A stretch of 64,000 bases of DNA from an uncultured archaeon (GTDB lineage Archaea > Thermoplasmatota > Penumbrarchaeia > JASLWR01), in assembly GCA_964430885.1 (NCBI GenBank), contig CAYSHM010000006.1, positions 32,001-96,000 on the forward strand, in the 5' to 3' direction. Below the pieces are notes generated by a model. That model was not told where the DNA came from. It searched no databases and saw only the letters and a program-made list of their open reading frames with translations. The position numbers and the translations under genes were made by a program. Position 1 is the first letter of the stretch. The number at the start of each line of letters is the position of its first letter. Positions 1-64,000 of the stretch are shown piece after piece.

Positions 1-2
1 TT

Positions 3-260
3 CTGCCGGTAGCAGGTGGACTTCTGAAAAGGTATACCAAGGTGAATGACCTGGGAGCTATTACCGGAATGCTCTCCGGAGGCATCTCTGCTTTGGTCTG
101 GTATCTCAGTTATAGAAATGAATGGCTGAGCTTGAGTTGGAGCGGTTGGTTATATGATCAGGGTTTGGTCAATTCAACTCAGTTGGTTGGGTTACTGTTC
201 TGCCTTTTGGGGATGTTGTTGGGAAGTGTTGCTCATGTTAAACTTTCTAGTACAAACTGA
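3..260 (+). CDS. C-terminal fragment of a sodium:solute symporter-like membrane protein (5' truncated by window edge)
   Basis: Frame is open from position 3: LPVAGGLLKRYTKVNDLGAITGMLSGG followed by TM helices, resembling the SSS-family C-terminal P..GL..KR.N..GA..GM..G motif. Confidence 0.5.
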   Translation: MPVAGGLLKRYTKVNDLGAITGMLSGGISALVWYLSYRNEWLSLSWSGWLYDQGLVNSTQLVGLLFCLLGMLLGSVAHVKLSSTN

Positions 261-464
261 GGCTTATTCATAACCAATTCAATTAATGCCATAAACCATT
301 TTGTGAATTTTCTGGTAACCTTGGAAATACTTTTTTGGTGAATGACCAGAAAAAATATGAAAATATAATCCAAAAGGTTATTTGTTAGCTGTGTAATCAT
401 TACATGTAAACCGCTTGCTTTCTGGCAGAGGTTTACGGGCAACAACACTCAATATGGGGGTTGT

Positions 465-1403
465 TTGCATGTTATCCACGTCCATTCTGGCCGTGGTACA
501 TTGCAGACAAAGGCCATTGGGCCTTATGTTAACCTGAGTACAAAGAGGAATAACATGGTTCAGCCAAAGGAAAGAAGCTGCGCTTATAAAAAGAACAAGG
601 TTATCCAGTTTCAACACAGGGAAAAGGGTAATAAATGGGGTCACCTAGGCAGGCGTCTCGTACATATTTCATCCTCGCTTCTTGTTATTTATTTTTTGTT
701 TCCAAAGGTTGTTTTTGAGATTGGGTCATTCAAGATGTATAAAGCCCTTCTTTTATTCCTCCTTTTCGTTCTGATACCTTTACCCATTGAGATATGGCGA
801 TTGCGCAACCAGCGTGTTTTCACAATGATACGCGATACCGAGAGGAACCGTGTCGCGGCCTATATGTGGACCCTGATGGGGGCAATGGGTCTCTGCTTTC
901 TAACAGAGATTGGATTGCCCGAATTCATAGCTGCACCAATAATCATATGCGCAGCTCTTGGAGATCCTTTTTTAGGTGAGATAAGGATCATAACCGGACT
1001 TAGAAGAAGACATTACTATTCTCTATCTGTCCTGATGTGCTTTGCCATATATTTCATATGGTTAGGCAATCCATTCCTCGCTTTTCTGGCTGGCTTCTTC
1101 ACCGTTATCGGGGAGTCATTGAACCTGGAACTGACCTGGTCACTCCGGGATGAGATGCTGTACGACCTTGAACATCGGAATTTCATTCTTCGAACTACTT
1201 ACCGGGTCATCAATAAATTCAAGATATCCGGCTGTGTTTTCAGGGCCGACGACAATCTCGTTATGCAGTTGGTCCCGCTTGTGATCCTCCTGCTTCTTTT
1301 CCTGATATTTCCGGGGATATATCCTCCCAACTCCTTCATACTGGATAGCTGGCCCTCAGATTTGATCTCATCATACGGATTCGACACCCTTTTCAGAGTA
1401 TGA
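465..1403 (+). CDS. Polytopic membrane protein, dolichol/phytol kinase (CTP-dependent) family-like; true start probably downstream
   Basis: RRLVHISS, GDPFLGEIR and DDNL motifs with multiple TM segments. Confidence 0.55.
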   Translation: MHVIHVHSGRGTLQTKAIGPYVNLSTKRNNMVQPKERSCAYKKNKVIQFQHREKGNKWGHLGRRLVHISSSLLVIYFLFPKVVFEIGSFKMYKALLLFLLFVLIPLPIEIWRLRNQRVFTMIRDTERNRVAAYMWTLMGAMGLCFLTEIGLPEFIAAPIIICAALGDPFLGEIRIITGLRRRHYYSLSVLMCFAIYFIWLGNPFLAFLAGFFTVIGESLNLELTWSLRDEMLYDLEHRNFILRTTYRVINKFKISGCVFRADDNLVMQLVPLVILLLLFLIFPGIYPPNSFILDSWPSDLISSYGFDTLFRV

Positions 1404-1503
1404 AGTTTTTTTAGAAATAAATATCGTTGAACCTCAGCTGTTTGATTTGCAGATAATGTTTTATAAATTGTTTTCATTAACCATTGCCCAAAGGGGTGCT
1501 ATC

Positions 1504-3075
1504 ATGCATTGGGCAGATGTTGAAGCAGGGAAATTAATTGAAAAATACGAACCAGTAATAATTGCCACTGGAATCACGCCTTCTGGGCATATACATGTAG
1601 GAAATATGAGAGAGATACTAACCGGAGATGCGGTTTTCAGAGCGGTGAAGGACCATACTGGTGAGCCTACATTGCTGTATATTGCAGATACCTTCGATCC
1701 CCTTCGGAAGGTTTATCCTTTCCTGCCAGATAGTTATTCGGAATACGTAGGGCAGCCTATCAGCGATATACCATGCCCCTGCGGTGAGCATGAGAATTAT
1801 GCTGAACATTTCCTTGAACCTTTCATGAAGGCTGTGGAACAACTAGGTATATATCCTGTGGTCAAGAGAGTTCATGAGATGTATGATGAAGGATTGTATG
1901 CCGAGAATATAATGAAACTGATAGATAAAAAAGAAGGTGTCCGAGAGATACTGGAAAAGGTTTCAGGAAGACAGCTTCCGAAAAAATGGTTTCCCTACAC
2001 ACCCAAATGTTCGGGGTGCAATACATTCTCAAATTCGGAGGTTATCGATTTTACTGCGCCATTTGTTCACTATCGGTGTAAATGCGGTGCAGAGGACCGA
2101 TCGGATATAAGGAAGGCCCAAGGGAAATTGCCCTGGAGACTAGAATGGCCGGCCAGATGGTCATTCCTGGGGGTAACCTGCGAACCTTTCGGAAAGGACC
2201 ATGCAGCATCAGGCGGTTCATATGAATCCGGAAAGGAGATAATTGAGATGATACTCCGAGGTTCTTCCCCACATCCGGTGGTCTATGAATGGATACAGTT
2301 AAAGGGAAAAGGGGCAATGTCCTCATCGTCAGGTGTGGTAATCTCTGCAACTGACATGCTGAAAATGACCCCGCCTCAGGTCCTTAGATTTTTAGTTATG
2401 AGGGTCGACCCGCCTAAACATATAGATTTTGATTCCGGTTTCGGCCTTCTGAACCTGGTGGATGAATACGATCGCTATGAACAGAAATATTTCACCGGTG
2501 ATGACACTGAAAAGGATATCGAGGACAGGAATCGTGCTTTCGAGTTTTCTCAGGTGGAAACCGAGGGTCTTAAACAAAGGGGTTTGGAAAGGACTGTTTC
2601 CTACCGGCATCTGGTATCACTAGTGCAGATTGATCCCTCCGAAAAAGAGGTCTTTGAGAGGGTTAAAAGGACCGAAGGGATTACTGAACTGAATGAGGAC
2701 GAGGAGTCTAGGTTACTGGAGCGGATGAGGTGTGTGAAATATTGGGTGGATAACTATTCACCTGCATCGGTAAGATTTTCATTGAAGAGGGAATTTCAAG
2801 AGCTCATGGTCAAGGATTTCGGGGATTATGAAGCGGATATTATCCGCACCCTTCTGGCTGAACTGTCAACCGTTAAATGGGATGCTGAAGAAATACATCA
2901 GGCATGCTACAGGGTAAAGGAAAAGTTGAACGTTAAGCCTACGGATGTTTTTTCTCTCTTGTACGGTATCCTGCTGAATCAGAAAAGAGGTCCCCGTTTG
3001 GGTTATTTCCTCAGTTCGCTGGAAAGGGATTTCATTACAGGCAGATTATCTGAAGCCTTGGATAATATAAACTGA
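1504..3075 (+). CDS. lysS: Class I lysyl-tRNA synthetase
   Basis: HWAD start, TGITPSGHIHVGN (HIGH-like), KLPWRLEWPARW, EPFGKDH, MSSSSG (KMSKS-like), GPRLG. Confidence 0.97.
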   Translation: MHWADVEAGKLIEKYEPVIIATGITPSGHIHVGNMREILTGDAVFRAVKDHTGEPTLLYIADTFDPLRKVYPFLPDSYSEYVGQPISDIPCPCGEHENYAEHFLEPFMKAVEQLGIYPVVKRVHEMYDEGLYAENIMKLIDKKEGVREILEKVSGRQLPKKWFPYTPKCSGCNTFSNSEVIDFTAPFVHYRCKCGAEDRSDIRKAQGKLPWRLEWPARWSFLGVTCEPFGKDHAASGGSYESGKEIIEMILRGSSPHPVVYEWIQLKGKGAMSSSSGVVISATDMLKMTPPQVLRFLVMRVDPPKHIDFDSGFGLLNLVDEYDRYEQKYFTGDDTEKDIEDRNRAFEFSQVETEGLKQRGLERTVSYRHLVSLVQIDPSEKEVFERVKRTEGITELNEDEESRLLERMRCVKYWVDNYSPASVRFSLKREFQELMVKDFGDYEADIIRTLLAELSTVKWDAEEIHQACYRVKEKLNVKPTDVFSLLYGILLNQKRGPRLGYFLSSLERDFITGRLSEALDNIN

Positions 3076-3186
3076 CCAGAAGAAGTATATTCCAATGAAG
3101 GATAGTATTCATCAATCAATTTATTTTAATCTTTAAGGGATTTGTATATCCCAAACATGTTCATCAAATATCACGGGGTCAACCTG

Positions 3187-4392
3187 ATGCTAAAGGTTCT
3201 TGTTATTGCACCTACAATGTATTTTTCAGACCGAGGATGTCATATCAGGATCTACGAGGAATCCAAGGCGCTGAGGGATATGGGGCACGAATTAACTCTT
3301 TTAACCTATCACAGCGGTAGGGATATTGGAGAAATTGATACCCTGCGTATCTGGAAAACACCATGGTATGGGAAGCTGGTGGCAGGCCCTTCTTTTCACT
3401 TCCTGTATATGGATACTATGCTTTTTCTGCGAAGTTTGATGGTACTGAAAAGGCACAGATTCGATATGATCCACGCACATCTTCATGAAGGAGCTTTCAT
3501 CGCCAGTAAACTTCAGGATATGTGCGGTGGAAACATACCTTATGTTTTTGATGCTCAGGGTTCTCTGTCAGGTGAGATGCAGGCCCATGGTTTTGTTCAG
3601 AAGGGGTCATTGTCCCATAGATTTTGGGAATCCTTGGAGCACAGAATAAACAGGAGAGCCCCCTATATAATAACTTCCTCGGGAGATCTCATGCAGAAAA
3701 TGGCAGGTACCGCTAGAAGGAAAAGGATCCGCTGTATAGCTGATGGCGTTGATATCAATCGCTTCATTCCCCGGGAAGATCACCCTGAAAACGGAAATAA
3801 ATTGATCCGCCTTAGAGGCAAATTGGGTATTCCCAAAGGAAGAAAAGTGGTGATATATCTTGGAGGTATGGATCGTTATAAGGGAGTATACAAACTTTTA
3901 GAGAGTGCCAAGCATGTTCTGAAGGGAAGTGAGGATAGGAAGGTTCATTTCCTTCTAATGGGTTATCCCGGCCAAGAGGCGGCCAGGGAAAAGGCAGAGA
4001 GGATGGGAATTGGAGATCATGTAACGGTTCTCGGGCGGATAGGCTATTTCCAGGCCCATAAATATTTGGCTCTGGGTGATGTGGCGGCAGCCCCTAAACT
4101 ATTGGGTTGGGGTGAAGCCAACGGGAAGGTCCTGAACTACATGGGATGCGGACTTCCGGTGGTAGCGTTCGATCATTCCATCAACAGAGAGATGCTGGGA
4201 GATCACGGTATCTATGCACGTATTGGTGATGCGGATGATCTTGGTGATAAAATACTCGGTATCCTCACCGATAGTGATAAGGGTAAAAGGATAGGGTCAG
4301 CACTAAGGAACAAAGCGATTGCCGATCATACCTGGTCAAAGGCTGCAAGAAGTATATCGGAAGTATATGACCTTTTATTGAATAAGAAATAG
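3187..4392 (+). CDS. Glycosyltransferase family 4 (GT-B)
   Basis: IHAHLHEG, DGVDINRF, YLGGMDRYKG, KVLNYMGCGLPVVAFD. Confidence 0.9.
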   Translation: MLKVLVIAPTMYFSDRGCHIRIYEESKALRDMGHELTLLTYHSGRDIGEIDTLRIWKTPWYGKLVAGPSFHFLYMDTMLFLRSLMVLKRHRFDMIHAHLHEGAFIASKLQDMCGGNIPYVFDAQGSLSGEMQAHGFVQKGSLSHRFWESLEHRINRRAPYIITSSGDLMQKMAGTARRKRIRCIADGVDINRFIPREDHPENGNKLIRLRGKLGIPKGRKVVIYLGGMDRYKGVYKLLESAKHVLKGSEDRKVHFLLMGYPGQEAAREKAERMGIGDHVTVLGRIGYFQAHKYLALGDVAAAPKLLGWGEANGKVLNYMGCGLPVVAFDHSINREMLGDHGIYARIGDADDLGDKILGILTDSDKGKRIGSALRNKAIADHTWSKAARSISEVYDLLLNKK

Positions 4393-4445
4393 AATGAAGA
4401 TTTAAATAAGGGACTAATAATCCATTTAATGTCCGAATAAGCTGT

Positions 4446-5033
4446 TCATCCTGTCACAATGGGTTCCAGGTAATCATATTCGATATCCACGGAAAAATCG
4501 TTGCCTGTGTCCCAGTATGATATGAAGGGCCCTACAAAAGGGAACTGATCATAAGTACCGCACTCAATACATGCGACGGTTACTGAGAAGGCGTCCCCTA
4601 TACCCTGGGGCACATCCTGATCCGCGGTTTCATTCTCATCGGTGGAGTTACCTGCCGTATCTACACCCAACTTAAGCTCAATTCTTCCCGTACCATCTTG
4701 TTTAGATACACTGTTGGAGCCTGCAGAAATAGTCAATGAAAAAACATCGTAAATATCCTGGGAGTCGGAACCGTGATGGTCATCGGTCCAGGTTAAAATG
4801 GCCTTGACACCCACTAGGATAGAACCATTCATATCATAGTCGAATTGACTGTTGATGTTCCCGCTGGGATCCCATTCCGGATTATCAAGATGCCCGAATT
4901 TTTGGTCCTTCTCAGTGATAGATTCGTATTCAGGTCCGCTGTCAATAACTTTCTTATCAGTACAGCCCATAAAGGTCACGGATGCCAAACTGCAAATTGT
5001 GAGAAATAATACGATATAGGATACTTTATTCAT
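4446..5033 (-). CDS. Putative lipoprotein with an acidic beta-sandwich-like domain
   Basis: Signal peptide ending in lipobox-like FMGC; 195 aa ORF. Confidence 0.65.
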   Translation of the reverse strand: MNKVSYIVLFLTICSLASVTFMGCTDKKVIDSGPEYESITEKDQKFGHLDNPEWDPSGNINSQFDYDMNGSILVGVKAILTWTDDHHGSDSQDIYDVFSLTISAGSNSVSKQDGTGRIELKLGVDTAGNSTDENETADQDVPQGIGDAFSVTVACIECGTYDQFPFVGPFISYWDTGNDFSVDIEYDYLEPIVTG

Positions 5034-5339
5034 TCTAATTCACTCCAATTCATTAGATAATAAATATCGATAATACCTGCTATTGATTTAAACGTATCTG
5101 TTTCTTCTGTTATGAAATTTATGTTCATATGGGAATGTAAATAGAATGAGCTCATAGAGGGAATATTAATAATAATAGGTAAAGCCAGCCATTTTTCATG
5201 AAAATAAATGGGAAAATGTTTGGGAGTAAGTTCTGCCTTGATGCTTTTATACTATTATGGTAATTAATATGTCTTTGAAAGAAGCTGATAATTTAGTGTA
5301 AGATCAATGTGATGAAATAGATAATGATGGGTTTTGACC

Positions 5340-6056
5340 ATGATAAATGTCGATAGTAGTGTTTATAAGAGAGGTGCAGAAGCAGAGATACGTTTTGTTG
5401 ATTTCCTCGGTGAAAAGGCCATTGCCAAATTCAGAATTCCAAAGGGTTACAGGATCCCGCAGATTGATGGAAAACTGAGAAGGGAAAGGACCCGAAGGGA
5501 AGCTAGATTAATAAATGCGGTAAAATATCTCGGTATTCCCTGCCCGTTCATCTATCATATCGATACAGATAAAGGACTCTTGATAATGGAATATATTGAA
5601 GGTCCCAGGCTGCGGGACCTGCTTTTGGAGATATCCCAGGGGAATTTCAGAGATGAGCTGAAAGCAGGGTTATTTCAACATATATTGGTAGTCATCGGAG
5701 GCCATATTGGTCGGCTTCATTCAAATGCAATAACTCACGGCGATCTTACCACGTCCAATATGCTGCTTAAAAAGGAATCACATCATCTGATCATTGAAAA
5801 AATGGGGAAGGGAATCATACCAGGGCCGGATGATTTTGAAATATATTTCATCGATATGTCCCTGGGTGAAAAGGATGCCATCCTCGAGGATATCGGTGAG
5901 GATCTGGATGTTTTTCAAAAGGCTTTCGAGAGCACGCATCCTGAACTTCTCTTCCACCTTAATTCTTTCTGGTCGGCTTATTCCATTGAAAATGATGATC
6001 ACAACTTGGTGAAGAAGAAATTGGCAGAAATCAAGAAAAGGGCTCGATACAGATAG
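5340..6056 (+). CDS. bud32: KEOPS complex kinase Bud32
   Basis: RGAEA, K.R.PKGYR, RTRREAR, HGDLTTSN, C-terminal RARY. Confidence 0.95.
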   Translation: MINVDSSVYKRGAEAEIRFVDFLGEKAIAKFRIPKGYRIPQIDGKLRRERTRREARLINAVKYLGIPCPFIYHIDTDKGLLIMEYIEGPRLRDLLLEISQGNFRDELKAGLFQHILVVIGGHIGRLHSNAITHGDLTTSNMLLKKESHHLIIEKMGKGIIPGPDDFEIYFIDMSLGEKDAILEDIGEDLDVFQKAFESTHPELLFHLNSFWSAYSIENDDHNLVKKKLAEIKKRARYR

Positions 6057-6124
6057 AAATTAAAGGAAAATTGATTGATGCGAGAAATTTATAGAGGCGG
6101 GGGATTTTTAAAAAAACCTCAAGG

Positions 6125-6694
6125 TTGATGAAAATGAAACTGGCAGTGATGACCGGTAATCCCGGGAAAATGATAGAGATAAAAGGTCTATTGGAACCCT
6201 TGGGTATTGTCACGGTCCAAAGGGATATGGACTACCCGGAGATCCAGAGCTCTGAGCTCAGAGAAGTTGTAAAGGCAGGTGCTGATTGGTTGATGGAAAG
6301 GCAGAAATGCCCTTTTATCCTAGACGATTCAGGGCTGTTCATCAATGCTCACGGCGGTTTTCCCGGAGTATATTCCTCATATGTCCACAAATCCATCGGC
6401 AACAAGGGAATATTGAGATTAATGGAAAGAGTAAGGGATAGAACCGCGGTATTCAGAACCGTAATTGGTCTAATGAAAGATAAGGATCGCTTGGAATTTT
6501 TCATTGGAGAATGCCGAGGCTCCATTACCACAGAGGAAGAAGGCGATCAGGGTTTCGGATATGATCCTATTTTTAAGCCTGAGGGTATGGAAGTCACCTT
6601 TGCCAATATGTCCACCGCTCAGAAGAACTCCTGCTCCCACAGAGGCAAAGCCTTGAAGCGGCTCAGGGAACATCTCAAGGCGTATTCATTTTGA
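6125..6694 (+). CDS. rdgB: Non-canonical purine NTP pyrophosphatase (RdgB/Ham1)
   Basis: TGNPGK, DDSGL, FPGVYS, GFGYDPIF, SHRGKAL. Confidence 0.95.
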   Translation: MMKMKLAVMTGNPGKMIEIKGLLEPLGIVTVQRDMDYPEIQSSELREVVKAGADWLMERQKCPFILDDSGLFINAHGGFPGVYSSYVHKSIGNKGILRLMERVRDRTAVFRTVIGLMKDKDRLEFFIGECRGSITTEEEGDQGFGYDPIFKPEGMEVTFANMSTAQKNSCSHRGKALKRLREHLKAYSF

Positions 6695-6863
6695 TGTTCA
6701 AGAATTATCAATACCTCAGGTCATAGGCTTTTCTCTTAAAGGATGATAATTATTTAGAGAAAGAACCATTATTTTTATTGTTATGAAAAACTCCGATGGT
6801 CAGGTCAAATTTATTTTATACCAGTTCATATATGTTCAATCAGAATAATAGCTATGATATTTC

Positions 6864-7226
6864 ATGGAGGAACCTTACATGGAGATAGTAAGACATCAGA
6901 GCGATGTAGTGAAGGAAGAGGTCACCCTTGAGGGTGTCAAGAACTGCAATATCCAATGGCTTCTAAAGACCGCTGACGGGATGCCCAACTTCCAGATGAG
7001 GCGTTTTACAATGGGACCCGGTGGAATAATACCCCTTCATTCACATGAATGGGAACATGAGGTCTTTGTACTTTCAGGAAAAGGTGAACTTCTGAACAAG
7101 GATGGAGGAGTGCCCGTGGAAGCTGGAAGCGTTGCTTATGTTGACGGTGTGGAACCCCACGGTTTCAAGAATACCGGCTCCGAGGACTTCATTTTTCTCT
7201 GTATGATACCAAATGAAGAATATTGA
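6864..7226 (+). CDS. Cupin domain protein
   Basis: PLHSHEWEHEVFVLSGKG and PHGFKN cupin motifs. Confidence 0.9.
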   Translation: MEEPYMEIVRHQSDVVKEEVTLEGVKNCNIQWLLKTADGMPNFQMRRFTMGPGGIIPLHSHEWEHEVFVLSGKGELLNKDGGVPVEAGSVAYVDGVEPHGFKNTGSEDFIFLCMIPNEEY

Positions 7227-7326
7227 AACGCTGTTTTGAACTGCCAATTCGATCATTGCTTCAGCCAAATTGGTTTTTGCATATATGTCAAATCGATCCC
7301 AGGCGTAAAATAAGGAGATGTAGGTT

Positions 7327-8040
7327 TTGTTTATCAGTTCCATAGTTTTGGCAGCGGGTCTATCCAGAAGGATGGGAAGCGGGAAAAACAAGGTTCTGTC
7401 CTATCTTGATGGAGAAGAAGGTGCAGAGTACACCACTGTTCTAGGCTGTTTACTCAGATCCATTCATAGAAGCTTGGTGAACGAGATCATAGTTGTCACG
7501 GGTTACTGCGGTCAGGAGGTTGAAGGAGCGATTGCAAAAGAAATGGAACAGGTCATTGAAAAACCCCTGACCTTCATACATAATCCTAATTATAAGGATG
7601 GTATGGCAGTATCCTTTGCCAAGGGTGCAGGGGCCATATCCCCCAATGCAGATGCATTTCTCATGTTTCTAGGTGATCAGCCTCTTGTGAAATGGAAAAC
7701 CATAGATAGTATAATCCATCGATTTATTGAATTAAGGAATAATGAACCTGGAACAGGTGTGTGGGATGGATTGGATGACGGAGATGATGATACGGAAAAC
7801 AATGATGAAGGAAAAGTAGTTATTCATCCCCGCTATAACGGAAAAAAAGGACATCCAGTATTATTCTCAAACCGTTTAAGAAGCGAGGTGATGGCTCTGG
7901 GACCCGAGGATCAGCCCCGATATATTACTTGGAAATACCGCAAAAAGGCAGATATCCTTGATGTTGATGATAGAGGTATATGTATGGATATAGATGAGGT
8001 GGGTGATCTTAGAGAGGTTAGAAAACTCTATTTAAATTAA
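7327..8040 (+). CDS. MocA/MobA-like nucleotidyltransferase (NTP_transf_3)
   Basis: LAAGLSRRMG..K, NPNYKDGM, LGDQP, GHPVLF, DID. Confidence 0.88.
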   Translation: MFISSIVLAAGLSRRMGSGKNKVLSYLDGEEGAEYTTVLGCLLRSIHRSLVNEIIVVTGYCGQEVEGAIAKEMEQVIEKPLTFIHNPNYKDGMAVSFAKGAGAISPNADAFLMFLGDQPLVKWKTIDSIIHRFIELRNNEPGTGVWDGLDDGDDDTENNDEGKVVIHPRYNGKKGHPVLFSNRLRSEVMALGPEDQPRYITWKYRKKADILDVDDRGICMDIDEVGDLREVRKLYLN

Positions 8041-8138
8041 ACTCCTGCAAATAAGTGTATAAATTAGCAGTTAGCTAATACAGATGATGACTGAATAGAG
8101 GACAAATACCCAATTATTAAAAAAGCATTAACCTGGAG

Positions 8139-8155
8139 TAAACATTTTTATATAG
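8139..8155 (+). promoter_or_regulatory. Putative archaeal BRE/TATA promoter for rpl15-secY
   Basis: TAAACATTTTTATATAG about 75 nt upstream of the uL15 ATG. Confidence 0.4.
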
Positions 8156-8227
8156 CATTTATATTATGTGGTGGGTTCAAATCGGAATTGTGCGCATGGG
8201 AAAAATAGACTAAAAGGTGTGAAGTGT

Positions 8228-8659
8228 ATGGTTAGAAAGACAGATAGATTCAGGGGACGAAGTCGGACGCACGGAAGGGGTAAGAAAGCGGGTCGAGGAG
8301 CTGGTAAAAGAGGCGGAAGAGGAAACGCAGGAATGAAAAAGCATCATTTTCTTCTAGTTACTAAATATAACAAGAAATATTTCGGTCGCCATGGATTCAA
8401 GAGACATAATTACATTGTTAAAAATCCAAAGACAATCAATTTAATGACTCTTCAGAATGTGATCCCAACACTAATAAAAGAGGGGAAGGCCAAGACCAAA
8501 GGCGATTCGATCTATATTGACCTGGATAAAAGCGGTTATGAGAAACTTCTTTCCAAAGGTACAATAGATAAGAAAATTCATGTCAAGATCAAATCCGCAA
8601 GTCCCGGTGCTATCAAGAAGATCGAGAATGCCAATGGCCAAGTTAAACTGCTTTCATGA
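8228..8659 (+). CDS. rpl15: 50S ribosomal protein uL15 (archaeal)
   Basis: RGRSRTHGRG..AGRGAGKRGGRGNAG, FGRHGF, KIENANG. Confidence 0.96.
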   Translation: MVRKTDRFRGRSRTHGRGKKAGRGAGKRGGRGNAGMKKHHFLLVTKYNKKYFGRHGFKRHNYIVKNPKTINLMTLQNVIPTLIKEGKAKTKGDSIYIDLDKSGYEKLLSKGTIDKKIHVKIKSASPGAIKKIENANGQVKLLS

Positions 8660-8718
8660 GCAGTTATGTTGACTTACAGGATTGGAGAACGTTCCTTTAT
8701 CGAAAATGGTGAAACTGG

Positions 8719-10266
8719 ATGGTCAAAGTAGAGAAAGGCAAGAGCAGACTGTATTATTTAGAACCCATAATCAAGCGCTATCCTGCTATAAAGAAGCCAG
8801 TGGGTCATGTTCACTTCAGAAAAAAAATGCTCTGGACAGTAGGTATACTACTGTTCTACTTTATGATGACCAATGTCATGATATACGGACTTGGAGAGAG
8901 CATGGATATGTTCTCCGAGTTCAGAGCCATAATGGCTGGAGCATCCGGAAGTTTGATGCATCTTGGTATTGGTCCCATAGTGACAGCTTCCATTATAATG
9001 CAGCTTTTCTCGGGTGCCAAGATATTGAAACTGGATATGACCGACCCCGAGGACAAGGCCATTTACCAGGGAACCCAGAAGATCCTCGTAGTGGTGATGA
9101 TATTCATCGAGGCAATTCCGCAGGTTTACGGTTATCTTGATCCGTCAGGATCTTTCACAAATGCAGTAGGACCCGGATGGGCGAAGTTCTTAATAGTCAT
9201 TCAGCTTGCCATAGGTTCCTATATAGTGTTCCTGATGGATGAGATAGTGTCCAAATGGGGTATCGGAAGCGGAATTTCAATGTTCATCTGTGCAGGTGTA
9301 GCCCAGGCAATATTCACAGGTACTTTGAACTGGATGCCTACAAACGCCGGGGAGCCTCTCAGTTTGACCAATCCTCCCTCAGGAGTTATTCCCAAGACAG
9401 TATATTTCCTCAACAACATGAGTTTGAGCAATCTTTCAGGAGGTGGTTTTGAAAGGCTGTTCCTTCAACCTCCCAACGCGTTCTTCTATCTGATCGCTAC
9501 AGTGGTAATATTCCTGATAGTTGCCTATGCGGAATCTACTAGGATCGAGATTCCATTATCTCACGGAAGGGTCCGAGGCGCTAGAGGCCGTTATCCTATA
9601 AGATTGATTTATGCTTCAAATATACCTGTGATATTGATGTCAGCTTTATTGGCCAATATCAATATGTTCTCACTCCTTTTCTGGAATCATCCCACTATGA
9701 GCAAGATACCGCTGCTTGGCCACAAGTGGTGGATAGGCGGTTTCCATCCCGGCGAGACCCAGCCTTATAGCGGAGGGGCGTGGTATGTGTCAAGAGTTAA
9801 TGGTGTGCATCAGTGGCTGCTGCCGATTTTGAACTGGGATACGTACAGCGTGTATGTACCCGATCACGAATACTGGCAGGTCTGGGTCCATGTTCTGGTC
9901 TATGCGGGTATAATGATCTTCGGAAGCATACTATTCGCCAAGTTCTGGATAGAGACCACCAACATGGGTCCCGAGGATGTAGCTAAACAGATACAGAACA
10001 GCGGAATGCAGATACCGGGTTTCAGACGGGATCCGCGTGTTCTCAAGAAAGTGCTGAAAAGATACATTCCAATGGTGACAATAATATCCGGTGCTTTCGT
10101 GGGTGCCATAGCAGCTTTTGCCGATATGATCGGCACTGTTGGAAATACTTCGGGTACTGGAGTGCTTCTAGCCGTAGGTATCATCATACGTCTTTACGAG
10201 GAAATCGGTAAGGAGCAGATGATGGAAATGCATCCAGTCCTTAGAGGATTCTTCGGTAATGAGTAA
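8719..10266 (+). CDS. secY: Protein translocase subunit SecY (archaeal)
   Basis: LGIGPIVTAS, KWGIGSGISMFI, YASNIPVIL, QIPGFRR, GTGVLLAVGI. Confidence 0.98.
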   Translation: MVKVEKGKSRLYYLEPIIKRYPAIKKPVGHVHFRKKMLWTVGILLFYFMMTNVMIYGLGESMDMFSEFRAIMAGASGSLMHLGIGPIVTASIIMQLFSGAKILKLDMTDPEDKAIYQGTQKILVVVMIFIEAIPQVYGYLDPSGSFTNAVGPGWAKFLIVIQLAIGSYIVFLMDEIVSKWGIGSGISMFICAGVAQAIFTGTLNWMPTNAGEPLSLTNPPSGVIPKTVYFLNNMSLSNLSGGGFERLFLQPPNAFFYLIATVVIFLIVAYAESTRIEIPLSHGRVRGARGRYPIRLIYASNIPVILMSALLANINMFSLLFWNHPTMSKIPLLGHKWWIGGFHPGETQPYSGGAWYVSRVNGVHQWLLPILNWDTYSVYVPDHEYWQVWVHVLVYAGIMIFGSILFAKFWIETTNMGPEDVAKQIQNSGMQIPGFRRDPRVLKKVLKRYIPMVTIISGAFVGAIAAFADMIGTVGNTSGTGVLLAVGIIIRLYEEIGKEQMMEMHPVLRGFFGNE

Positions 10267-10424
10267 TTGGAGCAAAGCGGTCTCCCATTACTCCTTTTCT
10301 TTTTCTTGGCCATTACTAGAAGCGGTGTTGATTTGATATAAAATGATAAACAATCATGAATATGCTCATTTAAGTTTGAATTAATTCTTCTATTTTATAA
10401 GAATCCAACTACACTACCAAGGAT

Positions 10425-10838
10425 GTGGAATATATGTTTATCAAGATAATCTGCGGTAATGAAGATTGTAGAAGCGAATTCTCCGCTGACACTTTGGACC
10501 CATTCTGGGAATGCCTGGAATGTGAAAGAAATATCGAGAACAAATACTTTCCCTTTCTGACTGCTCGGTTGATGGAAGCGAAATCGCATACTGATACAGA
10601 TTGGCACTCACCATTCAAGGAGCATTTTGATATGATCAAAGGGTTCATAGAGGAAAAGGTATCCTTATTGAGGAGCAGGGATGACAGTTTTGTTTTACCC
10701 GAGAAATATTCCCTGGATGAATTGGAGGAAATACGGTCCGGGGGAAACATCAATAAGGATGATTTTGATCTCTTGATAGACAAGGGTCATGCCGTTGCCA
10801 TTTATCTTATAGAACAGATGAAAACGGGGTCAAAATAA
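10425..10838 (+). CDS. Hypothetical protein with N-terminal zinc ribbon
   Basis: CGNEDC...WECLEC cysteine pairs; 137 aa. Confidence 0.6.
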   Translation: MEYMFIKIICGNEDCRSEFSADTLDPFWECLECERNIENKYFPFLTARLMEAKSHTDTDWHSPFKEHFDMIKGFIEEKVSLLRSRDDSFVLPEKYSLDELEEIRSGGNINKDDFDLLIDKGHAVAIYLIEQMKTGSK

Positions 10839-10884
10839 TTTTCCGTCACGATGATATATGATATTTTTCCCGCTTTTGACGCAA

Positions 10885-11700
10885 TCAGACCTGGACCTTA
10901 TCATTTGGGTGTACGACCAACACCGGAACCCTGGAGTTCATCACAATATTGTCCAGTGTTTTTGAGAACATATCCTCCATCTTTCTCATGTGATGGGAGC
11001 ATATCAGCATATCATGGGTTTGTGAATGCTCTACGGCTGCATTATCCACCGTTGTAAGATTGGTCAGTGTGGATACCCGTACACCTTTCATTTTCAGGGT
11101 TAATCCCATGTCTAAGATCTCCTTTGTCAGCTTAGTTTTCACTCCGATTTTGTCAGCTCTGGGAACGAGGAAGGTGAAGCGGCAGTTATACGTTGAATGG
11201 AAATGTTTCAGGATCCTGGACGTGTTTGCCACTCTCCTCTCTTCCATGTTGATGACCAGAACTCTTTTAGGCGTTTCAAGGAAATCAGGTTTATTAAGGA
11301 CCAGCATGGGCAGCCCAACTCTTTTATTCAGGGACTGAAGCAATGGGTCCATCTTTTTGGTCTGCAGTCCGAATTTATCATATGTCTCTGCAATGACAAG
11401 GTCAATTTTATTATCCACCGCATATGATGCCACCTTTTCAGCGGGATTACCATCCACCACAGTTACTTTAGCGAAGATATCCAACTCCTCAAGTTTCTTT
11501 TTTGTTATCATTGCGGTCCTCTGAGCCCCTTTCTCCGAAAGTTCTTTGAAAATATTATCCAGATGACTGGTAGTTGTCTGAGTTTGATCGAAAATCGAGA
11601 TCACATGGAGATTACTATCAGGAAACAGATCATTGATATACAGGAGGGCATTGTCCATGATCTCCACGTTATCAGTTACCATCATTACCCTTTTGAACAT
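10885..11700 (-). CDS. Universal stress protein (tandem USP domains)
   Basis: MFKRVMMVTD, GNPAEKV...DLVI, C-terminal SRVPVLVV. Confidence 0.85.
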   Translation of the reverse strand: MFKRVMMVTDNVEIMDNALLYINDLFPDSNLHVISIFDQTQTTTSHLDNIFKELSEKGAQRTAMITKKKLEELDIFAKVTVVDGNPAEKVASYAVDNKIDLVIAETYDKFGLQTKKMDPLLQSLNKRVGLPMLVLNKPDFLETPKRVLVINMEERRVANTSRILKHFHSTYNCRFTFLVPRADKIGVKTKLTKEILDMGLTLKMKGVRVSTLTNLTTVDNAAVEHSQTHDMLICSHHMRKMEDMFSKTLDNIVMNSRVPVLVVHPNDKVQV

Positions 11701-11981
11701 TGGATATTCACCTAGTATTGCTGTATCTTATTTAGCTTAAAATGGGGAACAAGGATTTAAAAATATGGGCCATACAAATTTATATCCTAACCCTGAGCCC
11801 TGATTGAAGGTTCCGGTAGGCCTATTAATATTAGTTTATTCAATCACTACTGGACATGGGAATTGTTTTTTTCATAATCATTGTTCTAATCGATTTATAT
11901 TATTTAAGGACGATTTTCTTTTTTATGATTACCAAACACTTAAAAGAAGGTGTCAAAGGTTCTGTCTTTGATGATAATGCA

Positions 11982-11998
11982 GAAAAACCTTTTATAGA
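11982..11998 (+). promoter_or_regulatory. Putative BRE/TATA promoter upstream of tRNA-Asp
   Basis: GAAAAACCTTTTATAG: purine-rich BRE followed by TTTTATA. Confidence 0.45.
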
Positions 11999-12093
11999 AA
12001 AAAAATGATTTCCAGCAAGTGTGTCTATCTGGTTCTGGTAAGGAGTGATGAATATTGCTTCTTATTTCAGAATCGAGATTGACCAAAGAAATT

Positions 12094-12171
12094 GCCCCGA
12101 TGGTGTAGCTGGGCCCATCATATCGGCCTGTCGAGCCGATGACACGGATTCAAATTCCGTTCGGGGCGCCA
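12094..12171 (+). tRNA. tRNA-Asp(GTC), CCA encoded
   Basis: Acceptor stem GCCCCGA/TCGGGGC, anticodon arm TCGGC-CTGTCGA-GCCGA, TTCAAAT T-loop, 3' GCCA then T-run. Confidence 0.96.
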
Positions 12172-12271
12172 TTTTTCTTTTTCTAAAAATAATAAGACAC
12201 AATAATATTGTTTAAGGGTTTTTGTTGTTCATTCATCGATAAGGAATCCAATTTGATTAGCAGGTTTTACC

Positions 12272-14044
12272 ATGAGGATAGCTGTAGTTCTGGAAGATAA
12301 ATGTCACCCGAAGAAATGTCACCATGAATGTAAAAATTTTTGCCCGAGGGTAAGAATGGGTGATGAGACAATAACCCTTTCAAAGGCCAAGAGACCTATA
12401 ATCAACGAAATGCTCTGTGTGGGTTGTGGCATATGCGTTAATAAGTGCCCCTTCAAAGCCTTGAAGATCATAAATTTAAAAGAGGCTCTGGACGAGGACC
12501 TGATACATCAGTTCTCCAAGAACGGTTTCAGGTTATTCCGTCTGCCTGAACCTAAAGCAGGACAGGTAGTTGGTATCCTTGGTAGAAATGGGATTGGGAA
12601 AACAACAGTGATAAATATCTTATCCGGCCAGTATTTAGCAAATCTAGGAAAATATGAGGATGATCCAAAATGGCATGGGGTCCTTGACAAGTACTCCAAT
12701 ACTCTTTTAGCTGAACATTTCGAGAAACTATCCAAGGGTGAATTGCGGGTCTCTCTCAAACCCCAGTATGTTGATAAGATCCCCAAAGTGATTACCGGAA
12801 AGGTAAGGACAATTTTGAAGGGTATTCCCACTGAAAGGGACCTGGATGAAATTATCACATCACTTGATCTGGAACCGGTACTTGATAGGGAGATGGACCA
12901 GCTATCTGGCGGGGAACTCCAGAGGGTAGCTATCGCAGCCAGTGTTCTTAAGGAAGCGGATATTTATTTCTTTGACGAACCGTCTTCTTACCTTGATATT
13001 GCCCAGAGATTGAACATCTGTAAACTGATCCACAAGCTGACCAAAGATAGGAATGTAATGGTGATAGAGCACGATCTGGCGGTCATGGATTTCCTTTCTG
13101 ATTCAATATATTTGATGTATGGTTCAGAGGGCGCCTATGGTGTGGTTGCCCATCCTAGAAGCGCCCGAAATGCCATCAATACTTACCTGCGGGGCTTCTT
13201 GGAAAAGGAAAATATCCGAATAAGGAACTATGCAATCAATTTTGAGAATAGGGGACCGAAAAAGGAATGGAAATCCAGTCCCATGGTTCAATTTCCTGAG
13301 TTGAAAAAGGAATTTGACGGCTTCACCATCTCATCTGGTAGCAGCATGATACATTATGGTGAGGTTGTCGGAATGGTAGGTCCCAACGCCATAGGAAAGA
13401 CCACCCTTGTTCAAATGCTTGCTGGAAAATTGGAACCAACCGAAGGCGAGGTGGATGCAGACCTGGAAATATCCTACAAGCCCCAGTATATCAAGACCGA
13501 CCTTGACTGTACTGTGAAGGATTATTTCTATATGGAGCTGGGGGCGGATCTTGAAGACGGCTTCTTCAAAGCCCATATCGAAGGGCCCTTTTCTTTGGAA
13601 ATACTATATGACCGTCAGATCGATACCCTGTCCGGCGGTGAGCTTCAGAGAGTGGCGATAGGTGCCTGTCTGGGTAAGAAGGCGGATATATATCTCCTTG
13701 ATGAACCTTCCGCATATCTTGACTCTGACCAGAGAATGGCCGTGGCCAAGTCTATCAGAAGGGTCATTGAGAAATCCTCAAGCGCAGCCATGGTAGTTGA
13801 TCATGATGTATATTTTATAGATCTAATATCGGATACATTGATGGTTTTTACAGGGGAACCTTCTGTTAGGGGTTTGGCCCTTGGACCCTTTGATCTAAGA
13901 ACCGGAATGAACCGTTTCCTAAAGAGTGTTGATGTTACTTTTCGAAGGGATAAAGAAACCCAAAGACCCCGAATAAACAAGTTCGAATCAAGGCTTGATA
14001 GGAAACAGAAATCCGAAGGAGAATATTATTATTCCTATGGATAA
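12272..14044 (+). CDS. ABCE1/RLI ribosome-recycling ATPase
   Basis: N-terminal Fe-S cysteines (CVGCGICVNKCP), two Walker A/LSGGELQR/DEPS cassettes, GEYYY end. Confidence 0.97.
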   Translation: MRIAVVLEDKCHPKKCHHECKNFCPRVRMGDETITLSKAKRPIINEMLCVGCGICVNKCPFKALKIINLKEALDEDLIHQFSKNGFRLFRLPEPKAGQVVGILGRNGIGKTTVINILSGQYLANLGKYEDDPKWHGVLDKYSNTLLAEHFEKLSKGELRVSLKPQYVDKIPKVITGKVRTILKGIPTERDLDEIITSLDLEPVLDREMDQLSGGELQRVAIAASVLKEADIYFFDEPSSYLDIAQRLNICKLIHKLTKDRNVMVIEHDLAVMDFLSDSIYLMYGSEGAYGVVAHPRSARNAINTYLRGFLEKENIRIRNYAINFENRGPKKEWKSSPMVQFPELKKEFDGFTISSGSSMIHYGEVVGMVGPNAIGKTTLVQMLAGKLEPTEGEVDADLEISYKPQYIKTDLDCTVKDYFYMELGADLEDGFFKAHIEGPFSLEILYDRQIDTLSGGELQRVAIGACLGKKADIYLLDEPSAYLDSDQRMAVAKSIRRVIEKSSSAAMVVDHDVYFIDLISDTLMVFTGEPSVRGLALGPFDLRTGMNRFLKSVDVTFRRDKETQRPRINKFESRLDRKQKSEGEYYYSYG

Positions 14045-14159
14045 TAAGCCAATAAATGTGTTCTGGACATCTCCCTAATTCTTACCAACCGTTAAGGATA
14101 AATACCATTATACCGATACGATTGTAGATTATTCCTATATTATTTATTCAGGTGATATT

Positions 14160-16016
14160 ATGGTAACCTGTCCCTTATGCGGAAATGAAACTACCTATTT
14201 CGAAGAATATCAGCAATGGTACTGTTCCAACTGCAAAGCCTATCAGAAGCAGATAGAAGAAGCTTTAAGGATTCATTTTGAACGGAAGAGCCAGGATGAA
14301 GAACTAATTGACTCAGAAATGGATGCCCCAGCCGAATCAGAGGAAACTCCAACTGAAGAAATCCATTCCGATGGCGGGGATGCTGAAGAGATATCGCCTG
14401 AGGATGAGGTGGATTCAGATCTTGATTTCGAAGATGCTCTAGGGTCATTGGAGGATATCATGGGTGAGGACGAACCTTCGTCTGACACGGAAGCCGAAAG
14501 TGGAATTGAAGAGCAATCCGAGGAGGAAGATGAGGTAGCCGCCGATGTGTATGAGGAATCAGCCGAAGTAGCGGAAGAGGATTTGGTGGAAGTGAGCACT
14601 GGGGAAGAAATGGTGGACATTATTTCTGAAATTACGACTGATAACGTCCAGGAACAGGATTCAGACCAAGTTCAAGTGGAAATCAAGGCAGAAGAGGATA
14701 CCCCCGGCAGTAAGGACACGTTAGAAATAACCGATGGTAAGAACTGTCAGAATTGCGGATATCTAATGGAGTCGGATTGGATAATATGTCCTGAATGCAT
14801 GAGTTTATATGAGGAGCCGGAAGAAGTGCCTTCAGTGACGGATGAGGTATCCCTGGAAGAAGATCATGAAGTGATGAAAAGGGACCAGGAAATAGTGGAC
14901 GATGAACAAGAGGGTGCTGAAGCTGTAGAGATCACCCCTGAACCGGAACCCGAACCTGAAATGGTAACCGAAGCTCGGCAGCCAACATACGATAATAAAA
15001 AGAAGAATCCCAATTATTGGCTGGTCCTTGCTATGATCAACATCAGAAAGAATAATTTGAATAAATCGATACAGGCGATTCAAAGAGCATTGAAATTAGA
15101 TGAATCAAACCATCTCGCGTGGTATTTAAGAAGCTCAATCTATAAAATGATGGGTGAATATGAGAAGGAAGGAAAATGCATGGATAAGATCTTCCAGAAT
15201 AATTCCACTCTTGTATCCTACTCACAGATAATAACACCTGCACCGGAATCTCAGATTGACGATGTTGTGCCAGTTATTCAAGAGGAGGAAATAGTTCCTC
15301 AAGCCATGGAAGAGATGAGTTTTGAACCGACACCTGAGCTGGATTCTCCGGAATTGAATATATCAACTGAAATTCCCATGGAGATGCCTTTGGATGATCA
15401 AGTTGAATCAATGCCAGAAGATATTCCTTCAGAGGCTATAGAAGAAGCACCGGTTGGTGATCAACCAGAACCAGAATATGGAGAGATTCCTGCAGAGGTC
15501 ACGATGGAAGTCGCAGTTCCCTACGAAGAACCCTTAGAGGATCTTTCATTGGATGAAAAGCGGCCTACGCCAGAGGAGATTCCTGTAGAAGATGTAGAGG
15601 AATCAGCGTTTAACTACGAAGAACCCTTGGAGGATATTTCATTGGATGAAGAGCAGCCAACGCATGAGGAAATTCCCATTCCAGAGGAAATCCTAGCAGT
15701 AGAAGATGCAGTGGATATTCCTATCGATGAAGTTCCTGCGGATTTTGATGAACCTCCTGAAGATGTTCAGGAAAGCGAATCATTAGAGGTTCCCGAACCA
15801 TTGCTCGATGAACCAATACCGCCAGAAGCAGTGGAACCGGTTTTGGAAGAGGTTGCAGCCCAGGTACCTGAGGTTCCTTCATTGGATGAGGTTCCTATTC
15901 CAGAGCTAGTTCCCCAGGATATGGAAGAAAAAGATAAAACTGAGGAAACCGATGAATATATGGAAGAAGAGGAAGAGATTGATGATATGCTTGGAGATCT
16001 TCTGGATGATCTCTGA
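14160..16016 (+). CDS. Highly acidic protein with two zinc ribbons and a TPR pair
   Basis: CPLC..YCSNC and CQNC..CPEC; TPR-like NPNYWLVLAMI...NHLAWYLRS; E/D/P-rich low-complexity regions. Confidence 0.75.
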   Translation: MVTCPLCGNETTYFEEYQQWYCSNCKAYQKQIEEALRIHFERKSQDEELIDSEMDAPAESEETPTEEIHSDGGDAEEISPEDEVDSDLDFEDALGSLEDIMGEDEPSSDTEAESGIEEQSEEEDEVAADVYEESAEVAEEDLVEVSTGEEMVDIISEITTDNVQEQDSDQVQVEIKAEEDTPGSKDTLEITDGKNCQNCGYLMESDWIICPECMSLYEEPEEVPSVTDEVSLEEDHEVMKRDQEIVDDEQEGAEAVEITPEPEPEPEMVTEARQPTYDNKKKNPNYWLVLAMINIRKNNLNKSIQAIQRALKLDESNHLAWYLRSSIYKMMGEYEKEGKCMDKIFQNNSTLVSYSQIITPAPESQIDDVVPVIQEEEIVPQAMEEMSFEPTPELDSPELNISTEIPMEMPLDDQVESMPEDIPSEAIEEAPVGDQPEPEYGEIPAEVTMEVAVPYEEPLEDLSLDEKRPTPEEIPVEDVEESAFNYEEPLEDISLDEEQPTHEEIPIPEEILAVEDAVDIPIDEVPADFDEPPEDVQESESLEVPEPLLDEPIPPEAVEPVLEEVAAQVPEVPSLDEVPIPELVPQDMEEKDKTEETDEYMEEEEEIDDMLGDLLDDL

Positions 16017-16350
16017 ATTTCAAAATCGGTATGATATTGAATGAAAAAATCTACATTGGAATTACGGCGTTCAGTATTTCCAATCCAACTATTAAAACTC
16101 CCATTACCACAAGAACCGCTCGGGGATCGATTTTTATTGAGGTTTCTTCCTCGGCATCAAAATATCTTATCAGACCTGCAGCCGAGTGAAATCCCTCTCC
16201 CTTTTTACCTTTTTTCGGAGGTGCCATAATTCTACTTCCAATAATATTTCATTCCTATAAAATCAACAATGTCTAACATCAACTTTTTATAAATTATTTT
16301 TCCCCTTGTTACATGGAACGATCAAACCATTATCTTTCCCAAAACCACAA

Positions 16351-17196
16351 TTAAAATGAATTACAAAAATCCTTCATTAATCTATATGGAATATTCATAT
16401 TGCCTCTGCCGGTTCCCAATGTAACACCTGGTTTGTTCTCACCATGATAGTCGGTTCCGCCTGTCATAAGCAGATTGTTCTTCCTGGCCACCGTCTCCAG
16501 GAATTTGGTTTGTTCTAGGCTATTTTCAATATAATATACCTCAATGGCATCCAAACCCTGTTCTATTAAACCCCTGATTATTTCGGTTAATGATTTTTTC
16601 TGGTCTGGAATTAGAAAAGGATGTGCCATCGATACCTTGCCGTTGTAATCTTTAATGAGATCCATAGCTATTTCAGAAGTAAAGGTTTTTCTTGGGACGT
16701 AGCATAATCCTCCAGCATTCAGATATTTATTAAAAGCTTCATTTAAAGATGTCACTAGTCCGTTATTGAAAAGAGCCTTTCCTATATGCAGCCTGCCTAC
16801 AACATTTCCTTCCGCCTCTGATCTTACCATGTCCATAGTAAGGTGTATATCATGTTCATCTAGTTTCTCGAGTATTCTGTCGTTCCTCTCCACTCTTGCC
16901 TTCTTGATCCAATCCATTTCTTTTTCAAATGCTATGGATTCCGGAGAATTGAAGTAACCCAAAATATGAAGATTTCCGTAATGATCTTCGGTTCCGATCT
17001 CAATACCATGAAGAAATTCTATATCATTTTCAATTGCACATCCATATGCCTCTGGGCATCCCGACATAGTGTCATGATCGGTTAGAGCTAATCCCTTCAA
17101 ACCTTTTCCAGCGGCAATTTTTATTAAATCATTAGGTTTTATTGTCCCGTCGGACATAGTTGAATGTACATGCAGATCTACTAACCCCTCGCTCAT
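16351..17196 (-). CDS. PHP-domain phosphoesterase (TrpH/YciV-like)
   Basis: DLHVHSTMSDG, LTDHDT, LHILGY, GRLHI, AHP, TGGTDYHG. Confidence 0.93.
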   Translation of the reverse strand: MSEGLVDLHVHSTMSDGTIKPNDLIKIAAGKGLKGLALTDHDTMSGCPEAYGCAIENDIEFLHGIEIGTEDHYGNLHILGYFNSPESIAFEKEMDWIKKARVERNDRILEKLDEHDIHLTMDMVRSEAEGNVVGRLHIGKALFNNGLVTSLNEAFNKYLNAGGLCYVPRKTFTSEIAMDLIKDYNGKVSMAHPFLIPDQKKSLTEIIRGLIEQGLDAIEVYYIENSLEQTKFLETVARKNNLLMTGGTDYHGENKPGVTLGTGRGNMNIPYRLMKDFCNSF

Positions 17197-17338
17197 GTTC
17201 CGGTAAACATAAAATAGTGTATTTATAAAATGTGCCAGTATAATGCTAATGTGGTAAAAAGCCCCATGATGGGTTGATATGAAGTAAATGAAGAAAAAAT
17301 GCCGATCCCTGCTCGCTCGGTATTAATTGAGAAAAAAA

Positions 17339-17412
17339 TGGGCCAAGCCGGATTCGAACCGGCGATCACCGCCATGTCAAGGCGGCGTCATAACCAACTA
17401 GACCATTGGCCC
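17339..17412 (-). tRNA. tRNA-Val(GAC)
   Basis: Reverse complement GGGCCAATGGTCTAGTTGGTTATGACGCCGCCTTGACATGGCGG...GTTCGAATCCGGCTTGGCCCA. Confidence 0.96.
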
Positions 17413-17705
17413 TAATATTTTCATTCATAATAATACCACATTTATTAAAAAATTTTTGTCTTAAATGTTGGATTATCCATAACTGAATCCATATTTGATT
17501 ATTAGTTGAAAGATTGCCATAGAAAAAAGGGTAGAATTGATAAGGATAAATCATATAATAATAATAATAATAATATTGTTTTGTATGTACTCAAGGGAAT
17601 CCGTATCAATAATGGTTCTTCGACTATCGGAGTAAACAATAATTGGATTAATTATAAATCGATTATAGTGATTATTACTGTATCAATCTCGGAGTGTAAA
17701 ATAAT

Positions 17706-19052
17706 TTGAAAAGCGAGATAAAGAGAGCCCTGTTTTGGGACATTGGAATTCCAGGCCCTCCGTTGGAGATAGAGATTCATCCGACTGAGAAGAGTAATTT
17801 AGAGATAAATCCCTGTAAATGTTTAAAGGAAACTCTGGTAAATCCGAAGACCTTAGGTCAGAGCCAGCTTGAGAAGATAGTACATCAAGGCTGTGAACTA
17901 GGTGTAAAAAAATGGATTTTCAAGGGTGATGGTGAACCATTGCTTATCAAGGACCGGCTGATTAGTTTAATGCAGTATATCAAGGACCATATGGCCCATG
18001 GAACACTCCAGACAAACGGAACAATGTTCACCCCGTCCAATGTGACTGATATCGTCACAATGGCCTGGGACCGGATAGAGATATGTATGCCAAGCTCAGC
18101 GGAGGATAATTATTTTCAAATCGTCCAAACAGAGAAGGCTTATGAACATATCATCAATGGCATAGATATGATAACTGACATCAAGGATGAATTGGGAACT
18201 GACAAACCGGTCATTGATATATTTCTTCCAATAACTCCGAAGACCTATGATAACATTGGAGATATGCTGAAATGGGCTAAGACCAAGGATATCAATAGGG
18301 TAAGGGCCGAGCCCCCATCAGCACTATCCAGCGCGGAACTGGAACTGATCAAACTTGATACCAATGAACTAAATCTATTGAAGAACCACATACCCAGCTA
18401 TCATTCTCTGGCAAGATCACTGAATATAAAGTTCGATATAATACCCATCAATGAGGAGTTCACGCCCAAATTAGGGAAAAAAAGAAAGAAGGACGAACGG
18501 AATAAATCCAAAGATTCCGACCTCTCATTTCCATCCAATGAACTTGATTCAGAAACCCTATTTTGTTTAGAACCATATCTAAAAATGGTTTTCAGACCGA
18601 GATTGGGAATAGGCCCTTGTCCAATTTCCAGATATGAACAGGATAACAAGAACTACCTGTCAGCGAATGAGTTGGCCGAGAATGATCTTGATGATTTATG
18701 GAAAGCCCCTCTTTTCACGTATTTAAGAGAGAATGCTAAGACCGGTTTTGTTGATTTCTATTGTAATAATTGCCCCAAGCGTTTAAGAACCAGGCAGATG
18801 AAATCTATTAAATCTTTGAAGCTCAGCCGAGATCGTTTCCTGAGAAATACAATAGATGTGATGATCAGGAACAAATCTGAGAATGACCCTCGGATCAAGG
18901 AGAGATTGGACCGTATACGTAAATTGACAAAGGATATTAACCTAAGACAGGGTGAATTGGTCGAAATGAGAAGATATCATTTGGAACTAGAAAAAATACG
19001 CTCTCGCTTCCCCTATAGGGTTTTGAGAAAATTACGTGTGATAAAGGAATGA
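17706..19052 (+). CDS. Radical SAM/SPASM-like protein with degenerate Fe-S motif
   Basis: EIHPTEKSNLEINPC at the CxxxCxxC position; GDGEPLL, TNGT; SPASM-like CLEPY..GPCP..CNNCP. Confidence 0.7.
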   Translation: MKSEIKRALFWDIGIPGPPLEIEIHPTEKSNLEINPCKCLKETLVNPKTLGQSQLEKIVHQGCELGVKKWIFKGDGEPLLIKDRLISLMQYIKDHMAHGTLQTNGTMFTPSNVTDIVTMAWDRIEICMPSSAEDNYFQIVQTEKAYEHIINGIDMITDIKDELGTDKPVIDIFLPITPKTYDNIGDMLKWAKTKDINRVRAEPPSALSSAELELIKLDTNELNLLKNHIPSYHSLARSLNIKFDIIPINEEFTPKLGKKRKKDERNKSKDSDLSFPSNELDSETLFCLEPYLKMVFRPRLGIGPCPISRYEQDNKNYLSANELAENDLDDLWKAPLFTYLRENAKTGFVDFYCNNCPKRLRTRQMKSIKSLKLSRDRFLRNTIDVMIRNKSENDPRIKERLDRIRKLTKDINLRQGELVEMRRYHLELEKIRSRFPYRVLRKLRVIKE

Positions 19053-19066
19053 TATCGAATTACCCT

Positions 19067-22000
19067 TCAGCTTTCTAACTGAGCGAGCAGATTCTCGATC
19101 TTCTTAGATGTTGATTGTTTTGGTCCTGGGGCCGGTGGAGTGTTTACAGCCGATGTAGATGGCTGAACCGGGGCGGTTTTGGGGGGTTGAGTTGTAGGGA
19201 TGGTAGTCGTGGGTTGTGTAACAGGTAATGTTCTAGCCGGTGTTGTTACCGGGACCGTCTTTGGTGGTTGGGTTACAGGTGCAGTAGTCGCAGGCCGTGT
19301 CACAGGTACTGTTTTAGCCGGTGTTGTTACCGGGACCGTCTTTGGTGGCTGAGTTGCAGCAACCGGTTGGGTTACAGGTGCAGTAGTCGCAGGCCGTGTC
19401 ACAGGCACAGTTTTGGCCGGTATTGTTGTTACCGGGATAGTATTTGGCGGTTCTGTAGTTGTAACCGGTATTGTCTTTGGAGCATCCATTCCTTCCTGCT
19501 GGCTGGTTTCGGTCTGCTCAGGCAGAAGCTTCATTTCCGTACCTGGCTGTTGATCAGTTGATAATGGCAGTGATACTGTGGGTGTATCCTGAACTCCGTA
19601 GGCAGTCTCTCCTTGGTATTGAGCATCCTGTTCGTAATCCTGACCATAATACTCCTGAGACTGATCATAATACTCCTGAGACTGATCATATTGCTCATAT
19701 TGACCGTATTGGTCGTATTGCATCTGCTGCTGGCCTGCAGGAGCCATCGCTCCGGGATATCCGTACTGATCCTGCTGACCGTACTGCATATAGGACTGTC
19801 CCATTGGCTGCTGCTGAGGATATTGCTGCAGTGCTGCCCCTGCCTCCTGTTCAGGCATATCTTCATCAAGGAGATCGTCAAAATCAAGGTCGTCTATCAG
19901 GGTTGTACCTTCCTTAAGATCGTAATCGTCCGTTGCATCATACTTGAGTTCCCTAACACTGTATTTGCTTCTAATGATCGCCAATGCAAGAAGGATTATT
20001 ATAAAGCCGGCCATCACAATAAGCGATGCGTAAAGCCAGTCTTCAGGAGTGACGCTATCGTGATCATCGTGATCATCGTCATCATCTCCATTATCGTCAT
20101 CAATTTCAAGGACGCGTATCTTAGCGGTTCCTATATTATTTCTGGTATTGTTATCATCGATTCCAGTCAGCTCAACTGTAAGATTGAAAAGGCCTTTCTC
20201 GTTGAAGGTATATTCAAAGTTCTTGATCTCATAGACATTCCGCTCCAGATAGGTAATGTTCGTTTTGAATACCGGATTGTTCCTTCCCTCGACGTAAACT
20301 GCAATATCCAGTACATTGCCGAACTTGTTTGAATCAAAATATTGGTTGCCTTGATTGACCACTCCGAACTTGAAATTGATCCTCTCTTTTTCCTTCACCT
20401 TGTATCCGTCTGTCTTGGTGATCTCGTTTATGTAAATATCAGTACAACCGAACTCGAATTCAACTACCCGGATTATTACCTTGGTGGTTTTAACAGTGTC
20501 CGCTCCAAGTGTGATCCTTCCCAATATCTCAAAGGTGTATGCTTTAAGTTCCACATTCTTGGGCGGGCTGAAAGTAAGAGAGAAACTCTTTGTTTCCTTA
20601 TAGGACAGGTAAAGATTTTTCTGCGCTAATAACCCCCAGTCCTCACCATGTATCAGGAACGAAAGGGTCACATCCGAGTTCCCAGTGTTCTGGATCTCGA
20701 GATCTATTACGGTTGCCCCTCCCGGTATGGCATCATAGGTTACATTTGTAGTGAGGAATTGAAAATCCAGAGTTTCCAGAACTTCTACAATGAATAAATG
20801 CTGGAAAGTAATGTTCTCGTCCCCTTCTGAAGCCAGAACAAGCGTGAACTCATAATCCTTAGCTGAGGCGCCGTAGGGAATCTTGATATTGAACCCGAAT
20901 GTTCCGTTGAGTCCGAAGTCGACCTTGAATCTCTTCTCACCGATGTATATCCAATCCGGATACATTGATTCAATTGCAAAGATATAGGTATCCATTATAT
21001 TACCGATATTTGTAATTCGTGATTCGAATGATATATTGTCCCCTATATGCCCTTTCTTTTCAGTGATATTATAGAATATCTCAGCCTTGAAAACCGATAC
21101 AACATCAACTGTAAGCGCCACGCTGTCCTCATATACAAGAGGATCATCTGAAAGTACATTTACAATAAAGGTGTATTTCCCCACTGGCGTACTGGGAGGC
21201 ACCTTTATCCTCAACTCGATATCAGCGTCTAGGCCCTTTGGAAGACCCCCTTCTCTAATGTTTGTAGTATCGAACCACCATTCCCATCCCGCTGGATCTG
21301 AGGGATACTTGGCTACAACAAAGGTTCCTTCACTACCAATAATATCATCTAGACTGTTACCTACATTTTCAATGGTGAATACGAATGTTGTATAGTCCAG
21401 GGGTTGGCCTTCCTCGGGTTCGGGGGTCCCTTTGATTTCTATATCATAGATCTTTCTCACAGAAGTCTCCACCCAGGAATTCCATTTAGGTTCTTCCCTT
21501 TTAACAATAGGTTTTGCCCACAATGATGTGATCTGGGTCTGTCCGGCATCCGCCTCCATAGGTACAAACAATATTACGGATATGATTATTGTATCGCCCA
21601 TCTCAATGTTCAAGATCTCCTGGGTGTCATCTACCAGCTGAACAAGCCATTCATAGTCGGAGGATTCCGGCCATACATCATAGATGTCGTCACCGTTGCC
21701 GAGATTGGTTACCTGGAAATCGTAGATGAGCTGCTGGCCAGGGTCTACCTGCTGTTTTTCAGGCGTGGATATGTCGAGCATGTGGTCCAATCCAACCTCC
21801 ACTACAAATGGGATCATAGATATATTAGCCGGTGCCAATTTAGATTTCAAGGTGATGTCGATAGAATAATTGCCCACAGTGGCATTGTAGATGTCGCCTA
21901 CTATGATCTTTACTGTAAGACTTTTTACCCTTTCTGATTCAGGAGAGGGGCTGTTAAAGGGCGGTATTCTGTCGAATTTATCAGGATAAAGGATAATCTG

Positions 22001-22327
22001 CCAACCTGCAGGCGTATTGGTTTCCACAACGTAATCATCGACCATGTTTCCCATGTTTCTCACAGTGCAGTTCAGGACCACCAGGTCCCTTGGGAAAGCT
22101 TTCTTTGAGATGTTCTCATCAGTTTCAAGGAGAGGTGTGAACTTAGCAGCCCGCTTCTGGGATAAAGAATCCGTTTGGGGACTGTTCTCAGTTCCTAGAA
22201 TACCTACATTATTCCTATAGGAAAACATAGTTGCATCCAGACTGTTGAAAAGTATGATGAAGACAATTAGAATAGCCAATGATAATAGGTTTCGTTTATT
22301 TTGAGATCCCTTCTTCAAACATATCAC
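19067..22327 (-). CDS. Large membrane-anchored surface protein with tandem Ig-like (NEW3/CARDB-like) domains and a Q/Y- and T/P-rich C-terminal tail
   Basis: Signal peptide; repeated V.N.GN..D motifs (VRNMGN, VTNLGN, IENVGN, ITNIGN, IQNTGN, VVNQGN); TM helix near aa 765-785. Confidence 0.8.
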   Translation of the reverse strand: MICLKKGSQNKRNLLSLAILIVFIILFNSLDATMFSYRNNVGILGTENSPQTDSLSQKRAAKFTPLLETDENISKKAFPRDLVVLNCTVRNMGNMVDDYVVETNTPAGWQIILYPDKFDRIPPFNSPSPESERVKSLTVKIIVGDIYNATVGNYSIDITLKSKLAPANISMIPFVVEVGLDHMLDISTPEKQQVDPGQQLIYDFQVTNLGNGDDIYDVWPESSDYEWLVQLVDDTQEILNIEMGDTIIISVILFVPMEADAGQTQITSLWAKPIVKREEPKWNSWVETSVRKIYDIEIKGTPEPEEGQPLDYTTFVFTIENVGNSLDDIIGSEGTFVVAKYPSDPAGWEWWFDTTNIREGGLPKGLDADIELRIKVPPSTPVGKYTFIVNVLSDDPLVYEDSVALTVDVVSVFKAEIFYNITEKKGHIGDNISFESRITNIGNIMDTYIFAIESMYPDWIYIGEKRFKVDFGLNGTFGFNIKIPYGASAKDYEFTLVLASEGDENITFQHLFIVEVLETLDFQFLTTNVTYDAIPGGATVIDLEIQNTGNSDVTLSFLIHGEDWGLLAQKNLYLSYKETKSFSLTFSPPKNVELKAYTFEILGRITLGADTVKTTKVIIRVVEFEFGCTDIYINEITKTDGYKVKEKERINFKFGVVNQGNQYFDSNKFGNVLDIAVYVEGRNNPVFKTNITYLERNVYEIKNFEYTFNEKGLFNLTVELTGIDDNNTRNNIGTAKIRVLEIDDDNGDDDDDHDDHDSVTPEDWLYASLIVMAGFIIILLALAIIRSKYSVRELKYDATDDYDLKEGTTLIDDLDFDDLLDEDMPEQEAGAALQQYPQQQPMGQSYMQYGQQDQYGYPGAMAPAGQQQMQYDQYGQYEQYDQSQEYYDQSQEYYGQDYEQDAQYQGETAYGVQDTPTVSLPLSTDQQPGTEMKLLPEQTETSQQEGMDAPKTIPVTTTEPPNTIPVTTIPAKTVPVTRPATTAPVTQPVAATQPPKTVPVTTPAKTVPVTRPATTAPVTQPPKTVPVTTPARTLPVTQPTTTIPTTQPPKTAPVQPSTSAVNTPPAPGPKQSTSKKIENLLAQLES
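19130..19480 (-). repeat. Imperfect coding tandem repeats (KTVPVTTPA / PVTRPATTAPVTQP units)
   Basis: GCCGGTGTTGTTACCGGGACCGTCTTTGGTGG occurs twice; GGGTTACAGGTGCAGTAGTCGCAGGCCGTGTCACAGG occurs twice. Confidence 0.85.
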
Positions 22328-22513
22328 TTCCGAAAAATGGACTGTAAGCTGTGTTGAACTAAAGTGTAAAGAGCTATTTGATATTAAGACTTTTCTTTGT
22401 TGGTTGACACAGGTCTTTTTGACACAGTGCTAATTAAAAATAATGCGGGCAAATAATATATTATTAATTTGGCCTTTTTGAACAATCAATTCAAAATAGA
22501 GGATGTATTGGAA

Positions 22514-24742
22514 ATGGATTATGAAATGGATTCCTTCGGTATTGCCGGAATAGCTAATGAACTATCTGAGCTTCAAGGTGCATTTTTTGATAAAGCTTTC
22601 CAGCTGGAGAATGATGCTTTTATTATTCGTTTCAATCTGAGGAAGGACAAAATGACTGCAGGATTGAAACAATTACTATCGTTGGATCTGGAATATGCAG
22701 AAGGGAGGGATTTCAGTGAACTCGAGGAAATTGATCCCCATGAGACAGTTACAGGAGAAGAAAAGGTGCCTTTGGAGCATGAAGATCTCCAAGAAACCCA
22801 AAGGGATATTGATCTTGGTATCGGATCAGGCGGGCGATATGTTAAGGTCAGCCTCTGTATCCTGCCTGGAAGCTTGATGTTCTTAACCACTAAACGTTTC
22901 CAGCATCCCCGTCTGCCCCCTTCATTTGCCATGCTGCTCAGGAAATACCTCGGTAATAAAAGATTGTACAGGGTGGAGCAGCATAAGTTCGATAGGGTGC
23001 TCAAATTATATTTCGGTTCGGAAGAGAATATGGTAGTTATGGTACTGGAGATGTTCGGTAAAGGAAATGTTCTACTTGTAAAGGACTCTACGATCATCCA
23101 GCCCCTTTATTCAAGGTCATATAGTTCCCGAGAGCTTAGAGCCCGCAGGGAATATGTTCCTCCTCCAGACCGTTTTGATCCTATCCATGCCGGATACCCC
23201 GATTTGCTAGCTACGATATCCAAAAGCAAGGTAGATCTCATAAGGTGCCTGACCGTAGATCTGAATCTCGGGCCTATTGTCTCAAATGAAATAGTAATGA
23301 AATTGGAATTGGATAAGAACCTGAAAATATCTGAAATGGATTCTGAAGAGAAAAACGATCTAGCCAGATACGTGGAGAATTTCCTGTCTGATATGTTTGA
23401 ATCGGAGAGATTCATAATGTACCTTAGGAAAGAAAAAATCCAAACCGTCAGCTTGATCCCTTTATGTAAATACAATGACGAACCAGGTATTGAAGAGACC
23501 TCCTTTCAAACACTGAACTCGGCCATGGAGACTATTGGATTGAAGATGATCACGGATTCGGGTAGACAAGATCTTATTCTGGATGATGATGATGAAGTGG
23601 GAAGTCGGAAAAAGGCCGGTTCAAGTCTTGTTGATAAGATCGAAAGACGAATTTTTCAGCAGGAAAAGGCCATAGGCAGCTTCAAGGATACAATGGACAA
23701 GAACCGTGAACTAGCGGATATTTTTTATCAGAACTACAAAAGGCTGTCTGCCATTTTGACCGCCCTTAATGATGCCAAAGAGAATTTAGGCTGGGATGAA
23801 CTGGAGAAGAGGATAGCTGATATTCCGGATATTGAGGCTGTTGCCCCCTCCACTTCTATAGCCCGTATAGGTATGATGGACAAAGATGGAACGAAGATAT
23901 TTGCCGATCTTGATATAAGACTTGATGTTAACGAAAATGCTTCACTCTATTACAGTAAATCGAAAAAGGCGAAATTGAAAATAAAAGGTGCTGAAAAGGC
24001 TTTGGAAAAATCCCATAGGGATCTGAAAAGGGCCAAAAGAAAAGCAGATGAGGCAATAAAGCAGGAATCGGAGCTGCAGTCAGGAGATGACATGATACAC
24101 TCATCTCCATCAAAAAGATTCTGGTTCGAGAACTTCCGCTGGTTCGTTACCAGTCATGGGAATATTGCCGTAGGCGGGAAGGATGCTACATCCAATGAGA
24201 AGGTGGTAAAGAAATATCTGGATGCTGGATGCCGCTTCATCCATACGGATGACCGCGGTTCGCCCTGCGTTGTGGTCTTGCCAGGAAATGACGAAAAACC
24301 AATTACGGATAACAGCCTTTTGGAATGCGGGGTATTTGCAGTTTCTCATTCAAAGGCATGGAAGAATTCATTGGCTTCAGCAACTGCATACTGGGTCAAA
24401 CCTGAGCAGGTGAGTAAAACGCCTCAGTCAGGGGAATATCTGCCTAAGGGTTCCTTCATGATAAGGGGCAAAAGAAATTGGATGCCTAAACTGGAAATGC
24501 GGTTGGCCATTGGGGAGGTGGTTATTGAATCGTTGAGGAAAATAATGTGCGGTCCTGAAAGCTCCCTTTCAAAACATTCGGACCGGTTTGTTTTGATAGC
24601 TCCCGGTGAGATTGGCAAAAATGAGATGGCGAAAAAATTATCTCGGATATTCAGGTTTTCTAACAGTGAAATATTATCTTTACTTCCCACTGGAGGTATG
24701 AGAATAACAGGATCAAAAGGGATCAAAGAAGATAAATTATAA
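22514..24742 (+). CDS. Rqc2/RqcH (NEMF, NFACT) ribosome quality-control protein
   Basis: PPSFAMLLRKYL, QHKFDR, WFENFRWF, GGKDATSNE, QVSKTPQSGEYLPKGSFMIRGKRN. Confidence 0.93.
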   Translation: MDYEMDSFGIAGIANELSELQGAFFDKAFQLENDAFIIRFNLRKDKMTAGLKQLLSLDLEYAEGRDFSELEEIDPHETVTGEEKVPLEHEDLQETQRDIDLGIGSGGRYVKVSLCILPGSLMFLTTKRFQHPRLPPSFAMLLRKYLGNKRLYRVEQHKFDRVLKLYFGSEENMVVMVLEMFGKGNVLLVKDSTIIQPLYSRSYSSRELRARREYVPPPDRFDPIHAGYPDLLATISKSKVDLIRCLTVDLNLGPIVSNEIVMKLELDKNLKISEMDSEEKNDLARYVENFLSDMFESERFIMYLRKEKIQTVSLIPLCKYNDEPGIEETSFQTLNSAMETIGLKMITDSGRQDLILDDDDEVGSRKKAGSSLVDKIERRIFQQEKAIGSFKDTMDKNRELADIFYQNYKRLSAILTALNDAKENLGWDELEKRIADIPDIEAVAPSTSIARIGMMDKDGTKIFADLDIRLDVNENASLYYSKSKKAKLKIKGAEKALEKSHRDLKRAKRKADEAIKQESELQSGDDMIHSSPSKRFWFENFRWFVTSHGNIAVGGKDATSNEKVVKKYLDAGCRFIHTDDRGSPCVVVLPGNDEKPITDNSLLECGVFAVSHSKAWKNSLASATAYWVKPEQVSKTPQSGEYLPKGSFMIRGKRNWMPKLEMRLAIGEVVIESLRKIMCGPESSLSKHSDRFVLIAPGEIGKNEMAKKLSRIFRFSNSEILSLLPTGGMRITGSKGIKEDKL

Positions 24743-24768
24743 TTAATAAGAGATTAAAAATGAAATGA

Positions 24769-24805
24769 TACCCCTCAGCTCATTTGCGATATCTGCTGAG
24801 GGGTA
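24769..24805. terminator. Perfect 11-bp inverted repeat between convergent genes; candidate bidirectional terminator hairpin
   Basis: TACCCCTCAGC-N15-GCTGAGGGGTA. Confidence 0.5.
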
Positions 24806-24819
24806 AAATGTTTTAGATC

Positions 24820-25167
24820 TTATACTAAGGCACCATGGATTATTATGGCTATTGCTACCATTAGGCCTGCTGCAATGATTGCCATAGCAATTGGCTGATG
24901 GGCAAGCTCTTCGAGATTCAGCCAGTTATGCTTCATTTTATCTGTGACAATATCCACAAGCCCCACAGCCAGGAGGATCAGGACAAGTCCTATTGCCCAC
25001 CATGCAAGAGTGGAAACCACTTCACCGCCAAACCCATCTATTTTCTCTTCAAACCAGTCACCGCTGGAGGCTTCAACATCGACTTCCTGGGCACTGCAGA
25101 CTCCCGATACTGCCAAGATCAGGAAAAGTCCTACCATTCCTATTATGCTCAATTTTCTAGCGTTCAT
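24820..25167 (-). CDS. Small membrane protein, DUF350-like
   Basis: C-terminal LVDIVT...EEL...IAMAIIAAGLMVAIAIII pattern; GAGGTGA SD before ATG 25167. Confidence 0.65.
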   Translation of the reverse strand: MNARKLSIIGMVGLFLILAVSGVCSAQEVDVEASSGDWFEEKIDGFGGEVVSTLAWWAIGLVLILLAVGLVDIVTDKMKHNWLNLEELAHQPIAMAIIAAGLMVAIAIIIHGALV

Positions 25168-25448
25168 TATTTTCACCTCGTAATTGGGATGATCCTAAAG
25201 ATCACAAATTATTAACCAGCAATGATAATCTTTTTATGAATAATCTTTGCTGAACACCATACTTATCGATTTCTTTTATAAATGTTTTTTCCCTTTATTG
25301 AATTGGGATTAGCATATCTCCTTTGATATTCACGGATCTGGTTTTTACTTTCCCATAATTTCAGGATAATTAGGTTATGGTTTTATTACGTGTATTAAAT
25401 ATTACCATGGTTTGGATTGTATTAATTCCTATCTCTGGAGAACTAAGA

Positions 25449-26174
25449 ATGAACTTTAAAAATAAAATAGGAACACCTTTGATAATCGGCCATAGGGGAT
25501 TAGGACCAAGTAAGGAGGAGAATACCCTTGGATCGATAATGAGGGCATTTGATGAAGGTGCAGATGAGGTTGAATGTGATCTCGCTATTTCCAGGGATGG
25601 ATTGGTATTTCTGCATCATAATAATTCAATTAAAATCATGGGTAAGGGTAGGATTCCCATCAACAGATTAGATCTATCAGAAATGAGAACTGTAAAACCC
25701 GATCTGGCAACGTTTGATATGCTGGCGAACCATATCTTCAGTGGAAAATTGGTATTGGAGCTAAAGGAACATTCAGATATGAACACCATTATCAAGAAAA
25801 TTCATTCAAAGTTTGGAACTTTTGTAAAGAAATGCAGGGTCATCTCTTTTTCTTTATCCGCATTGATCAATGTGAAGAAAATAGATCCTGAAATCCAATG
25901 CGGATACATTGCTACTCGGGTAAAGGGACGGTTCGAACCTCTGGTGAAGAAAAAGCATATACAGCTTTGTTTGGAACACGGATTAGAAGAGATATCCGGG
26001 CATTGGCTGGGATTTGGCGTAAAAAAGATTGAAATGGCCCGTAAAAGCGGATTAAAGGTAGGTTTGGGATTTATAGATAATAAACAGTCCCTAACATACT
26101 GTCTGCGCAACAATGTTGAGCATTTGTACACGAACAGGGTTGGATGGATAGCAAGGGAGATAGCCGGTCAGTGA
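25449..26174 (+). CDS. Glycerophosphodiester phosphodiesterase family protein
   Basis: IIGHRG, ENT, VECDL..SRDG..FLHH, LELK, ISFS, TN. Confidence 0.88.
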   Translation: MNFKNKIGTPLIIGHRGLGPSKEENTLGSIMRAFDEGADEVECDLAISRDGLVFLHHNNSIKIMGKGRIPINRLDLSEMRTVKPDLATFDMLANHIFSGKLVLELKEHSDMNTIIKKIHSKFGTFVKKCRVISFSLSALINVKKIDPEIQCGYIATRVKGRFEPLVKKKHIQLCLEHGLEEISGHWLGFGVKKIEMARKSGLKVGLGFIDNKQSLTYCLRNNVEHLYTNRVGWIAREIAGQ

Positions 26175-26214
26175 AAATTCATGTTCTGAACTGATTTCAG
26201 CTTCACTTCTTTAT

Positions 26215-27405
26215 TTACATTTCGAGTATCATGACCACTGCATTACCGCCACCAAGACATAGAGTTGCCAGACCTCTTTTCGCACCCCTGTCTTTCATGG
26301 CGTATAACAGGGTTACAAGGACCCTACTACCGCTAGCTCCTATGGGATGACCTAGAGCTACGGCCCCACCGTGAACATTGAACTTATCATCAGGAATATT
26401 GAACTCCTTCTGAACTGCAACTGAAGCAGATGAGAAAGCCTCATTGTGCTCCCATAAATCGATGTCATCAACTGTCAGACCGTTATTCTCTAGTATCTCA
26501 TTTATGGCAGGAACGGGGGCTTCCATCACATCTTCTGGAGCGCAGCCGGATGTGTGATAATGGGCTATTGTAGCAAGGATAGGAATACCCAATTCCTCGG
26601 CCTTCTCTCTGCTCATTACAACAACTGCTGAAGCACCATCCGATATCTGTGATGCATTTCCTGCGGTTACTATGCCGTCTTTTTTGAACACCGCTCTCAG
26701 CCTGCCAAGACTCTCCATTGTGGTATTTGGCCTAACTCCTTCGTCCTTATCGAAAACAACGGGGTCTCCTCTTCTCTGGGGAACTTCCACAGGCATTATC
26801 TCGTCCTTGAATTTTCCTTCCTCAGTGGCCTTGACCGCTTTCAGGTGACTGTTCATAGCGAAGGTATCGACCTCTTCTCTTGTAAGATCGTAATGCTCTG
26901 ATATCCTCTCACCGGTAATACCCATGTGGAAATTGTTGTAAATGTCCCAGAGCCCGTCATGGACCATACCGTCCACGATCTCCCCGTTGCCCATGCGGTA
27001 TCCGTCCCTGGCCTTATACATATAATAGGGTGCCTTGGCCATGTTCTCCATACCGCCTGCCACTATGATGTCATGTTCGCCGCATTTGATGGAATTGGCA
27101 GCTATCATAATGGATTTCAAACCGGACCCGCATACCTTGTTTATGGTCATGCAGCCCTTGGTGTAGGGTATGCCTGCCCCGATGGCGGCCTGCCTTGCAG
27201 GGTTCTGCCCCTGTCCGCCCTGAAGGACCATTCCCATAATAACTTCGTCCACATCATCTACGGTGATGTTTGCTCTCTTGACCGCTTCCTTGATCACAAG
27301 GGCGCCCATTTCCGTAGCTTTCATATTCTTTAGCGTTCCGTTGAACTTTCCCAAGGCCGTTCTTACAGCCGATACTATGACTGGATGTTTCGATCCGCAT
27401 GACAT
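26215..27405 (-). CDS. Acetyl-CoA C-acetyltransferase (thiolase)
   Basis: INKVCGSG, HNEAF, NVHGGAVALGHPIGASG, LCLGGG. Confidence 0.96.
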   Translation of the reverse strand: MSCGSKHPVIVSAVRTALGKFNGTLKNMKATEMGALVIKEAVKRANITVDDVDEVIMGMVLQGGQGQNPARQAAIGAGIPYTKGCMTINKVCGSGLKSIMIAANSIKCGEHDIIVAGGMENMAKAPYYMYKARDGYRMGNGEIVDGMVHDGLWDIYNNFHMGITGERISEHYDLTREEVDTFAMNSHLKAVKATEEGKFKDEIMPVEVPQRRGDPVVFDKDEGVRPNTTMESLGRLRAVFKKDGIVTAGNASQISDGASAVVVMSREKAEELGIPILATIAHYHTSGCAPEDVMEAPVPAINEILENNGLTVDDIDLWEHNEAFSSASVAVQKEFNIPDDKFNVHGGAVALGHPIGASGSRVLVTLLYAMKDRGAKRGLATLCLGGGNAVVMILEM

Positions 27406-27519
27406 ATTTTTCACCTTTTATTCTAACAGGATATGAATTAGATTTCCTGAAAACTTCATTCTGATTTAATTATATACCATTTTTCCAGAGATTTTCAGAT
27501 TTATGATTTTATTCCCGAT

Positions 27520-28620
27520 TCAACCAAGATATTGCACTAGGAATTTTTCCTTGAACTCCGGGAATTCGTCCTTTCTTATTGCATAACGAATGCGCTCCAT
27601 TAGACTCATCATAAAATACAGATTATGTAATGTGAGCAATCTCATTGCCAGCAGCTCCTTCACCTTGAACAGATGATATAGATATGCCCGGGTGTGCTCC
27701 CTGCAGGAGGGACATTGACAGCCTTCTTCAATTGGCCCGAGGTTTTCCTTGAATAATGTGGCATTGACATTGATAGTGCCGTAATTTGTAAGTGCCGACT
27801 GGTGTCTTGCGTTTCTTGTGGGAAAGACGCTGTCGAAGAGATCTACTCCCATATCCACAAGATTGATGATGTCCTCCGGAGTTCCTACACCCATGAGGTA
27901 CTTTGTCTTATCAAGGGGTAGGATGTCCAGCTGGAGCCTTGTCATATCATACATCTCCTGCTTGCTCTCTCCTATGCATAGCCCGCCTATACCGTATCCT
28001 CCGCACTGCAGATCTGCCAGTTCCTCAGCACTTTTTTTCCTAAGATCGGGGAATGTCCCTCCTTGGGCTATCAGGAACACCAGCTGATCATTTCTATTAT
28101 GTTTTCTAAGGAATATACCAGCCCAGTCAGTGGTTCTTCTCACCGCGTCAGCCACTCGTTCTCTGCCGCTGCCGTGAGGAGGACAATCATCCAGCATCAT
28201 TGCGATATCGGACCCAAGGGTTTCCTGAACCTCAACACACTTTTCGGGGGTGAAAAGCTCTGTCTTTCCATCGTACGGACTTTTCAGAAGTACGCCTCTG
28301 TCGGTGACCTTTGGTTCAAACCCTGATCTTATTATCTGAAATCCGCCTGAATCCGTGAAGATGGATCGATCCCAGTTCATTAAACCGTGAAGTCCTCCTG
28401 CCTTTTTGATAAGATCATGCCCCGGTCTTAGGTGAAGCAGATAGGCGTTGGCAATGAAATTATCAACACCAAGTTCTATAAGATCTCTGGAAGCTAATGT
28501 TTTTACCGAAGCCTTTGTGGCCACCGGCATGAAGCAGGGCATCTGCACTTCACCGTGGGCTGTGTGCAGTATTCCGGCCCGAGCCTTTGATCCTGTAGAA
28601 GTATGTGTGATTTCTAACAT
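27520..28620 (-). CDS. tgt: tRNA-guanine(34) transglycosylase, bacterial type
   Basis: FMPVAT, DSGGFQ, LDDCPP, QGG, GGLCIGE, YLMGVG, FDSVFPTRNAR, CQCPSC..H zinc site; 366 aa with no PUA domain. Confidence 0.9.
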   Translation of the reverse strand: MLEITHTSTGSKARAGILHTAHGEVQMPCFMPVATKASVKTLASRDLIELGVDNFIANAYLLHLRPGHDLIKKAGGLHGLMNWDRSIFTDSGGFQIIRSGFEPKVTDRGVLLKSPYDGKTELFTPEKCVEVQETLGSDIAMMLDDCPPHGSGRERVADAVRRTTDWAGIFLRKHNRNDQLVFLIAQGGTFPDLRKKSAEELADLQCGGYGIGGLCIGESKQEMYDMTRLQLDILPLDKTKYLMGVGTPEDIINLVDMGVDLFDSVFPTRNARHQSALTNYGTINVNATLFKENLGPIEEGCQCPSCREHTRAYLYHLFKVKELLAMRLLTLHNLYFMMSLMERIRYAIRKDEFPEFKEKFLVQYLG

Positions 28621-28735
28621 ATGAATCAGATTGTTGATTGATAGGGAAGGATAAACTGCATTGCCCTTTATTTATTTTAATAAATGGGTATGGATTCTTT
28701 CAGATAGGACTGTGTAAAGATTCCGCTTAGGATTT

Positions 28736-31700
28736 TCATCGGGAATATGGTTTTTCCTGCCCACCTATCTTAATTGTTCTTCCATCTGAACTGCCATGAC
28801 CTGACATTTTGTCCGATCCGAAATCGTACCTGTTCGCATCAGGGTCGCCCTGTTTGTTGGATTTCAAAACCTCAACCCGTCTTCTAGCACTGTTTGGATT
28901 GGAACTGCTGACCTTGTTCCTGGCAGCAATATCCCTATGGACCACGCCTTCTTGATGAAGCGGGGGAACAGGGTCGAGTTCTGGTGCAGGCCCTGCTGAA
29001 GCAGTTGTATTGGACCTTGACGAATTATAATCCTGTGCTTTAGTGCCTCCTGAGCCTCCGGAACCACTTCCTCCTGGTTCCTGCATAAGCTGCGGAGAGC
29101 TCATATCAATTGGTTTAGATATTTTTGGTGGTTTTTCTGGGTCCATCCTGGCCGAGGTAGTGTTTGACCGTGACGAATTGTAGTCTTGGGCTCTTGATGC
29201 ACTACCTGCTGATGAGCCAGCTGCGGCTGCCTGCCCATATTTCACCCTGCCGGGTCTTTTTCTTAGTAGTGGATCTTCACCTGTATCCGCCTGTGGCTGA
29301 ATCCTATTTGTCCGTGTTGTGTTATGATTAGCAGGCGATGCGGTATCGATATCACTCCCTCCGTTCTTTTTTAGCGTTCCGCCAGGCCTTTTTCTTACAA
29401 CTTTATCATTACCATTGCGGAGTATATCATCGCCGCTTTCCACCCCGCTTGTTGTATTTGACCTTGAAGAGTTGTAATCCTGTGCTCTGCTTTGATATTG
29501 ATCATATCCCTTTTTCCCGGAAAATCCTCCTGAAGCCGGTCCCGCAGCAGAGGCAGGTTCATACATAGGATTCTCCCCCTGATTACCGTTCCCCTGATAC
29601 AGGGGGTTGTTGCTAGAACGTCCCGATCCTTTGGTTAGAATACAGCCCAAACCTCCTAATATAAGACCCGATACCAGACCGAGGAGTACCCATGGAAGGA
29701 TACTCTCCTTCTCATCAGTTTTGTTCTTAGATAATAGGGTGTTAGGGACTTCATTTACATCTGAAGGATCAGTTCGATTTTCGTATTCCTCCATGTTTGA
29801 GAATCCATCACCGTCATCATCTGCCTGCGAGTCGTCGACCTTGGGATCTGTGCCGTGTTCACTCTCCCATCCGTCGGGGAGACCATCTCCGTCTGTGTCC
29901 GAATCGTTCACATCCGTGCCCAACCGTATTTCCTCAACGTTTGTAAGGCCGTCCCCGTCTTTATCGTACATGGCATCGAATGGGTCCAATGGGTCCAACC
30001 CATAAGATAATTCGTCGGAATCCAGTATGCTGTCCCCGTCGTCATCATCATCCAGAGCATCGGAGATTCCATCCCGGTCGGTATCCATATAGGCATCAGG
30101 GTCCAGTGGGAATGCGTCAGTGCTATCATCTATCCCGTCCCCGTCATCATCATCATCCAAAGCATCAGCTATACCATCCTTATCGGTATCGGAAGGAAAT
30201 GAAGTGTTATCCTCTGGATCGGATCCCAACAGCTCTTCTATGGCATCTGGCCAACCATCCCGATCCTTGTCCAGGCGACCCTCCCCAGAACTGTTCATAT
30301 TGTATTCATTTTCAGTCAGGTTTCCCGCGGGTAATACGACCGTAATAACTGCTGAATCGGTCCCCGTTAATCCCTGTTGGTCCATGACTTTGAGTTTGAT
30401 CCGATAATTTCCCGGCTCTTCAGGGTGAAATGTGAACCATTTTTCATATATCTCAGCTGATGTACCGTTGAATTCAATGGTCCAGGTATAATTGTCTATC
30501 CCAATATTATCCATGCTGGAATTGCCGGAAATTGTATTTCGGTCCCCCAGAACTATCATTTCCTCGGTCTCAATTACTGCATTTGGAGCATGAATATCGA
30601 ATAATGGTCTGGTATAGATGGGAGAAAGATTGAAATTGCCGGAGATGTCGCTTGAATTGAATATATAACTCAGGTTGCTGGAAAGGTTGTTAATCATAAG
30701 AAAATTGTTCCAATGATCGAGCTGACCACCTTCCATTGTGAGGTTCATCTTTTGTCCCTGTCCATACCAGTATTGCATGGTTACCATTTCCACTTCAATA
30801 TTATCATAGGAGGATGCTGTGAAGAGAACGTTTTCTCCTGCAATAATCTTCGGTTCACCTGCTTCCATTACCTCAGGCGGTATCCTGTCCAGAACCGCCA
30901 TTTCTCTTGCGGGTGTATTCATTGTATTGCCCGCCATGTCCTCGGCGAGTATGGTATGCGTGATATTACCCATGATATCGTCAGGGATCGTTAGATTGTA
31001 GCTCCAGTACCCTCCACCCTGATGTTCCATTGTGTGTTTGTGCGTAATACTATCTTCATACATAGTTATCTCAAGGATGACTTCTTTCAGCCCGATATCA
31101 TCAAAGACCTGGGCGCTGAATTCCCAGTACTTCCCGGAAAATGCTGGGCCTTGCATTGTTTTGTCAACTATCACCGGTGATTTAATGTCTCTGGGAATAA
31201 CCCTGGGAAAACTATCCTGGACCGGTTTCATTCTATCAGGGATATCTATTTCATAAGGCGTGTTCCAGATGTATGAATCATAAGTAGCGTTGGGATATCT
31301 TTCTGACATATCTGACCAATAATTTCCTATTCCGCCGTTGTCCCATTTGTTATTGTACCCCGCGTCCTTAGCCTGAACGCCACCGTTGTTGTTATCGGCA
31401 AAATTGTTGCTGTAAATTGATATGGATGTCGTTTCGAACCTCAGATGTAGGCCGTAAATCTGATTCCCCAATAGAGAGTTGTTCCTGATCAGAATGTTGT
31501 AGGAGGCCAATATTGAAAAACCATACTTGCCGCCAGTAGCAGTGTTGTTGTCTATGATGACGTTCCCGGTATTGTTGAGAAACAGTCCCGCTCCTTGGCT
31601 GTCGATCATATAATTGTCCTTTATCATCACATTCTGAACATTGAACAGGGATATACCTCCGTTTTCAAAATACTTGTTTGTTCCTCCATTAACGCTTTTG

Positions 31701-32059
31701 ATGGAGTTGCCCTGTATTATGATATAATCAGTAGTATTTCCAATATAAATGCCGTGTCCGTAACCTACACCGTGAATATCCCAGCCGCTGATGATGTATG
31801 GATCATCCTTGGTTCCGTTCCCGCCGTTTGTTCCATTTTCGGGTGTTAGATCCTTTCCGCTGTTAATAATTATAGGTTCCCGGACATTGTCTCTGGGGTC
31901 GCCCTTATCCATGACTCTTTCATTTTCATCTATCTCGTCCGTACCTGATACCCATGTAAATATAAAAGGAACCATGAATATCGTGATTATCAAAGCAATT
32001 ATGATCTTTAAAAAAATATTTTTCCCAGTATCATGTTTATTTGTTTCATAAGAGTTCAT
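28736..32059 (-). CDS. Surface protein: parallel beta-helix (NosD-like), Ig/PKD, TSP3-like Ca-binding repeats, TM anchor and an unusual cytoplasmic tail
   Basis: GNGTKDDPYIISGWDI, GNYWSD, DNIGIDNYTW, many DxDxDG repeats, TM ILPWVLLGLVSGLILGGLGCIL. Confidence 0.8.
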   Translation of the reverse strand: MNSYETNKHDTGKNIFLKIIIALIITIFMVPFIFTWVSGTDEIDENERVMDKGDPRDNVREPIIINSGKDLTPENGTNGGNGTKDDPYIISGWDIHGVGYGHGIYIGNTTDYIIIQGNSIKSVNGGTNKYFENGGISLFNVQNVMIKDNYMIDSQGAGLFLNNTGNVIIDNNTATGGKYGFSILASYNILIRNNSLLGNQIYGLHLRFETTSISIYSNNFADNNNGGVQAKDAGYNNKWDNGGIGNYWSDMSERYPNATYDSYIWNTPYEIDIPDRMKPVQDSFPRVIPRDIKSPVIVDKTMQGPAFSGKYWEFSAQVFDDIGLKEVILEITMYEDSITHKHTMEHQGGGYWSYNLTIPDDIMGNITHTILAEDMAGNTMNTPAREMAVLDRIPPEVMEAGEPKIIAGENVLFTASSYDNIEVEMVTMQYWYGQGQKMNLTMEGGQLDHWNNFLMINNLSSNLSYIFNSSDISGNFNLSPIYTRPLFDIHAPNAVIETEEMIVLGDRNTISGNSSMDNIGIDNYTWTIEFNGTSAEIYEKWFTFHPEEPGNYRIKLKVMDQQGLTGTDSAVITVVLPAGNLTENEYNMNSSGEGRLDKDRDGWPDAIEELLGSDPEDNTSFPSDTDKDGIADALDDDDDGDGIDDSTDAFPLDPDAYMDTDRDGISDALDDDDDGDSILDSDELSYGLDPLDPFDAMYDKDGDGLTNVEEIRLGTDVNDSDTDGDGLPDGWESEHGTDPKVDDSQADDDGDGFSNMEEYENRTDPSDVNEVPNTLLSKNKTDEKESILPWVLLGLVSGLILGGLGCILTKGSGRSSNNPLYQGNGNQGENPMYEPASAAGPASGGFSGKKGYDQYQSRAQDYNSSRSNTTSGVESGDDILRNGNDKVVRKRPGGTLKKNGGSDIDTASPANHNTTRTNRIQPQADTGEDPLLRKRPGRVKYGQAAAAGSSAGSASRAQDYNSSRSNTTSARMDPEKPPKISKPIDMSSPQLMQEPGGSGSGGSGGTKAQDYNSSRSNTTASAGPAPELDPVPPLHQEGVVHRDIAARNKVSSSNPNSARRRVEVLKSNKQGDPDANRYDFGSDKMSGHGSSDGRTIKIGGQEKPYSR
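29003..29485 (-). repeat. Three dispersed coding copies of AQDYNSSRSNTT (29450-29485, 29156-29191, 29003-29038)
   Basis: Identical 12-aa peptide encoded with different synonymous codons in each copy. Confidence 0.9.
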
Positions 32060-32281
32060 AACGGCACCACCTCCTATCTCAGGAATAAGGGAATACATAA
32101 AGAAAATTAATGAAAGGTCCCGGTTCCTGTTCTGTTGAATTGTACCGTTAATATTAACGTTATAGGAATATAAATAGTTTTAGTTACTATTTTGTAATAA
32201 TTACAAATTAGGATGTAGAAGGGTAGAATATTGGTCCATAGAGTTGCGGGATGAGATAATAATACAATTGTTGATGATATT

Positions 32282-33850
32282 TTACATGTCCCATTCCAAT
32301 TCATCAATGAATTCAGCTTCTCTGGCTTCTTTTCTTCGTTTGTATATTCGGAAGAATATGAAAATGTTAGCCAGACCAAGCAGCAGGGCCAAAATGAGAA
32401 TTATAATGATCTTCATATTGTCCATGAGAAAACTCGATTCAGATCCGTCATTATTGTCCCTCTGGATGGGATTCTGCTTCCCGGTGTCATCATTATCTGA
32501 ATCCTGTTGGTTACTGTCGTCATCTAAATTCTGATCGTTATCTGCATCAGTATCATCATTCTCTGTGCTGTCATCGTCATTCGAAGTGTCGTCATCGGGT
32601 TTTGGGTCAGGTTTCACATCATCATTGTTATCATTGGTTCCGTTGTGAGGTTCAGTATTATTAGCGTCATCATCACCAGTTCCATTATCTTGTGAAGGAT
32701 CATCCGGAATTTCAGGCTCTGCAATGGGTATGTCTATGCTAGCTCCGTAAATGTTCCCCATTCCCGACCCATAAACGGTCCAGGCGGAGAAGAGCCTGCT
32801 TTCATACTCGCACAGGCAGGGTTCTGACAGAATCTCGGATGAATAAATTGATCTTATGCTGTTCCAGTTGATGCAATCAGTTGAATTTGCTACCTGTACG
32901 GACATATTTCCTTGAGTTTCTTTTATCCAAGTCATCCAGAATAGATCATTTTGATCCTGAACAATGAACGGATGTTTACCCTGGTTCTTGGTTGGGATCT
33001 TTACAGGTGATGAAAATGAACTCAGATCATCAGATGATGAGCGGAAAATTGCTATATCATTCTGTGAATCTTCATTGTTCCAATAGAGAAGCCATTCGTC
33101 ACCTGCCCCTCTAACCAGCACTGGGTCGAGATCGTCCTCACCAGTGTCAGCAACCATCTGCGGATCGCTCCAGTCACCATTTTTTCCCATCCTTGACAAC
33201 CAAATATCGTAGTCGCCATTCCTGTCAGATGACCATGTGAGGATGATCTCTTCATCACCAACTGACAGATTCGGGCAGATGTCGCTTCCGGTATGATTTG
33301 TTATAGGTTCTTGACCAGTTAGTTCCGAAGGACTCTCTTCTAATAATGATCCCCATATCTCCATATTACCTGAACGGTAGGATGTCCAGGCAGCATATAT
33401 CTTCCCGTTTCCGGGATGATTGCCAATGGAGATATAAAGGTCATCGGATATATCTTCGGTCAATTGATTTTTATTACCTGGAACAAGTTCATTGGATATT
33501 TCGATCTGCCACAGATCTGAGGTGTCAAGCCAATCTATCTTCCCGTCAGAATTAGTGTCCTCAGTTCTAGTCCAGTATAGTTTTAATTCCTCATCATGAG
33601 GGCTTAATAAGGCATGATCGTTCTGCGTCTTATCCGATATTATGGCGACAGCATCGCTCCAGTTTGAAAAATCGACCCCGCGGTTTCCATTTGATCGTTC
33701 CAATTCTTTTAATGAATAACTTTCTAAGTGAATGGTATTATAGGGATTTATCAGAAAAATTAATAAAAGAACTATGGATATGATAGCCGGGCAGGTCCAG
33801 TCCTTTTTCTTCATAATAACACCAGTTTGGATTAATCCCGATAAAAGCAC
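32282..33850 (-). CDS. Secreted beta-propeller-like protein with acidic linker and C-terminal TM anchor
   Basis: Signal peptide; repeated W.S.R.G..DIW / W+P blades; D/N-rich linker; IIIILILALLLG TM followed by KRRK. Confidence 0.7.
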   Translation of the reverse strand: MLLSGLIQTGVIMKKKDWTCPAIISIVLLLIFLINPYNTIHLESYSLKELERSNGNRGVDFSNWSDAVAIISDKTQNDHALLSPHDEELKLYWTRTEDTNSDGKIDWLDTSDLWQIEISNELVPGNKNQLTEDISDDLYISIGNHPGNGKIYAAWTSYRSGNMEIWGSLLEESPSELTGQEPITNHTGSDICPNLSVGDEEIILTWSSDRNGDYDIWLSRMGKNGDWSDPQMVADTGEDDLDPVLVRGAGDEWLLYWNNEDSQNDIAIFRSSSDDLSSFSSPVKIPTKNQGKHPFIVQDQNDLFWMTWIKETQGNMSVQVANSTDCINWNSIRSIYSSEILSEPCLCEYESRLFSAWTVYGSGMGNIYGASIDIPIAEPEIPDDPSQDNGTGDDDANNTEPHNGTNDNNDDVKPDPKPDDDTSNDDDSTENDDTDADNDQNLDDDSNQQDSDNDDTGKQNPIQRDNNDGSESSFLMDNMKIIIILILALLLGLANIFIFFRIYKRRKEAREAEFIDELEWDM

Positions 33851-33869
33851 GGCGAATTGGAATTACCTT

Positions 33870-36194
33870 TTACAGGTAGAACTTGTCGTTTGAGGGATCG
33901 AATATTTGAGGGGTCAGATTGTACTCCCTCATTACTCTGGCTTTAGCCTCCATAAAACTATCTTCCATGGAGGTATAACCCTGTCCCTCAATACCCCAAA
34001 TCAGGAACCAGTAGGTCCAAGCTCCGTTACCGTATTCAGGGGCGTCATAGCTCCATTCGTTCCAGTCACAGGCAGTGATAAGCAGTCTTCCGCTTCCGGA
34101 AAGCTCATTCATTCCCCCGCTCCTGCAGGAATCAAAATAGATGAATATGTGCTCGGAATCGAAATTATCGAAGATGTCCGATAGTTCACTGTCGGAGATA
34201 CATCCCCTGCCGTTATGGGTTGCATCCGAAGCAAATATCATGGAGCCGCTACCTGAATATCCTGCTTCATAGAAATGACCCCCGTGTCCAGCATACACAA
34301 ATGCTACATGATCTCCTTCTTCCTCCATGCTCTCCAGCCAATCCAACTCGTCAAGTATCTCCTGTCTTGTGGCTTGACGGTTGTATATTGTCTTTACTGA
34401 GTATCCCTGGGATTGAAGGTGATTGGTCCATGAAATGGCATCTGAATCTGCATACCGCAGATCACCGATGTAGTAATAATCCGATATTCCAATAACCAAA
34501 GCGTATTTATCGTTCTGGTCAGGAATTGAATTGTCCACAATGAGGTCTATCTCCGTCTCACCAGTGTTACCATATATGTCAGTTGCCCTAGCTATAATTG
34601 TATGAGTTGTACTGTCTGTATAAACCGAAGTATCCCAGGTGAACTCGTATGGTGCTTGTGTATCGGATATCCAGCTCCCCTCATCAATGGAGATCTCAGC
34701 CATGGAGATGTCAGATTGATCATTGATACTAAGCATTATTCTGACTGTACCTGACACTATCATTCCGTCAGAATGAGAGCTGATCCTGATATCCGGAGCA
34801 GAGTCATCTATCAGAATATCAGCGGTTATGGTGTATTCCCCTTCGCCTGAATACCTGTTTACAAGTATGAAATATTCACCGTCGGGTTCTTCTACCGAGC
34901 ATCGTTCATCAGCCGAGGCTGTATAGCCATTAACATCATATGAGTTGGTAGTGGGTTCTTCCCCTTCCTTGACATATAGGTCAAAATCAGCGTTGTCCGG
35001 CCCGTCCAGAACAACGTCCAGCTGATAACCGGTATCCACTTCGATGAAATAGATATCCTGTTTATTGAAAGCATCCAGATACGAGGTCTTTGATTGTCCG
35101 TCAAACAGTTCTCCAGCCTCTCCTTCGTTCTGCTGCTGGTTATTGATCATGATCTCTACCGGATCTGCTTCGCCGAGGTTGCCGTGGATGTCTTCCGCTC
35201 TGGCATTGATGAAATGGGAGCCATCTTCAATAGTTGTGGTATCGAACTGGAATTCAAACGCCCCCGGCTCGTTCCTTACCCATTCTCCTGAATCAATACT
35301 GAACTCCCCGAAGGCTATTTCAGACTCGTCTGTGATCTCTAAAATAACTGTAATTGTGCCGCTTACCATATCTCCGTCGGAGGGTGAATCTATCTCCACC
35401 GCAGGTCCTTCCTCATCTTTCAATATTCTAGCTTCAAGGGTGTAGTCACCGAACCCTTCGTACTGGTTTACCAGTATGTAATAGGTTCCAAATGGATTAT
35501 CAACATGGCAGGTCTCATGGGCTGAGTAGGTATATGCATTTGTATCGTAATCCTCGGTGGTAGGTCTGCTTCCTTCTTTGACATATAGGTCGTAATCAGC
35601 ACTATCGGGTCCATTGAGCTCAATTGTCAATTTGATACCGTCATTTATCTCGACTACGAAGTAGTCTAATGTGTCCAGTTCTGTGAGTGTATCGTAATGC
35701 GTAACCCCGATGTCCAGTTCTACTTCCTCTTCCGCAGCTTCTTCTTCTCCATCACCCTGGTCACCGTTCCCCGCTTGGTTCTCGGTGATGGTAGCCAAGA
35801 GAGAGAAATCTCCGCTCCCTTCATAGCTGTAAACTGTGATGTAGTAAAATCCCTGATTCGTACTTGGAATATTGCAGTATTCGCTGGATCCAGCTTCGTT
35901 GCCTACAGCATCATCATTCTCGCCGTCAGGAAGTGCATCGAATCTAACATACAGATCGAAATCCGCATCATCTGGCCCCCACATCTCCACATCGAGTTCA
36001 TCACTGTCTCCGGCCCAGATGGAATAATCCATATAATCTCCGGTGGCATATAAGCTGCCGTCCTCTTCTATATCAGTGTATATTTCCATGACATTCTGAG
36101 CACTAGCAGTAAATGTGAAGGGATGTAAGCATACAAATAAAAGAATGAATACAAATACTGATGTTTTTATTATTGAACTTGCTCTATCTAACAT
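33870..36194 (-). CDS. Secreted caspase-fold (peptidase C14-like) protease with three PPC domains and two Ig-like domains
   Basis: Signal peptide ending ASA; three GPD.ADFDLYV PPC repeats; YALVIGISDY, YAGHGG (His) and FDSCRSG (Cys). Confidence 0.85.
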   Translation of the reverse strand: MLDRASSIIKTSVFVFILLFVCLHPFTFTASAQNVMEIYTDIEEDGSLYATGDYMDYSIWAGDSDELDVEMWGPDDADFDLYVRFDALPDGENDDAVGNEAGSSEYCNIPSTNQGFYYITVYSYEGSGDFSLLATITENQAGNGDQGDGEEEAAEEEVELDIGVTHYDTLTELDTLDYFVVEINDGIKLTIELNGPDSADYDLYVKEGSRPTTEDYDTNAYTYSAHETCHVDNPFGTYYILVNQYEGFGDYTLEARILKDEEGPAVEIDSPSDGDMVSGTITVILEITDESEIAFGEFSIDSGEWVRNEPGAFEFQFDTTTIEDGSHFINARAEDIHGNLGEADPVEIMINNQQQNEGEAGELFDGQSKTSYLDAFNKQDIYFIEVDTGYQLDVVLDGPDNADFDLYVKEGEEPTTNSYDVNGYTASADERCSVEEPDGEYFILVNRYSGEGEYTITADILIDDSAPDIRISSHSDGMIVSGTVRIMLSINDQSDISMAEISIDEGSWISDTQAPYEFTWDTSVYTDSTTHTIIARATDIYGNTGETEIDLIVDNSIPDQNDKYALVIGISDYYYIGDLRYADSDAISWTNHLQSQGYSVKTIYNRQATRQEILDELDWLESMEEEGDHVAFVYAGHGGHFYEAGYSGSGSMIFASDATHNGRGCISDSELSDIFDNFDSEHIFIYFDSCRSGGMNELSGSGRLLITACDWNEWSYDAPEYGNGAWTYWFLIWGIEGQGYTSMEDSFMEAKARVMREYNLTPQIFDPSNDKFYL

Positions 36195-36374
36195 AATTTA
36201 TACCCTAGAATTATACACTGTTGAAATTGAATGAGCCAGTATGGTGATAATGGTATTAAAAAGTTGGGTTGAATTCAATAAGATTGTGATAAGTATTGGT
36301 AGGAAAAACAGGCCCCCTTCATGAGAAATTTTTAGAAAATTTCATTTGTCTTCATTACTATAAGAAAAAGGTAA

Positions 36375-36448
36375 TGGACCCGTCGGAATTTGAATCCGAG
36401 GCCTTCTCCATGCCAAGGAGACGATCTTCCAGGCTGATCTACGGGCCC
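36375..36448 (-). tRNA. tRNA-Ala(GGC)
   Basis: Reverse complement GGGCCCGTAGATCAGCCTGGAAGATCGTCTCCTTGGCATGGAGA...TTCAAATTCCGACGGGTCCA. Confidence 0.96.
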
Positions 36449-36614
36449 ACTTATGAGCGAACTTTTCTGAGCGATTAAGTGGGCATGTTAGCAACGATTT
36501 AACGTTGTGTTAAGGGCCCATTTATTCACTCTCTTCACCACCGCCACCACAATTTTCCCACAATGTAAAACCACTTATTTAAACACTTCTCTACTTATCA
36601 AAGGCGGTATCCAA

Positions 36615-38282
36615 TCAGAATATCAGAATGGTTTCCATTACAGTTTCCTCTTCTGGATTGGCGATTTCGCTGGTGAGCCATTCGATATCGACCTGACAGG
36701 AGTAATCGTTGCCTCCATCCACAAGCTGGAGCATTCCAAGGCCTGCCCTAGCCTCATAATTTCCTGCGGTCTCCATCAATATGTTGACATCCACACTGTA
36801 AGCGGGATTTGCCTCGCTGAGGTTAAGTATCTGTTCATCAGTGTACTCAATGCCTGCTAGTACAGTACACTGCTGGCCGTGCTGGTTCTCGCCCCAATGG
36901 GAATCCGTTTCATTATTTCCCGTGACCGTAACACTGAATATATCACCAGTGTTCTCGTAATACCTGACCTGCCGGGTATCGGGTTCGTCTTCCCATGTAA
37001 GGGTTACAGATACGCTTCTTATGTATCTTTCAAATGAAGAAGCGATGGTTATCGTCTTTATCTCCCCCTCGGCTAGATATCCCGAGTGAAGCTCACCTTC
37101 AGGGGTCAGTACCATATCGTCCAGATTACCGGTGCCCCCTCCGCCTGGAAAGTCGGGGAACACAACCATCTTTGAAAGATTGGTCTCACCCACTGCGAAA
37201 GTCGCACCGAGCACAAGGAAGCATACCACTACTGAAAAGGCCATGGACTGAAAGAGTGTGTTCCCAACAGTCTTTCCTTTCAATCCGTAATCATGCTCAT
37301 AAACGTATCTCTTCAATTTGGCAAGTTTACCCTTGAAGATAGGATCTCCCCTCCGTTGAGGTTCCCAGTAATACTTGTATATCATATAGAAATATATCAC
37401 CATCAGAGCATTGACAATTAGGGATGTCAGTGTACCCATTACCAAAGCTGACATTTCCGACATGCCTCCGGGTACTATCCTGCTGGTCAGCCAGAATACC
37501 GATAACTGCCAATTCCCCATACCATGCATTATTATGCATGCGTAAATGTTCCTCGACCACATATAGAGGGCCCCGAAGGTGAAGCCGGCAGACATCCAGC
37601 CGATCTCTGCCACAACAAGGTGCCAAAAAGGCATTTTGTATACGGTAATGGCTATAGGAATGTGTGCAGCTCCAAAGAATATGGATGAAAAGACCAAGGC
37701 CTGCCAGTTAGTCAGTACACGGCTTGATTGATCGTGAACGAAGCTCCTGAACTGCAGCTCCTCAACAGGACCGACAATACAGAAATGGGTGAAGGACATA
37801 AGAAGGAACAGACCGAGTGTTGTGCTGTCAAGCAAGCTGTAAATACCCAGGGTCCCGAACTGAACCCCGCCGGCCATGGCTGATAGGGTGTCACCTACTA
37901 TCATCTCCAGCACGCGCCATAGTATTGCGCTGAGAAGTCCTATGGCCAGACCGCTCATAAGCTTCTTTCGGGTAAATACAAAGGGATGTCCTTTTTCCTT
38001 TCTGAAGAACTTCCAGTATACTATAATTGGCAACAAATGAATAGTTGGTGCAGCTATGATATGGCCTATGAAAAAGGGGATGTTGAAACCAGATCCGTAG
38101 AGCGGTGCAGTTATTACCCTGTAAATGCCCCATAGTACGAATTCAACAAGTATTACCAAGGTTATCTCAAGTACATACCTGGTTTTGCCCGGGAGCGGTT
38201 TGGTGCCTTTGGGAGGTATACCAAACCATTTCTTCTCCACCTTATCCTCGTAGGTTTTTAGATTATTCTCATCGGGAAACAT
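36615..38282 (-). CDS. CPBP (Abi/CAAX) intramembrane metalloprotease with C-terminal extracellular domain
   Basis: EELQFRS, FGAAH, HGMGN motifs; GGTGA SD before ATG 38282. Confidence 0.88.
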   Translation of the reverse strand: MFPDENNLKTYEDKVEKKWFGIPPKGTKPLPGKTRYVLEITLVILVEFVLWGIYRVITAPLYGSGFNIPFFIGHIIAAPTIHLLPIIVYWKFFRKEKGHPFVFTRKKLMSGLAIGLLSAILWRVLEMIVGDTLSAMAGGVQFGTLGIYSLLDSTTLGLFLLMSFTHFCIVGPVEELQFRSFVHDQSSRVLTNWQALVFSSIFFGAAHIPIAITVYKMPFWHLVVAEIGWMSAGFTFGALYMWSRNIYACIIMHGMGNWQLSVFWLTSRIVPGGMSEMSALVMGTLTSLIVNALMVIYFYMIYKYYWEPQRRGDPIFKGKLAKLKRYVYEHDYGLKGKTVGNTLFQSMAFSVVVCFLVLGATFAVGETNLSKMVVFPDFPGGGGTGNLDDMVLTPEGELHSGYLAEGEIKTITIASSFERYIRSVSVTLTWEDEPDTRQVRYYENTGDIFSVTVTGNNETDSHWGENQHGQQCTVLAGIEYTDEQILNLSEANPAYSVDVNILMETAGNYEARAGLGMLQLVDGGNDYSCQVDIEWLTSEIANPEEETVMETILIF

Positions 38283-38476
38283 GATCTCACCTTCGGTTCT
38301 ATGGCTTTGGTATCTGCCTATTAGATTTATGCTATTTATTAATATAACACGCCAATATTGGCCCAATTCACTCTATAGTAATAAAACCCATTAGAATCCC
38401 TTAAAACAGCTTAACAGAGTTTGGTTCAGGATACTTGTAACAAAAATTATTATTATCATAATTCGAATAGTATGAT

Positions 38477-41400
38477 TTGATTATTATGAAATCTGATAGA
38501 AGCTTCTTAAAAATTGCATTTACATTATTCATACTGGTCTTTTTTGTTGCCCAAATGAATGTAGGAATTTTAAAAGGAGTTCCAGCAATAAAAAATGGCC
38601 TCCATACTGCAGAGATATCTCGGGATTTAATGAAAACCAGTAGGTCCAAAGGAGATCAATGGATGCTGGTAGATACCATCCAGGAAGAGATCACAGTACA
38701 GAGCGGATCTCAGACCTTCATTGAGATGAATGGAGAAACTGGAAAACTTGAGATAACTGATGCCCTGAACTTCAGCAGAGCTTTCAGTGATGATGCATTG
38801 GAGGATATATCTGCCGTTCCATCCTGGTTAAGACCAGCTTTAGAGGAGAAGCTTGTCTATGCAGGGGTAAAGGGGCATGAGATAGCTGACACATTCCACG
38901 CCTTCGGTGATCTGGACGGCGATAATGATCTTGATATGATCAGTTATGAATATCCGGAGTACCATTTCTATAAGAATGTAGGGACGCCTGCACTTTCACT
39001 GTTCAAAATGGATGATACAATTGGTTCATTGGAAGAACTGAACCGGATGGAACTGGATATGCCTATCACCCTGGGTGATGCAGACGGAGACGGTGATAAT
39101 GATCTGGTGGCAGGTTACTATTCAACATACTACTATTTTGAGAATACTGGTACAGCAAGAACTCCGATATTTTCCCTCATTTCTGAAACTGCCACTTCAT
39201 CAGGTTTGAACAGCCCTTGCTTATCAGACATGACGGATGATGGACTCTCTGATCTAATACTTGGCAAGGAGAACGGCAGATGCGAGCTATGGATAAATGC
39301 CGATTCAGAGAACGAGACTGAATTTTTCCAAAATTCTCTCGCCATGACCATTGTCGATGTGGGAAATGATGCCTCTCCTACGGCAGGAGATATGGATGGC
39401 GATGGTGACCTGGACCTCGTGATAGGGTCGGATTCAGCTATCCTTCACTATTACGAGAACATGGGTTCCGAGACTTCACCTTTGTTCACATCGGATAACC
39501 TGGCCATATTCGCGGATATCAGGGCAGGCACCAGGCTTCGCCCTCATCTTGTTCCACTGGATACCGATGGGCTGAATGACCTGGTTCTCTCTTCCTCCCA
39601 GGATCGAACCTATTTCTTTGATAATTTAGGGTCCTCCTACAATCCCCTTTTCAAGATATCCTCCAGCTACGAGCTATGGTCGGGTATGTACTATTATCCA
39701 CCAAACCGATTGCTGAGGATCATGGACGAATCTGTTGTCCAGCCCTATCTTGACCTGATATCATCTGCCCCAGCCCACCTTGTTGATGAGATAGCCTATT
39801 CCATATCCTACACTAGTGATGATGTGCTCCTCAATGGCCAGGTTCTACCAGAAATGTATCTTGATAATGCTGAATATGTTTATTATGCTGATGAAAGACT
39901 TGATTATGTGGACCTTGTCGAAATAGAGGATATGAATATGGGCGGTCCATACACTACAGCGGTCTACAGAGTAACTGAGAACGAGATGCTCAGAGAGATC
40001 ACCATGCCCAGGGATATCTATTATCGGTTCATTGTGCACCCAAAAGTGACCGAGGAAACCCCAACTTTCATAGATCCTGATACCGGCGGTTTTTCCCAGC
40101 CGGTGAGCAATGGCGGTAACGGCCGGTTCTGGCGGGAATATTTTCTCAACCATGCTGATGACTCCTACCCTTCTGATCCTGACCCGGATGACGGCCTTGA
40201 CCAGTATCCTGAAAATGCCACTCCTCCTCTACTTCTGGAGCTTCTGGAGGGCGTTGAGACCCTTTTCAACAGAACCACTTTTCACGCTCCTGCCGACAGG
40301 GACCCCTATTACGGAGACCATGCTGTAATACGGATCTCAAATTGGGTGGGCAAGACCCTGATACTCAATCAGCAGGAAGTGAGCGATGATGAGCGCCCCA
40401 TTCAGCCCGTGCGTATCGCACGGAGCCATAATGGGAACTGCGGTGAGCTTCAGGACCTTACGGTCGCAGCGGCTAGGGCCGCATTGGTCCCGGCAGCAGG
40501 TGCTATTATGATGGCTGAGGACCATGTATGGATAGAGTTCTGGGAGGATGAATGGCATCAATGGGATAACTACTGGAGCGACAGCGGAAGTATTATCGAT
40601 AACTGGGACAACTACTGGTACGGTTGGGGAGGAAGAGGGGGTTCAGGCATATACAAATGGTATTCCAATGATATGATAGGCGATGTTACACCTCAATATG
40701 TACCTTCAGAGGTGCTGTCGGATGTAAATGTGCTTGTCACTGATAGGAACGGTGAACCTGTAGATGGTGCAAGGGTAGTGATCGGGTCCCATTGGCTTAT
40801 GGAACACTCTACTGATTCTGACATCACAGCCCCCTTTCCAAGCATTTGGAATTACACTGATTCCGATGGTTTTGCCCGATTCAGGCTTACAAGCAATAAC
40901 ATATCCATCAAGGTAATTTCCCGTTTAGGCAACGGAGCAGTGACCAAAACATTTATCGATCCGGGTACGGTTTATCATTTTGAGGTATCTTTGGAAGGTG
41001 CAAAGAACCGTCCGCTAATGAGAGTAATGGAGATACCTGACCCGGAAGATGATGATTGGAAGATCGAATATGATCTTGAGGTTGTCGGTGCTTATCAGCG
41101 CCCGCCGAATGCAGATACAGGTTCTGTTCATAGCCATCCTATTTACAGTGCCAACCATATGGATTTTTCCATATTGCCACAGAATGAGTTTCATTCATTT
41201 CGAAGAACAGGTATTTGGGCATCAGGCTTCCGGCCAATATCTGATACGGTTGATTATACGGGAGATATCCAGGTGGGAACGGACCGCAATGTATATTTCC
41301 TCCTTCATAACTGCGACCAGATGGAGACATTCAAAAAGGTAAAGGTGAATCTCAGTGTTTACAAAAGAATGGACAATAAACCCTTTGTGACAATTGAAGA

Positions 41401-42994
41401 ACCTATTGGAGGTGCCATATATCTTACAGATGAGGATATCAGGGTGTCAGGGGCTGCACTAGATAGGGAAGGAATTGAGACCCTTGAACTTAGTGTGGAC
41501 AATGTGGGAAGGGATATCACCCTTTATCTTGATAACGGCAGCTATGTTTATACATTGGAAGCCGGAGAGATAGAGGTAGGGAATCATAGTTTGAAAGTGA
41601 AGGCCCGAAACACGAGAGGTTATATATCTTCCATGGAGACCTGGTTTCATGTGTCAGATCTGGTTCCCCCGGAAGTGACGTTCTCAGCTCCACTTGAAGG
41701 GGAAAGCTATCTTATTCCGGAAGAACTCCTCATCAAAGGAAGGGTTGAAGGCCATTCCATGGAATATCTGGAATTGTTTGTCCAAGGTCCTGAGGTGAAT
41801 GAGGAAAAGGATATCACTCCTTCCCTAAACGGGAATAACTTCGATTACGGGCTCAAGACGGACGCATATCCTGAAGGAGAATATGAGATCACAGTCAAGG
41901 CAGTGGATGAGCTGAACCAAGTAGGTGCAGCTTCAGTGATAATTAATTTCGTCAAGGAACATGATGTTTTAGCTCCGAACCTTGTGATCAATAATCCGGT
42001 TCCAGGTACCGATTATTATACCGATGAATATATAGTTCTGAACGGTACCGCGATCGATAATGTAGAGATAGTTACTCTGACCCTCATTGTAGACCAGGAT
42101 GAACCTATTGAGATCACCCATCGGATCATGGAGGAAGGTGAGTTCTCCCAATACCTAGATACATCTGATTTAGTTCTGGGAAGACATACAGTAAGCTTGA
42201 TCGCCGAGGATTCAGAGGGAAATCGAGCATTAGCAGACACTTATTTTTATCTGAAGGAAAGACCCGAACTTCCCCCATTGCCTCCTAATATACTTATTGA
42301 ACGCCCATCAGAGGGTGAGGTATTCGAACTAGGGGAGCAGGTGGTATTGGAAGCAGAGATATTCAGTGAACTGGAAATAATTGTTCTTCGGTATTCAATT
42401 GACGGCGGAGCTACCTGGACCGATGGGATGTCCCAATACAGTCAGCTATCTGGTTCTTTCGATGTCACTGTGGATTCGGAGAAATTGGAAGTGGGTTTGA
42501 ACCAGTTTTTAATTGAACTCGTGGATATTCAGGAACAAGAAGCTGATGGATGGGTATATGTCGAAATAATTGATACGACTGCACCTGATGTGAGATGGAA
42601 GACATCCGTAGGCGGTAGTGTCTACACGTTGGAGGACAGTCTATCACTATCTGTATCGGTAGAGGACCTAACCCGCATAAAGAGAGTTGAGTTGATCATG
42701 GAAGGTGAAGGGCTCCTCCGGAGTTTCGATATGGAAAGAGGAAATGACAACAGTACCTACATCATCGATCTGGAACTCATACAATTCTTCCAGGGTGAAT
42801 ACAGCATCAAGGCGGAAGCTGAGGATTGGGAAGGCAATGTTGGAACAGTTACTGAACAATTGCTTATCAAGGACATCAGCGGGGGGGATCGGGAGGAAAA
42901 GGGAGGGGTTCCCGGAATACTGATAGCCTTAGGGATAATACTGGGACTGTTTATTGTACTGGTTGTTGTTGTTCTGGTATCCAGGGAAAGGTGA
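38477..42994 (+). CDS. Membrane-anchored surface protein: FG-GAP repeats, transglutaminase-like domain and Ig-like repeats
   Basis: GDLDGDNDLD repeats; GNCGELQ...DHVWIEFW...WHQWD (Cys-His-Asp); C-terminal TM. Confidence 0.82.
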   Translation: MIIMKSDRSFLKIAFTLFILVFFVAQMNVGILKGVPAIKNGLHTAEISRDLMKTSRSKGDQWMLVDTIQEEITVQSGSQTFIEMNGETGKLEITDALNFSRAFSDDALEDISAVPSWLRPALEEKLVYAGVKGHEIADTFHAFGDLDGDNDLDMISYEYPEYHFYKNVGTPALSLFKMDDTIGSLEELNRMELDMPITLGDADGDGDNDLVAGYYSTYYYFENTGTARTPIFSLISETATSSGLNSPCLSDMTDDGLSDLILGKENGRCELWINADSENETEFFQNSLAMTIVDVGNDASPTAGDMDGDGDLDLVIGSDSAILHYYENMGSETSPLFTSDNLAIFADIRAGTRLRPHLVPLDTDGLNDLVLSSSQDRTYFFDNLGSSYNPLFKISSSYELWSGMYYYPPNRLLRIMDESVVQPYLDLISSAPAHLVDEIAYSISYTSDDVLLNGQVLPEMYLDNAEYVYYADERLDYVDLVEIEDMNMGGPYTTAVYRVTENEMLREITMPRDIYYRFIVHPKVTEETPTFIDPDTGGFSQPVSNGGNGRFWREYFLNHADDSYPSDPDPDDGLDQYPENATPPLLLELLEGVETLFNRTTFHAPADRDPYYGDHAVIRISNWVGKTLILNQQEVSDDERPIQPVRIARSHNGNCGELQDLTVAAARAALVPAAGAIMMAEDHVWIEFWEDEWHQWDNYWSDSGSIIDNWDNYWYGWGGRGGSGIYKWYSNDMIGDVTPQYVPSEVLSDVNVLVTDRNGEPVDGARVVIGSHWLMEHSTDSDITAPFPSIWNYTDSDGFARFRLTSNNISIKVISRLGNGAVTKTFIDPGTVYHFEVSLEGAKNRPLMRVMEIPDPEDDDWKIEYDLEVVGAYQRPPNADTGSVHSHPIYSANHMDFSILPQNEFHSFRRTGIWASGFRPISDTVDYTGDIQVGTDRNVYFLLHNCDQMETFKKVKVNLSVYKRMDNKPFVTIEEPIGGAIYLTDEDIRVSGAALDREGIETLELSVDNVGRDITLYLDNGSYVYTLEAGEIEVGNHSLKVKARNTRGYISSMETWFHVSDLVPPEVTFSAPLEGESYLIPEELLIKGRVEGHSMEYLELFVQGPEVNEEKDITPSLNGNNFDYGLKTDAYPEGEYEITVKAVDELNQVGAASVIINFVKEHDVLAPNLVINNPVPGTDYYTDEYIVLNGTAIDNVEIVTLTLIVDQDEPIEITHRIMEEGEFSQYLDTSDLVLGRHTVSLIAEDSEGNRALADTYFYLKERPELPPLPPNILIERPSEGEVFELGEQVVLEAEIFSELEIIVLRYSIDGGATWTDGMSQYSQLSGSFDVTVDSEKLEVGLNQFLIELVDIQEQEADGWVYVEIIDTTAPDVRWKTSVGGSVYTLEDSLSLSVSVEDLTRIKRVELIMEGEGLLRSFDMERGNDNSTYIIDLELIQFFQGEYSIKAEAEDWEGNVGTVTEQLLIKDISGGDREEKGGVPGILIALGIILGLFIVLVVVVLVSRER

Positions 42995-43169
42995 GTAAGG
43001 TTAATTGATTCTTATATATGTTGATCCAAAACAATCGGCATATATTGACGGCATAGAATATCGTCTGAACGGTGCGTTGGTTTGAGTCATTTGTTTTATA
43101 AGGGGAAAGTTTTATATTCTTGTCGCAATATCCATTTTTAATCCTTCAGTGTAGATTCGGGTGATGTAA

Positions 43170-46100
43170 ATGTCAGAAATAAATCTCAAAGGTATTATTC
43201 TGTCTGTTTTTGTGATGTTATTGTTCATATTTGGTTCATTTCAGATGATAGATCTGGAAAGTGATAAGTGTTCAAGCAGAGTTCAATTTAGGAGCGGAGC
43301 TTCTGAATCAGTTAATGAATATATGGTTATTGAACCGGAATATCTCAAAATGACAAGGGGCAATCTCGTGAACGGAGTTGGTTCCTGGAGCTATGAGGTT
43401 GTAAATGACGGTCCTGATGTGGGCTATGATATCTCACTGGCCAGAGGGAATGACGGAAGCATTCACATCTGCTACCACGACGATCCCATTGACCGTATGG
43501 CATATATGAAATGGGAGTCAGGCACCTGGGAAAGAACGCTCCTGGATTACAATATCGTTAAGAACTATGGATCCAGTATAGATCTGGATTCCCATGGCAA
43601 CCCAGGAATGACATATTCGGCAATAGGTGAATTGATATATGTCAGTCTTGTAGGCGGAGATTTTGTCAACCAGACAGTAGATTTTGAGACTGGAGGGTAT
43701 GTGGGAGTGTATTCTTCCCTGAAATACGATTCCAGTAATGACCCGCATATAAGCTATCAGGATGCTTCGCCCGGATTCTTTGATCTGATGTATGCCTATA
43801 ATACGGCGGATACCTGGTATGTTGAGATAGTTGATGACGAAGGAACCAACGGCAAGTTCACCTCATTGGATCTGGATAACAACGGGAAACCCCATATCGC
43901 CTACCAGAAGACGGAAGGATTCGAGCTGAGATATGCTGACAAAACAGGTGCGGCTTGGGATACGGAAACCATAGAGGCGGGTGAAGCGTCCTATGGGTGG
44001 CATAACTCGATAGCGGTAGATTCTAACGGGAGACCTCATATCGCCTATTACGAGAATACCAACGGAATTCTGAAATATGCCCGCTGGACCGGTTCTCAGT
44101 GGTCCATTGAACAGGTGGACCCTGCGGAATATGCAGGTAGTTACCCATCACTTGTTCTGGATGATTCCAACAATCCTCATATCTGCTATTACAGCTCCCG
44201 CTGGAACTCCGATAACGGCCGGTTGAAATATGCCCATAAGACTGGTCAGGGATGGACATTGGAATTTCTGCATAATTCCACTGCCATGGGAAAACATCCT
44301 TCTTTAGTGCTTGATGATGATGAGAGGCCTGTTGTGGCATATACCGATGCTGGTCAGGATGCACTCCGATTATTGAGATGGGATGATGAGGCCCCATCAG
44401 CAAATGCAGGTACGGATATTGTGACCCTCCAGGGAGTGAATACAGATTTTAATGGGTCCGGATCAAGGGACAATTACGGTATTTCCAGCTACGATTGGAC
44501 TTTTGAATACAACGGCTACATGAAATATCTCACCGGAAAGACGCCCTACTACAAGTTCAATGATGTGGGGGTTTACACCATAACCCTCAATGTTACGGAT
44601 AATGCAGGCAACTGGGATCAGGTTGTCTTCAATGTTACCGTTAATGATAATGAGCGACCTTACGCAGATGCCGGTGGCCCTTACAACGGCCCCCAGAACG
44701 AAGCAGTTTATTTCAACGGCAATGTATCATATGATAATGTGGGCATAGACAGCTATACCTGGACATTGGACTACCAGGGAGCTGAAGAGGAGCTGTTTGG
44801 GATAGATCCCTATTTTGTGTTCGGAGAAGCAGGTCAATACAACATTTCTCTCAATGTAACGGATTCAGCTGGGTTTTGGGATACTGACGCTGCTACAGTG
44901 ACCATATGGGATTCTGAGAATCCGGTGGCAGTTGCTGGGAATGACCGGACAATTGATCAAGGTGAAGGAATAACGTTTGATGGGCTTTCCAGCACTGATA
45001 ATACGGAGATAACCGGTTATGAGTGGACCATATTCCTTGAAGGCATGGTAGTAGAGGTTTTCGGAGGAGCTACCCCCAAGTATGTTTTCAATAATGCCGG
45101 GGAATATGTGGTTTCTTTGAATGTTTCTGATTCCACCGGCAACTGGGATATTGATTCCATTACCGTGACGGTTCTGGATACCACCGACCCCACGGTTCAG
45201 GGCGAGGTTCCGGATTCGGTTCCTCAGGGGACCAGGGTGCTATTGAACGCTACGGCTAGTTCAGACAACGTGGGTATTGTGAAGTATAAATGGACCTTCA
45301 ATTACAATGGTATCTCCATGTCACTGAACACTGCTTTAGCCGAATTCACCTTTGAGATAATAGGTCTGTATGATATTGTTTTGAAAGTTGAGGATGCCGA
45401 GGGTAATTATGATACCCTGCATTTTTCATTGAACGTAACAGATACGATGTCCCCTGCAGTAGAGATCACTAGTGCCAGTCCAAAGGAGGTTAATGGCTCT
45501 CTCTATGTTTTCGATGCATCGGGCAGTTCAGATAATATGGATATTGTTCAGTATATCTGGAAGTTCAAAGACAGGGGAAATGATGTCACACTAACTGGAG
45601 ATGTTGTGGAGTATAATTTTACCAAGGGCGGAAAATACAATATCAGTCTCAGAGTATTGGATGCAGCTGGAAATGAGAACGTTTCATTTGTTGTCATATC
45701 TTACGGGAAGGTTTCCCAGGGTGATGACGATTCTTCGTCGGATGACGATTCATCCGATGATGATGATTCAGTTTCGGGAGATAAGGGCAGTGGTGATGAT
45801 GGACCAAATTGGCTCTTGATAATAATATTATTAATGCTGGCAGCCATTATTATAGGTGTCGGAATAGTGGTAGCGGTTTATATGGTGAAGAAGAATAAAG
45901 AGGAGAAGGATGAACCGGATGATGATAGGGTAGAGGGTATTGAAGAAGCCTCTCAACCCCAATCACCCCAGGAGCTCTACGCCCAGCTTTATGGTTCTTC
46001 ACCTCCCAGGGGTCCGGGAGATTACGGAAATGAAGGAGTAGTACCTGGCCACTCAGGACCTCCTCCGGCAGAACGAAGGTCTCCTACTGCCGAACAAGCT

Positions 46101-46241
46101 AAGCAAAAAGCGGTTCAGCAAAAAGCAGCCGCGGAACCTGGAACTCCGCAGCAAAACCCGAATGCCGAAAAAATCGCTCCTGGTAAACCCCGATCACCTC
46201 AGGTTCCCGGCAGCAGTCCGCCTCGACCACCGAAACAATAG
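43170..46241 (+). CDS. Surface protein: beta-propeller, PKD repeats, TM anchor and Pro-rich tail
   Basis: Repeated SL.LD....PHI.Y...LKYA blades; five S.DN..I..Y.W PKD units; WLLIIILLMLAA TM. Confidence 0.82.
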   Translation: MSEINLKGIILSVFVMLLFIFGSFQMIDLESDKCSSRVQFRSGASESVNEYMVIEPEYLKMTRGNLVNGVGSWSYEVVNDGPDVGYDISLARGNDGSIHICYHDDPIDRMAYMKWESGTWERTLLDYNIVKNYGSSIDLDSHGNPGMTYSAIGELIYVSLVGGDFVNQTVDFETGGYVGVYSSLKYDSSNDPHISYQDASPGFFDLMYAYNTADTWYVEIVDDEGTNGKFTSLDLDNNGKPHIAYQKTEGFELRYADKTGAAWDTETIEAGEASYGWHNSIAVDSNGRPHIAYYENTNGILKYARWTGSQWSIEQVDPAEYAGSYPSLVLDDSNNPHICYYSSRWNSDNGRLKYAHKTGQGWTLEFLHNSTAMGKHPSLVLDDDERPVVAYTDAGQDALRLLRWDDEAPSANAGTDIVTLQGVNTDFNGSGSRDNYGISSYDWTFEYNGYMKYLTGKTPYYKFNDVGVYTITLNVTDNAGNWDQVVFNVTVNDNERPYADAGGPYNGPQNEAVYFNGNVSYDNVGIDSYTWTLDYQGAEEELFGIDPYFVFGEAGQYNISLNVTDSAGFWDTDAATVTIWDSENPVAVAGNDRTIDQGEGITFDGLSSTDNTEITGYEWTIFLEGMVVEVFGGATPKYVFNNAGEYVVSLNVSDSTGNWDIDSITVTVLDTTDPTVQGEVPDSVPQGTRVLLNATASSDNVGIVKYKWTFNYNGISMSLNTALAEFTFEIIGLYDIVLKVEDAEGNYDTLHFSLNVTDTMSPAVEITSASPKEVNGSLYVFDASGSSDNMDIVQYIWKFKDRGNDVTLTGDVVEYNFTKGGKYNISLRVLDAAGNENVSFVVISYGKVSQGDDDSSSDDDSSDDDDSVSGDKGSGDDGPNWLLIIILLMLAAIIIGVGIVVAVYMVKKNKEEKDEPDDDRVEGIEEASQPQSPQELYAQLYGSSPPRGPGDYGNEGVVPGHSGPPPAERRSPTAEQAKQKAVQQKAAAEPGTPQQNPNAEKIAPGKPRSPQVPGSSPPRPPKQ

Positions 46242-46498
46242 CTGCTCCTTATCAATTTTAATGGTTTATTCTTCCCTAAATTCATAGTGCATAGAATGAA
46301 ATTTATTAGGAAGCGAATAAATTATATGTCCTTAAAAGGTAATGTCTTTCTATGAAATTTATCATTTGGTCTAGATGAAATGCATCCTTTATTCCATGCC
46401 CTCCAGGTTATTGAAATCAACATGATTTTATTTTCCCTGAAAATGGGTCCTATTTACTAATGGATCAGCAGTGTATGGAATGCTCATGCAGAATAGCA

Positions 46499-46516
46499 TA
46501 AAAAGTAATAAATAAA
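46499..46516 (+). promoter_or_regulatory. Possible archaeal BRE/TATA promoter of the BMC operon
   Basis: TAAAAAGTAATAAATAAA about 80 nt upstream of the first BMC gene, which has an AGGAGG SD; the region is AT-rich so the call is weak. Confidence 0.3.
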
Positions 46517-46593
46517 AGAGCTGGCCATTGGGGCTTTATTACAATTTCAGGTTAAATGGATTGTAGCGTATTATTATAGGAGGTTGAAGGACT

Positions 46594-47223
46594 TTGTCAG
46601 AAGGATTACAGTTGAGGACATTTATATTCATCGATCAGATGCAGCCGCAATTTGCAGCATATCAGGCTACTGTCGGGAGAGGTTATCTGCCAGTATCAGG
46701 TATGGCTGCAATATATATTGAAACTGCACCCGGAATGCCCATCAATCGGGTTACGGATCTGGCATTGAAATATACAAGTGTGAGACCGGCAGAACTAATA
46801 GTGGAGCGAGCTTTTGGAATGTTGGAATTCCATCATGAATCCCAGTCCGAGGTCAGAACAGCGGGAAAAGCCGTTCTAGATGGCCTAGGTTTGGAGGAGA
46901 TGGACAGATATAAACCAAAGGTTGTGACCAATGAGATAATCAAGAAAATAGATGATTACCAGTCAATGATAATCAATCGTTCCTGGAGGGGTATGATGAT
47001 CCTTCATGATCATTCTCTCTTCATTATGGAGACTCAGCCTGCCGCTTATATAACCTATGCCGCAAACGAGGCCGAAAAGGCAGCAGATATCAATATTGTC
47101 GGCATCAGGGCAGCCGGTGCCTTTGGCAGGCTGTACATCAGCGGTTGGGAATCCGATGTCAGGGCCGCAGCGGATGCCGCTACGACGGCCATAGAGGGTA
47201 TTGACGGTAGGGATGATTGGTAG
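46594..47223 (+). CDS. BMC shell trimer, BMC-T (CcmP/CsoS1D-like, stacked-trimer type)
   Basis: LRTFIFIDQMQPQFA, ETAPG..I..VTDLALK, VERAFGMLEFH, ANEAEKAA, GAFGRLYISG. Confidence 0.93.
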   Translation: MSEGLQLRTFIFIDQMQPQFAAYQATVGRGYLPVSGMAAIYIETAPGMPINRVTDLALKYTSVRPAELIVERAFGMLEFHHESQSEVRTAGKAVLDGLGLEEMDRYKPKVVTNEIIKKIDDYQSMIINRSWRGMMILHDHSLFIMETQPAAYITYAANEAEKAADINIVGIRAAGAFGRLYISGWESDVRAAADAATTAIEGIDGRDDW

Positions 47224-47245
47224 TTCCGCCGACCTAGGTGTCTTT

Positions 47246-47992
47246 ATGGATCCCGACCGTCTCAGGACCATCGTTCTGGAGCAGGTACGGAGATATTTTC
47301 AGAACGAGGGAATGGAGTTCATTCGATATGAAAAGGATTCCGAAGAAGGATCTAAAGGTATATTGATAGTGATAAACCGAACTGATCCATCAATGGACCT
47401 TTTATTCAGCCAGATAAACAATCTGGTATCTGCTGGTCATAACATCACATTGATGAGCACCTCCGAAGTGAGGGCAATATTGGGCCAGCAGGGCTATTGG
47501 TCACTTGACCGGATCACCTACTTGTCTATTGATGATACCCGAAAGGTCAACATGAAAATTGACGAATATTGGTCCCTGCTATTTCCGGTTATAGGTTACT
47601 CCCTGGCCGGAGAGATATCAGCCTTAAAAGATACAAATCCATTGGCGGATTTGGCTTTGACGGCCCTGCGCAGTGGATTGGATGTCGGAGTGGCAGTGGA
47701 TACCCTTGAGACTGTAGGGAAGAAGGCTCGTAGGCCAAAGCTGATCTCCGAGTCCACCAGGATACAGAAGGGCTTATCGGGAATAGGCGTGAGATTGGTA
47801 ACCCTGGAAAATATGGTCAACGAGATGTCCTTTGACAAACGGAGGTTCACAGGCCGAGTGCTGACAGAGGATATAATAAACAGCTATATGTCCCGTGGCG
47901 TGTTCGATATCAATGTGGATGAAGATACTGTGATCACGCCTTTGGCAAGGGAAAGGGCAAGGGAGTTGAACATTCGAATAAATATCATTTAG
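47246..47992 (+). CDS. BMC-associated protein: encapsulation-peptide-like N-terminus, flavoprotein-like middle, C-terminal ITPLAR domain
   Basis: MDPDRLRTIVLEQVRRYF; VLTEDII...DTVITPLARERARELNI; located inside the BMC operon. Confidence 0.6.
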   Translation: MDPDRLRTIVLEQVRRYFQNEGMEFIRYEKDSEEGSKGILIVINRTDPSMDLLFSQINNLVSAGHNITLMSTSEVRAILGQQGYWSLDRITYLSIDDTRKVNMKIDEYWSLLFPVIGYSLAGEISALKDTNPLADLALTALRSGLDVGVAVDTLETVGKKARRPKLISESTRIQKGLSGIGVRLVTLENMVNEMSFDKRRFTGRVLTEDIINSYMSRGVFDINVDEDTVITPLARERARELNIRINII

Positions 47993-48040
47993 AAATTGAA
48001 TTAATAGGATCAGATATCATAGATCAAGGAGTGTAAGAAA

Positions 48041-48334
48041 ATGAAATTGTGCAGAGTGGTAGGAAATGTGGTAGCCACTGTCAAGGACCGAAACATCGAG
48101 TCCTTCAAGCTGATGATAGTACAACCGGTGGATTTCAAGGAACAGAAGCCCTATGGAGAGCCTCTAGTGGCAATAGATGCGGTTGGTGCCGGCCAAGATG
48201 AGCTGGTCCTGATAGTTCAGGGAAGTTCCGGCAGAATGACCGCTATAACTGACCAGAAACCGTCCGACTGTACGATAATGGCAATTGTGGATTTTGTGAC
48301 CTTAAACGGTGAACAGACCTTTGCAAAACGGTGA
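48041..48334 (+). CDS. BMC vertex pentamer BMC-P (EutN/CcmL family) #1
   Basis: M.LCRVVGNVVATVKD, VAIDAVGAG..ELVLIVQGSSGR, D..IMAIVD. Confidence 0.96.
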   Translation: MKLCRVVGNVVATVKDRNIESFKLMIVQPVDFKEQKPYGEPLVAIDAVGAGQDELVLIVQGSSGRMTAITDQKPSDCTIMAIVDFVTLNGEQTFAKR

Positions 48335-48352
48335 TCGAGGGAGGTTTTAATA

Positions 48353-49783
48353 ATGGAGATCAGGCAGGATCAGATAAATAATATTGTGGATGAGATAGTT
48401 AGAAGAGTGGAGCTGGATATGAGCTATGGGAAACCGAACATGGGGCCAGCCAAGCAGGGAGGCACTACAGGTATCTACAGCACTATTGACGAGTGTATTG
48501 AGAAGGCGAAGAAGGCAAGAAAGTTTTTGATGTCAATGTCATTGGATCAAAGGCAGAAGCTGATAGATGCCATGAAAGGGGAGATATTGCAGAACGCAGA
48601 TCCTCTGGCCAAGCTTGCTGTTGAGGAGACTGGATTGGGTCGGTACAAGGACAAGGTGAATAAGAACATTCTGGCTGCGACAAAGACCCCTGGATGCGAG
48701 GACCTGCAGACTGAAGCCCAGACGGGCGACGACGGTCTCACACTGTACGAGATGGGGCCCTTTGGAATTATAGCTTCCATAACACCTACTACCAATCCCA
48801 CGTCAACGATCACATGCAACTCCATCGGCATGATCGCTGCTGGAAACGCTGTTGTGTTCAATCCCCATCCGAGGGCTACCAAGACCAGTCTGGAGACCAT
48901 AAGACTGCTGAACCGGGGTATTCAGTCGGCAGGAGGTCCTACTGATCTTATAACAACGGTTAAAAAACCAACAATTGACACAAGCCAGGCTCTTATGAAC
49001 CATAAGGAGGTCAATCTACTCTGCGTAACCGGCGGTGAAGGAGTGGTGCATTACGGTCTTACCAGAGGGAAAAAATGCATTGCAGCAGGTCCGGGAAATC
49101 CTCCTGTTTTCGTGGACGATACCGCTGATCTGATACGGGCGGGCAGGGATATTGTGGACGGAGCCAGTTTTGACAACAATATCCTCTGTATAGCTGAAAA
49201 AGAGGTTCTGGTATTCGAAAATGTGGCAGATAGGCTAATCTCTGAGATGAGGAAACACGGTGCACATCTGGTCAGCGGAAAGGAGATAGACCGGCTGATA
49301 GATTTGGTATTCAATGATCCCTCGGGAGAGATCCCCCTGGTGAACACCAAATGGGTGGGTCAGGATGCAGGTAAGATACTGCGGAACATAGGAATAACCG
49401 ATAAGTTCAATGCGCGATTGATCCTTGCCGAGGTTCCTCACGATCATCCATTCGTGCTGGCTGAAATGCTAATGCCAATACTGCCCATAGTTAGGGTGAA
49501 ATCCATAGATGAGGCCCTTAAAATTGGTCTGAGAGCCGAACATAGATTCAGACATACCGCAGCTATGCATTCCACAAATGTGGACAATATGACCAAGGTG
49601 GGACGGGCAATGGAAACCACAATATTCGTTAAGAACGCTCCATCCTATGCAGGTCTGGGTTTTGGAGGTGAGGGATACTGCTCCCTTACAATAGCCGGAC
49701 CAACCGGTGAAGGAGTTACAAGGGCGAGGAATTTTGCCAGATTGAGAAGATGTACGCTCAAGGATTCATTCAGAATTGTGTGA
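48353..49783 (+). CDS. CoA-acylating aldehyde dehydrogenase (EutE/PduP-like) with N-terminal encapsulation peptide
   Basis: ETGLG, PTTNPTST, VTGG, AGPGNPP, SFDNNILCIAEKE, EMLMP, TIAGPTGEG. Confidence 0.95.
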   Translation: MEIRQDQINNIVDEIVRRVELDMSYGKPNMGPAKQGGTTGIYSTIDECIEKAKKARKFLMSMSLDQRQKLIDAMKGEILQNADPLAKLAVEETGLGRYKDKVNKNILAATKTPGCEDLQTEAQTGDDGLTLYEMGPFGIIASITPTTNPTSTITCNSIGMIAAGNAVVFNPHPRATKTSLETIRLLNRGIQSAGGPTDLITTVKKPTIDTSQALMNHKEVNLLCVTGGEGVVHYGLTRGKKCIAAGPGNPPVFVDDTADLIRAGRDIVDGASFDNNILCIAEKEVLVFENVADRLISEMRKHGAHLVSGKEIDRLIDLVFNDPSGEIPLVNTKWVGQDAGKILRNIGITDKFNARLILAEVPHDHPFVLAEMLMPILPIVRVKSIDEALKIGLRAEHRFRHTAAMHSTNVDNMTKVGRAMETTIFVKNAPSYAGLGFGGEGYCSLTIAGPTGEGVTRARNFARLRRCTLKDSFRIV

Positions 49784-49830
49784 ATAATAATCGATAATAA
49801 ATATTTCAGTCCAGCAGATCAGGTGAAAAA

Positions 49831-51192
49831 ATGGCTTCATTGGGAACGGATATGGTAAGGAACTCGGGGATAATAGGTGCGGGTGGTGCAGGTTTTCCTA
49901 CCCATGTCAAGCTGGCAGCTAAGGTTGATTGTGTAATAGCCAATGGTGCCGAATGTGAACCCCTTCTCAAGGCGGATAAGCAGCTCATGGAGCATTTCCC
50001 TGAAAAAATACTGGATGGTATGAAAGCAGCCATGGATATGACGGGAGCCCAGAAAGGTATAATAGCTCTAAAGAGAAAGTATGCGGATGCGGTGTCCTCC
50101 TTCAGAACTCGATTGGCGGATGCTGTGAACGGTAGATATGAAGGAATATCCATATTTGAACTTGAGAACTTCTATCCTGCAGGCGACGAACAGGTCATGG
50201 TCTATGAAGTGTTAGGACGGGTAATTCCCGAAGGCGCCATACCATTGTCAGCAGGTGTTGTTGTGGACAATGTGGGGACCCTGGCCCAAATATCGGAAGC
50301 CATTGAAGGAAAAAATGTTACCCATCGGTGGGTAACGGTCACTGGTGAAGTGGCCTACCCAAAGACCCTTTACATCCCTATAGGTACTTCTATAGAAAAG
50401 ATGCTTGGATTGTGCGGGGGTCCGACAATAACCAATTACAGGATATTATCCGGAGGTCCCATGATGGGACGTCTAGTAAACCTTACCGATAGTGTTCTGA
50501 AAACCACCTCGGGTATCATAGTTTTCCCGGCAGATCATTATGTTGTGAAGGCTAAAACCCGCCCGGTGGAAGTGAATGTTAGGTATACTTTAGCGGCATG
50601 CATTCAGTGCAAAATGTGCACTGATGTATGTCCCAGATTCAATCTGGGTAAGTATGTATGTCCGGACAGTGTGATGAAAGGCATCGCTTACGGAATACTT
50701 TCAAAACCGGAGGATATGACCACCGCATTCCTCTGCGTTGAGTGCGGATTATGCACCCATTACGGATGCCCTATGGGTTTGGACCCCTGCGGTATGATGG
50801 GGAAGGTCAAATCCGAACTTATTTCCGAAGGTATGACGAACCCACATTCAAGGACGGATCTGTCTGCCAGGGAATACAGGCCTTTCAGAAAGGTTCCCCT
50901 AAAAAGATTGATGGCCAGGATGGATCTTTTGAGATATGATGTACCGGCACCCATGGAGCTGAAGGACCTATCGAAGGTTATTACAGAAGTGAATATCCCT
51001 CTTAAACAGCACATAGGCGCGCCTTCGAAACCTGTTGTGAAAGTGGGAGATCAAGTGAAGAAGGGTGAACTGATAGCAGATATTCCAAAAGGTTCTCTGG
51101 GGGCACGGTATCATTCCAGCATTAACGGTGAAGTAACAGGTGTGGATTCCTGCATCAGTATTAGAGCAAAGAAAATCGGAGGAATTGAATGA
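49831..51192 (+). CDS. pduS: PduS-like (RnfC family) flavin/Fe-S oxidoreductase
   Basis: GAGGAGFPTHVK, ANGAECEP, YPAGDE, GGPMMG, two CxxCxxC..CP motifs, C-terminal PLKQHIGAP. Confidence 0.9.
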   Translation: MASLGTDMVRNSGIIGAGGAGFPTHVKLAAKVDCVIANGAECEPLLKADKQLMEHFPEKILDGMKAAMDMTGAQKGIIALKRKYADAVSSFRTRLADAVNGRYEGISIFELENFYPAGDEQVMVYEVLGRVIPEGAIPLSAGVVVDNVGTLAQISEAIEGKNVTHRWVTVTGEVAYPKTLYIPIGTSIEKMLGLCGGPTITNYRILSGGPMMGRLVNLTDSVLKTTSGIIVFPADHYVVKAKTRPVEVNVRYTLAACIQCKMCTDVCPRFNLGKYVCPDSVMKGIAYGILSKPEDMTTAFLCVECGLCTHYGCPMGLDPCGMMGKVKSELISEGMTNPHSRTDLSAREYRPFRKVPLKRLMARMDLLRYDVPAPMELKDLSKVITEVNIPLKQHIGAPSKPVVKVGDQVKKGELIADIPKGSLGARYHSSINGEVTGVDSCISIRAKKIGGIE

Positions 51193-51746
51193 GAGAGTCT
51201 ATAGGTCTCATGGAGTTCAACAGCATTGCAAAGGGTATTGAGGTGACGGATGTTCTTCTGAAGGCTTCCGAGGTGGAACTCATATTCTCATCGCCGGTGT
51301 GTCCTGGAAAGTATCTGATAATGATCTCTGGTGAGGTGGAGGCTGTTAAGAATTCACTGGGAAAAGGAGCCGACATATCGGATGGTTTCCTCATCGATCA
51401 AAGTGTAATACCTCAGGTTCATGAAAAGGTGTTCCCAGCCATAGCTGGGACCACACTGCCCGAGGTGATGGGGGCCATTGGTGTCATAGACTGCTATTCT
51501 TCGGTTTCGGCAGTAGTGGCAGCCGATAAAGCGGTGAAATCCGCCGATGTAGATCTGCTGGAGATTCGATTGGCCAGGGCGTTGGGAGGAAAGGCCTTTG
51601 TCATAATAACAGGTGAGGTTGCCGATGTGAGGGCAGGTGTCGATAACGGAGTTGAGTCCATAAAGGAACACGGACTGCTGCTGGGCACAGTGGTAATTCC
51701 GTCCCCCCACCAGGACCTACTGGAAACGTTGATAGGATCGAGATGA
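51189..51746 (+). CDS. pduT: BMC shell trimer, PduT-like (Fe-S binding BMC-T)
   Basis: IGLMEFNSIAKG, VCPGKY with Cys38, second domain AADKAVKSA..RLARALGGK..IPSPH; directly follows pduS. Confidence 0.92.
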   Translation: MRESIGLMEFNSIAKGIEVTDVLLKASEVELIFSSPVCPGKYLIMISGEVEAVKNSLGKGADISDGFLIDQSVIPQVHEKVFPAIAGTTLPEVMGAIGVIDCYSSVSAVVAADKAVKSADVDLLEIRLARALGGKAFVIITGEVADVRAGVDNGVESIKEHGLLLGTVVIPSPHQDLLETLIGSR

Positions 51747-51843
51747 TCAGATCATAAATTCATATCACGATTAATTAAATTAATTAATTGATGAATAATT
51801 TGAAGAATATAATCAAGAAGATGAAAAATAGAAGTTGATTGAA

Positions 51844-52350
51844 ATGAGAATTTGCAGGGTAATAGGCAATCTGGTATCCACATGCAAGATACCTGATCAC
51901 GAAGGTTTCAAGATACTGGCGGTTCGTGCTGTCGATCTTCACGGCAGAATGCATGGTGAGACCTTTCAGGCTATAGATTGCGCCCAGGCAGGTGTGGGTG
52001 ATTTTGTGCTCGTGATAGAGGAAGGAGGCTCCTGCAGTCAGGTGATGAGCGGAGTTAAGTCGCTAACCCCCAAGGGTGACCGGGTGGCAGTCAACAAGTC
52101 CATTCTTGCTGTTGTGGATTATATTGAGGCTGATGGAGAGCTCAGAAGGCTGGAGCAGACAGCAGAGATGGAAGAGGATGGAGGAAAGAAAAAATTAAGA
52201 AGTACCAAGGTTAAAAGAAAGACCTCCAAGGCTACTGGAAAAAAGGGTAAAGAAAAAAAAAGTGAAAAAACGTCAGGAAAAAATTCCCGCAAACCTGCTA
52301 AAACCTTGGCAACAAAGAAAGGCAAGGGCGGTAAGAAGAAGAAGGGTTGA
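51844..52350 (+). CDS. BMC-P (EutN/CcmL) #2 with a Lys-rich C-terminal extension
   Basis: MRICRVIGNLVSTCK, AIDCAQAGVGDFVLVIEEGGS, ILAVVD, then a 56-aa basic tail. Confidence 0.92.
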   Translation: MRICRVIGNLVSTCKIPDHEGFKILAVRAVDLHGRMHGETFQAIDCAQAGVGDFVLVIEEGGSCSQVMSGVKSLTPKGDRVAVNKSILAVVDYIEADGELRRLEQTAEMEEDGGKKKLRSTKVKRKTSKATGKKGKEKKSEKTSGKNSRKPAKTLATKKGKGGKKKKG

Positions 52351-52356
52351 TAGATT

Positions 52357-53271
52357 ATGTCAGAAGACGAGCTCAGAAAGTTAGTAGAAAACATGGTTCG
52401 ATCCATGCTGGAATCCGGTTCTGTGGAGATACAGAAGGGAACTGCTCTAAGGACCCAGGGAGATATCTCAAGGCCTACCAACAATTATTTTAATGATCAG
52501 ATGGAGGGTAATGCCCGGTATGTGGTTGCAGCCAATTGGAAGATGAACATGACCACCATAGAGGCCAAGGAATTCGCTATGCAGATAAGGGCCTTAGGAG
52601 AGGAAATTTCCAATAGTAAAAGGGATGCAGTGGTCTGTCCTCCTATTTATTTGGCTCCTCTTCTGAAAACAGCGTTCATGGGGACGGGTATCCGGTTGGG
52701 CGGTCAGAATATGCACCATGAGACCAAGGGTGCTTATACCAGCGAGATATCGCCTCTAATGCTTAAGGATGCGGGTTGTCAATATGTGATAATTGGACAT
52801 TCTGAAAGGAGACATATATTTGGTGAAAAGGACCATCATATCAATATGAAGGTGAGGTCAGCTTTCAATCATGGCCTTGTACCTCTTTTCTGCGTTGGCG
52901 AGACCGAGAAGGAACGGGAGAGCAATGCTACCTTCAGGGTTGTCAGGAAACAATTGAAATTGGGCCTCTATAAGACAAGCTCCAAGCAATCCGGCAGGCT
53001 GATAATCGGTTATGAACCGGTTTGGGCAATAGGCACTGGGAGAAATGCTACTCCGGCTGACGCCCAAAGGGTACATGCATTCATCAGGGAGGTTCTGACG
53101 GAGATCTACGATTTCCCCACGGCCAAGAATATCAGGATTCTCTACGGCGGAAGCGTTACACCTGATAATGCTTCAGGTCTTATAGCCAAAAAAGATATCG
53201 ACGGTTTCCTGGTGGGGGGTGCTTCTCTCACCGCTTCCAAGTTTATGAGCATAGCGGAGGTGTGCAAATGA
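52357..53271 (+). CDS. tpiA: Triosephosphate isomerase, bacterial type, with N-terminal encapsulation-peptide extension
   Basis: ANWKMN, IGHSERR, YEPVWAIGTG, YGGSV, DGFLVGGASL. Confidence 0.95.
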   Translation: MSEDELRKLVENMVRSMLESGSVEIQKGTALRTQGDISRPTNNYFNDQMEGNARYVVAANWKMNMTTIEAKEFAMQIRALGEEISNSKRDAVVCPPIYLAPLLKTAFMGTGIRLGGQNMHHETKGAYTSEISPLMLKDAGCQYVIIGHSERRHIFGEKDHHINMKVRSAFNHGLVPLFCVGETEKERESNATFRVVRKQLKLGLYKTSSKQSGRLIIGYEPVWAIGTGRNATPADAQRVHAFIREVLTEIYDFPTAKNIRILYGGSVTPDNASGLIAKKDIDGFLVGGASLTASKFMSIAEVCK

Positions 53272-53747
53272 GCCAGGATATGAGGAAGATATTGATAGGT
53301 AGTGATCACGGGGGATTTGAGTTAAAGGAGATTATTAGACAGTTCCTCAAGGACCAGGGATACCGGGTTGTTGATTTTGGTTGCTATTCGCCGGACCCTG
53401 TTGACTATCCAGATATTGCCTTTTTGGTCTCTCAGGGGGTGTGTTCGAATCCTAATTCAATTGGTATAATGATAGATGGGGTAGGTGTTGCCAGTACAAT
53501 GGTTGCAAACAAGATTCCCGGGATCAGGGCCGCCCTTTGCTGGAATCAGTTCAGCGCACACAATGCACGTGAGCACAACAATGCAAATATGCTCGTCCTA
53601 GGGGGTAGGGTAATCGGTGATATATTGGCCAGGAGCATTGTGAAGGAATTCCTGGAAACAGAATTTGCCGGCGGACGGCACGCACGGAGGGTAGACAAGA
53701 TAATGGCGATTGAAGCCAAATATCTGAGGTCTATTCAGGAAAAATGA
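53268..53747 (+). CDS. rpiB: Ribose-5-phosphate isomerase B family
   Basis: GSDHGG..LK, VDYPD, ANKIPGIRAA, AREHNNANML.LG, FAGGRHARRV. Confidence 0.92.
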   Translation: MSQDMRKILIGSDHGGFELKEIIRQFLKDQGYRVVDFGCYSPDPVDYPDIAFLVSQGVCSNPNSIGIMIDGVGVASTMVANKIPGIRAALCWNQFSAHNAREHNNANMLVLGGRVIGDILARSIVKEFLETEFAGGRHARRVDKIMAIEAKYLRSIQEK

Positions 53748-53849
53748 GTTAAAAGTTAACAGAGTTAGGATAAATTTATTAGTTCAGTGTAATAATAATA
53801 TAAAACTTAATAATATAGAGTTGAGAGACGAATCTTGAGGAGTGAACCA

Positions 53850-54137
53850 ATGTATATCGGTAAAGTAATGGGAACCGTGGTGGCCACAAGGAAGATAGAT
53901 ACCCTTAAAGGGATCAAACTGCTCCTAATACAGCCCTTGGATGATGATATGAAACCCTCGGGAAGGTTACTGGTGGCCGGGGATGCCCAGGGAGATACAG
54001 GAGAAGGTGATGTGGTATATTTGGTCACCAAGAAGGAAGCCTGTTTCCCCTTCGGTGGTCTGACCCCCCTTGATCACGCTGTGGCGGGTTATATTGATGA
54101 TTATCATATTGAAGAATCTTTAAAAGAGGGGAAATAA
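53850..54137 (+). CDS. BMC-P (EutN/CcmL) #3
   Basis: MYIGKVMGTVVATRK...KLLLIQP, VAGD...GEGDVV....KEA, PLDHAVAGYID. Confidence 0.93.
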   Translation: MYIGKVMGTVVATRKIDTLKGIKLLLIQPLDDDMKPSGRLLVAGDAQGDTGEGDVVYLVTKKEACFPFGGLTPLDHAVAGYIDDYHIEESLKEGK

Positions 54138-54442
54138 GCATAACATGGACACTGCGGACAACCATCCAAGGCTCTATTTACCTGGAAGAAATATTTGGAC
54201 AGTAAATAATAATATAGGAATAAGGTAAGATTAGTGTGTTAATTTAATCCTGTTACCAGGATGTGAATTCATAATAGTATTGGATAGGGCATGGGTATGA
54301 GTAAAGGTAAAAAGCAATAGATGAAAAATTCGAAATCAGCTATTGAAATGTATAATCAATCAAAAATTATTGAGAAGTAGTAGTCAAGGATTATTACAAT
54401 GGAGATACATTGAATCCAAAACAAATCAAGGAGGAAAAATAA

Positions 54443-54736
54443 ATGAGAGATCTACAGAAAATTGCATTGGGAATGATTGAGACAAAGGGAGAGATAGGAG
54501 CTATAGAAGCTGCAGATGCCATGGTAAAGGCAGCCAAAGTGACCCTTATCGGAAAGGATTTCGTCGGCGGCGGCTATGTGTGCGTTATGGTCAGGGGAGA
54601 GGTTGGGGCTGTCAAGGCGGCAATAGACGCCGGTGGAGCCGCTGCAGCCAGGGTCGGAGAGCTTGTCTCAGTTCACGTTATTCCCAGGCCCCACGAGGAA
54701 GTAGAGGATGTTCTGCCTTCCATTGATAGGGATTAA
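54443..54736 (+). CDS. BMC shell hexamer BMC-H (PduA/EutM/CcmK family)
   Basis: [45 protein letters not shown]. Confidence 0.98.
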
Positions 54737-55067
54737 AGTAATACTGCATTAAATTGTTATTTGCAGGGATGGGCTGAAATATTCGCCTGCTCCCTTAGAG
54801 AACAGGATTTGCATTTGGAGATTTATCCTCAAAATAATAATGATATTCTTTTAGGAAGATCATCTGAATGTTTTATCCTGCAATTTACTCAATAGGATTA
54901 AATCGAATTGATATCTATGGTGATCATGAAAGCAAAGGCCATATGTCAATTACTTCCAGATTGAAATGCGGGTAGTATTGTTACCTTTGATATCAAGATC
55001 CGGGATATGGAATGTATGGCCTAAACACCACGAAAAAATTCAAGAATAGTGATAATGAAGTGATACA

Positions 55068-56507
55068 ATGGAAAGGGAGGAAGCGATCAAAAGGATAACC
55101 GAAGAGGTTCTTGCAAGAATTAGGGGCGCATCTTCGGGTAATTCTTTGAATACCTCACAGGGATCTGCCGCGGATCAATCCGAAAAGGGACGGAGTGCAC
55201 CTTATTTAGCCTCTGGGGGAAAATCCATTATTATGATACTCAGCGGAGACCGGACTATTGAGGATCTGAGAGAGGACATCAGTTCCATATGCAGTAGCCA
55301 GAAGGTTGAAATGATAGTGGTATCCGATTGGGCTCTTAGGTCCTTCAACATCTTTAAACTCAAGGGTTTAGCTCCTGGGATAAAACTGCTCCAGGAGGGG
55401 GACATATTGGGCAGCAAGACAATATCAGACATCTTATCAGACGTTGACTCGGTCTATGTTCTCGACCTGGATATTCCCAGTGCTTCGCGTATTGCAGATT
55501 TTGCTCCAGTGCTGCCTGCTGAAAGGGTTATCACAGGGGCAATTATTTCCGGTAAAAGCGTTATCTGTTCACATGCACTTCTGAGCCCAATGGCAGGGGA
55601 GCTAACTCCTCCATGCGCCCGTGAGGCCATTTCCGCAGTTGAGAAGAAGCTCGTGGCCGTCGGTGTTGCCATGCTTGGTTCGGGGACTTCTTTCAGTGAT
55701 AATGAAGCAGTGGAACAGGCCCTAGCCCGCTGCCCGGCGGGTGAAGGAGAATGTATTGGATGCGGATTGTGCGTGAACCTGAACACAGCAGGCGTGGAGA
55801 ACATCTTTTCAGCCGGAGCCCAGAGGATTAGTACGGCTACCGGATTGGATACCCCCAATCCAGATATGGCTCGTATGATAGATCACACGCTGCTGAAACC
55901 CGCTGCCACAGAGGATGATATCCGGGAGCTATGTGATGAGGCTAGAAGATACAATTTCGCTACGGTATGTGTTAATCCATCCCATGTAGCCCTTGCAGCA
56001 AGGGAGCTGAGAGGAACGGATGTTGGTATCACCACTGTCATCGGTTTCCCCCTGGGAGCAACAACCCATACCGCAAAGTCCATTGAGACCCGGGATGCAA
56101 TAGCCAATGGCGCCAATGAGATAGATATGGTGGTTAACGTTGGCGCTCTGAAGGCTGGCAACGATGATCTGGTAAAAAGGGATATTGCGTCAGTGGTGAA
56201 CGCTGCAGGCAATGATGCTATTGTCAAGGTGATTCTTGAGACCTCTCTGCTGAATGACGAGGAGAAGGTCAGGGGCTGCCTGCTCTCAAAGATGGCCGGG
56301 GCGGATTATGTGAAGACATCCACTGGTTTTGGTCCTGGCGGCGCTACCGTAGAGGATATCCGCTTAATGAGGCAGACTGTGGGCCCAGATATGGGGGTTA
56401 AGGCCTCTGGAGGGATCAGAAATACAGACGATGCCAATGCCATGCTTGAAGCAGGTGCTTCAAGGATAGGTGCTAGTGCTTCAGTTGCCATTGTTAAGGG
56501 CGCATGA
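55068..56507 (+). CDS. deoC: Deoxyribose-phosphate aldolase fused to an N-terminal encapsulation peptide, an extra domain and a Cys cluster
   Basis: C-terminal ~215 aa: [40 protein letters not shown]; N-terminal ~265 aa extension with CIGCGLC. Confidence 0.93.
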
Positions 56508-56620
56508 GCCAAGGATCTCTTAAATATCCATTCCAGGTATACTAACTACCAAATGGAAGTCGCCTAGTTGCATGAAACTAGTGCAAGCTGTAGTAAATAA
56601 TGCATGAAGGGATTGGATAA

Positions 56621-58480
56621 ATGAATGAAAAAGACCTCCAAAGGGACGATGGTCCCGCTACAGGGAATACCATGGAAAATGAAGAGGAGTTTTCATACAC
56701 TTCCGGTGAAATAACCGGCAAATCTCCCATGGAGCAAACTCTGGATCAAGGTCTTCAATTTCTCGAATACCTCCAAAAGCGGAAGGAAACATACAGGGCG
56801 GTCAAACTATATTTTCATAATGACATGGACGGTTTTGCTTCCTCACTTCTTGTGAACCATCTCCTGACAAAGATCGGTTATGAAATTCCTCTGGAGAACA
56901 TACACCCCTTGGCTCATGTCAACCTGAATAATGTGGCAATAGATGAACAGCATCTATTTTTCTTTGTAGATATACGGCCCCCTAGCTCAGCTTTCAAAGA
57001 ATCAAGTCTGGCGGGAGAGGATAGACCTTTCATGGAAAATGTTTTCTGTGTGGATCATCACACAACCCTGGATTCACCCCTTTCACCCCATGCGAATTTC
57101 TTTCTTTACAACTATGAGATCGATGATATTCTTCCATCCACTGCCACCTTCCTGATGTATTATCTTGTAATGCTTGAGAAAGGGATCAGGGGAACCTACG
57201 GTGCCCTCATGAGGGAATGGATGACGAACCCCCCCATGAACACAAGATATCTTCTGCTACAGGCCACCATTGCTGATCATCTTCATCTTCTGTCGGAAAA
57301 GCTACCCAATAATCCCCTGAGGTATCTATCCAACCTGCTTATTGAGGATATGGATGCCTATGTGCTCCTATCAATAACCACCTCACTGCTGCTGGGAGGG
57401 GACGGCGGACATATGGATATGTTCAGGCAACTATATTCCGAAGCCCTGGGGAATATCAATCAGGAATTAATGGCCCAGAAATTAGAGAACAATCTTTCTC
57501 AGGTACTTTCGCTTTTTGAATTCGTGGATATTCTCATGAAGAAGCGTAAGGAATTCATCGATGATATGGCCAAGGATATGGATGGGGAGATCCAGAGAAC
57601 AGAAGCTGGGATCAGCGGAATGACGGATACCCTGAATAACTATAACACCGCAGCCGATAAGATCAAGGAGGAACTCTCATTCCAGAATATAGCTATGGGG
57701 AAACTGAAGGATCTTCGAAATGATTACATGGGTATCAGGGAGCAGATGACGCGTTTAGAGAACCAGATAGGTATTGAGTTGGGAAGGCTTGAAAAACAGA
57801 AAGTTCTCAGATACCATCTTGTGGCTGAAGGAGACATCAATTTATCAGTTTTCCTGCCACCCCAGAACAATGATCAGGTTAGAGGCATACTGTCATCACT
57901 TCTATTTTATCACGGTAATAACAACATCATCATAGAGGAGAAGACATCCAAGGCCGTGTGGAGTTCAAGGGGTTATGAGGGAAAGGAATTGGAAAGCTTC
58001 CTGACAACAGTATCGGTGGACATGGAGAAATTGATGGAACTGAAGGAACATCAGGAGGCGGTGGAGGAATTTAAGGGAGATCCAACCATAATTGAGAAGC
58101 TTGAATTGGATGAGAGGTCCCCTCCTTTGATATCTGTGGAGAACCGATATATCGGACAGATGGGTGGCAGGAGTAGGATATTCGGCGGTATCATTACCAG
58201 CAATGTCACCCTTGATGCTAGCACTTTGGTTCAAGACAGAGGAGGTAATGAACTACAGTCCATACTTACGGTTCCTCACCAGCGGTTCTGGATATCAACT
58301 ATACAAGCAATAAAGGAAAAATTCAAGGAGAGCCAGTGGTTCACAGTACAGGTGGAAGGGGGTGCAAGCTTGGGCGAGATACTCTCAGACCAGTGGGAGC
58401 TGCTGCTGATGCATTTCATGGGCAATAGGATGTCATACAGGATTTTTGAACTGAAAAGCAATGGTCAAGATGGCATCTGA
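56621..58480 (+). CDS. DHH-superfamily phosphoesterase-like protein with a coiled-coil insertion
   Basis: YFHNDMDG (motif I), FVD (II), VDHH (III), IAD (IV); central heptad-rich helix. Confidence 0.6.
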   Translation: MNEKDLQRDDGPATGNTMENEEEFSYTSGEITGKSPMEQTLDQGLQFLEYLQKRKETYRAVKLYFHNDMDGFASSLLVNHLLTKIGYEIPLENIHPLAHVNLNNVAIDEQHLFFFVDIRPPSSAFKESSLAGEDRPFMENVFCVDHHTTLDSPLSPHANFFLYNYEIDDILPSTATFLMYYLVMLEKGIRGTYGALMREWMTNPPMNTRYLLLQATIADHLHLLSEKLPNNPLRYLSNLLIEDMDAYVLLSITTSLLLGGDGGHMDMFRQLYSEALGNINQELMAQKLENNLSQVLSLFEFVDILMKKRKEFIDDMAKDMDGEIQRTEAGISGMTDTLNNYNTAADKIKEELSFQNIAMGKLKDLRNDYMGIREQMTRLENQIGIELGRLEKQKVLRYHLVAEGDINLSVFLPPQNNDQVRGILSSLLFYHGNNNIIIEEKTSKAVWSSRGYEGKELESFLTTVSVDMEKLMELKEHQEAVEEFKGDPTIIEKLELDERSPPLISVENRYIGQMGGRSRIFGGIITSNVTLDASTLVQDRGGNELQSILTVPHQRFWISTIQAIKEKFKESQWFTVQVEGGASLGEILSDQWELLLMHFMGNRMSYRIFELKSNGQDGI

Positions 58481-58741
58481 TTTTCTGCACCTGAAATATG
58501 ATCACTTCACTTCGATAGCCTATCATCCAATGATATATTCCAATGAAAAATTTTAAAAATGATACACCTTTTCCACTTACAGAACCGAATAGGAGTTTTT
58601 TCGGGGATAATATGAACTAAAAAATGTTATACTTGGTGTAACATAAACATGGATTCATAGTGTATTGGTTTGATCAATCAAAGTGCTAAGGGGATTGAAT
58701 TGATCTTGGTGATCTCCCGAGGAGATACAAGAGGTGGATAG

Positions 58742-59629
58742 ATGAACATTGAGAACAAGTTATGGTTTGGAATCATAGTAGGTGCAGTTGTTTTGCTGAT
58801 AGTTTCAGTTATTCTTTATGCTACATTCAAAGAGGAAAACGTTGAGGAAGGAAAGACCTCCATTCCTGTAATTCTAGAGGGTTATGAGATAGAGTACAAA
58901 TATACGGTCCGAATCGGCGGACCTAACGGACCGGTATATGATTCCAATATGGACAATATCATAAACTCATCTCTGGTTGAGAAAACGGTTTTCTATAATA
59001 ACTATGCTCAATGGCCGGAACGTTTCATAGTTGGTGAGCACCCGGCCGATGCGGAATTACCTTCCTTCAGCGATCATTTCATTGGACATGAGGAAGGGGA
59101 CCATTTCAATTTCGTTCTTTCGGGGGTGAGCCGTCTAGAATATAACGACAGTAAAAGGGTGGAAATACCTGTGAAGGAGAAGATACCTCTCTATGAGACA
59201 GTGAACAAAGAGCAGTTCAAATCATCGTTAGGAGCTGTGGATTTGAAGGTTGGTATGATATATAATCATGGTTTTTGGGGATGGGAAATTGAGATTTTTG
59301 AATTTATCGACGAGAATAATATGACAATTTATCACAGACCTGAGATAGGTTACGAAATAGATGTTCTTCCCTGGTCTTCCGAAGTGAAGGATGTATCATC
59401 TGAAACGGGTTTCATAACTCTGAATCATGATCTGACAGATAAAGATCTTCTAAAGGGCCAGTTCTACCCCTTTGAATACACGGATTATTCTGACCATTTT
59501 GATAATATGAACAATCCGGGTTACATCCAACAGCTTGGTCCGAATTATATAGTGATCGAGTTCAATGATGAACGCGCAGGTGCGGATATTTATTTTGATA
59601 TAGAGATAGTGAGGATTCTGAATTCCTGA
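58742..59629 (+). CDS. Membrane-anchored FKBP/SlyD-like protein (divergent)
   Basis: N-terminal TM; YTVRI...VYDS, F...FIG.E.G, IEFN..RAG..IYFDIEIV. Confidence 0.55.
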   Translation: MNIENKLWFGIIVGAVVLLIVSVILYATFKEENVEEGKTSIPVILEGYEIEYKYTVRIGGPNGPVYDSNMDNIINSSLVEKTVFYNNYAQWPERFIVGEHPADAELPSFSDHFIGHEEGDHFNFVLSGVSRLEYNDSKRVEIPVKEKIPLYETVNKEQFKSSLGAVDLKVGMIYNHGFWGWEIEIFEFIDENNMTIYHRPEIGYEIDVLPWSSEVKDVSSETGFITLNHDLTDKDLLKGQFYPFEYTDYSDHFDNMNNPGYIQQLGPNYIVIEFNDERAGADIYFDIEIVRILNS

Positions 59630-59641
59630 TGAGGTGATGTA

Positions 59642-60568
59642 ATGGCAAGGAAAAGAAGCGTGGACGGATCAAAAAGAGGAAAACACGGCGGAGACGCATC
59701 CATGTTCGATGATATCGATGAGTACAGTATAAGGGAAGAGGTGAGGGGTTCGGTCATGAAGGAGTCATCCCGCAGAAAAGCCTTAATGCCTTATGTGGTT
59801 CTGGTACTTGTAATATTAGCAATAATAGGAGGGTATTTTGCCTACATGTATCTTATAAAGGAAGACAAGGATACACCTGCTTCTGATTTCAATGAGGATA
59901 ATTCCTTCATTGCAGATGTGGAGATAAAGGTAGAGACCAAGACCGATGGTGATGGAAGCCACAGCCCTTTTGATTACAGTATGCACAAGGTTGATCCTTC
60001 TAGGGGAACCCAATACCTGCTTTTGATCAAGAACAAGGGTGAAGAAAAGGATTCTTTCCGATTGACTGCGGACAATCCCAGCGGTTGGTCAGTCACCTTC
60101 GAAGGTGGTAATGTCATGACGGACATGTCCCCGGGGTACTGGGATTACAAGATAATGACCATAAAGGTGACTGATTCAAGTGATTCCTATAGGGACATAA
60201 AGATTACAGCTACTTCATTATCAGACCCGTTAGTAAAGGACAGTATTATCACCAAGAACACAGTGGAATCTCTTCCTCCTGGCGAAGCAGATCTGAACAA
60301 TGATCCGGCTAAGGTAGATTACAATTTGGTATATTACGGCGGAGGAACTTCCGGGGAGAAGGGCTGGTATCATAATCAGGGTAGCGAGTTCGAGGCCACA
60401 AATGTTATTCAGGGGTTCAAGGAGGCCATCAAGGGAATGAGAGTAGGCCAGACCAAAGTAATAGAGGTTCCACCTGAAAAGGGATATGGTCCGGATGATG
60501 AGAAGCATGTTGGCGGCCGTCCCCTGGTCTTCGAGATCACAATGCTGGATGTCAACACCAATAATTAG
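59642..60568 (+). CDS. Membrane-anchored Ig-like plus FKBP-type peptidyl-prolyl isomerase
   Basis: TM segment; VIQGFKEAIKGMRVGQTK.IEVPPEKGYG...LVFEITML. Confidence 0.8.
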   Translation: MARKRSVDGSKRGKHGGDASMFDDIDEYSIREEVRGSVMKESSRRKALMPYVVLVLVILAIIGGYFAYMYLIKEDKDTPASDFNEDNSFIADVEIKVETKTDGDGSHSPFDYSMHKVDPSRGTQYLLLIKNKGEEKDSFRLTADNPSGWSVTFEGGNVMTDMSPGYWDYKIMTIKVTDSSDSYRDIKITATSLSDPLVKDSIITKNTVESLPPGEADLNNDPAKVDYNLVYYGGGTSGEKGWYHNQGSEFEATNVIQGFKEAIKGMRVGQTKVIEVPPEKGYGPDDEKHVGGRPLVFEITMLDVNTNN

Positions 60569-60811
60569 AACGATCAAGTTCGACCAGCTAAGTGCCGACC
60601 CACAAAGCAAAAACTCAATCATCCCTCGTTTGGAAACAATGGGTTTGATTTGTAAGTTAATTATTAATAGGAGTTTGAGGAATAAGGGTCGGAAATGGAA
60701 TCCTTTGGCATTTGGGTATAATAGTGTATATTGAATGACATGGGAACTCCGATTTAATCAATAACTATAGTTCACACTGATGAATATTAATGGATAAGGA
60801 GAGGTGTAAGG

Positions 60812-61090
60812 ATGAAGTTGCCAAGAAGGATAAAAACGTACTGTCCGTTCTGCAAGGTCCACACGGAGCATAAGGTGGAAAATGTGAAGAAGAAGAAGGC
60901 TTCTGAGCTGAAATGGGGACAGAGACGTTTCAGAAAGGTAATGAGAGGGTACAGGGGATTTCCCAGACCCAAACCCGAAGGCAGGGAAAAACCAACCAAA
61001 AGAATATATCTACGAAAAAGGTGCACCCAGTGCAATAAAGCTCATCAGAGCAAATGTTTCAGATCAGGGAAATTTGCGTTCAAGGATTGA
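60812..61090 (+). CDS. rpl44e: 50S ribosomal protein L44e (eL42)
   Basis: [31 protein letters not shown]. Confidence 0.97.
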
Positions 61091-61095
61091 TAATT

Positions 61096-61311
61096 ATGCA
61101 TATACAAAAACAGACCAAGTATTTGGATACACCTAACAGCAAATACTTAAAGGTGAAATGTCACGACTGCATGAACGAGCAGGTAATATTCAACAAGGCC
61201 AGTAATGTTGTGAAATGTTTGGTTTGCGGGGCTACTTTAGCAGAACCCACCGGCGGAATGGCCAAGGTAAAGAGTAAGATATTGGCCGTTGTTGACAGAA
61301 AGTACAGATGA
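61096..61311 (+). CDS. rps27e: 30S ribosomal protein S27e
   Basis: [18 protein letters not shown]...CLVCG..LAEPTGG. Confidence 0.96.
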
Positions 61312-61325
61312 AGGTAGAGATTTAT

Positions 61326-62099
61326 ATGGCAAACCGATTCGAATGGCCTTTGGAAGATGAACTGGTTGTATGTACCGTAAAAAGGGTTCTTGATTATGGT
61401 GCTTTTGTTACCCTGGATGAATATCAGGATAAAGAAGGCTTCATCCATATTGCTGAGATCGCTTCCGGTTGGGTCAAATATATCGGCAACCATATTAGAG
61501 AAAAGGCCAAGGTTGTTACCAAGGTCCTTCGTGTGGATCCTCGAAGGGAGCATATAGATCTCTCCTTGAAGAGGGTCAATGACCACCAGAAGAGGGCAAA
61601 GATACAGGAGTGGAGAAGAAATACCAAGATGCTGAAGCTCTTCGAACTTCTCTCAAAAAGAATAGAGAAAGAGCTGAAATTGTGTTATAGAGAGTTTGGT
61701 TTCTCACTGATGGAGAAATACGGCTCCCTTTATAACTCCTTTGAAGCGGTATCTATCAATAACAATGTCCTTGAAGAGGACGGTTTCCAGGGAGACTGGG
61801 TGGAGCATTTTGTTGATATTGCACGGACCAATATAACTCCCCCCTATGTATCCATTTCAGAGAAAATATACCTATTCTCTCCTGCTCCCAATGGAGTGGA
61901 ACATGTTAAGGAAGCTATAGGTTCGGTGATCAAAAATTCCGAGGAAAACGTCAAGATCACCTATGTAGGGGCGCCGGAATACCGGATCTCCGTCATCGCC
62001 CGCGATTATAAAAATGCGGAATCAGTAATGGCTAATACTGCAGGAGATGTTATTGATAAGATAACATCAACGGGCGGTTATGGTTCATTCGATAGATAA
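61326..62099 (+). CDS. eif2a: Translation initiation factor 2 alpha subunit (aIF2a)
   Basis: S1 domain ELVVCTV...YGAFVTLDEY..EGFIHIAEI, IDLSLKRV, YVGAPEYRI. Confidence 0.96.
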   Translation: MANRFEWPLEDELVVCTVKRVLDYGAFVTLDEYQDKEGFIHIAEIASGWVKYIGNHIREKAKVVTKVLRVDPRREHIDLSLKRVNDHQKRAKIQEWRRNTKMLKLFELLSKRIEKELKLCYREFGFSLMEKYGSLYNSFEAVSINNNVLEEDGFQGDWVEHFVDIARTNITPPYVSISEKIYLFSPAPNGVEHVKEAIGSVIKNSEENVKITYVGAPEYRISVIARDYKNAESVMANTAGDVIDKITSTGGYGSFDR

Positions 62100-62125
62100 A
62101 TAATTTTTTCAAGAGGGCATGGATC

Positions 62126-62305
62126 ATGAAGCATTTTTTATTCAAGTGTTCAGAATGTTCAGTCTATACTATGGACCAACAATGCCCAGAATGCGGTAAT
62201 ACAGCTTGGGCTGTGGAACCCCCTCGTTTTTCACCACAGGACCGTTGGGGGAAATACCGCAGAAAGTTATTACTTAACTTGGAGAATGATGAGAATGATG
62301 GATAG
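62126..62305 (+). CDS. nop10: H/ACA RNP protein Nop10 (59 aa, absent from the ORF track)
   Basis: Manual translation MKHFLFKCSECSVYTMDQQCPECG...PPRFSPQDRWGKYRR; conserved position between aIF2a and PAC2. Confidence 0.93.
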   Translation: MKHFLFKCSECSVYTMDQQCPECGNTAWAVEPPRFSPQDRWGKYRRKLLLNLENDENDG

Positions 62306-63062
62306 TGTGATCTTCCAAAAGGAAAATGTTCCCGATTGCCAGAATGCGGTATTGATAGAGGGATTACCGGGAATAGGACGGGTAGGTCAGATAGCAGCAG
62401 ATTATTTGGTGGAAAAATTGAATTCGGAAAAATTTATCACAATTTATTCACCCTTCTTTCCTCCTCAGGTTATGGTTGATGATGAGGGTCTGGTTCATCC
62501 CATGATTCAGGAAATGCATCACTGCATCACTAAATCAGGACGTCATTTACTGTTCTTAACCGGAGACTATCAGGGTTTGACTGGCGAAGCCCAGTATGCT
62601 CTCAGTCATGAAGTATTGAAACTCGCAAGCTCCATGGATGTGAAAGAGATCATAACTCTAGGTGGTTACGGTGTTAGAAAGATACTTGAAGAACCCAGGG
62701 TACTCGGTGCTGCCACTTCAAATGAAATTGTCTCCAAAATGGAGGAATTTCAGGTTGTGTTCAAAAGCGAACACCCCACGGGCGGTATTGTAGGAGCATC
62801 CGGTATATTGCTTGGATTGGCTCCGCTGTTTGATCTTGAAGGGGTTTGCCTAATGGGTGAGACCCATGGTGCCTATCCAGATCATATTGCTGCAAAGATG
62901 ATATTGAAGGTGCTGGATGCATATCTGGATCTGGATCTTGTTTATGATGATCTGGATGAACCCTCTCCCGCCCTGGAGGCCCTGAAGGCCCAGATAAAGG
63001 AAATGGATCAGGAAGCAGAAAAAGGTTACAAGGAAGAACAAGAACTGAACTATTTTGTATGA
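62295..63062 (+). CDS. PAC2 family (proteasome assembly chaperone-like) protein
   Basis: LIEGLPGIGRVG, FPPQV, TGDYQ, ITLGGYG, IVGASG.LLG, CLMGET. Confidence 0.92.
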   Translation: MMDSVIFQKENVPDCQNAVLIEGLPGIGRVGQIAADYLVEKLNSEKFITIYSPFFPPQVMVDDEGLVHPMIQEMHHCITKSGRHLLFLTGDYQGLTGEAQYALSHEVLKLASSMDVKEIITLGGYGVRKILEEPRVLGAATSNEIVSKMEEFQVVFKSEHPTGGIVGASGILLGLAPLFDLEGVCLMGETHGAYPDHIAAKMILKVLDAYLDLDLVYDDLDEPSPALEALKAQIKEMDQEAEKGYKEEQELNYFV

Positions 63063-63243
63063 TTTACCTTGATCTTTTATGAATTACCGATGATCTCTCA
63101 CCGGACTCTATTTCTTTCTTTCCAGCAGCTCTCTTTCTGAAAAGGATTCCAAAAATATTATTAGATGTAAGTTCGATGTAGTGTAGCATAGTAATTTTTT
63201 CAAGCTGCATAAGTATGTACATAGGGTTATGGGAGTTCATCAT

Positions 63244-64000
63244 ATGGCCGCAACTTTTTCAGGTAAGAAAGGTATCTATTCAGTTATTTTAATAATTATT
63301 ATTATTTTATGTGGTTACTCAGGTTTTATCCCATTGGTGTTGAGGAATGAAGACCAATTTATATGTTCCTTATTGCCGTCCGATCCAAATTCTGAGGACA
63401 ATGATGAGATTATAGATGGCAATATTGATAATGATATAATTACAAGAGGGAAAGGTTGGTTCTACCAAATGATCGACTTTCGGGACGAATCGGGTTTGGG
63501 GCAATCACCTTCTGCCAGATTTGACTCCATAGGGAATCTTCATGTAGGGTACGAGGATAGAGAAGCGGACCGCTTGAAATATACTTACTGGAACGGAAAC
63601 CAATGGGATATCCAAGTAATTGCCGGTTCAGATCCGGGGGATCCCATTGATACGGAAGGGCGTCCTTATATGGTGCTTGATGATATTGATAGTCCCCATT
63701 TTGCCTATATTGATGATGATGAACACCTCAAGCACACTTACTGGGACAACGACCATTGGGCCCATGAAATTGTGGATGGCATTTCCCAGTGCAAGGGTTA
63801 TACTCCTCTGGTAATAGATGGGAACGGCAGTATTCATGTGACGTATTATGATTCTATTATTACTGCCTTGAAGTATGCCTATTTCGATGGTAATTTCTGG
63901 AATGCCACCGTTGTGGATTCATTCGGAGACGTGGGTGAGTATTGTTCAATAGCCGTGGATTCGGAGAACAATCCCCATATTAGCTATTTTAATGATTCGG
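63244..64000 (+). CDS. N-terminal part of a secreted beta-propeller protein (3' truncated; absent from the ORF track)
   Basis: Manual translation is open to the window end: signal peptide, then blades LHVGYED..LKYTYWNG, IHVTYYD..LKYAYFDG, SIAVDSENNPHISY; same repeat type as 43170-46241. Confidence 0.8.
   Translation, partial: MAATFSGKKGIYSVILIIIIILCGYSGFIPLVLRNEDQFICSLLPSDPNSEDNDEIIDGNIDNDIITRGKGWFYQMIDFRDESGLGQSPSARFDSIGNLHVGYEDREADRLKYTYWNGNQWDIQVIAGSDPGDPIDTEGRPYMVLDDIDSPHFAYIDDDEHLKHTYWDNDHWAHEIVDGISQCKGYTPLVIDGNGSIHVTYYDSIITALKYAYFDGNFWNATVVDSFGDVGEYCSIAVDSENNPHISYFNDS

Follow-up and report, generated by a model that had tools for sequence, protein, structure and literature searches.

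An SPU-type microcompartment operon conserved in the chromosomes of three genera of a marine archaeal family

Protein-shelled metabolic organelles have long been regarded as purely bacterial. We asked whether a locus of the sugar-phosphate-utilisation (SPU) type found in DNA of an uncultured archaeon truly belongs to the archaeal chromosome, what its compartment would do, and how it relates to known systems. The window of this study is the whole 64,000-nt stretch (CAYSHM010000006.1:32001-96000). An earlier note on this DNA knew of no characterised archaeal microcompartment, a statement that is now outdated, since the main text of a preprint of November 2025 (PMC12747264) reports SPU-type archaeal microcompartments in Hodarchaeales and gives the JASLWR01 order as another carrier.

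We detected 12 intact, co-oriented open reading frames at 46594-56507, with the positions and order given in the earlier note (Table 1), and 11 of the 12 matched the expected Pfam family (E <= 0.001). Pfam and NCBIfam profiles (PF00936, PF03319 and tandem-BMC matches) also bore out its claim that all three shell classes are present: the shell kit comprises one BMC-H, a PduT-like and a CcmP-like BMC-T, and three BMC-P. The core pair of a metabolosome was represented by the aldehyde-generating deoC (TIGR00126) and the acylating AldDH (PRK15398), both above their cut-offs. The SPU assignment follows from an N-extended DERA adjoining the shell genes and from an RPI whose Cys is replaced by Asp. 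N-terminal amphipathic helices were found in AldDH, TPI, the DeoC fusion and the accessory protein; that of AldDH resembles an encapsulation peptide.

Table 1. The 12 genes of the microcompartment locus, with positions counted from the first letter of the window.
Feature	Position	Strand	Evidence and remarks
CcmP/Tdp-like double-stacking BMC-T, 209 aa	46594..47223	+	TTG start, GGAGG 8 nt upstream
Accessory protein, 248 aa from M16	47246..47992	+	database gene call P0121
BMC-P1 (pentamer, vertex), 97 aa	48041..48334	+	PF03319 EutN_CcmL, 96 bits
Acylating (CoA-dependent) AldDH, 476 aa	48353..49783	+	PF00171 Aldedh; PRK15398 655 bits (cut-off 403)
PduS-type flavin/Fe-S NADH dehydrogenase (MNdh), 453 aa	49831..51192	+	Complex1_51K, SLBB, Fer4_17, RnfC_N
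PduT-like single-layer BMC-T, 185 aa	51189..51746	+	two BMC domains, 146.6 bits
BMC-P2, 171 aa, EutN domain and 66-aa tail	51835..52350	+	PF03319 residues 4-95, 52 bits
Bacterial-type TPI, 304 aa	52357..53271	+	PF00121 296 bits, residues 56-302; TIGR00419
RpiB-like protein, 161 aa	53262..53747	+	PF02502 LacAB_rpiB 182 bits; NCBIfam rpiB
BMC-P3, 100 aa	53835..54137	+	PF03319 EutN_CcmL, 65.6 bits
BMC-H (hexamer, facet), 97 aa	54443..54736	+	PF00936, 93.2 bits
Deoxyribose-phosphate aldolase fusion, 479 aa	55068..56507	+	TIGR00126 287 bits (cut-off 117)

The host is a marine member of the small archaeal order around JASLWR01. Its genome (G000, 91.6% complete) belongs to the same family as the MAG JASLWR01, labelled Thermoplasmatota, a label that rests on the submitter's title and on a statement in the main text of PMC12747264; no actin-family match was found in G000. 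The archaeal context claimed for the contig was recovered, with L44e, S27e, aIF2-alpha, ABCE1, SecY with a Sec61 plug and class I LysRS on the same contig, while the gene read as Bud32 was matched as a RIO/Bud32-like kinase. PF00936 was found in all 4 genomes of the order, in 5 of the 37 genomes of the class and in 5 of the 401 sampled genomes of the phylum. One of these, G003 of the same family, contained satellite shell genes only; it also lacked the neighbouring DHH gene, present in 36 of the 37 class genomes, so that a gap in the assembly is a better explanation than loss of the main locus.

An assembly or binning chimera, with a piece of a bacterial BMC locus fused onto archaeal sequence, is the obvious concern: BMC loci come overwhelmingly from bacteria, the TPI has the bacterial type, and in G005, from another family, BMC genes lay on short contigs alone (6.2-13 kb). 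Against this, the 12 genes and their downstream archaeal flank (DHH/o58742/FKBP/L44e/S27e/aIF2-alpha) were collinear in the separate assemblies of two other genera of the family, G001 (JASLWR010000064.1) and G002, with similar identities for the locus (31-87%) and the flank (34-83%); such collinearity across three genera indicates a conserved insertion site. Two runs yielded Logan contigs (34.9 and 51.9 kb) that covered 43000-60000 with 0 differences and bridged both junctions, although these runs may be the assembly's own source and thus not independent, and a third run covered flank and locus alike at ~3x. The composition of the locus is within the range of its genome: ranked among 291 genome windows, its GC falls at the 89th percentile and its tetranucleotide distance at the 77th. 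Conserved satellite shell genes were present on two further contigs. Finally, the best bacterial PduS was 48% identical (L025, G584/G696) among the matches listed, from at least 79 bacterial loci, and the sampled phylum, compared with 60-64% inside the family. The earlier note had named border breaks together with a near-identical bacterial locus as the sign of a chimera; single contigs bridged the junctions and no such locus occurred among the matches listed. We consider a chimera extremely unlikely, and the earlier note's reading of a complete SPU-type locus that an archaeon acquired into its chromosome agrees with synteny, spanning contigs and composition. The operon is very probably a genuine, chromosomally fixed and vertically inherited SPU microcompartment operon, with a function assigned by homology. 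It may also be expressed: in a metatranscriptome run of the same study, 4 of the 5 placed contigs fell inside the locus, with contigs on 52159-52309 (BMC-P2) and on 55167-55364 and 55616-55816 (DeoC fusion), but all five were short and DNA carry-over could also account for them.

Among the shell proteins, the CcmP-like BMC-T had a weak Pfam BMC match (32.7 bits, residues 144-200) and matched NCBIfam CcmP along its full length with 256 bits, below the equivalog cut-off of 340. It was 79-80% identical to its orthologues in G001 and G002, BMC-P1 78-79% and BMC-H 84-87%; BMC-H lies between two intergenic gaps, of 305 and 331 bp, and G002 has kept a second BMC-H. The top NCBIfam match of the PduT-like BMC-T was eut_PduT (145 bits, below the cut-off of 250), and its translation contains the motif CPGK, the Fe-S site of PduT according to the main text of PMC12747264. 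The 66-aa tail of BMC-P2 carries 26 K+R against 7 D+E. No such tail was found on the orthologues of G001 (120 aa) and G002 (118 aa); it is limited to this genus among the three compared, and is therefore not essential to the system.

The terminal gene is more than the DeoC of the earlier note: the aldolase assignment held, yet the Pfam DeoC match was limited to residues 270-469, and an encapsulation-type helix and a flavoprotein-like domain of ~200 aa precede it. The fusion comprises a helix (3-20), the flavoprotein-like domain (~50-200), a C229-x2-C232-x2-C235 motif with Cys residues invariant in our alignment (A3), and DeoC (267-476), the N-terminal part being supported by Foldseek, alignment, an AF2 model and hhalign against the accessory protein. 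The latter, a gene also reported earlier, begins at M16 in the database call, while its longest open reading frame begins at 47201 (263 aa). It matched no Pfam or NCBIfam family, had 24 representatives (E <= 0.001) in 1.84 billion proteins, and was just 31-32% identical in G001 and G002. Its N-terminal amphipathic helix is followed by a flavoprotein-like fold and then by a small domain at the C-terminus, in which the motif TPLA is conserved. Its AF2 model (pLDDT 86) had UbiX 7km2 as best Foldseek PDB match (E 3e-6, TM 0.46/0.60), so the predicted fold is flavoprotein (UbiX/PPC-decarboxylase)-like. Against the DeoC N-domain, hhalign gave 99.2%, and we take the accessory protein as a paralogue of that domain.

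The TPI carries a ~55-aa N-terminal extension that opens with the amphipathic helix, and a second, archaeal-type TPI gene is located elsewhere in the genome (G000:C2:124434-125096). For RpiB, the gene identification stood with one correction: the catalytic Cys is replaced by Asp (iDGVG, against iCGTG in 3he8 and 1o1x in the alignment). This substitution occurs in all SPU RPIs, and the single one assayed was nearly inactive (PMC11585597); the RpiB-like protein is thus probably inactive as an isomerase.

From homology with the bacterial SPU compartments and the microcompartment of Hodarchaeales, we infer the following pathway. Deoxyribose-5-phosphate, a product of nucleoside breakdown, would pass into the shell, where the DeoC fusion would split it into glyceraldehyde-3-P and acetaldehyde; AldDH would convert the trapped acetaldehyde to acetyl-CoA and NADH, and PduS with the Fe-S PduT trimer would pass electrons out across the shell and regenerate NAD+. 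The bacterial-type TPI would interconvert glyceraldehyde-3-P and DHAP, and the Cys-less RpiB-like protein would act as a partner of DeoC and not as an isomerase. The genome encodes four PNP_UDP_1 phosphorylases and two ~710-aa open reading frames with ATP-grasp_5. PTAC (PF06130), Pta (PF01515) and AckA (PF00871) were not found in G000, where at 91.6% completeness absence is unproven. The probable fate of acetyl-CoA is therefore export from the shell and conversion, by an ADP-forming acetyl-CoA synthetase in the cytosol, to acetate and ATP. The PF06130/PF01515 search thus found no counterpart of the PduL/PTAC of a canonical metabolosome; PTAC is encoded in only "some" metabolosome loci (PMC11585597). 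Without a CoA-recycling enzyme, the locus departs from the canonical metabolosome and the model is left incomplete. At the vertices, nucleic acid is probably tethered by the K/R-rich BMC-P2 tail, by analogy with the Hodarchaeales tails. Overall, the compartment probably consumes DNA-derived deoxyribose phosphate. Of the earlier proposal of an organelle for DNA-derived sugar, the SPU gene set in an archaeon is confirmed, and substrate and activity derive from homology.

The same genes could build a real compartment with another job, such as use of a different sugar phosphate, an aldolase working in the synthetic direction, or some unrecognised flavoprotein or RpiB-like chemistry. Two flavoprotein-fold modules and a conserved CxxCxxC have no assigned role, the RpiB-like protein lacks its catalytic Cys, CoA recycling was not found in G000, and the SPU authors themselves call the metabolic roles of the subtypes unconfirmed. 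We regard this as improbable, because DeoC scores at equivalog level, a bacterial SPU DERA does act on deoxyribose-5-P (PMC11585597), and AldDH, PduS and PduT suit acetaldehyde oxidation. As for the source of the operon, it was perhaps acquired from, or exchanged with, Hodarchaeales, from archaeon to archaeon rather than independently from bacteria. PduS proteins labelled Hodarchaeales reached 50-54% identity, and no bacterial one among the matches listed exceeded 48%; one group of the PduS trees joins the window clade to the Hodarchaeales sequences (FastTree 97, SH-aLRT 84-86), and the flavoprotein-DeoC fusion and, in G000, the K/R tail of BMC-P2 are common to both, the Hodarchaeales features being described in the main text of PMC12747264. 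The window clade (100) nevertheless stands apart from the Hodarchaeales clades (97-100), in none of which it is nested, the closest sequences outside it are P0013 and P0018, on a weak backbone, long flavoprotein-DeoC forms also occur in the bacterial loci L052 and L076, and the main text of PMC12747264 argues for independent transfers. An exchange with Hodarchaeales is thus a minority possibility, to be held tentatively.

Compared with bacterial SPU1-7 (PMC11585597), the locus shares the N-extended DERA signature, AldDH, the Cys-to-Asp RPI, PduS and a TPI with encapsulation peptide, and SPU6 likewise has one BMC-H, one BMC-T (Tdp) and three BMC-P. It differs from them in its archaeal host, in protein identities of 43-60% among the matches listed, and in a DeoC N-extension formed by a ~260-aa flavoprotein-like domain instead of ~70 aa; among the bacterial matches listed (at least 79 loci), 11 carried a DERA, and just 2 of these had the long form.

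In the main text of PMC12747264, a single paragraph describes the JASLWR01-order microcompartment, with an extra BMC-T (Tdp), one BMC-H and no PTAC. Our locus shares with it the taxon and the composition (Tdp, one BMC-H, three BMC-P, no PTAC, SPU enzymes), and nothing essential differs. That main-text account does not include the conserved site, the genus-specific K/R tail, the second BMC-H of G002, the satellite shell genes or the accessory/DeoC paralogy. With the type II microcompartment of Hodarchaeales, as presented there, the locus shares the SPU enzymes and TPI, the relay of PduS and CPGK-PduT, the encapsulation helices, the flavoprotein-DeoC fusion and the K/R-rich BMC-P2 tail, the last two recognised here from sequence. 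It differs in phylum, in the number of BMC-H (one here, two or three there), in the extra BMC-T (Tdp), and in PduS, which is just 50-54% identical; we also found no PTAC in the locus or elsewhere in the genome, and neither citrate synthase nor class II aldolase among the genes of the locus; by host order, BMC-H number and PTAC/citrate synthase in the operon, it thus falls outside the Hodarchaeales group. Shells were assembled from the Hodarchaeales operon in vitro and in E. coli, and DNA-binding experiments on it showed tails that tether nucleic acid (PMC12747264, main text); closed shells have been seen for that operon, whereas the JASLWR01-order locus is known here from its genes.

Our results leave the overall picture drawn in the main text of PMC12747264 unchanged and add to it conserved synteny, junction-spanning contigs and matching composition. 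A bolder reading, which we consider speculative and rather unlikely, is that of a second, non-Asgard lineage with a streamlined compartment without internal CoA recycling, which would export acetyl-CoA to a cytosolic ADP-forming acetyl-CoA synthetase; the flavoprotein pair with its Cys motif, one member free and the other fused to DeoC, would be a new redox or scaffold part, and the K/R tail on the vertex protein would have arisen in one genus convergently with that of Hodarchaeales; if so, nucleic-acid grabbing at the shell surface would be central to SPU organelles. The compact 12-gene archaeal system may serve work on shell assembly, encapsulation peptides and electron export, and it offers three testable oddities: the missing CoA recycling, the doubled flavoprotein-like module and the basic tail confined to one lineage. 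Finally, an operon fixed and inherited across genera supports the side remark in the main text of PMC12747264 that such organelles extend beyond Asgard archaea.

The locus at window positions 46594-56507 consisted of 12 intact ORFs, all on the + strand, in the order and common orientation that the earlier note had reported. Pfam named 11 of the 12 ORFs, and NCBIfam models sharpened those names. Gene 1 was assigned as a double-stacking BMC-T because it matched the CcmP model end to end. The genes were tightly packed except for two gaps of ~0.3 kb flanking the BMC-H, in which no additional small ORF of note was found. The upstream spacer was 352 bp long, AT-rich and ended in GGAGG 8 bases ahead of a TTG start. 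No Rfam family matched at 44000-60000, and neither a tRNA nor a mobile-element gene adjoined the locus. Many longest-ORF calls in the window opened with TTG or GTG, and the database call of the accessory protein began 15 codons downstream of the longest ORF's start, at an ATG; several of the listed starts therefore probably lie upstream of the true ones. Upstream of the locus lay several very large proteins in a row, predicted to be surface proteins, which G002, another genus of the family, did not share in its 4.5 kb upstream of the locus.

Features of the microcompartment locus, its flanks and the other shell genes (window positions unless a contig is given; locus genes in order)
Feature	Position	Strand	Length	Remarks
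Surface-protein run	28736-46241			
Beta-helix/NosD/PKD protein	within 28736-46241		1120 aa	
PPC+Big_7+caspase-domain protein	within 28736-46241		774 aa	
FG-GAP/Big_7 protein	within 28736-46241		1505 aa	
PKD x5 protein	within 28736-46241		1023 aa	
BMC-T (gene 1)		+	209 aa	CcmP model
Accessory protein	47246-47992	+		
BMC-P, first of three		+		
Acylating AldDH		+		PRK15398, 655 bits
PduS-type flavin/Fe-S protein		+		
PduT-like BMC-T	51189-51746	+		two BMC domains, CPGK motif
BMC-P2		+		
TPI		+		
RpiB-family protein		+		
BMC-P, third		+		
BMC-H	54443-54736	+		sole BMC-H of the locus
DeoC fusion	55068-56507	+		TIGR00126, 287 bits vs cut-off 117
DHH-family protein	56621-58480	+		follows DeoC at 114 bp in each of the three genera
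18-base stretches	47360-47377, 59588-59605			
Satellite trio, genome under study	G000:C26:44223-46000 (L109:16223-18000)	-		
Satellite trio, G003	G003:C1 (L103:8863-10571)			
Satellite BMC-P	in trio		91 aa	
Satellite BMC-domain protein	in trio		178 aa	
Satellite BMC domain + C-terminal extension	in trio		259 aa (G000), 225 aa (G003)	DeoR-type HTH in G003
BMC-domain protein	G000:C3:172678-173703 (L108:9679-10704)	+	341 aa	N-terminal BMC domain, 39 bits
G005 partial SPU locus	C258, C305, C56 (L102, L012, L107)			

The genome comprised 3.13 Mb in 44 contigs (91.6% complete, 1.4% contamination), and the window was positions 32001-96000 of its contig C6, which was 150.6 kb long. Of the clearly archaeal genes noticed earlier on this contig, class I LysRS, a RIO/Bud32-like kinase, SecY, ABCE1, L44e, S27e and aIF2-alpha were found, together with L15 and NFACT. 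Using tblastn with the window proteins, we recovered all 12 genes collinear in two other genera of the family (G001:C119 and G002:C50), with the block DHH/o58742/FKBP/L44e/S27e/aIF2-alpha directly downstream in both and with identities of 31–87% within the locus, similar to the 34–83% of the flank. One Logan contig from each of two marine metagenome runs (34.9 and 51.9 kb) spanned 43000-60000, and thus both junctions, with 0 differences; the assembly may itself derive from these two runs, which therefore do not count as independent. A third run, from the same study, gave ~3x coverage of flank and locus alike, with pieces across 46090-46818. Parts of the locus left uncovered in runs X3 and X4 are evidence of nothing. 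The GC content of the locus was 46.6% (genome, 43.5 ± 2.6%), placing it at the 89th percentile among 291 windows of 10 kb from the genome, and its tetranucleotide distance lay at the 77th percentile. A near-identical locus in a bacterium, which would have pointed to a chimeric contig, was not present in the set of 79 bacterial loci retained from the matches listed: their best PduS was at most 48% identical, and bacterial SPU-like loci among the matches listed showed 43–60% identity per protein. The scan of genome contigs behind these matches hit at least 597 stretches; no Hodarchaeales record was among the matches listed, where absences are meaningless. Collinearity in three genera, junction-spanning contigs and genome-like composition rule out a chimera, and the locus is genuinely part of an archaeal chromosome.

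The insertion site was kept across the three genera, which implies that the operon was acquired before the family diversified and then descended vertically. An empty site in relatives lacking BMC genes was sought around the DHH gene of six genomes that belong to other families of the class. FKBP, L44e, S27e and aIF2-alpha were not kept beside it in any of the six, which left no empty site to define. The DHH-family protein itself, which has weak similarity to archaeal RecJ, had homologues in 36 of the 37 class genomes. A housekeeping role is probable for it, which leaves a link to DNA scavenging unsupported. The two 18-base stretches matched one short, higher-depth contig in three runs (44–58x in X1 and X2; both of its sides had loose ends), which is probably a small repeat common to another organism or element.

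The best hit among the matches listed was JASLWR010000064.1 (titled Thermoplasmatota), which agrees in its gene coordinates with G001:C119. BMC domains were present in all 4 species genomes of the order, in 5 of 37 genomes of the class and in 5 of 401 genomes evenly sampled from the phylum. No actin-family match was found in the 91.6% complete genome; this and the 5 of 401 sampled genomes argue against an Asgard host. The phylum name Thermoplasmatota comes from the record title and from preprint PMC12747264. G003, of the same genus as G001, carried satellite shell genes only, and its copy of the locus region is probably unassembled, because the near-universal DHH neighbour was missing too. G005, from another family of the class (5.5 Mb, 980 contigs), held a partial SPU locus on contigs of 6.2–13 kb. 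Its PduS was 47% identical to that of the window and grouped apart from the window's clade in trees; this partial locus may be mis-binned.

The BMC-P2 of the genome under study carried a 66-aa tail with 26 K+R; this tail was absent from the orthologues of G001 and G002, which are 120 and 118 aa long. G002 kept a second BMC-H between PduT and BMC-P2; loss of one BMC-H is therefore not order-wide. A satellite trio of shell genes was found in G000 (~0.5 kb from a contig end) and G003, adjoined in both by an M24 peptidase, and satellite shell genes also had matches on G001:C73 and G002:C53. The fusion of a BMC domain with an HTH in this trio presumably recalls EutK. A further 341-aa BMC-domain protein on contig C3 had weak HTH matches (DeoR, RepL, HTH_11) and no other shell genes nearby.

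The accessory protein belonged to no Pfam family and was rare, with 24 representatives at E <= 0.001 in an exhaustive search of 1.84 billion proteins. A k-mer homologue search returned 3 proteins for it, and for the DeoC N-domain the query alone. BLASTP between the accessory protein and that N-domain gave nothing, and no PDB sequence matched the accessory-protein profile under E 0.1. Only profile alignment of the two (hhalign 99.2%, E 1e-19, 187 columns) shows the accessory protein and the N-domain of the DeoC fusion to be homologous. The structure model of the accessory protein (pLDDT 86) had its closest matches among UbiX/PPC-decarboxylase/EpiD flavoproteins (E 3e-6), with a TM of 0.46 (query length) and 0.60 (target length) for the UbiX-type match. 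The model of the DeoC fusion was only moderate (pLDDT 70 overall, 73–87 over N-domain residues 51-170). The fusion's Cys motif C229-x2-C232-x2-C235 was invariant in the six long-form sequences aligned, two of which were bacterial (L052, L076).

In the RpiB-like protein, Asp and Val occupied the positions of Cys and Thr in the iCGTG of solved RpiBs. The locus TPI was of bacterial type (34 bits on the archaeal-type model), and a separate archaeal-type TPI (287 bits) was encoded on contig C2. The genome had no match to PF06130, PF01515 or PF00871 at 91.6% completeness; it encoded two ORFs of ~710 aa with ATP-grasp_5, the domain found in ADP-forming acetyl-CoA synthetases, and also four nucleoside phosphorylases of the PNP_UDP_1 family. 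N-terminal amphipathic helices in AldDH, TPI, the DeoC fusion and the accessory protein are likely encapsulation signals. A metatranscriptome run from the same study gave five short contigs on the stretch; four of these fell within the locus, which hints weakly at expression.

The earlier note knew of no characterised archaeal microcompartment, a statement overtaken by preprint PMC12747264 (18 November 2025). According to the preprint, 66 of 111 Hodarchaeales genomes carry SPU-type 'archaeal microcompartments', and so does the JASLWR01 order itself, where its description matches the window locus exactly. It further describes shell assembly for one Hodarchaeales operon, both in vitro and in E. 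coli, a K/R-rich BMC-P2 tail that binds DNA/RNA, a fusion of DERA with a flavoprotein domain, an electron relay of PduS and CPGK-BMC-T, and transfer from Myxococcota. For bacterial SPU loci, PMC11585597 gives DERA with an N-terminal extension as the signature enzyme, an Asp replacing E. coli Cys66 in all SPU RPIs (one assayed, nearly inactive), a complex of DERA and RPI, frequent PduS and TPI, and PTAC encoded by only some metabolosome loci.

Trees were built from PduS alone. In the FastTree phylogeny (202 rows), the window fell in a 14-row clade (support 100) with G001, G002 and eleven metagenome clusters, with P0013 and P0018 as sister rows (95). This group sat inside a 64-row clade (97) with all Hodarchaeales/Heimdall-labelled rows, adjoined by a Christensenellaceae-rich clade (98). 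Quick IQ-TREE runs (50 and 62 rows) separated the window's clade (100) from the Hodarchaeales clades (97–100), the two being joined by just 84–86 SH-aLRT. The PduS trees agree with the picture in PMC12747264, and fit one archaeal acquisition or two alike. Of 401 genomes sampled from the phylum to which G401 belongs (the source genome of L092, whose title reads Myxococcota), 20 carried a PduS, 40–48% identical to that of the window. Two such rows were almost identical to Desulfovibrio desulfuricans L058 in the tree; evidently, then, the sample was not drawn from Myxococcota, or not from Myxococcota alone.

From the observed gene content, motifs, folds and synteny we infer every step of the following route. 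Nucleoside phosphorylases and a putative mutase would supply deoxyribose-5-P, which DeoC would cleave within the shell; AldDH would trap the acetaldehyde as acetyl-CoA, making NADH, and TPI would balance glyceraldehyde-3-P and DHAP. Electrons would leave the shell by way of PduS and then the Fe-S centre in the PduT trimer, acetyl-CoA would leave to a cytosolic ADP-forming synthetase, and the K/R tail may bind nucleic acid. The first observation is confirmed in that the locus is genuine; its proposed role as an acquired organelle for DNA-derived sugar is the best available reading, with the compartment's function predicted from its genes. Beside the accessible portion of the preprint, our analysis adds the conserved insertion site, the BMC-P2 tail in G000, the second BMC-H of G002, the accessory/DeoC paralogy, the satellite shell genes, the invariant DeoC Cys motif, the Asp/Val of the RpiB-like protein, the separate archaeal-type TPI and the gene inventory of the acetyl-CoA route. 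The remaining interest of the locus lies in these additions and in its independent support for a microcompartment in a non-Asgard archaeon.

Follow-up and report, generated by a model that had tools for sequence, protein, structure and literature searches.

Why would a vertex protein of an archaeal microcompartment end in a tail about as rich in lysine as that of a linker histone, and does such a tail do anything? The question is raised by Pb, one of three genes for EutN/CcmL-type vertex proteins (BMC-P) that lie close together in the window, the whole 64,000-nucleotide stretch of DNA analysed here. The locus is a sugar-phosphate (SPU) microcompartment operon of a marine JASLWR01-like Thermoplasmatota archaeon, in which Pb would be a pentamer-forming protein of the shell vertices. 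The operon runs from 46594 to 56507 and is followed by one further gene of interest; the genes are given in order, with P-purple, P-grey and P-orange as the paralog names of Du et al. (2025):

46594..47223, plus strand: BMC-domain shell protein at the T(dp) position of JASLWR01 operons (Pfam PF00936, 7.6e-08; gene order in STable2 of Du et al.)
47201..47992, plus strand: 263-aa protein without a family, the "DUF" of the operon (no Pfam match)
48041..48334, plus strand: BMC-P paralog Pa, at the P-purple / AMC-P1 position, 97 aa, untailed (Pfam, 96.1 bits; tree; gene order)
48353..49783, plus strand: aldehyde dehydrogenase (Pfam PF00171)
49831..51192, plus strand: RnfC/Nuo51-type flavoprotein, Mndh/PduS-like (Pfam PF01512, PF13375 and Fer4 families)
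51189..51746, plus strand: tandem-BMC-domain shell protein, BMC-T (Pfam PF00936, two stretches)
51844..52350, plus strand: tailed vertex gene Pb, of P-grey / AMC-P3 type (translation of 168 aa plus stop; Pfam PF03319; DNA and RNA contigs identical; paralog type by BLASTP, trees and gene order)
52357..53271, plus strand: triosephosphate isomerase, TIM (Pfam PF00121; 6 bases 3' of the Pb stop)
53262..53747, plus strand: RpiB-type sugar-phosphate isomerase (Pfam PF02502)
53850..54137, plus strand: BMC-P paralog Pc, of P-orange / AMC-P2 type, 95 aa, untailed, ortholog of the tailed protein of Hodarchaeales (Pfam; BLASTP; trees; position after RpiB)
54443..54736, plus strand: BMC-H shell hexamer protein (Pfam PF00936)
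55068..56507, plus strand: deoxyribose-phosphate aldolase, DeoC, with an N-terminal extension (Pfam PF01791 at residues 270-469)
56621..58480, plus strand: DHH/RecJ-like protein just downstream of the operon, very acidic, net -34 (DHH Pfam match weak, E 6.3e-4, below cut-off)

Pb thus keeps company with shell and cargo genes: between 46594 and 56507, Pfam finds three PF00936 genes and, among others, those for the aldehyde dehydrogenase (AldDH) and the deoxyribose-phosphate aldolase (DERA). The remaining shell proteins encoded here have acidic pI values, 4.7-5.3; the net charge is -10 for BMC-T and -15 for the aldolase fusion (Flav+DERA). BMC-P is present in 5 of the 401 Thermoplasmatota genomes sampled, and the nearest public locus, on contig JASLWR010000064.1 of a Thermoplasmatota MAG, is 64% identical. 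In the 209-aa product of 46594-47223, Pfam finds a single weak BMC domain (residues 144-200), and the first 140 residues match nothing. Directly upstream of the operon lie two very large surface-type proteins (43170-46241 and 38477-42994) with PKD, Big_7 and FG-GAP repeats; downstream, the window holds genes matching ribosomal L44e and S27e, eIF2-alpha and PAC2, which identify the DNA as archaeal. In what follows, G000 denotes the genome of this DNA and G001, G002, G003 and G005 the other Thermoplasmatota genomes compared. A fourth, satellite EutN/CcmL gene lies apart from the main operon and outside the window (G000 C26:45763-45993, minus strand, open frame of 93 aa); with counterparts of 90-120 aa in G001:C73, G002:C53 and G003:C1, it is common to all four genomes of the family, and in G003 it is the sole BMC-P found.

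The product of Pb falls into three parts:

51844..52119, plus strand: EutN/CcmL (BMC-P) domain, residues 1-92 (Pfam, 52.2 bits; AF2; Foldseek)
52120..52179, plus strand: residues 93-112, the last strands and a short helix kept in the Pb clade (YIE..GEL.R), followed by EMEED, the acidic linker (alignment; AF2 strands at 93-96 and 99-102, helix at 103-110)
52180..52347, plus strand: Lys-rich, predicted disordered tail of 56 aa, residues 113-168, pI 11.5 (composition; AF2 coil; no Pfam family; RNA contig over 52159-52309)

The domain is ordinary. PF03319 (EutN_CcmL) covers residues 1-92 with E 8.8e-14 and 52.2 bits against a cut-off of 25, and the ATG at 51844 is the start in all homologs (MRxCRV...); a TTG at 51835, also considered as a start, is unneeded. 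The tail, preceded by ...LEQTAEMEED, is anything but ordinary: its 56 residues include 23 Lys, 3 Arg, 9 Gly, 6 Thr and 5 Ser, so that K+R make up 46%, and its acidic residues are 2 Glu. The domain part has a pI of 5.0 and the tail one of 11.5, which lifts the whole protein from 5.0 to 9.9. The initial annotation had described just such a protein, a normal EutN/CcmL domain, an EMEED linker and a 56-aa tail with 23 Lys, 3 Arg and 2 Glu, and translation and Pfam show that description to be correct throughout. Its remark that BMC-P proteins usually have about 90-100 aa, as do the other two here, also agrees with what was found: those two measure 97 aa (48041-48334) and 95 aa from the ATG (53850-54137), and BMC-Ps elsewhere about 90-120 aa.

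Structure prediction draws the same line between domain and tail. On an alignment of 110 rows, AF2 gives a mean pLDDT of 82, with nine of the first ten 10-residue blocks at 89-98 and block 71-80 at 76 (this model supersedes one from 11 rows, whose mean pLDDT was 48.8 and whose fold was unusable); residues 111-168 are predicted as coil throughout, at pLDDT 56-68, with no helix. The top Foldseek match of the model is 5v74, the BMC-P from the intact shell of Haliangium ochraceum (E 7.9e-09, TM 0.84 on the target), followed by CcmL, EutN, GrpN and CsoS4; phmmer against PDB sequences concurs (5v74 at E 3.8e-07), and the ESM Atlas returns generic EutN clusters only (0.83-0.85). As modelled, Pb matches the five-stranded barrel of solved BMC-P structures. 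With canonical BMC-P/EutN/CcmL pentamers (5v74; CcmL, 4jw0; EutN, 2hd3) it shares the Pfam domain, the predicted fold (TM on the targets 0.72-0.86) and the presence of BMC-H and BMC-T genes in its operon; those proteins have 80-111 aa and no tail, and Pb has 56 residues more. Together these data support Pb as a genuine BMC-P whose tail is abnormal, strongly basic and disordered.

How far does the likeness to a histone go? The C-terminal domain of linker histone H1 is expected to bind nucleic acids without sequence specificity, and its lysines are accompanied by Ala and Pro. The Pb tail resembles it in being about 40% Lys, of low complexity and disordered, but has its lysines accompanied by Gly, Thr and Ser, and there is no homology: residues 108-168 match no Pfam family at E up to 10, and in Pb, whose sole domain is PF03319, the winged-helix globular domain of linker histones is absent. 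The label "histone-H1-like" that had been given to the tail therefore describes its composition and not its descent.

Before any role is considered, the tail has to be real. Its DNA is 50% A and 75% purine (A is 28% genome-wide) and contains A-runs of up to 9 bases; the +1 frame across it is nearly open too, so that an open frame is by itself weak proof. A Lys density of at least 14 in 40 residues is nevertheless confined to 34 of the 4106 ORFs of at least 80 aa in this genome, and the tail is in that sense rarer than expected by chance. A tail of this kind might result from an assembly error, from a frameshift in an A-run, or from a real stop around residue 110 being read through, and the initial annotation had named confirmation of the frame in reads as one check to make. 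Logan contigs of two DNA runs (depths 14.6 and 18.4) span 51700-52600 with zero differences and zero indels; both runs are possibly source samples of the genome, which makes this a check of the assembly and not of the biology. A third DNA run, from the same study, agrees exactly over the flanks at 51987-52137 and 52304-52454, and a 151-base contig from a metatranscriptome run, which covers 52159-52309 (most of the tail and all its long A-runs), shows no difference. As a sign of transcription this one contig is weak, at depth 2.5 and with DNA carry-over possible. The reading is Lys-rich on both flanks of every A-run; no stop occurs between residues 92 and 168, whether near residue 100 or elsewhere, and TIM begins 6 bases past the Pb stop. 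A separate gene for a small basic protein, with its start codon at the Met within EMEED, was also considered and rejected: no stop divides domain from tail, and homologs run through. Since the tail reads the same in contigs of two DNA runs and in the RNA contig, frameshift and read-through are excluded, and an artefact of any kind has next to no probability left: the tail is real.

Is it new? Archaeal microcompartments were first described in 2025, in Hodarchaeales, JASLWR01 (Thermoplasmatota) and SpSt-1190 (Du et al., 2025, bioRxiv, PMC12747264), and the idea of a K/R-tailed vertex protein is already in print there: in 58 of the 66 Hodarchaeales operons, AMC-P2 is fused to a C-terminal, K/R-rich disordered region (IDR) of 36-137 aa. 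These tails bind DNA and RNA experimentally, and P2 without the IDR did not; DNA-binding vertex tails are presented as an innovation of Hodarchaeales. The Pb tail of Thermoplasmatota is not flagged in that paper, whose IDR prediction, according to the Methods, was run on Hodarchaeales AMC-P sequences. The main text names JASLWR01 six times, never in connection with an IDR, and a term search of the supplementary workbook finds "IDR" 62 times, which fits 58 flagged proteins plus headers. A full-text search for literature on microcompartments of JASLWR01 returned nothing beyond this paper. What is new, then, is the placement of the tail: another phylum, another paralog and a separate origin.

The two systems are close in kind. 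The Pb tail and that of the IDR-fused AMC-P2 described by Du et al. are both C-terminal, positively charged and disordered, fall within 36-137 aa and sit on a BMC-P of an archaeal SPU-type compartment; the Hodarchaeales operons are of the same type, with AldDH, Mndh, RpiB, DERA and three P genes. They differ in the host, Pb being from Thermoplasmatota, in composition, the Pb tail being denser in Lys (46% K+R, 2 acidic residues), and in spread, from a single lineage here to most members in Hodarchaeales. They differ also in the gene that carries the tail. In GCA_003144275 the order is P-purple, ALDH, Mndh, H, Ts, RPI, P-orange, P-grey, DERA, and this order, combined with the locus tags in the Methods, identifies P-orange as AMC-P2 (PMC12747264); the IDR rows of the tables are indeed P_orange, the gene directly after RpiB. 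The four JASLWR01 rows read Tdp, x, P-purple, ALDH, Mndh, Ts, P-grey, x, RPI, P-orange, H, DERA, an order that the window matches gene for gene, which places the tailed gene in the P-grey slot. The tail of Hodarchaeales thus belongs to the slot after RpiB, and that of Pb to the P-grey / AMC-P3 slot between Ts and TIM.

Sequence comparison separates the two tails in the same way. A 155-aa EutN/CcmL protein named Hodarchaeales (P0170), with a K/R-rich tail, shares a 90%-identity cluster with P0163 and has tailed relatives in P0090 (146 aa) and in P0162, whose 188 aa include repeats of a KVTGKAQ-like unit. In BLASTP, P0163 and P0170 match the untailed Pc at 44.6% identity (83-85 bits) and the tailed Pb at 25-26% (40-43 bits); for all tailed proteins of Hodarchaeales type, Pc is the best match (42-45% identity, 70-85 bits) and Pb the worst (25-28%, 40-49 bits). 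In a FastTree of 167 rows, one clade (SH-like 97) contains Pc, its JASLWR01 counterpart and the three tailed proteins, and another (SH-like 97) contains Pb with its 12 close relatives. IQ-TREE on 41 rows, hand-picked from the FastTree clades, again joins Pc to three tailed proteins of Hodarchaeales type, one of them named Hodarchaeales (99/95), and recovers the Pb clade (98/90); a tree that unites all four tailed proteins is rejected by the AU test (p 2.5e-06), this group having been named after the first tree had been seen. By these measures Pb is the P-grey (AMC-P3-type) paralog, and the P-orange-type Pc (53850-54137) is the untailed one. Trees, AU test and gene order all set Pb apart from the tailed AMC-P2, so the two tails are independent gains on different paralogs. 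As an aside on how such tails may lengthen, that of P0162 consists of about six tandem 7-residue units of KVTGKAQ type, which P0090, at 146 aa, lacks; this suggests that tails of the P0162 class grow through repeat expansion.

The Pb tail is also young. Three Thermoplasmatota orthologs (G001, 120 aa; G002, 118 aa; G005, 114 aa) have no long tail, and TIM follows immediately or overlaps; a 164-aa open frame at the G005 ortholog owes its length to upstream read-in, the protein itself being of 114 aa. Of ten close homologs (57-79% identity, 93-126 aa), none has a long tail, and nine lack a basic tail. The exception is the closest, P0002 (79% identity), with a basic end of 14 residues, 8 of them K/R, at the same place as the Pb tail; the contigs that encode P0002 (1917 bases) and P0003 (992 bases) possibly break off before the C-terminus. 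More widely, long basic tails are rare in the BMC-P family. Among the 149 best BMC-P cluster representatives of up to 260 aa (one match of 649 aa being excluded), 12 have at least 30 residues past the domain, and P0108 alone has at least 30% K+R in a tail of at least 30 aa, with P0090 at 29%. In a scan of 80 metagenomic loci related to P0162, a basic tail of at least 30 aa occurs once (L026: 35 aa, 11 K/R); other long match spans in that scan, taken at first sight for tails, were resolved by translation into adjoining P paralogs. With three Thermoplasmatota orthologs of 114-120 aa untailed, the tail is a young lineage trait, recently gained and not general to archaeal compartments, and an SPU-type compartment can dispense with it. 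The suggestion that it may be an archaeal adaptation holds to the extent that such tails are reported from archaeal compartments, and fails as a general statement, since the Thermoplasmatota orthologs do without.

A young tail that relatives do not need might have no role at all. It could be a neutral, recent low-complexity extension, grown by slippage and accretion at an A-rich 3' end and tolerated because the C-termini of BMC-P are free. The genome offers ample precedent: in G000, 34 of the 4106 ORFs of at least 80 aa contain at least 14 Lys within 40 residues, 9 of these stretches being C-terminal, and 13 of the 18 such ORFs scanned belong to ordinary families (ribosomal S3, L21e and S17, MscS, GrpE, an RFC-like AAA protein, a PilB-like ATPase, NYN, a xylose-isomerase-like TIM barrel and others), of which the TIM barrel, MscS and GrpE have no evident need for nucleic acid. 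Lys-rich low complexity thus looks like a proteome-wide habit of the lineage, and its frequency in this genome (34 of 4106 ORFs) makes neutral extension a live rival. That all three other Thermoplasmatota orthologs and most of the close homologs are untailed agrees with it, as do the 50% A of the tail DNA and its lysine codons: AAA and AAG stand at 12:11 in the tail and at 89:142 in the remaining locus, as would fit a young, A-rich sequence. Poly-Lys runs as such are not special to G000: (AAR)x6 has 24 matches there and 22, 19, 21 and 51 in four relatives, which are similar rates (the control, the pattern reversed, is itself almost identical to it), and the runs are about equally frequent in three untailed sister genomes. 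Examples of Lys-rich stretches in G000 are C4:164353-165495, C1:16594-18978, C2:203827-204741 and C7:43784-44929; a run of about 25 successive A bases lies at C2:240073-240100.

Several observations weigh against neutrality. In Hodarchaeales a similar tail arose separately on vertex proteins of the same compartment type; it persists there in 58 of 66 operons and binds nucleic acid (Du et al., 2025). Among the 149 representatives only P0108 reaches 30% K+R, P0090 stopping at 29%, and because of this rarity such tails are not a usual accident of the BMC-P family. The frame stays open until 6 bases before the next gene, and P0002 has its short basic end at the same place. We regard a purely neutral origin as somewhat unlikely; at the same time, the confinement of the tail to one lineage and the wealth of Lys-rich stretches in the genome leave the case for a function suggestive, not made.

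If the tail has a function, which way does it point? The preferred reading is that the Pb lineage recently gained a tail with a net charge of about +24 on each subunit, or about +120 per pentamer, and that the tails project from the outer face of the vertex into the cytoplasm. That orientation is suggested by other systems, in which C-terminal tags on BMC-P can be reached on assembled shells. P proteins with C-terminal Strep tags allowed shells to be recovered on StrepTrap (PMC12747264), and Strep-tagged pentamers pull down sealed Haliangium shells (Hagen 2018, in passages silent on which end was tagged); Kalnins 2020 gives the orientation of the facets and not the position of the C-terminus in the part relevant here.

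The reverse arrangement, with tails facing the lumen or the seams of the shell, would let them recruit acidic cargo (the aldolase fusion at -15, or sugar phosphates) or aid assembly. There is no shortage of negative partners, given the strongly acidic proteins of the locus (Flav+DERA, -15; BMC-T, -10; RecJ-like, -34) and substrates that are themselves anions, but the accessibility of C-terminal BMC-P tags on assembled shells speaks against an inward tail, the amphipathic helices known to target cargo belong to the cargo and not to the pentamer (PMC12747264), and the Pb tail has no predicted helix. A lumenal or seam role is very unlikely.

What would outward tails hold? On the preferred reading they would be non-specific polyanion binders, most plausibly of DNA or RNA, as are the AMC-P2 tails of Hodarchaeales; that the Pb tail works as those tails do, through DNA or RNA binding, is the most likely mode of action. 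The proposal of the initial annotation that the tail could bind nucleic acid is thus plausible, a comparable K/R-rich tail having been found to bind both DNA and RNA (PMC12747264); polyphosphate, which it also named, would be no more than a candidate. The consequence may be that nucleic acid is captured beside a compartment that burns deoxyribose 5-phosphate, or that the compartment is loosely tethered to the nucleoid. Taken as a whole, an outward, polycationic, nucleic-acid-binding brush on a P-grey / AMC-P3-type vertex, recently and independently gained, has in our estimate a probability of roughly 0.55, in which the outward orientation, the binding of nucleic acid and the physiological role are the parts we infer; the sequence, its occurrence in DNA and RNA contigs, the fold with its coil, the untailed orthologs and the separate origin are what the analysis shows.

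Tethering could also be the whole point, which was the main idea of the initial annotation. Known positioning systems for compartments are separate proteins with an ATPase or GTPase partner, McdA/McdB for carboxysomes and PduV. The role proposed for the tail, to locate compartments with respect to nucleoid or cell, is the same, but the 46 ORFs of the window that were scanned include no ParA/CbiA-type or small-GTPase family (McdB has no family model), in line with the remark of the initial annotation that the locus has no McdAB or PduV gene, and the 7 CbiA-family matches in the genome are all on other contigs. The tail may then serve, in place of McdAB or PduV, as a positioning or anti-aggregation device that ties compartments to the nucleoid or an anionic membrane or holds them apart; a DNA-binding tail would adhere to the nucleoid unaided, to judge from the tails of Hodarchaeales (PMC12747264). 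Against this, the sister genomes share the operon with neither tail nor positioning gene in the stretches covered, so the compartment can dispense with such a gene; membrane binding is unsupported, and positive vertices on acidic shells could equally cause clumping. A tail that serves for positioning or against aggregation is improbable.

A bolder extension of the nucleic-acid reading takes in the neighbours of the operon. The RecJ-like protein at 56621-58480 has 92 Asp and Glu against 58 Lys and Arg, and the ORF that follows (58742-59629) has a net charge of -29; either could be an electrostatic partner of the polycationic tail. Polycationic vertex tails might then be a selected, repeatedly evolved device, found in two phyla on different paralogs, that holds DNA or RNA, and maybe the acidic RecJ-like helper, at the shell surface, coupling the breakdown of nucleic acids directly to the catabolism of deoxyribose 5-phosphate within the compartment; we advance this tentatively and consider it unlikely in this full form. 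Nucleoside phosphorylase families (PF01048, PF00591) were tried as a sign of DNA scavenging and set aside, their matches in the genome recurring in 14 of 14 control genomes.

What would a functional tail on Pb mean for archaeal microcompartments? If it is true that such a tail was gained a second time and independently, this would be the first comparative hint that selection favours a tail in SPU compartments: a second phylum and another paralog, in the same kind of deoxyribose/sugar-phosphate operon, argue against a quirk of one lineage. The organisms themselves supply a natural pair, the same operon being tailed in this genome and untailed in its sister genomes.
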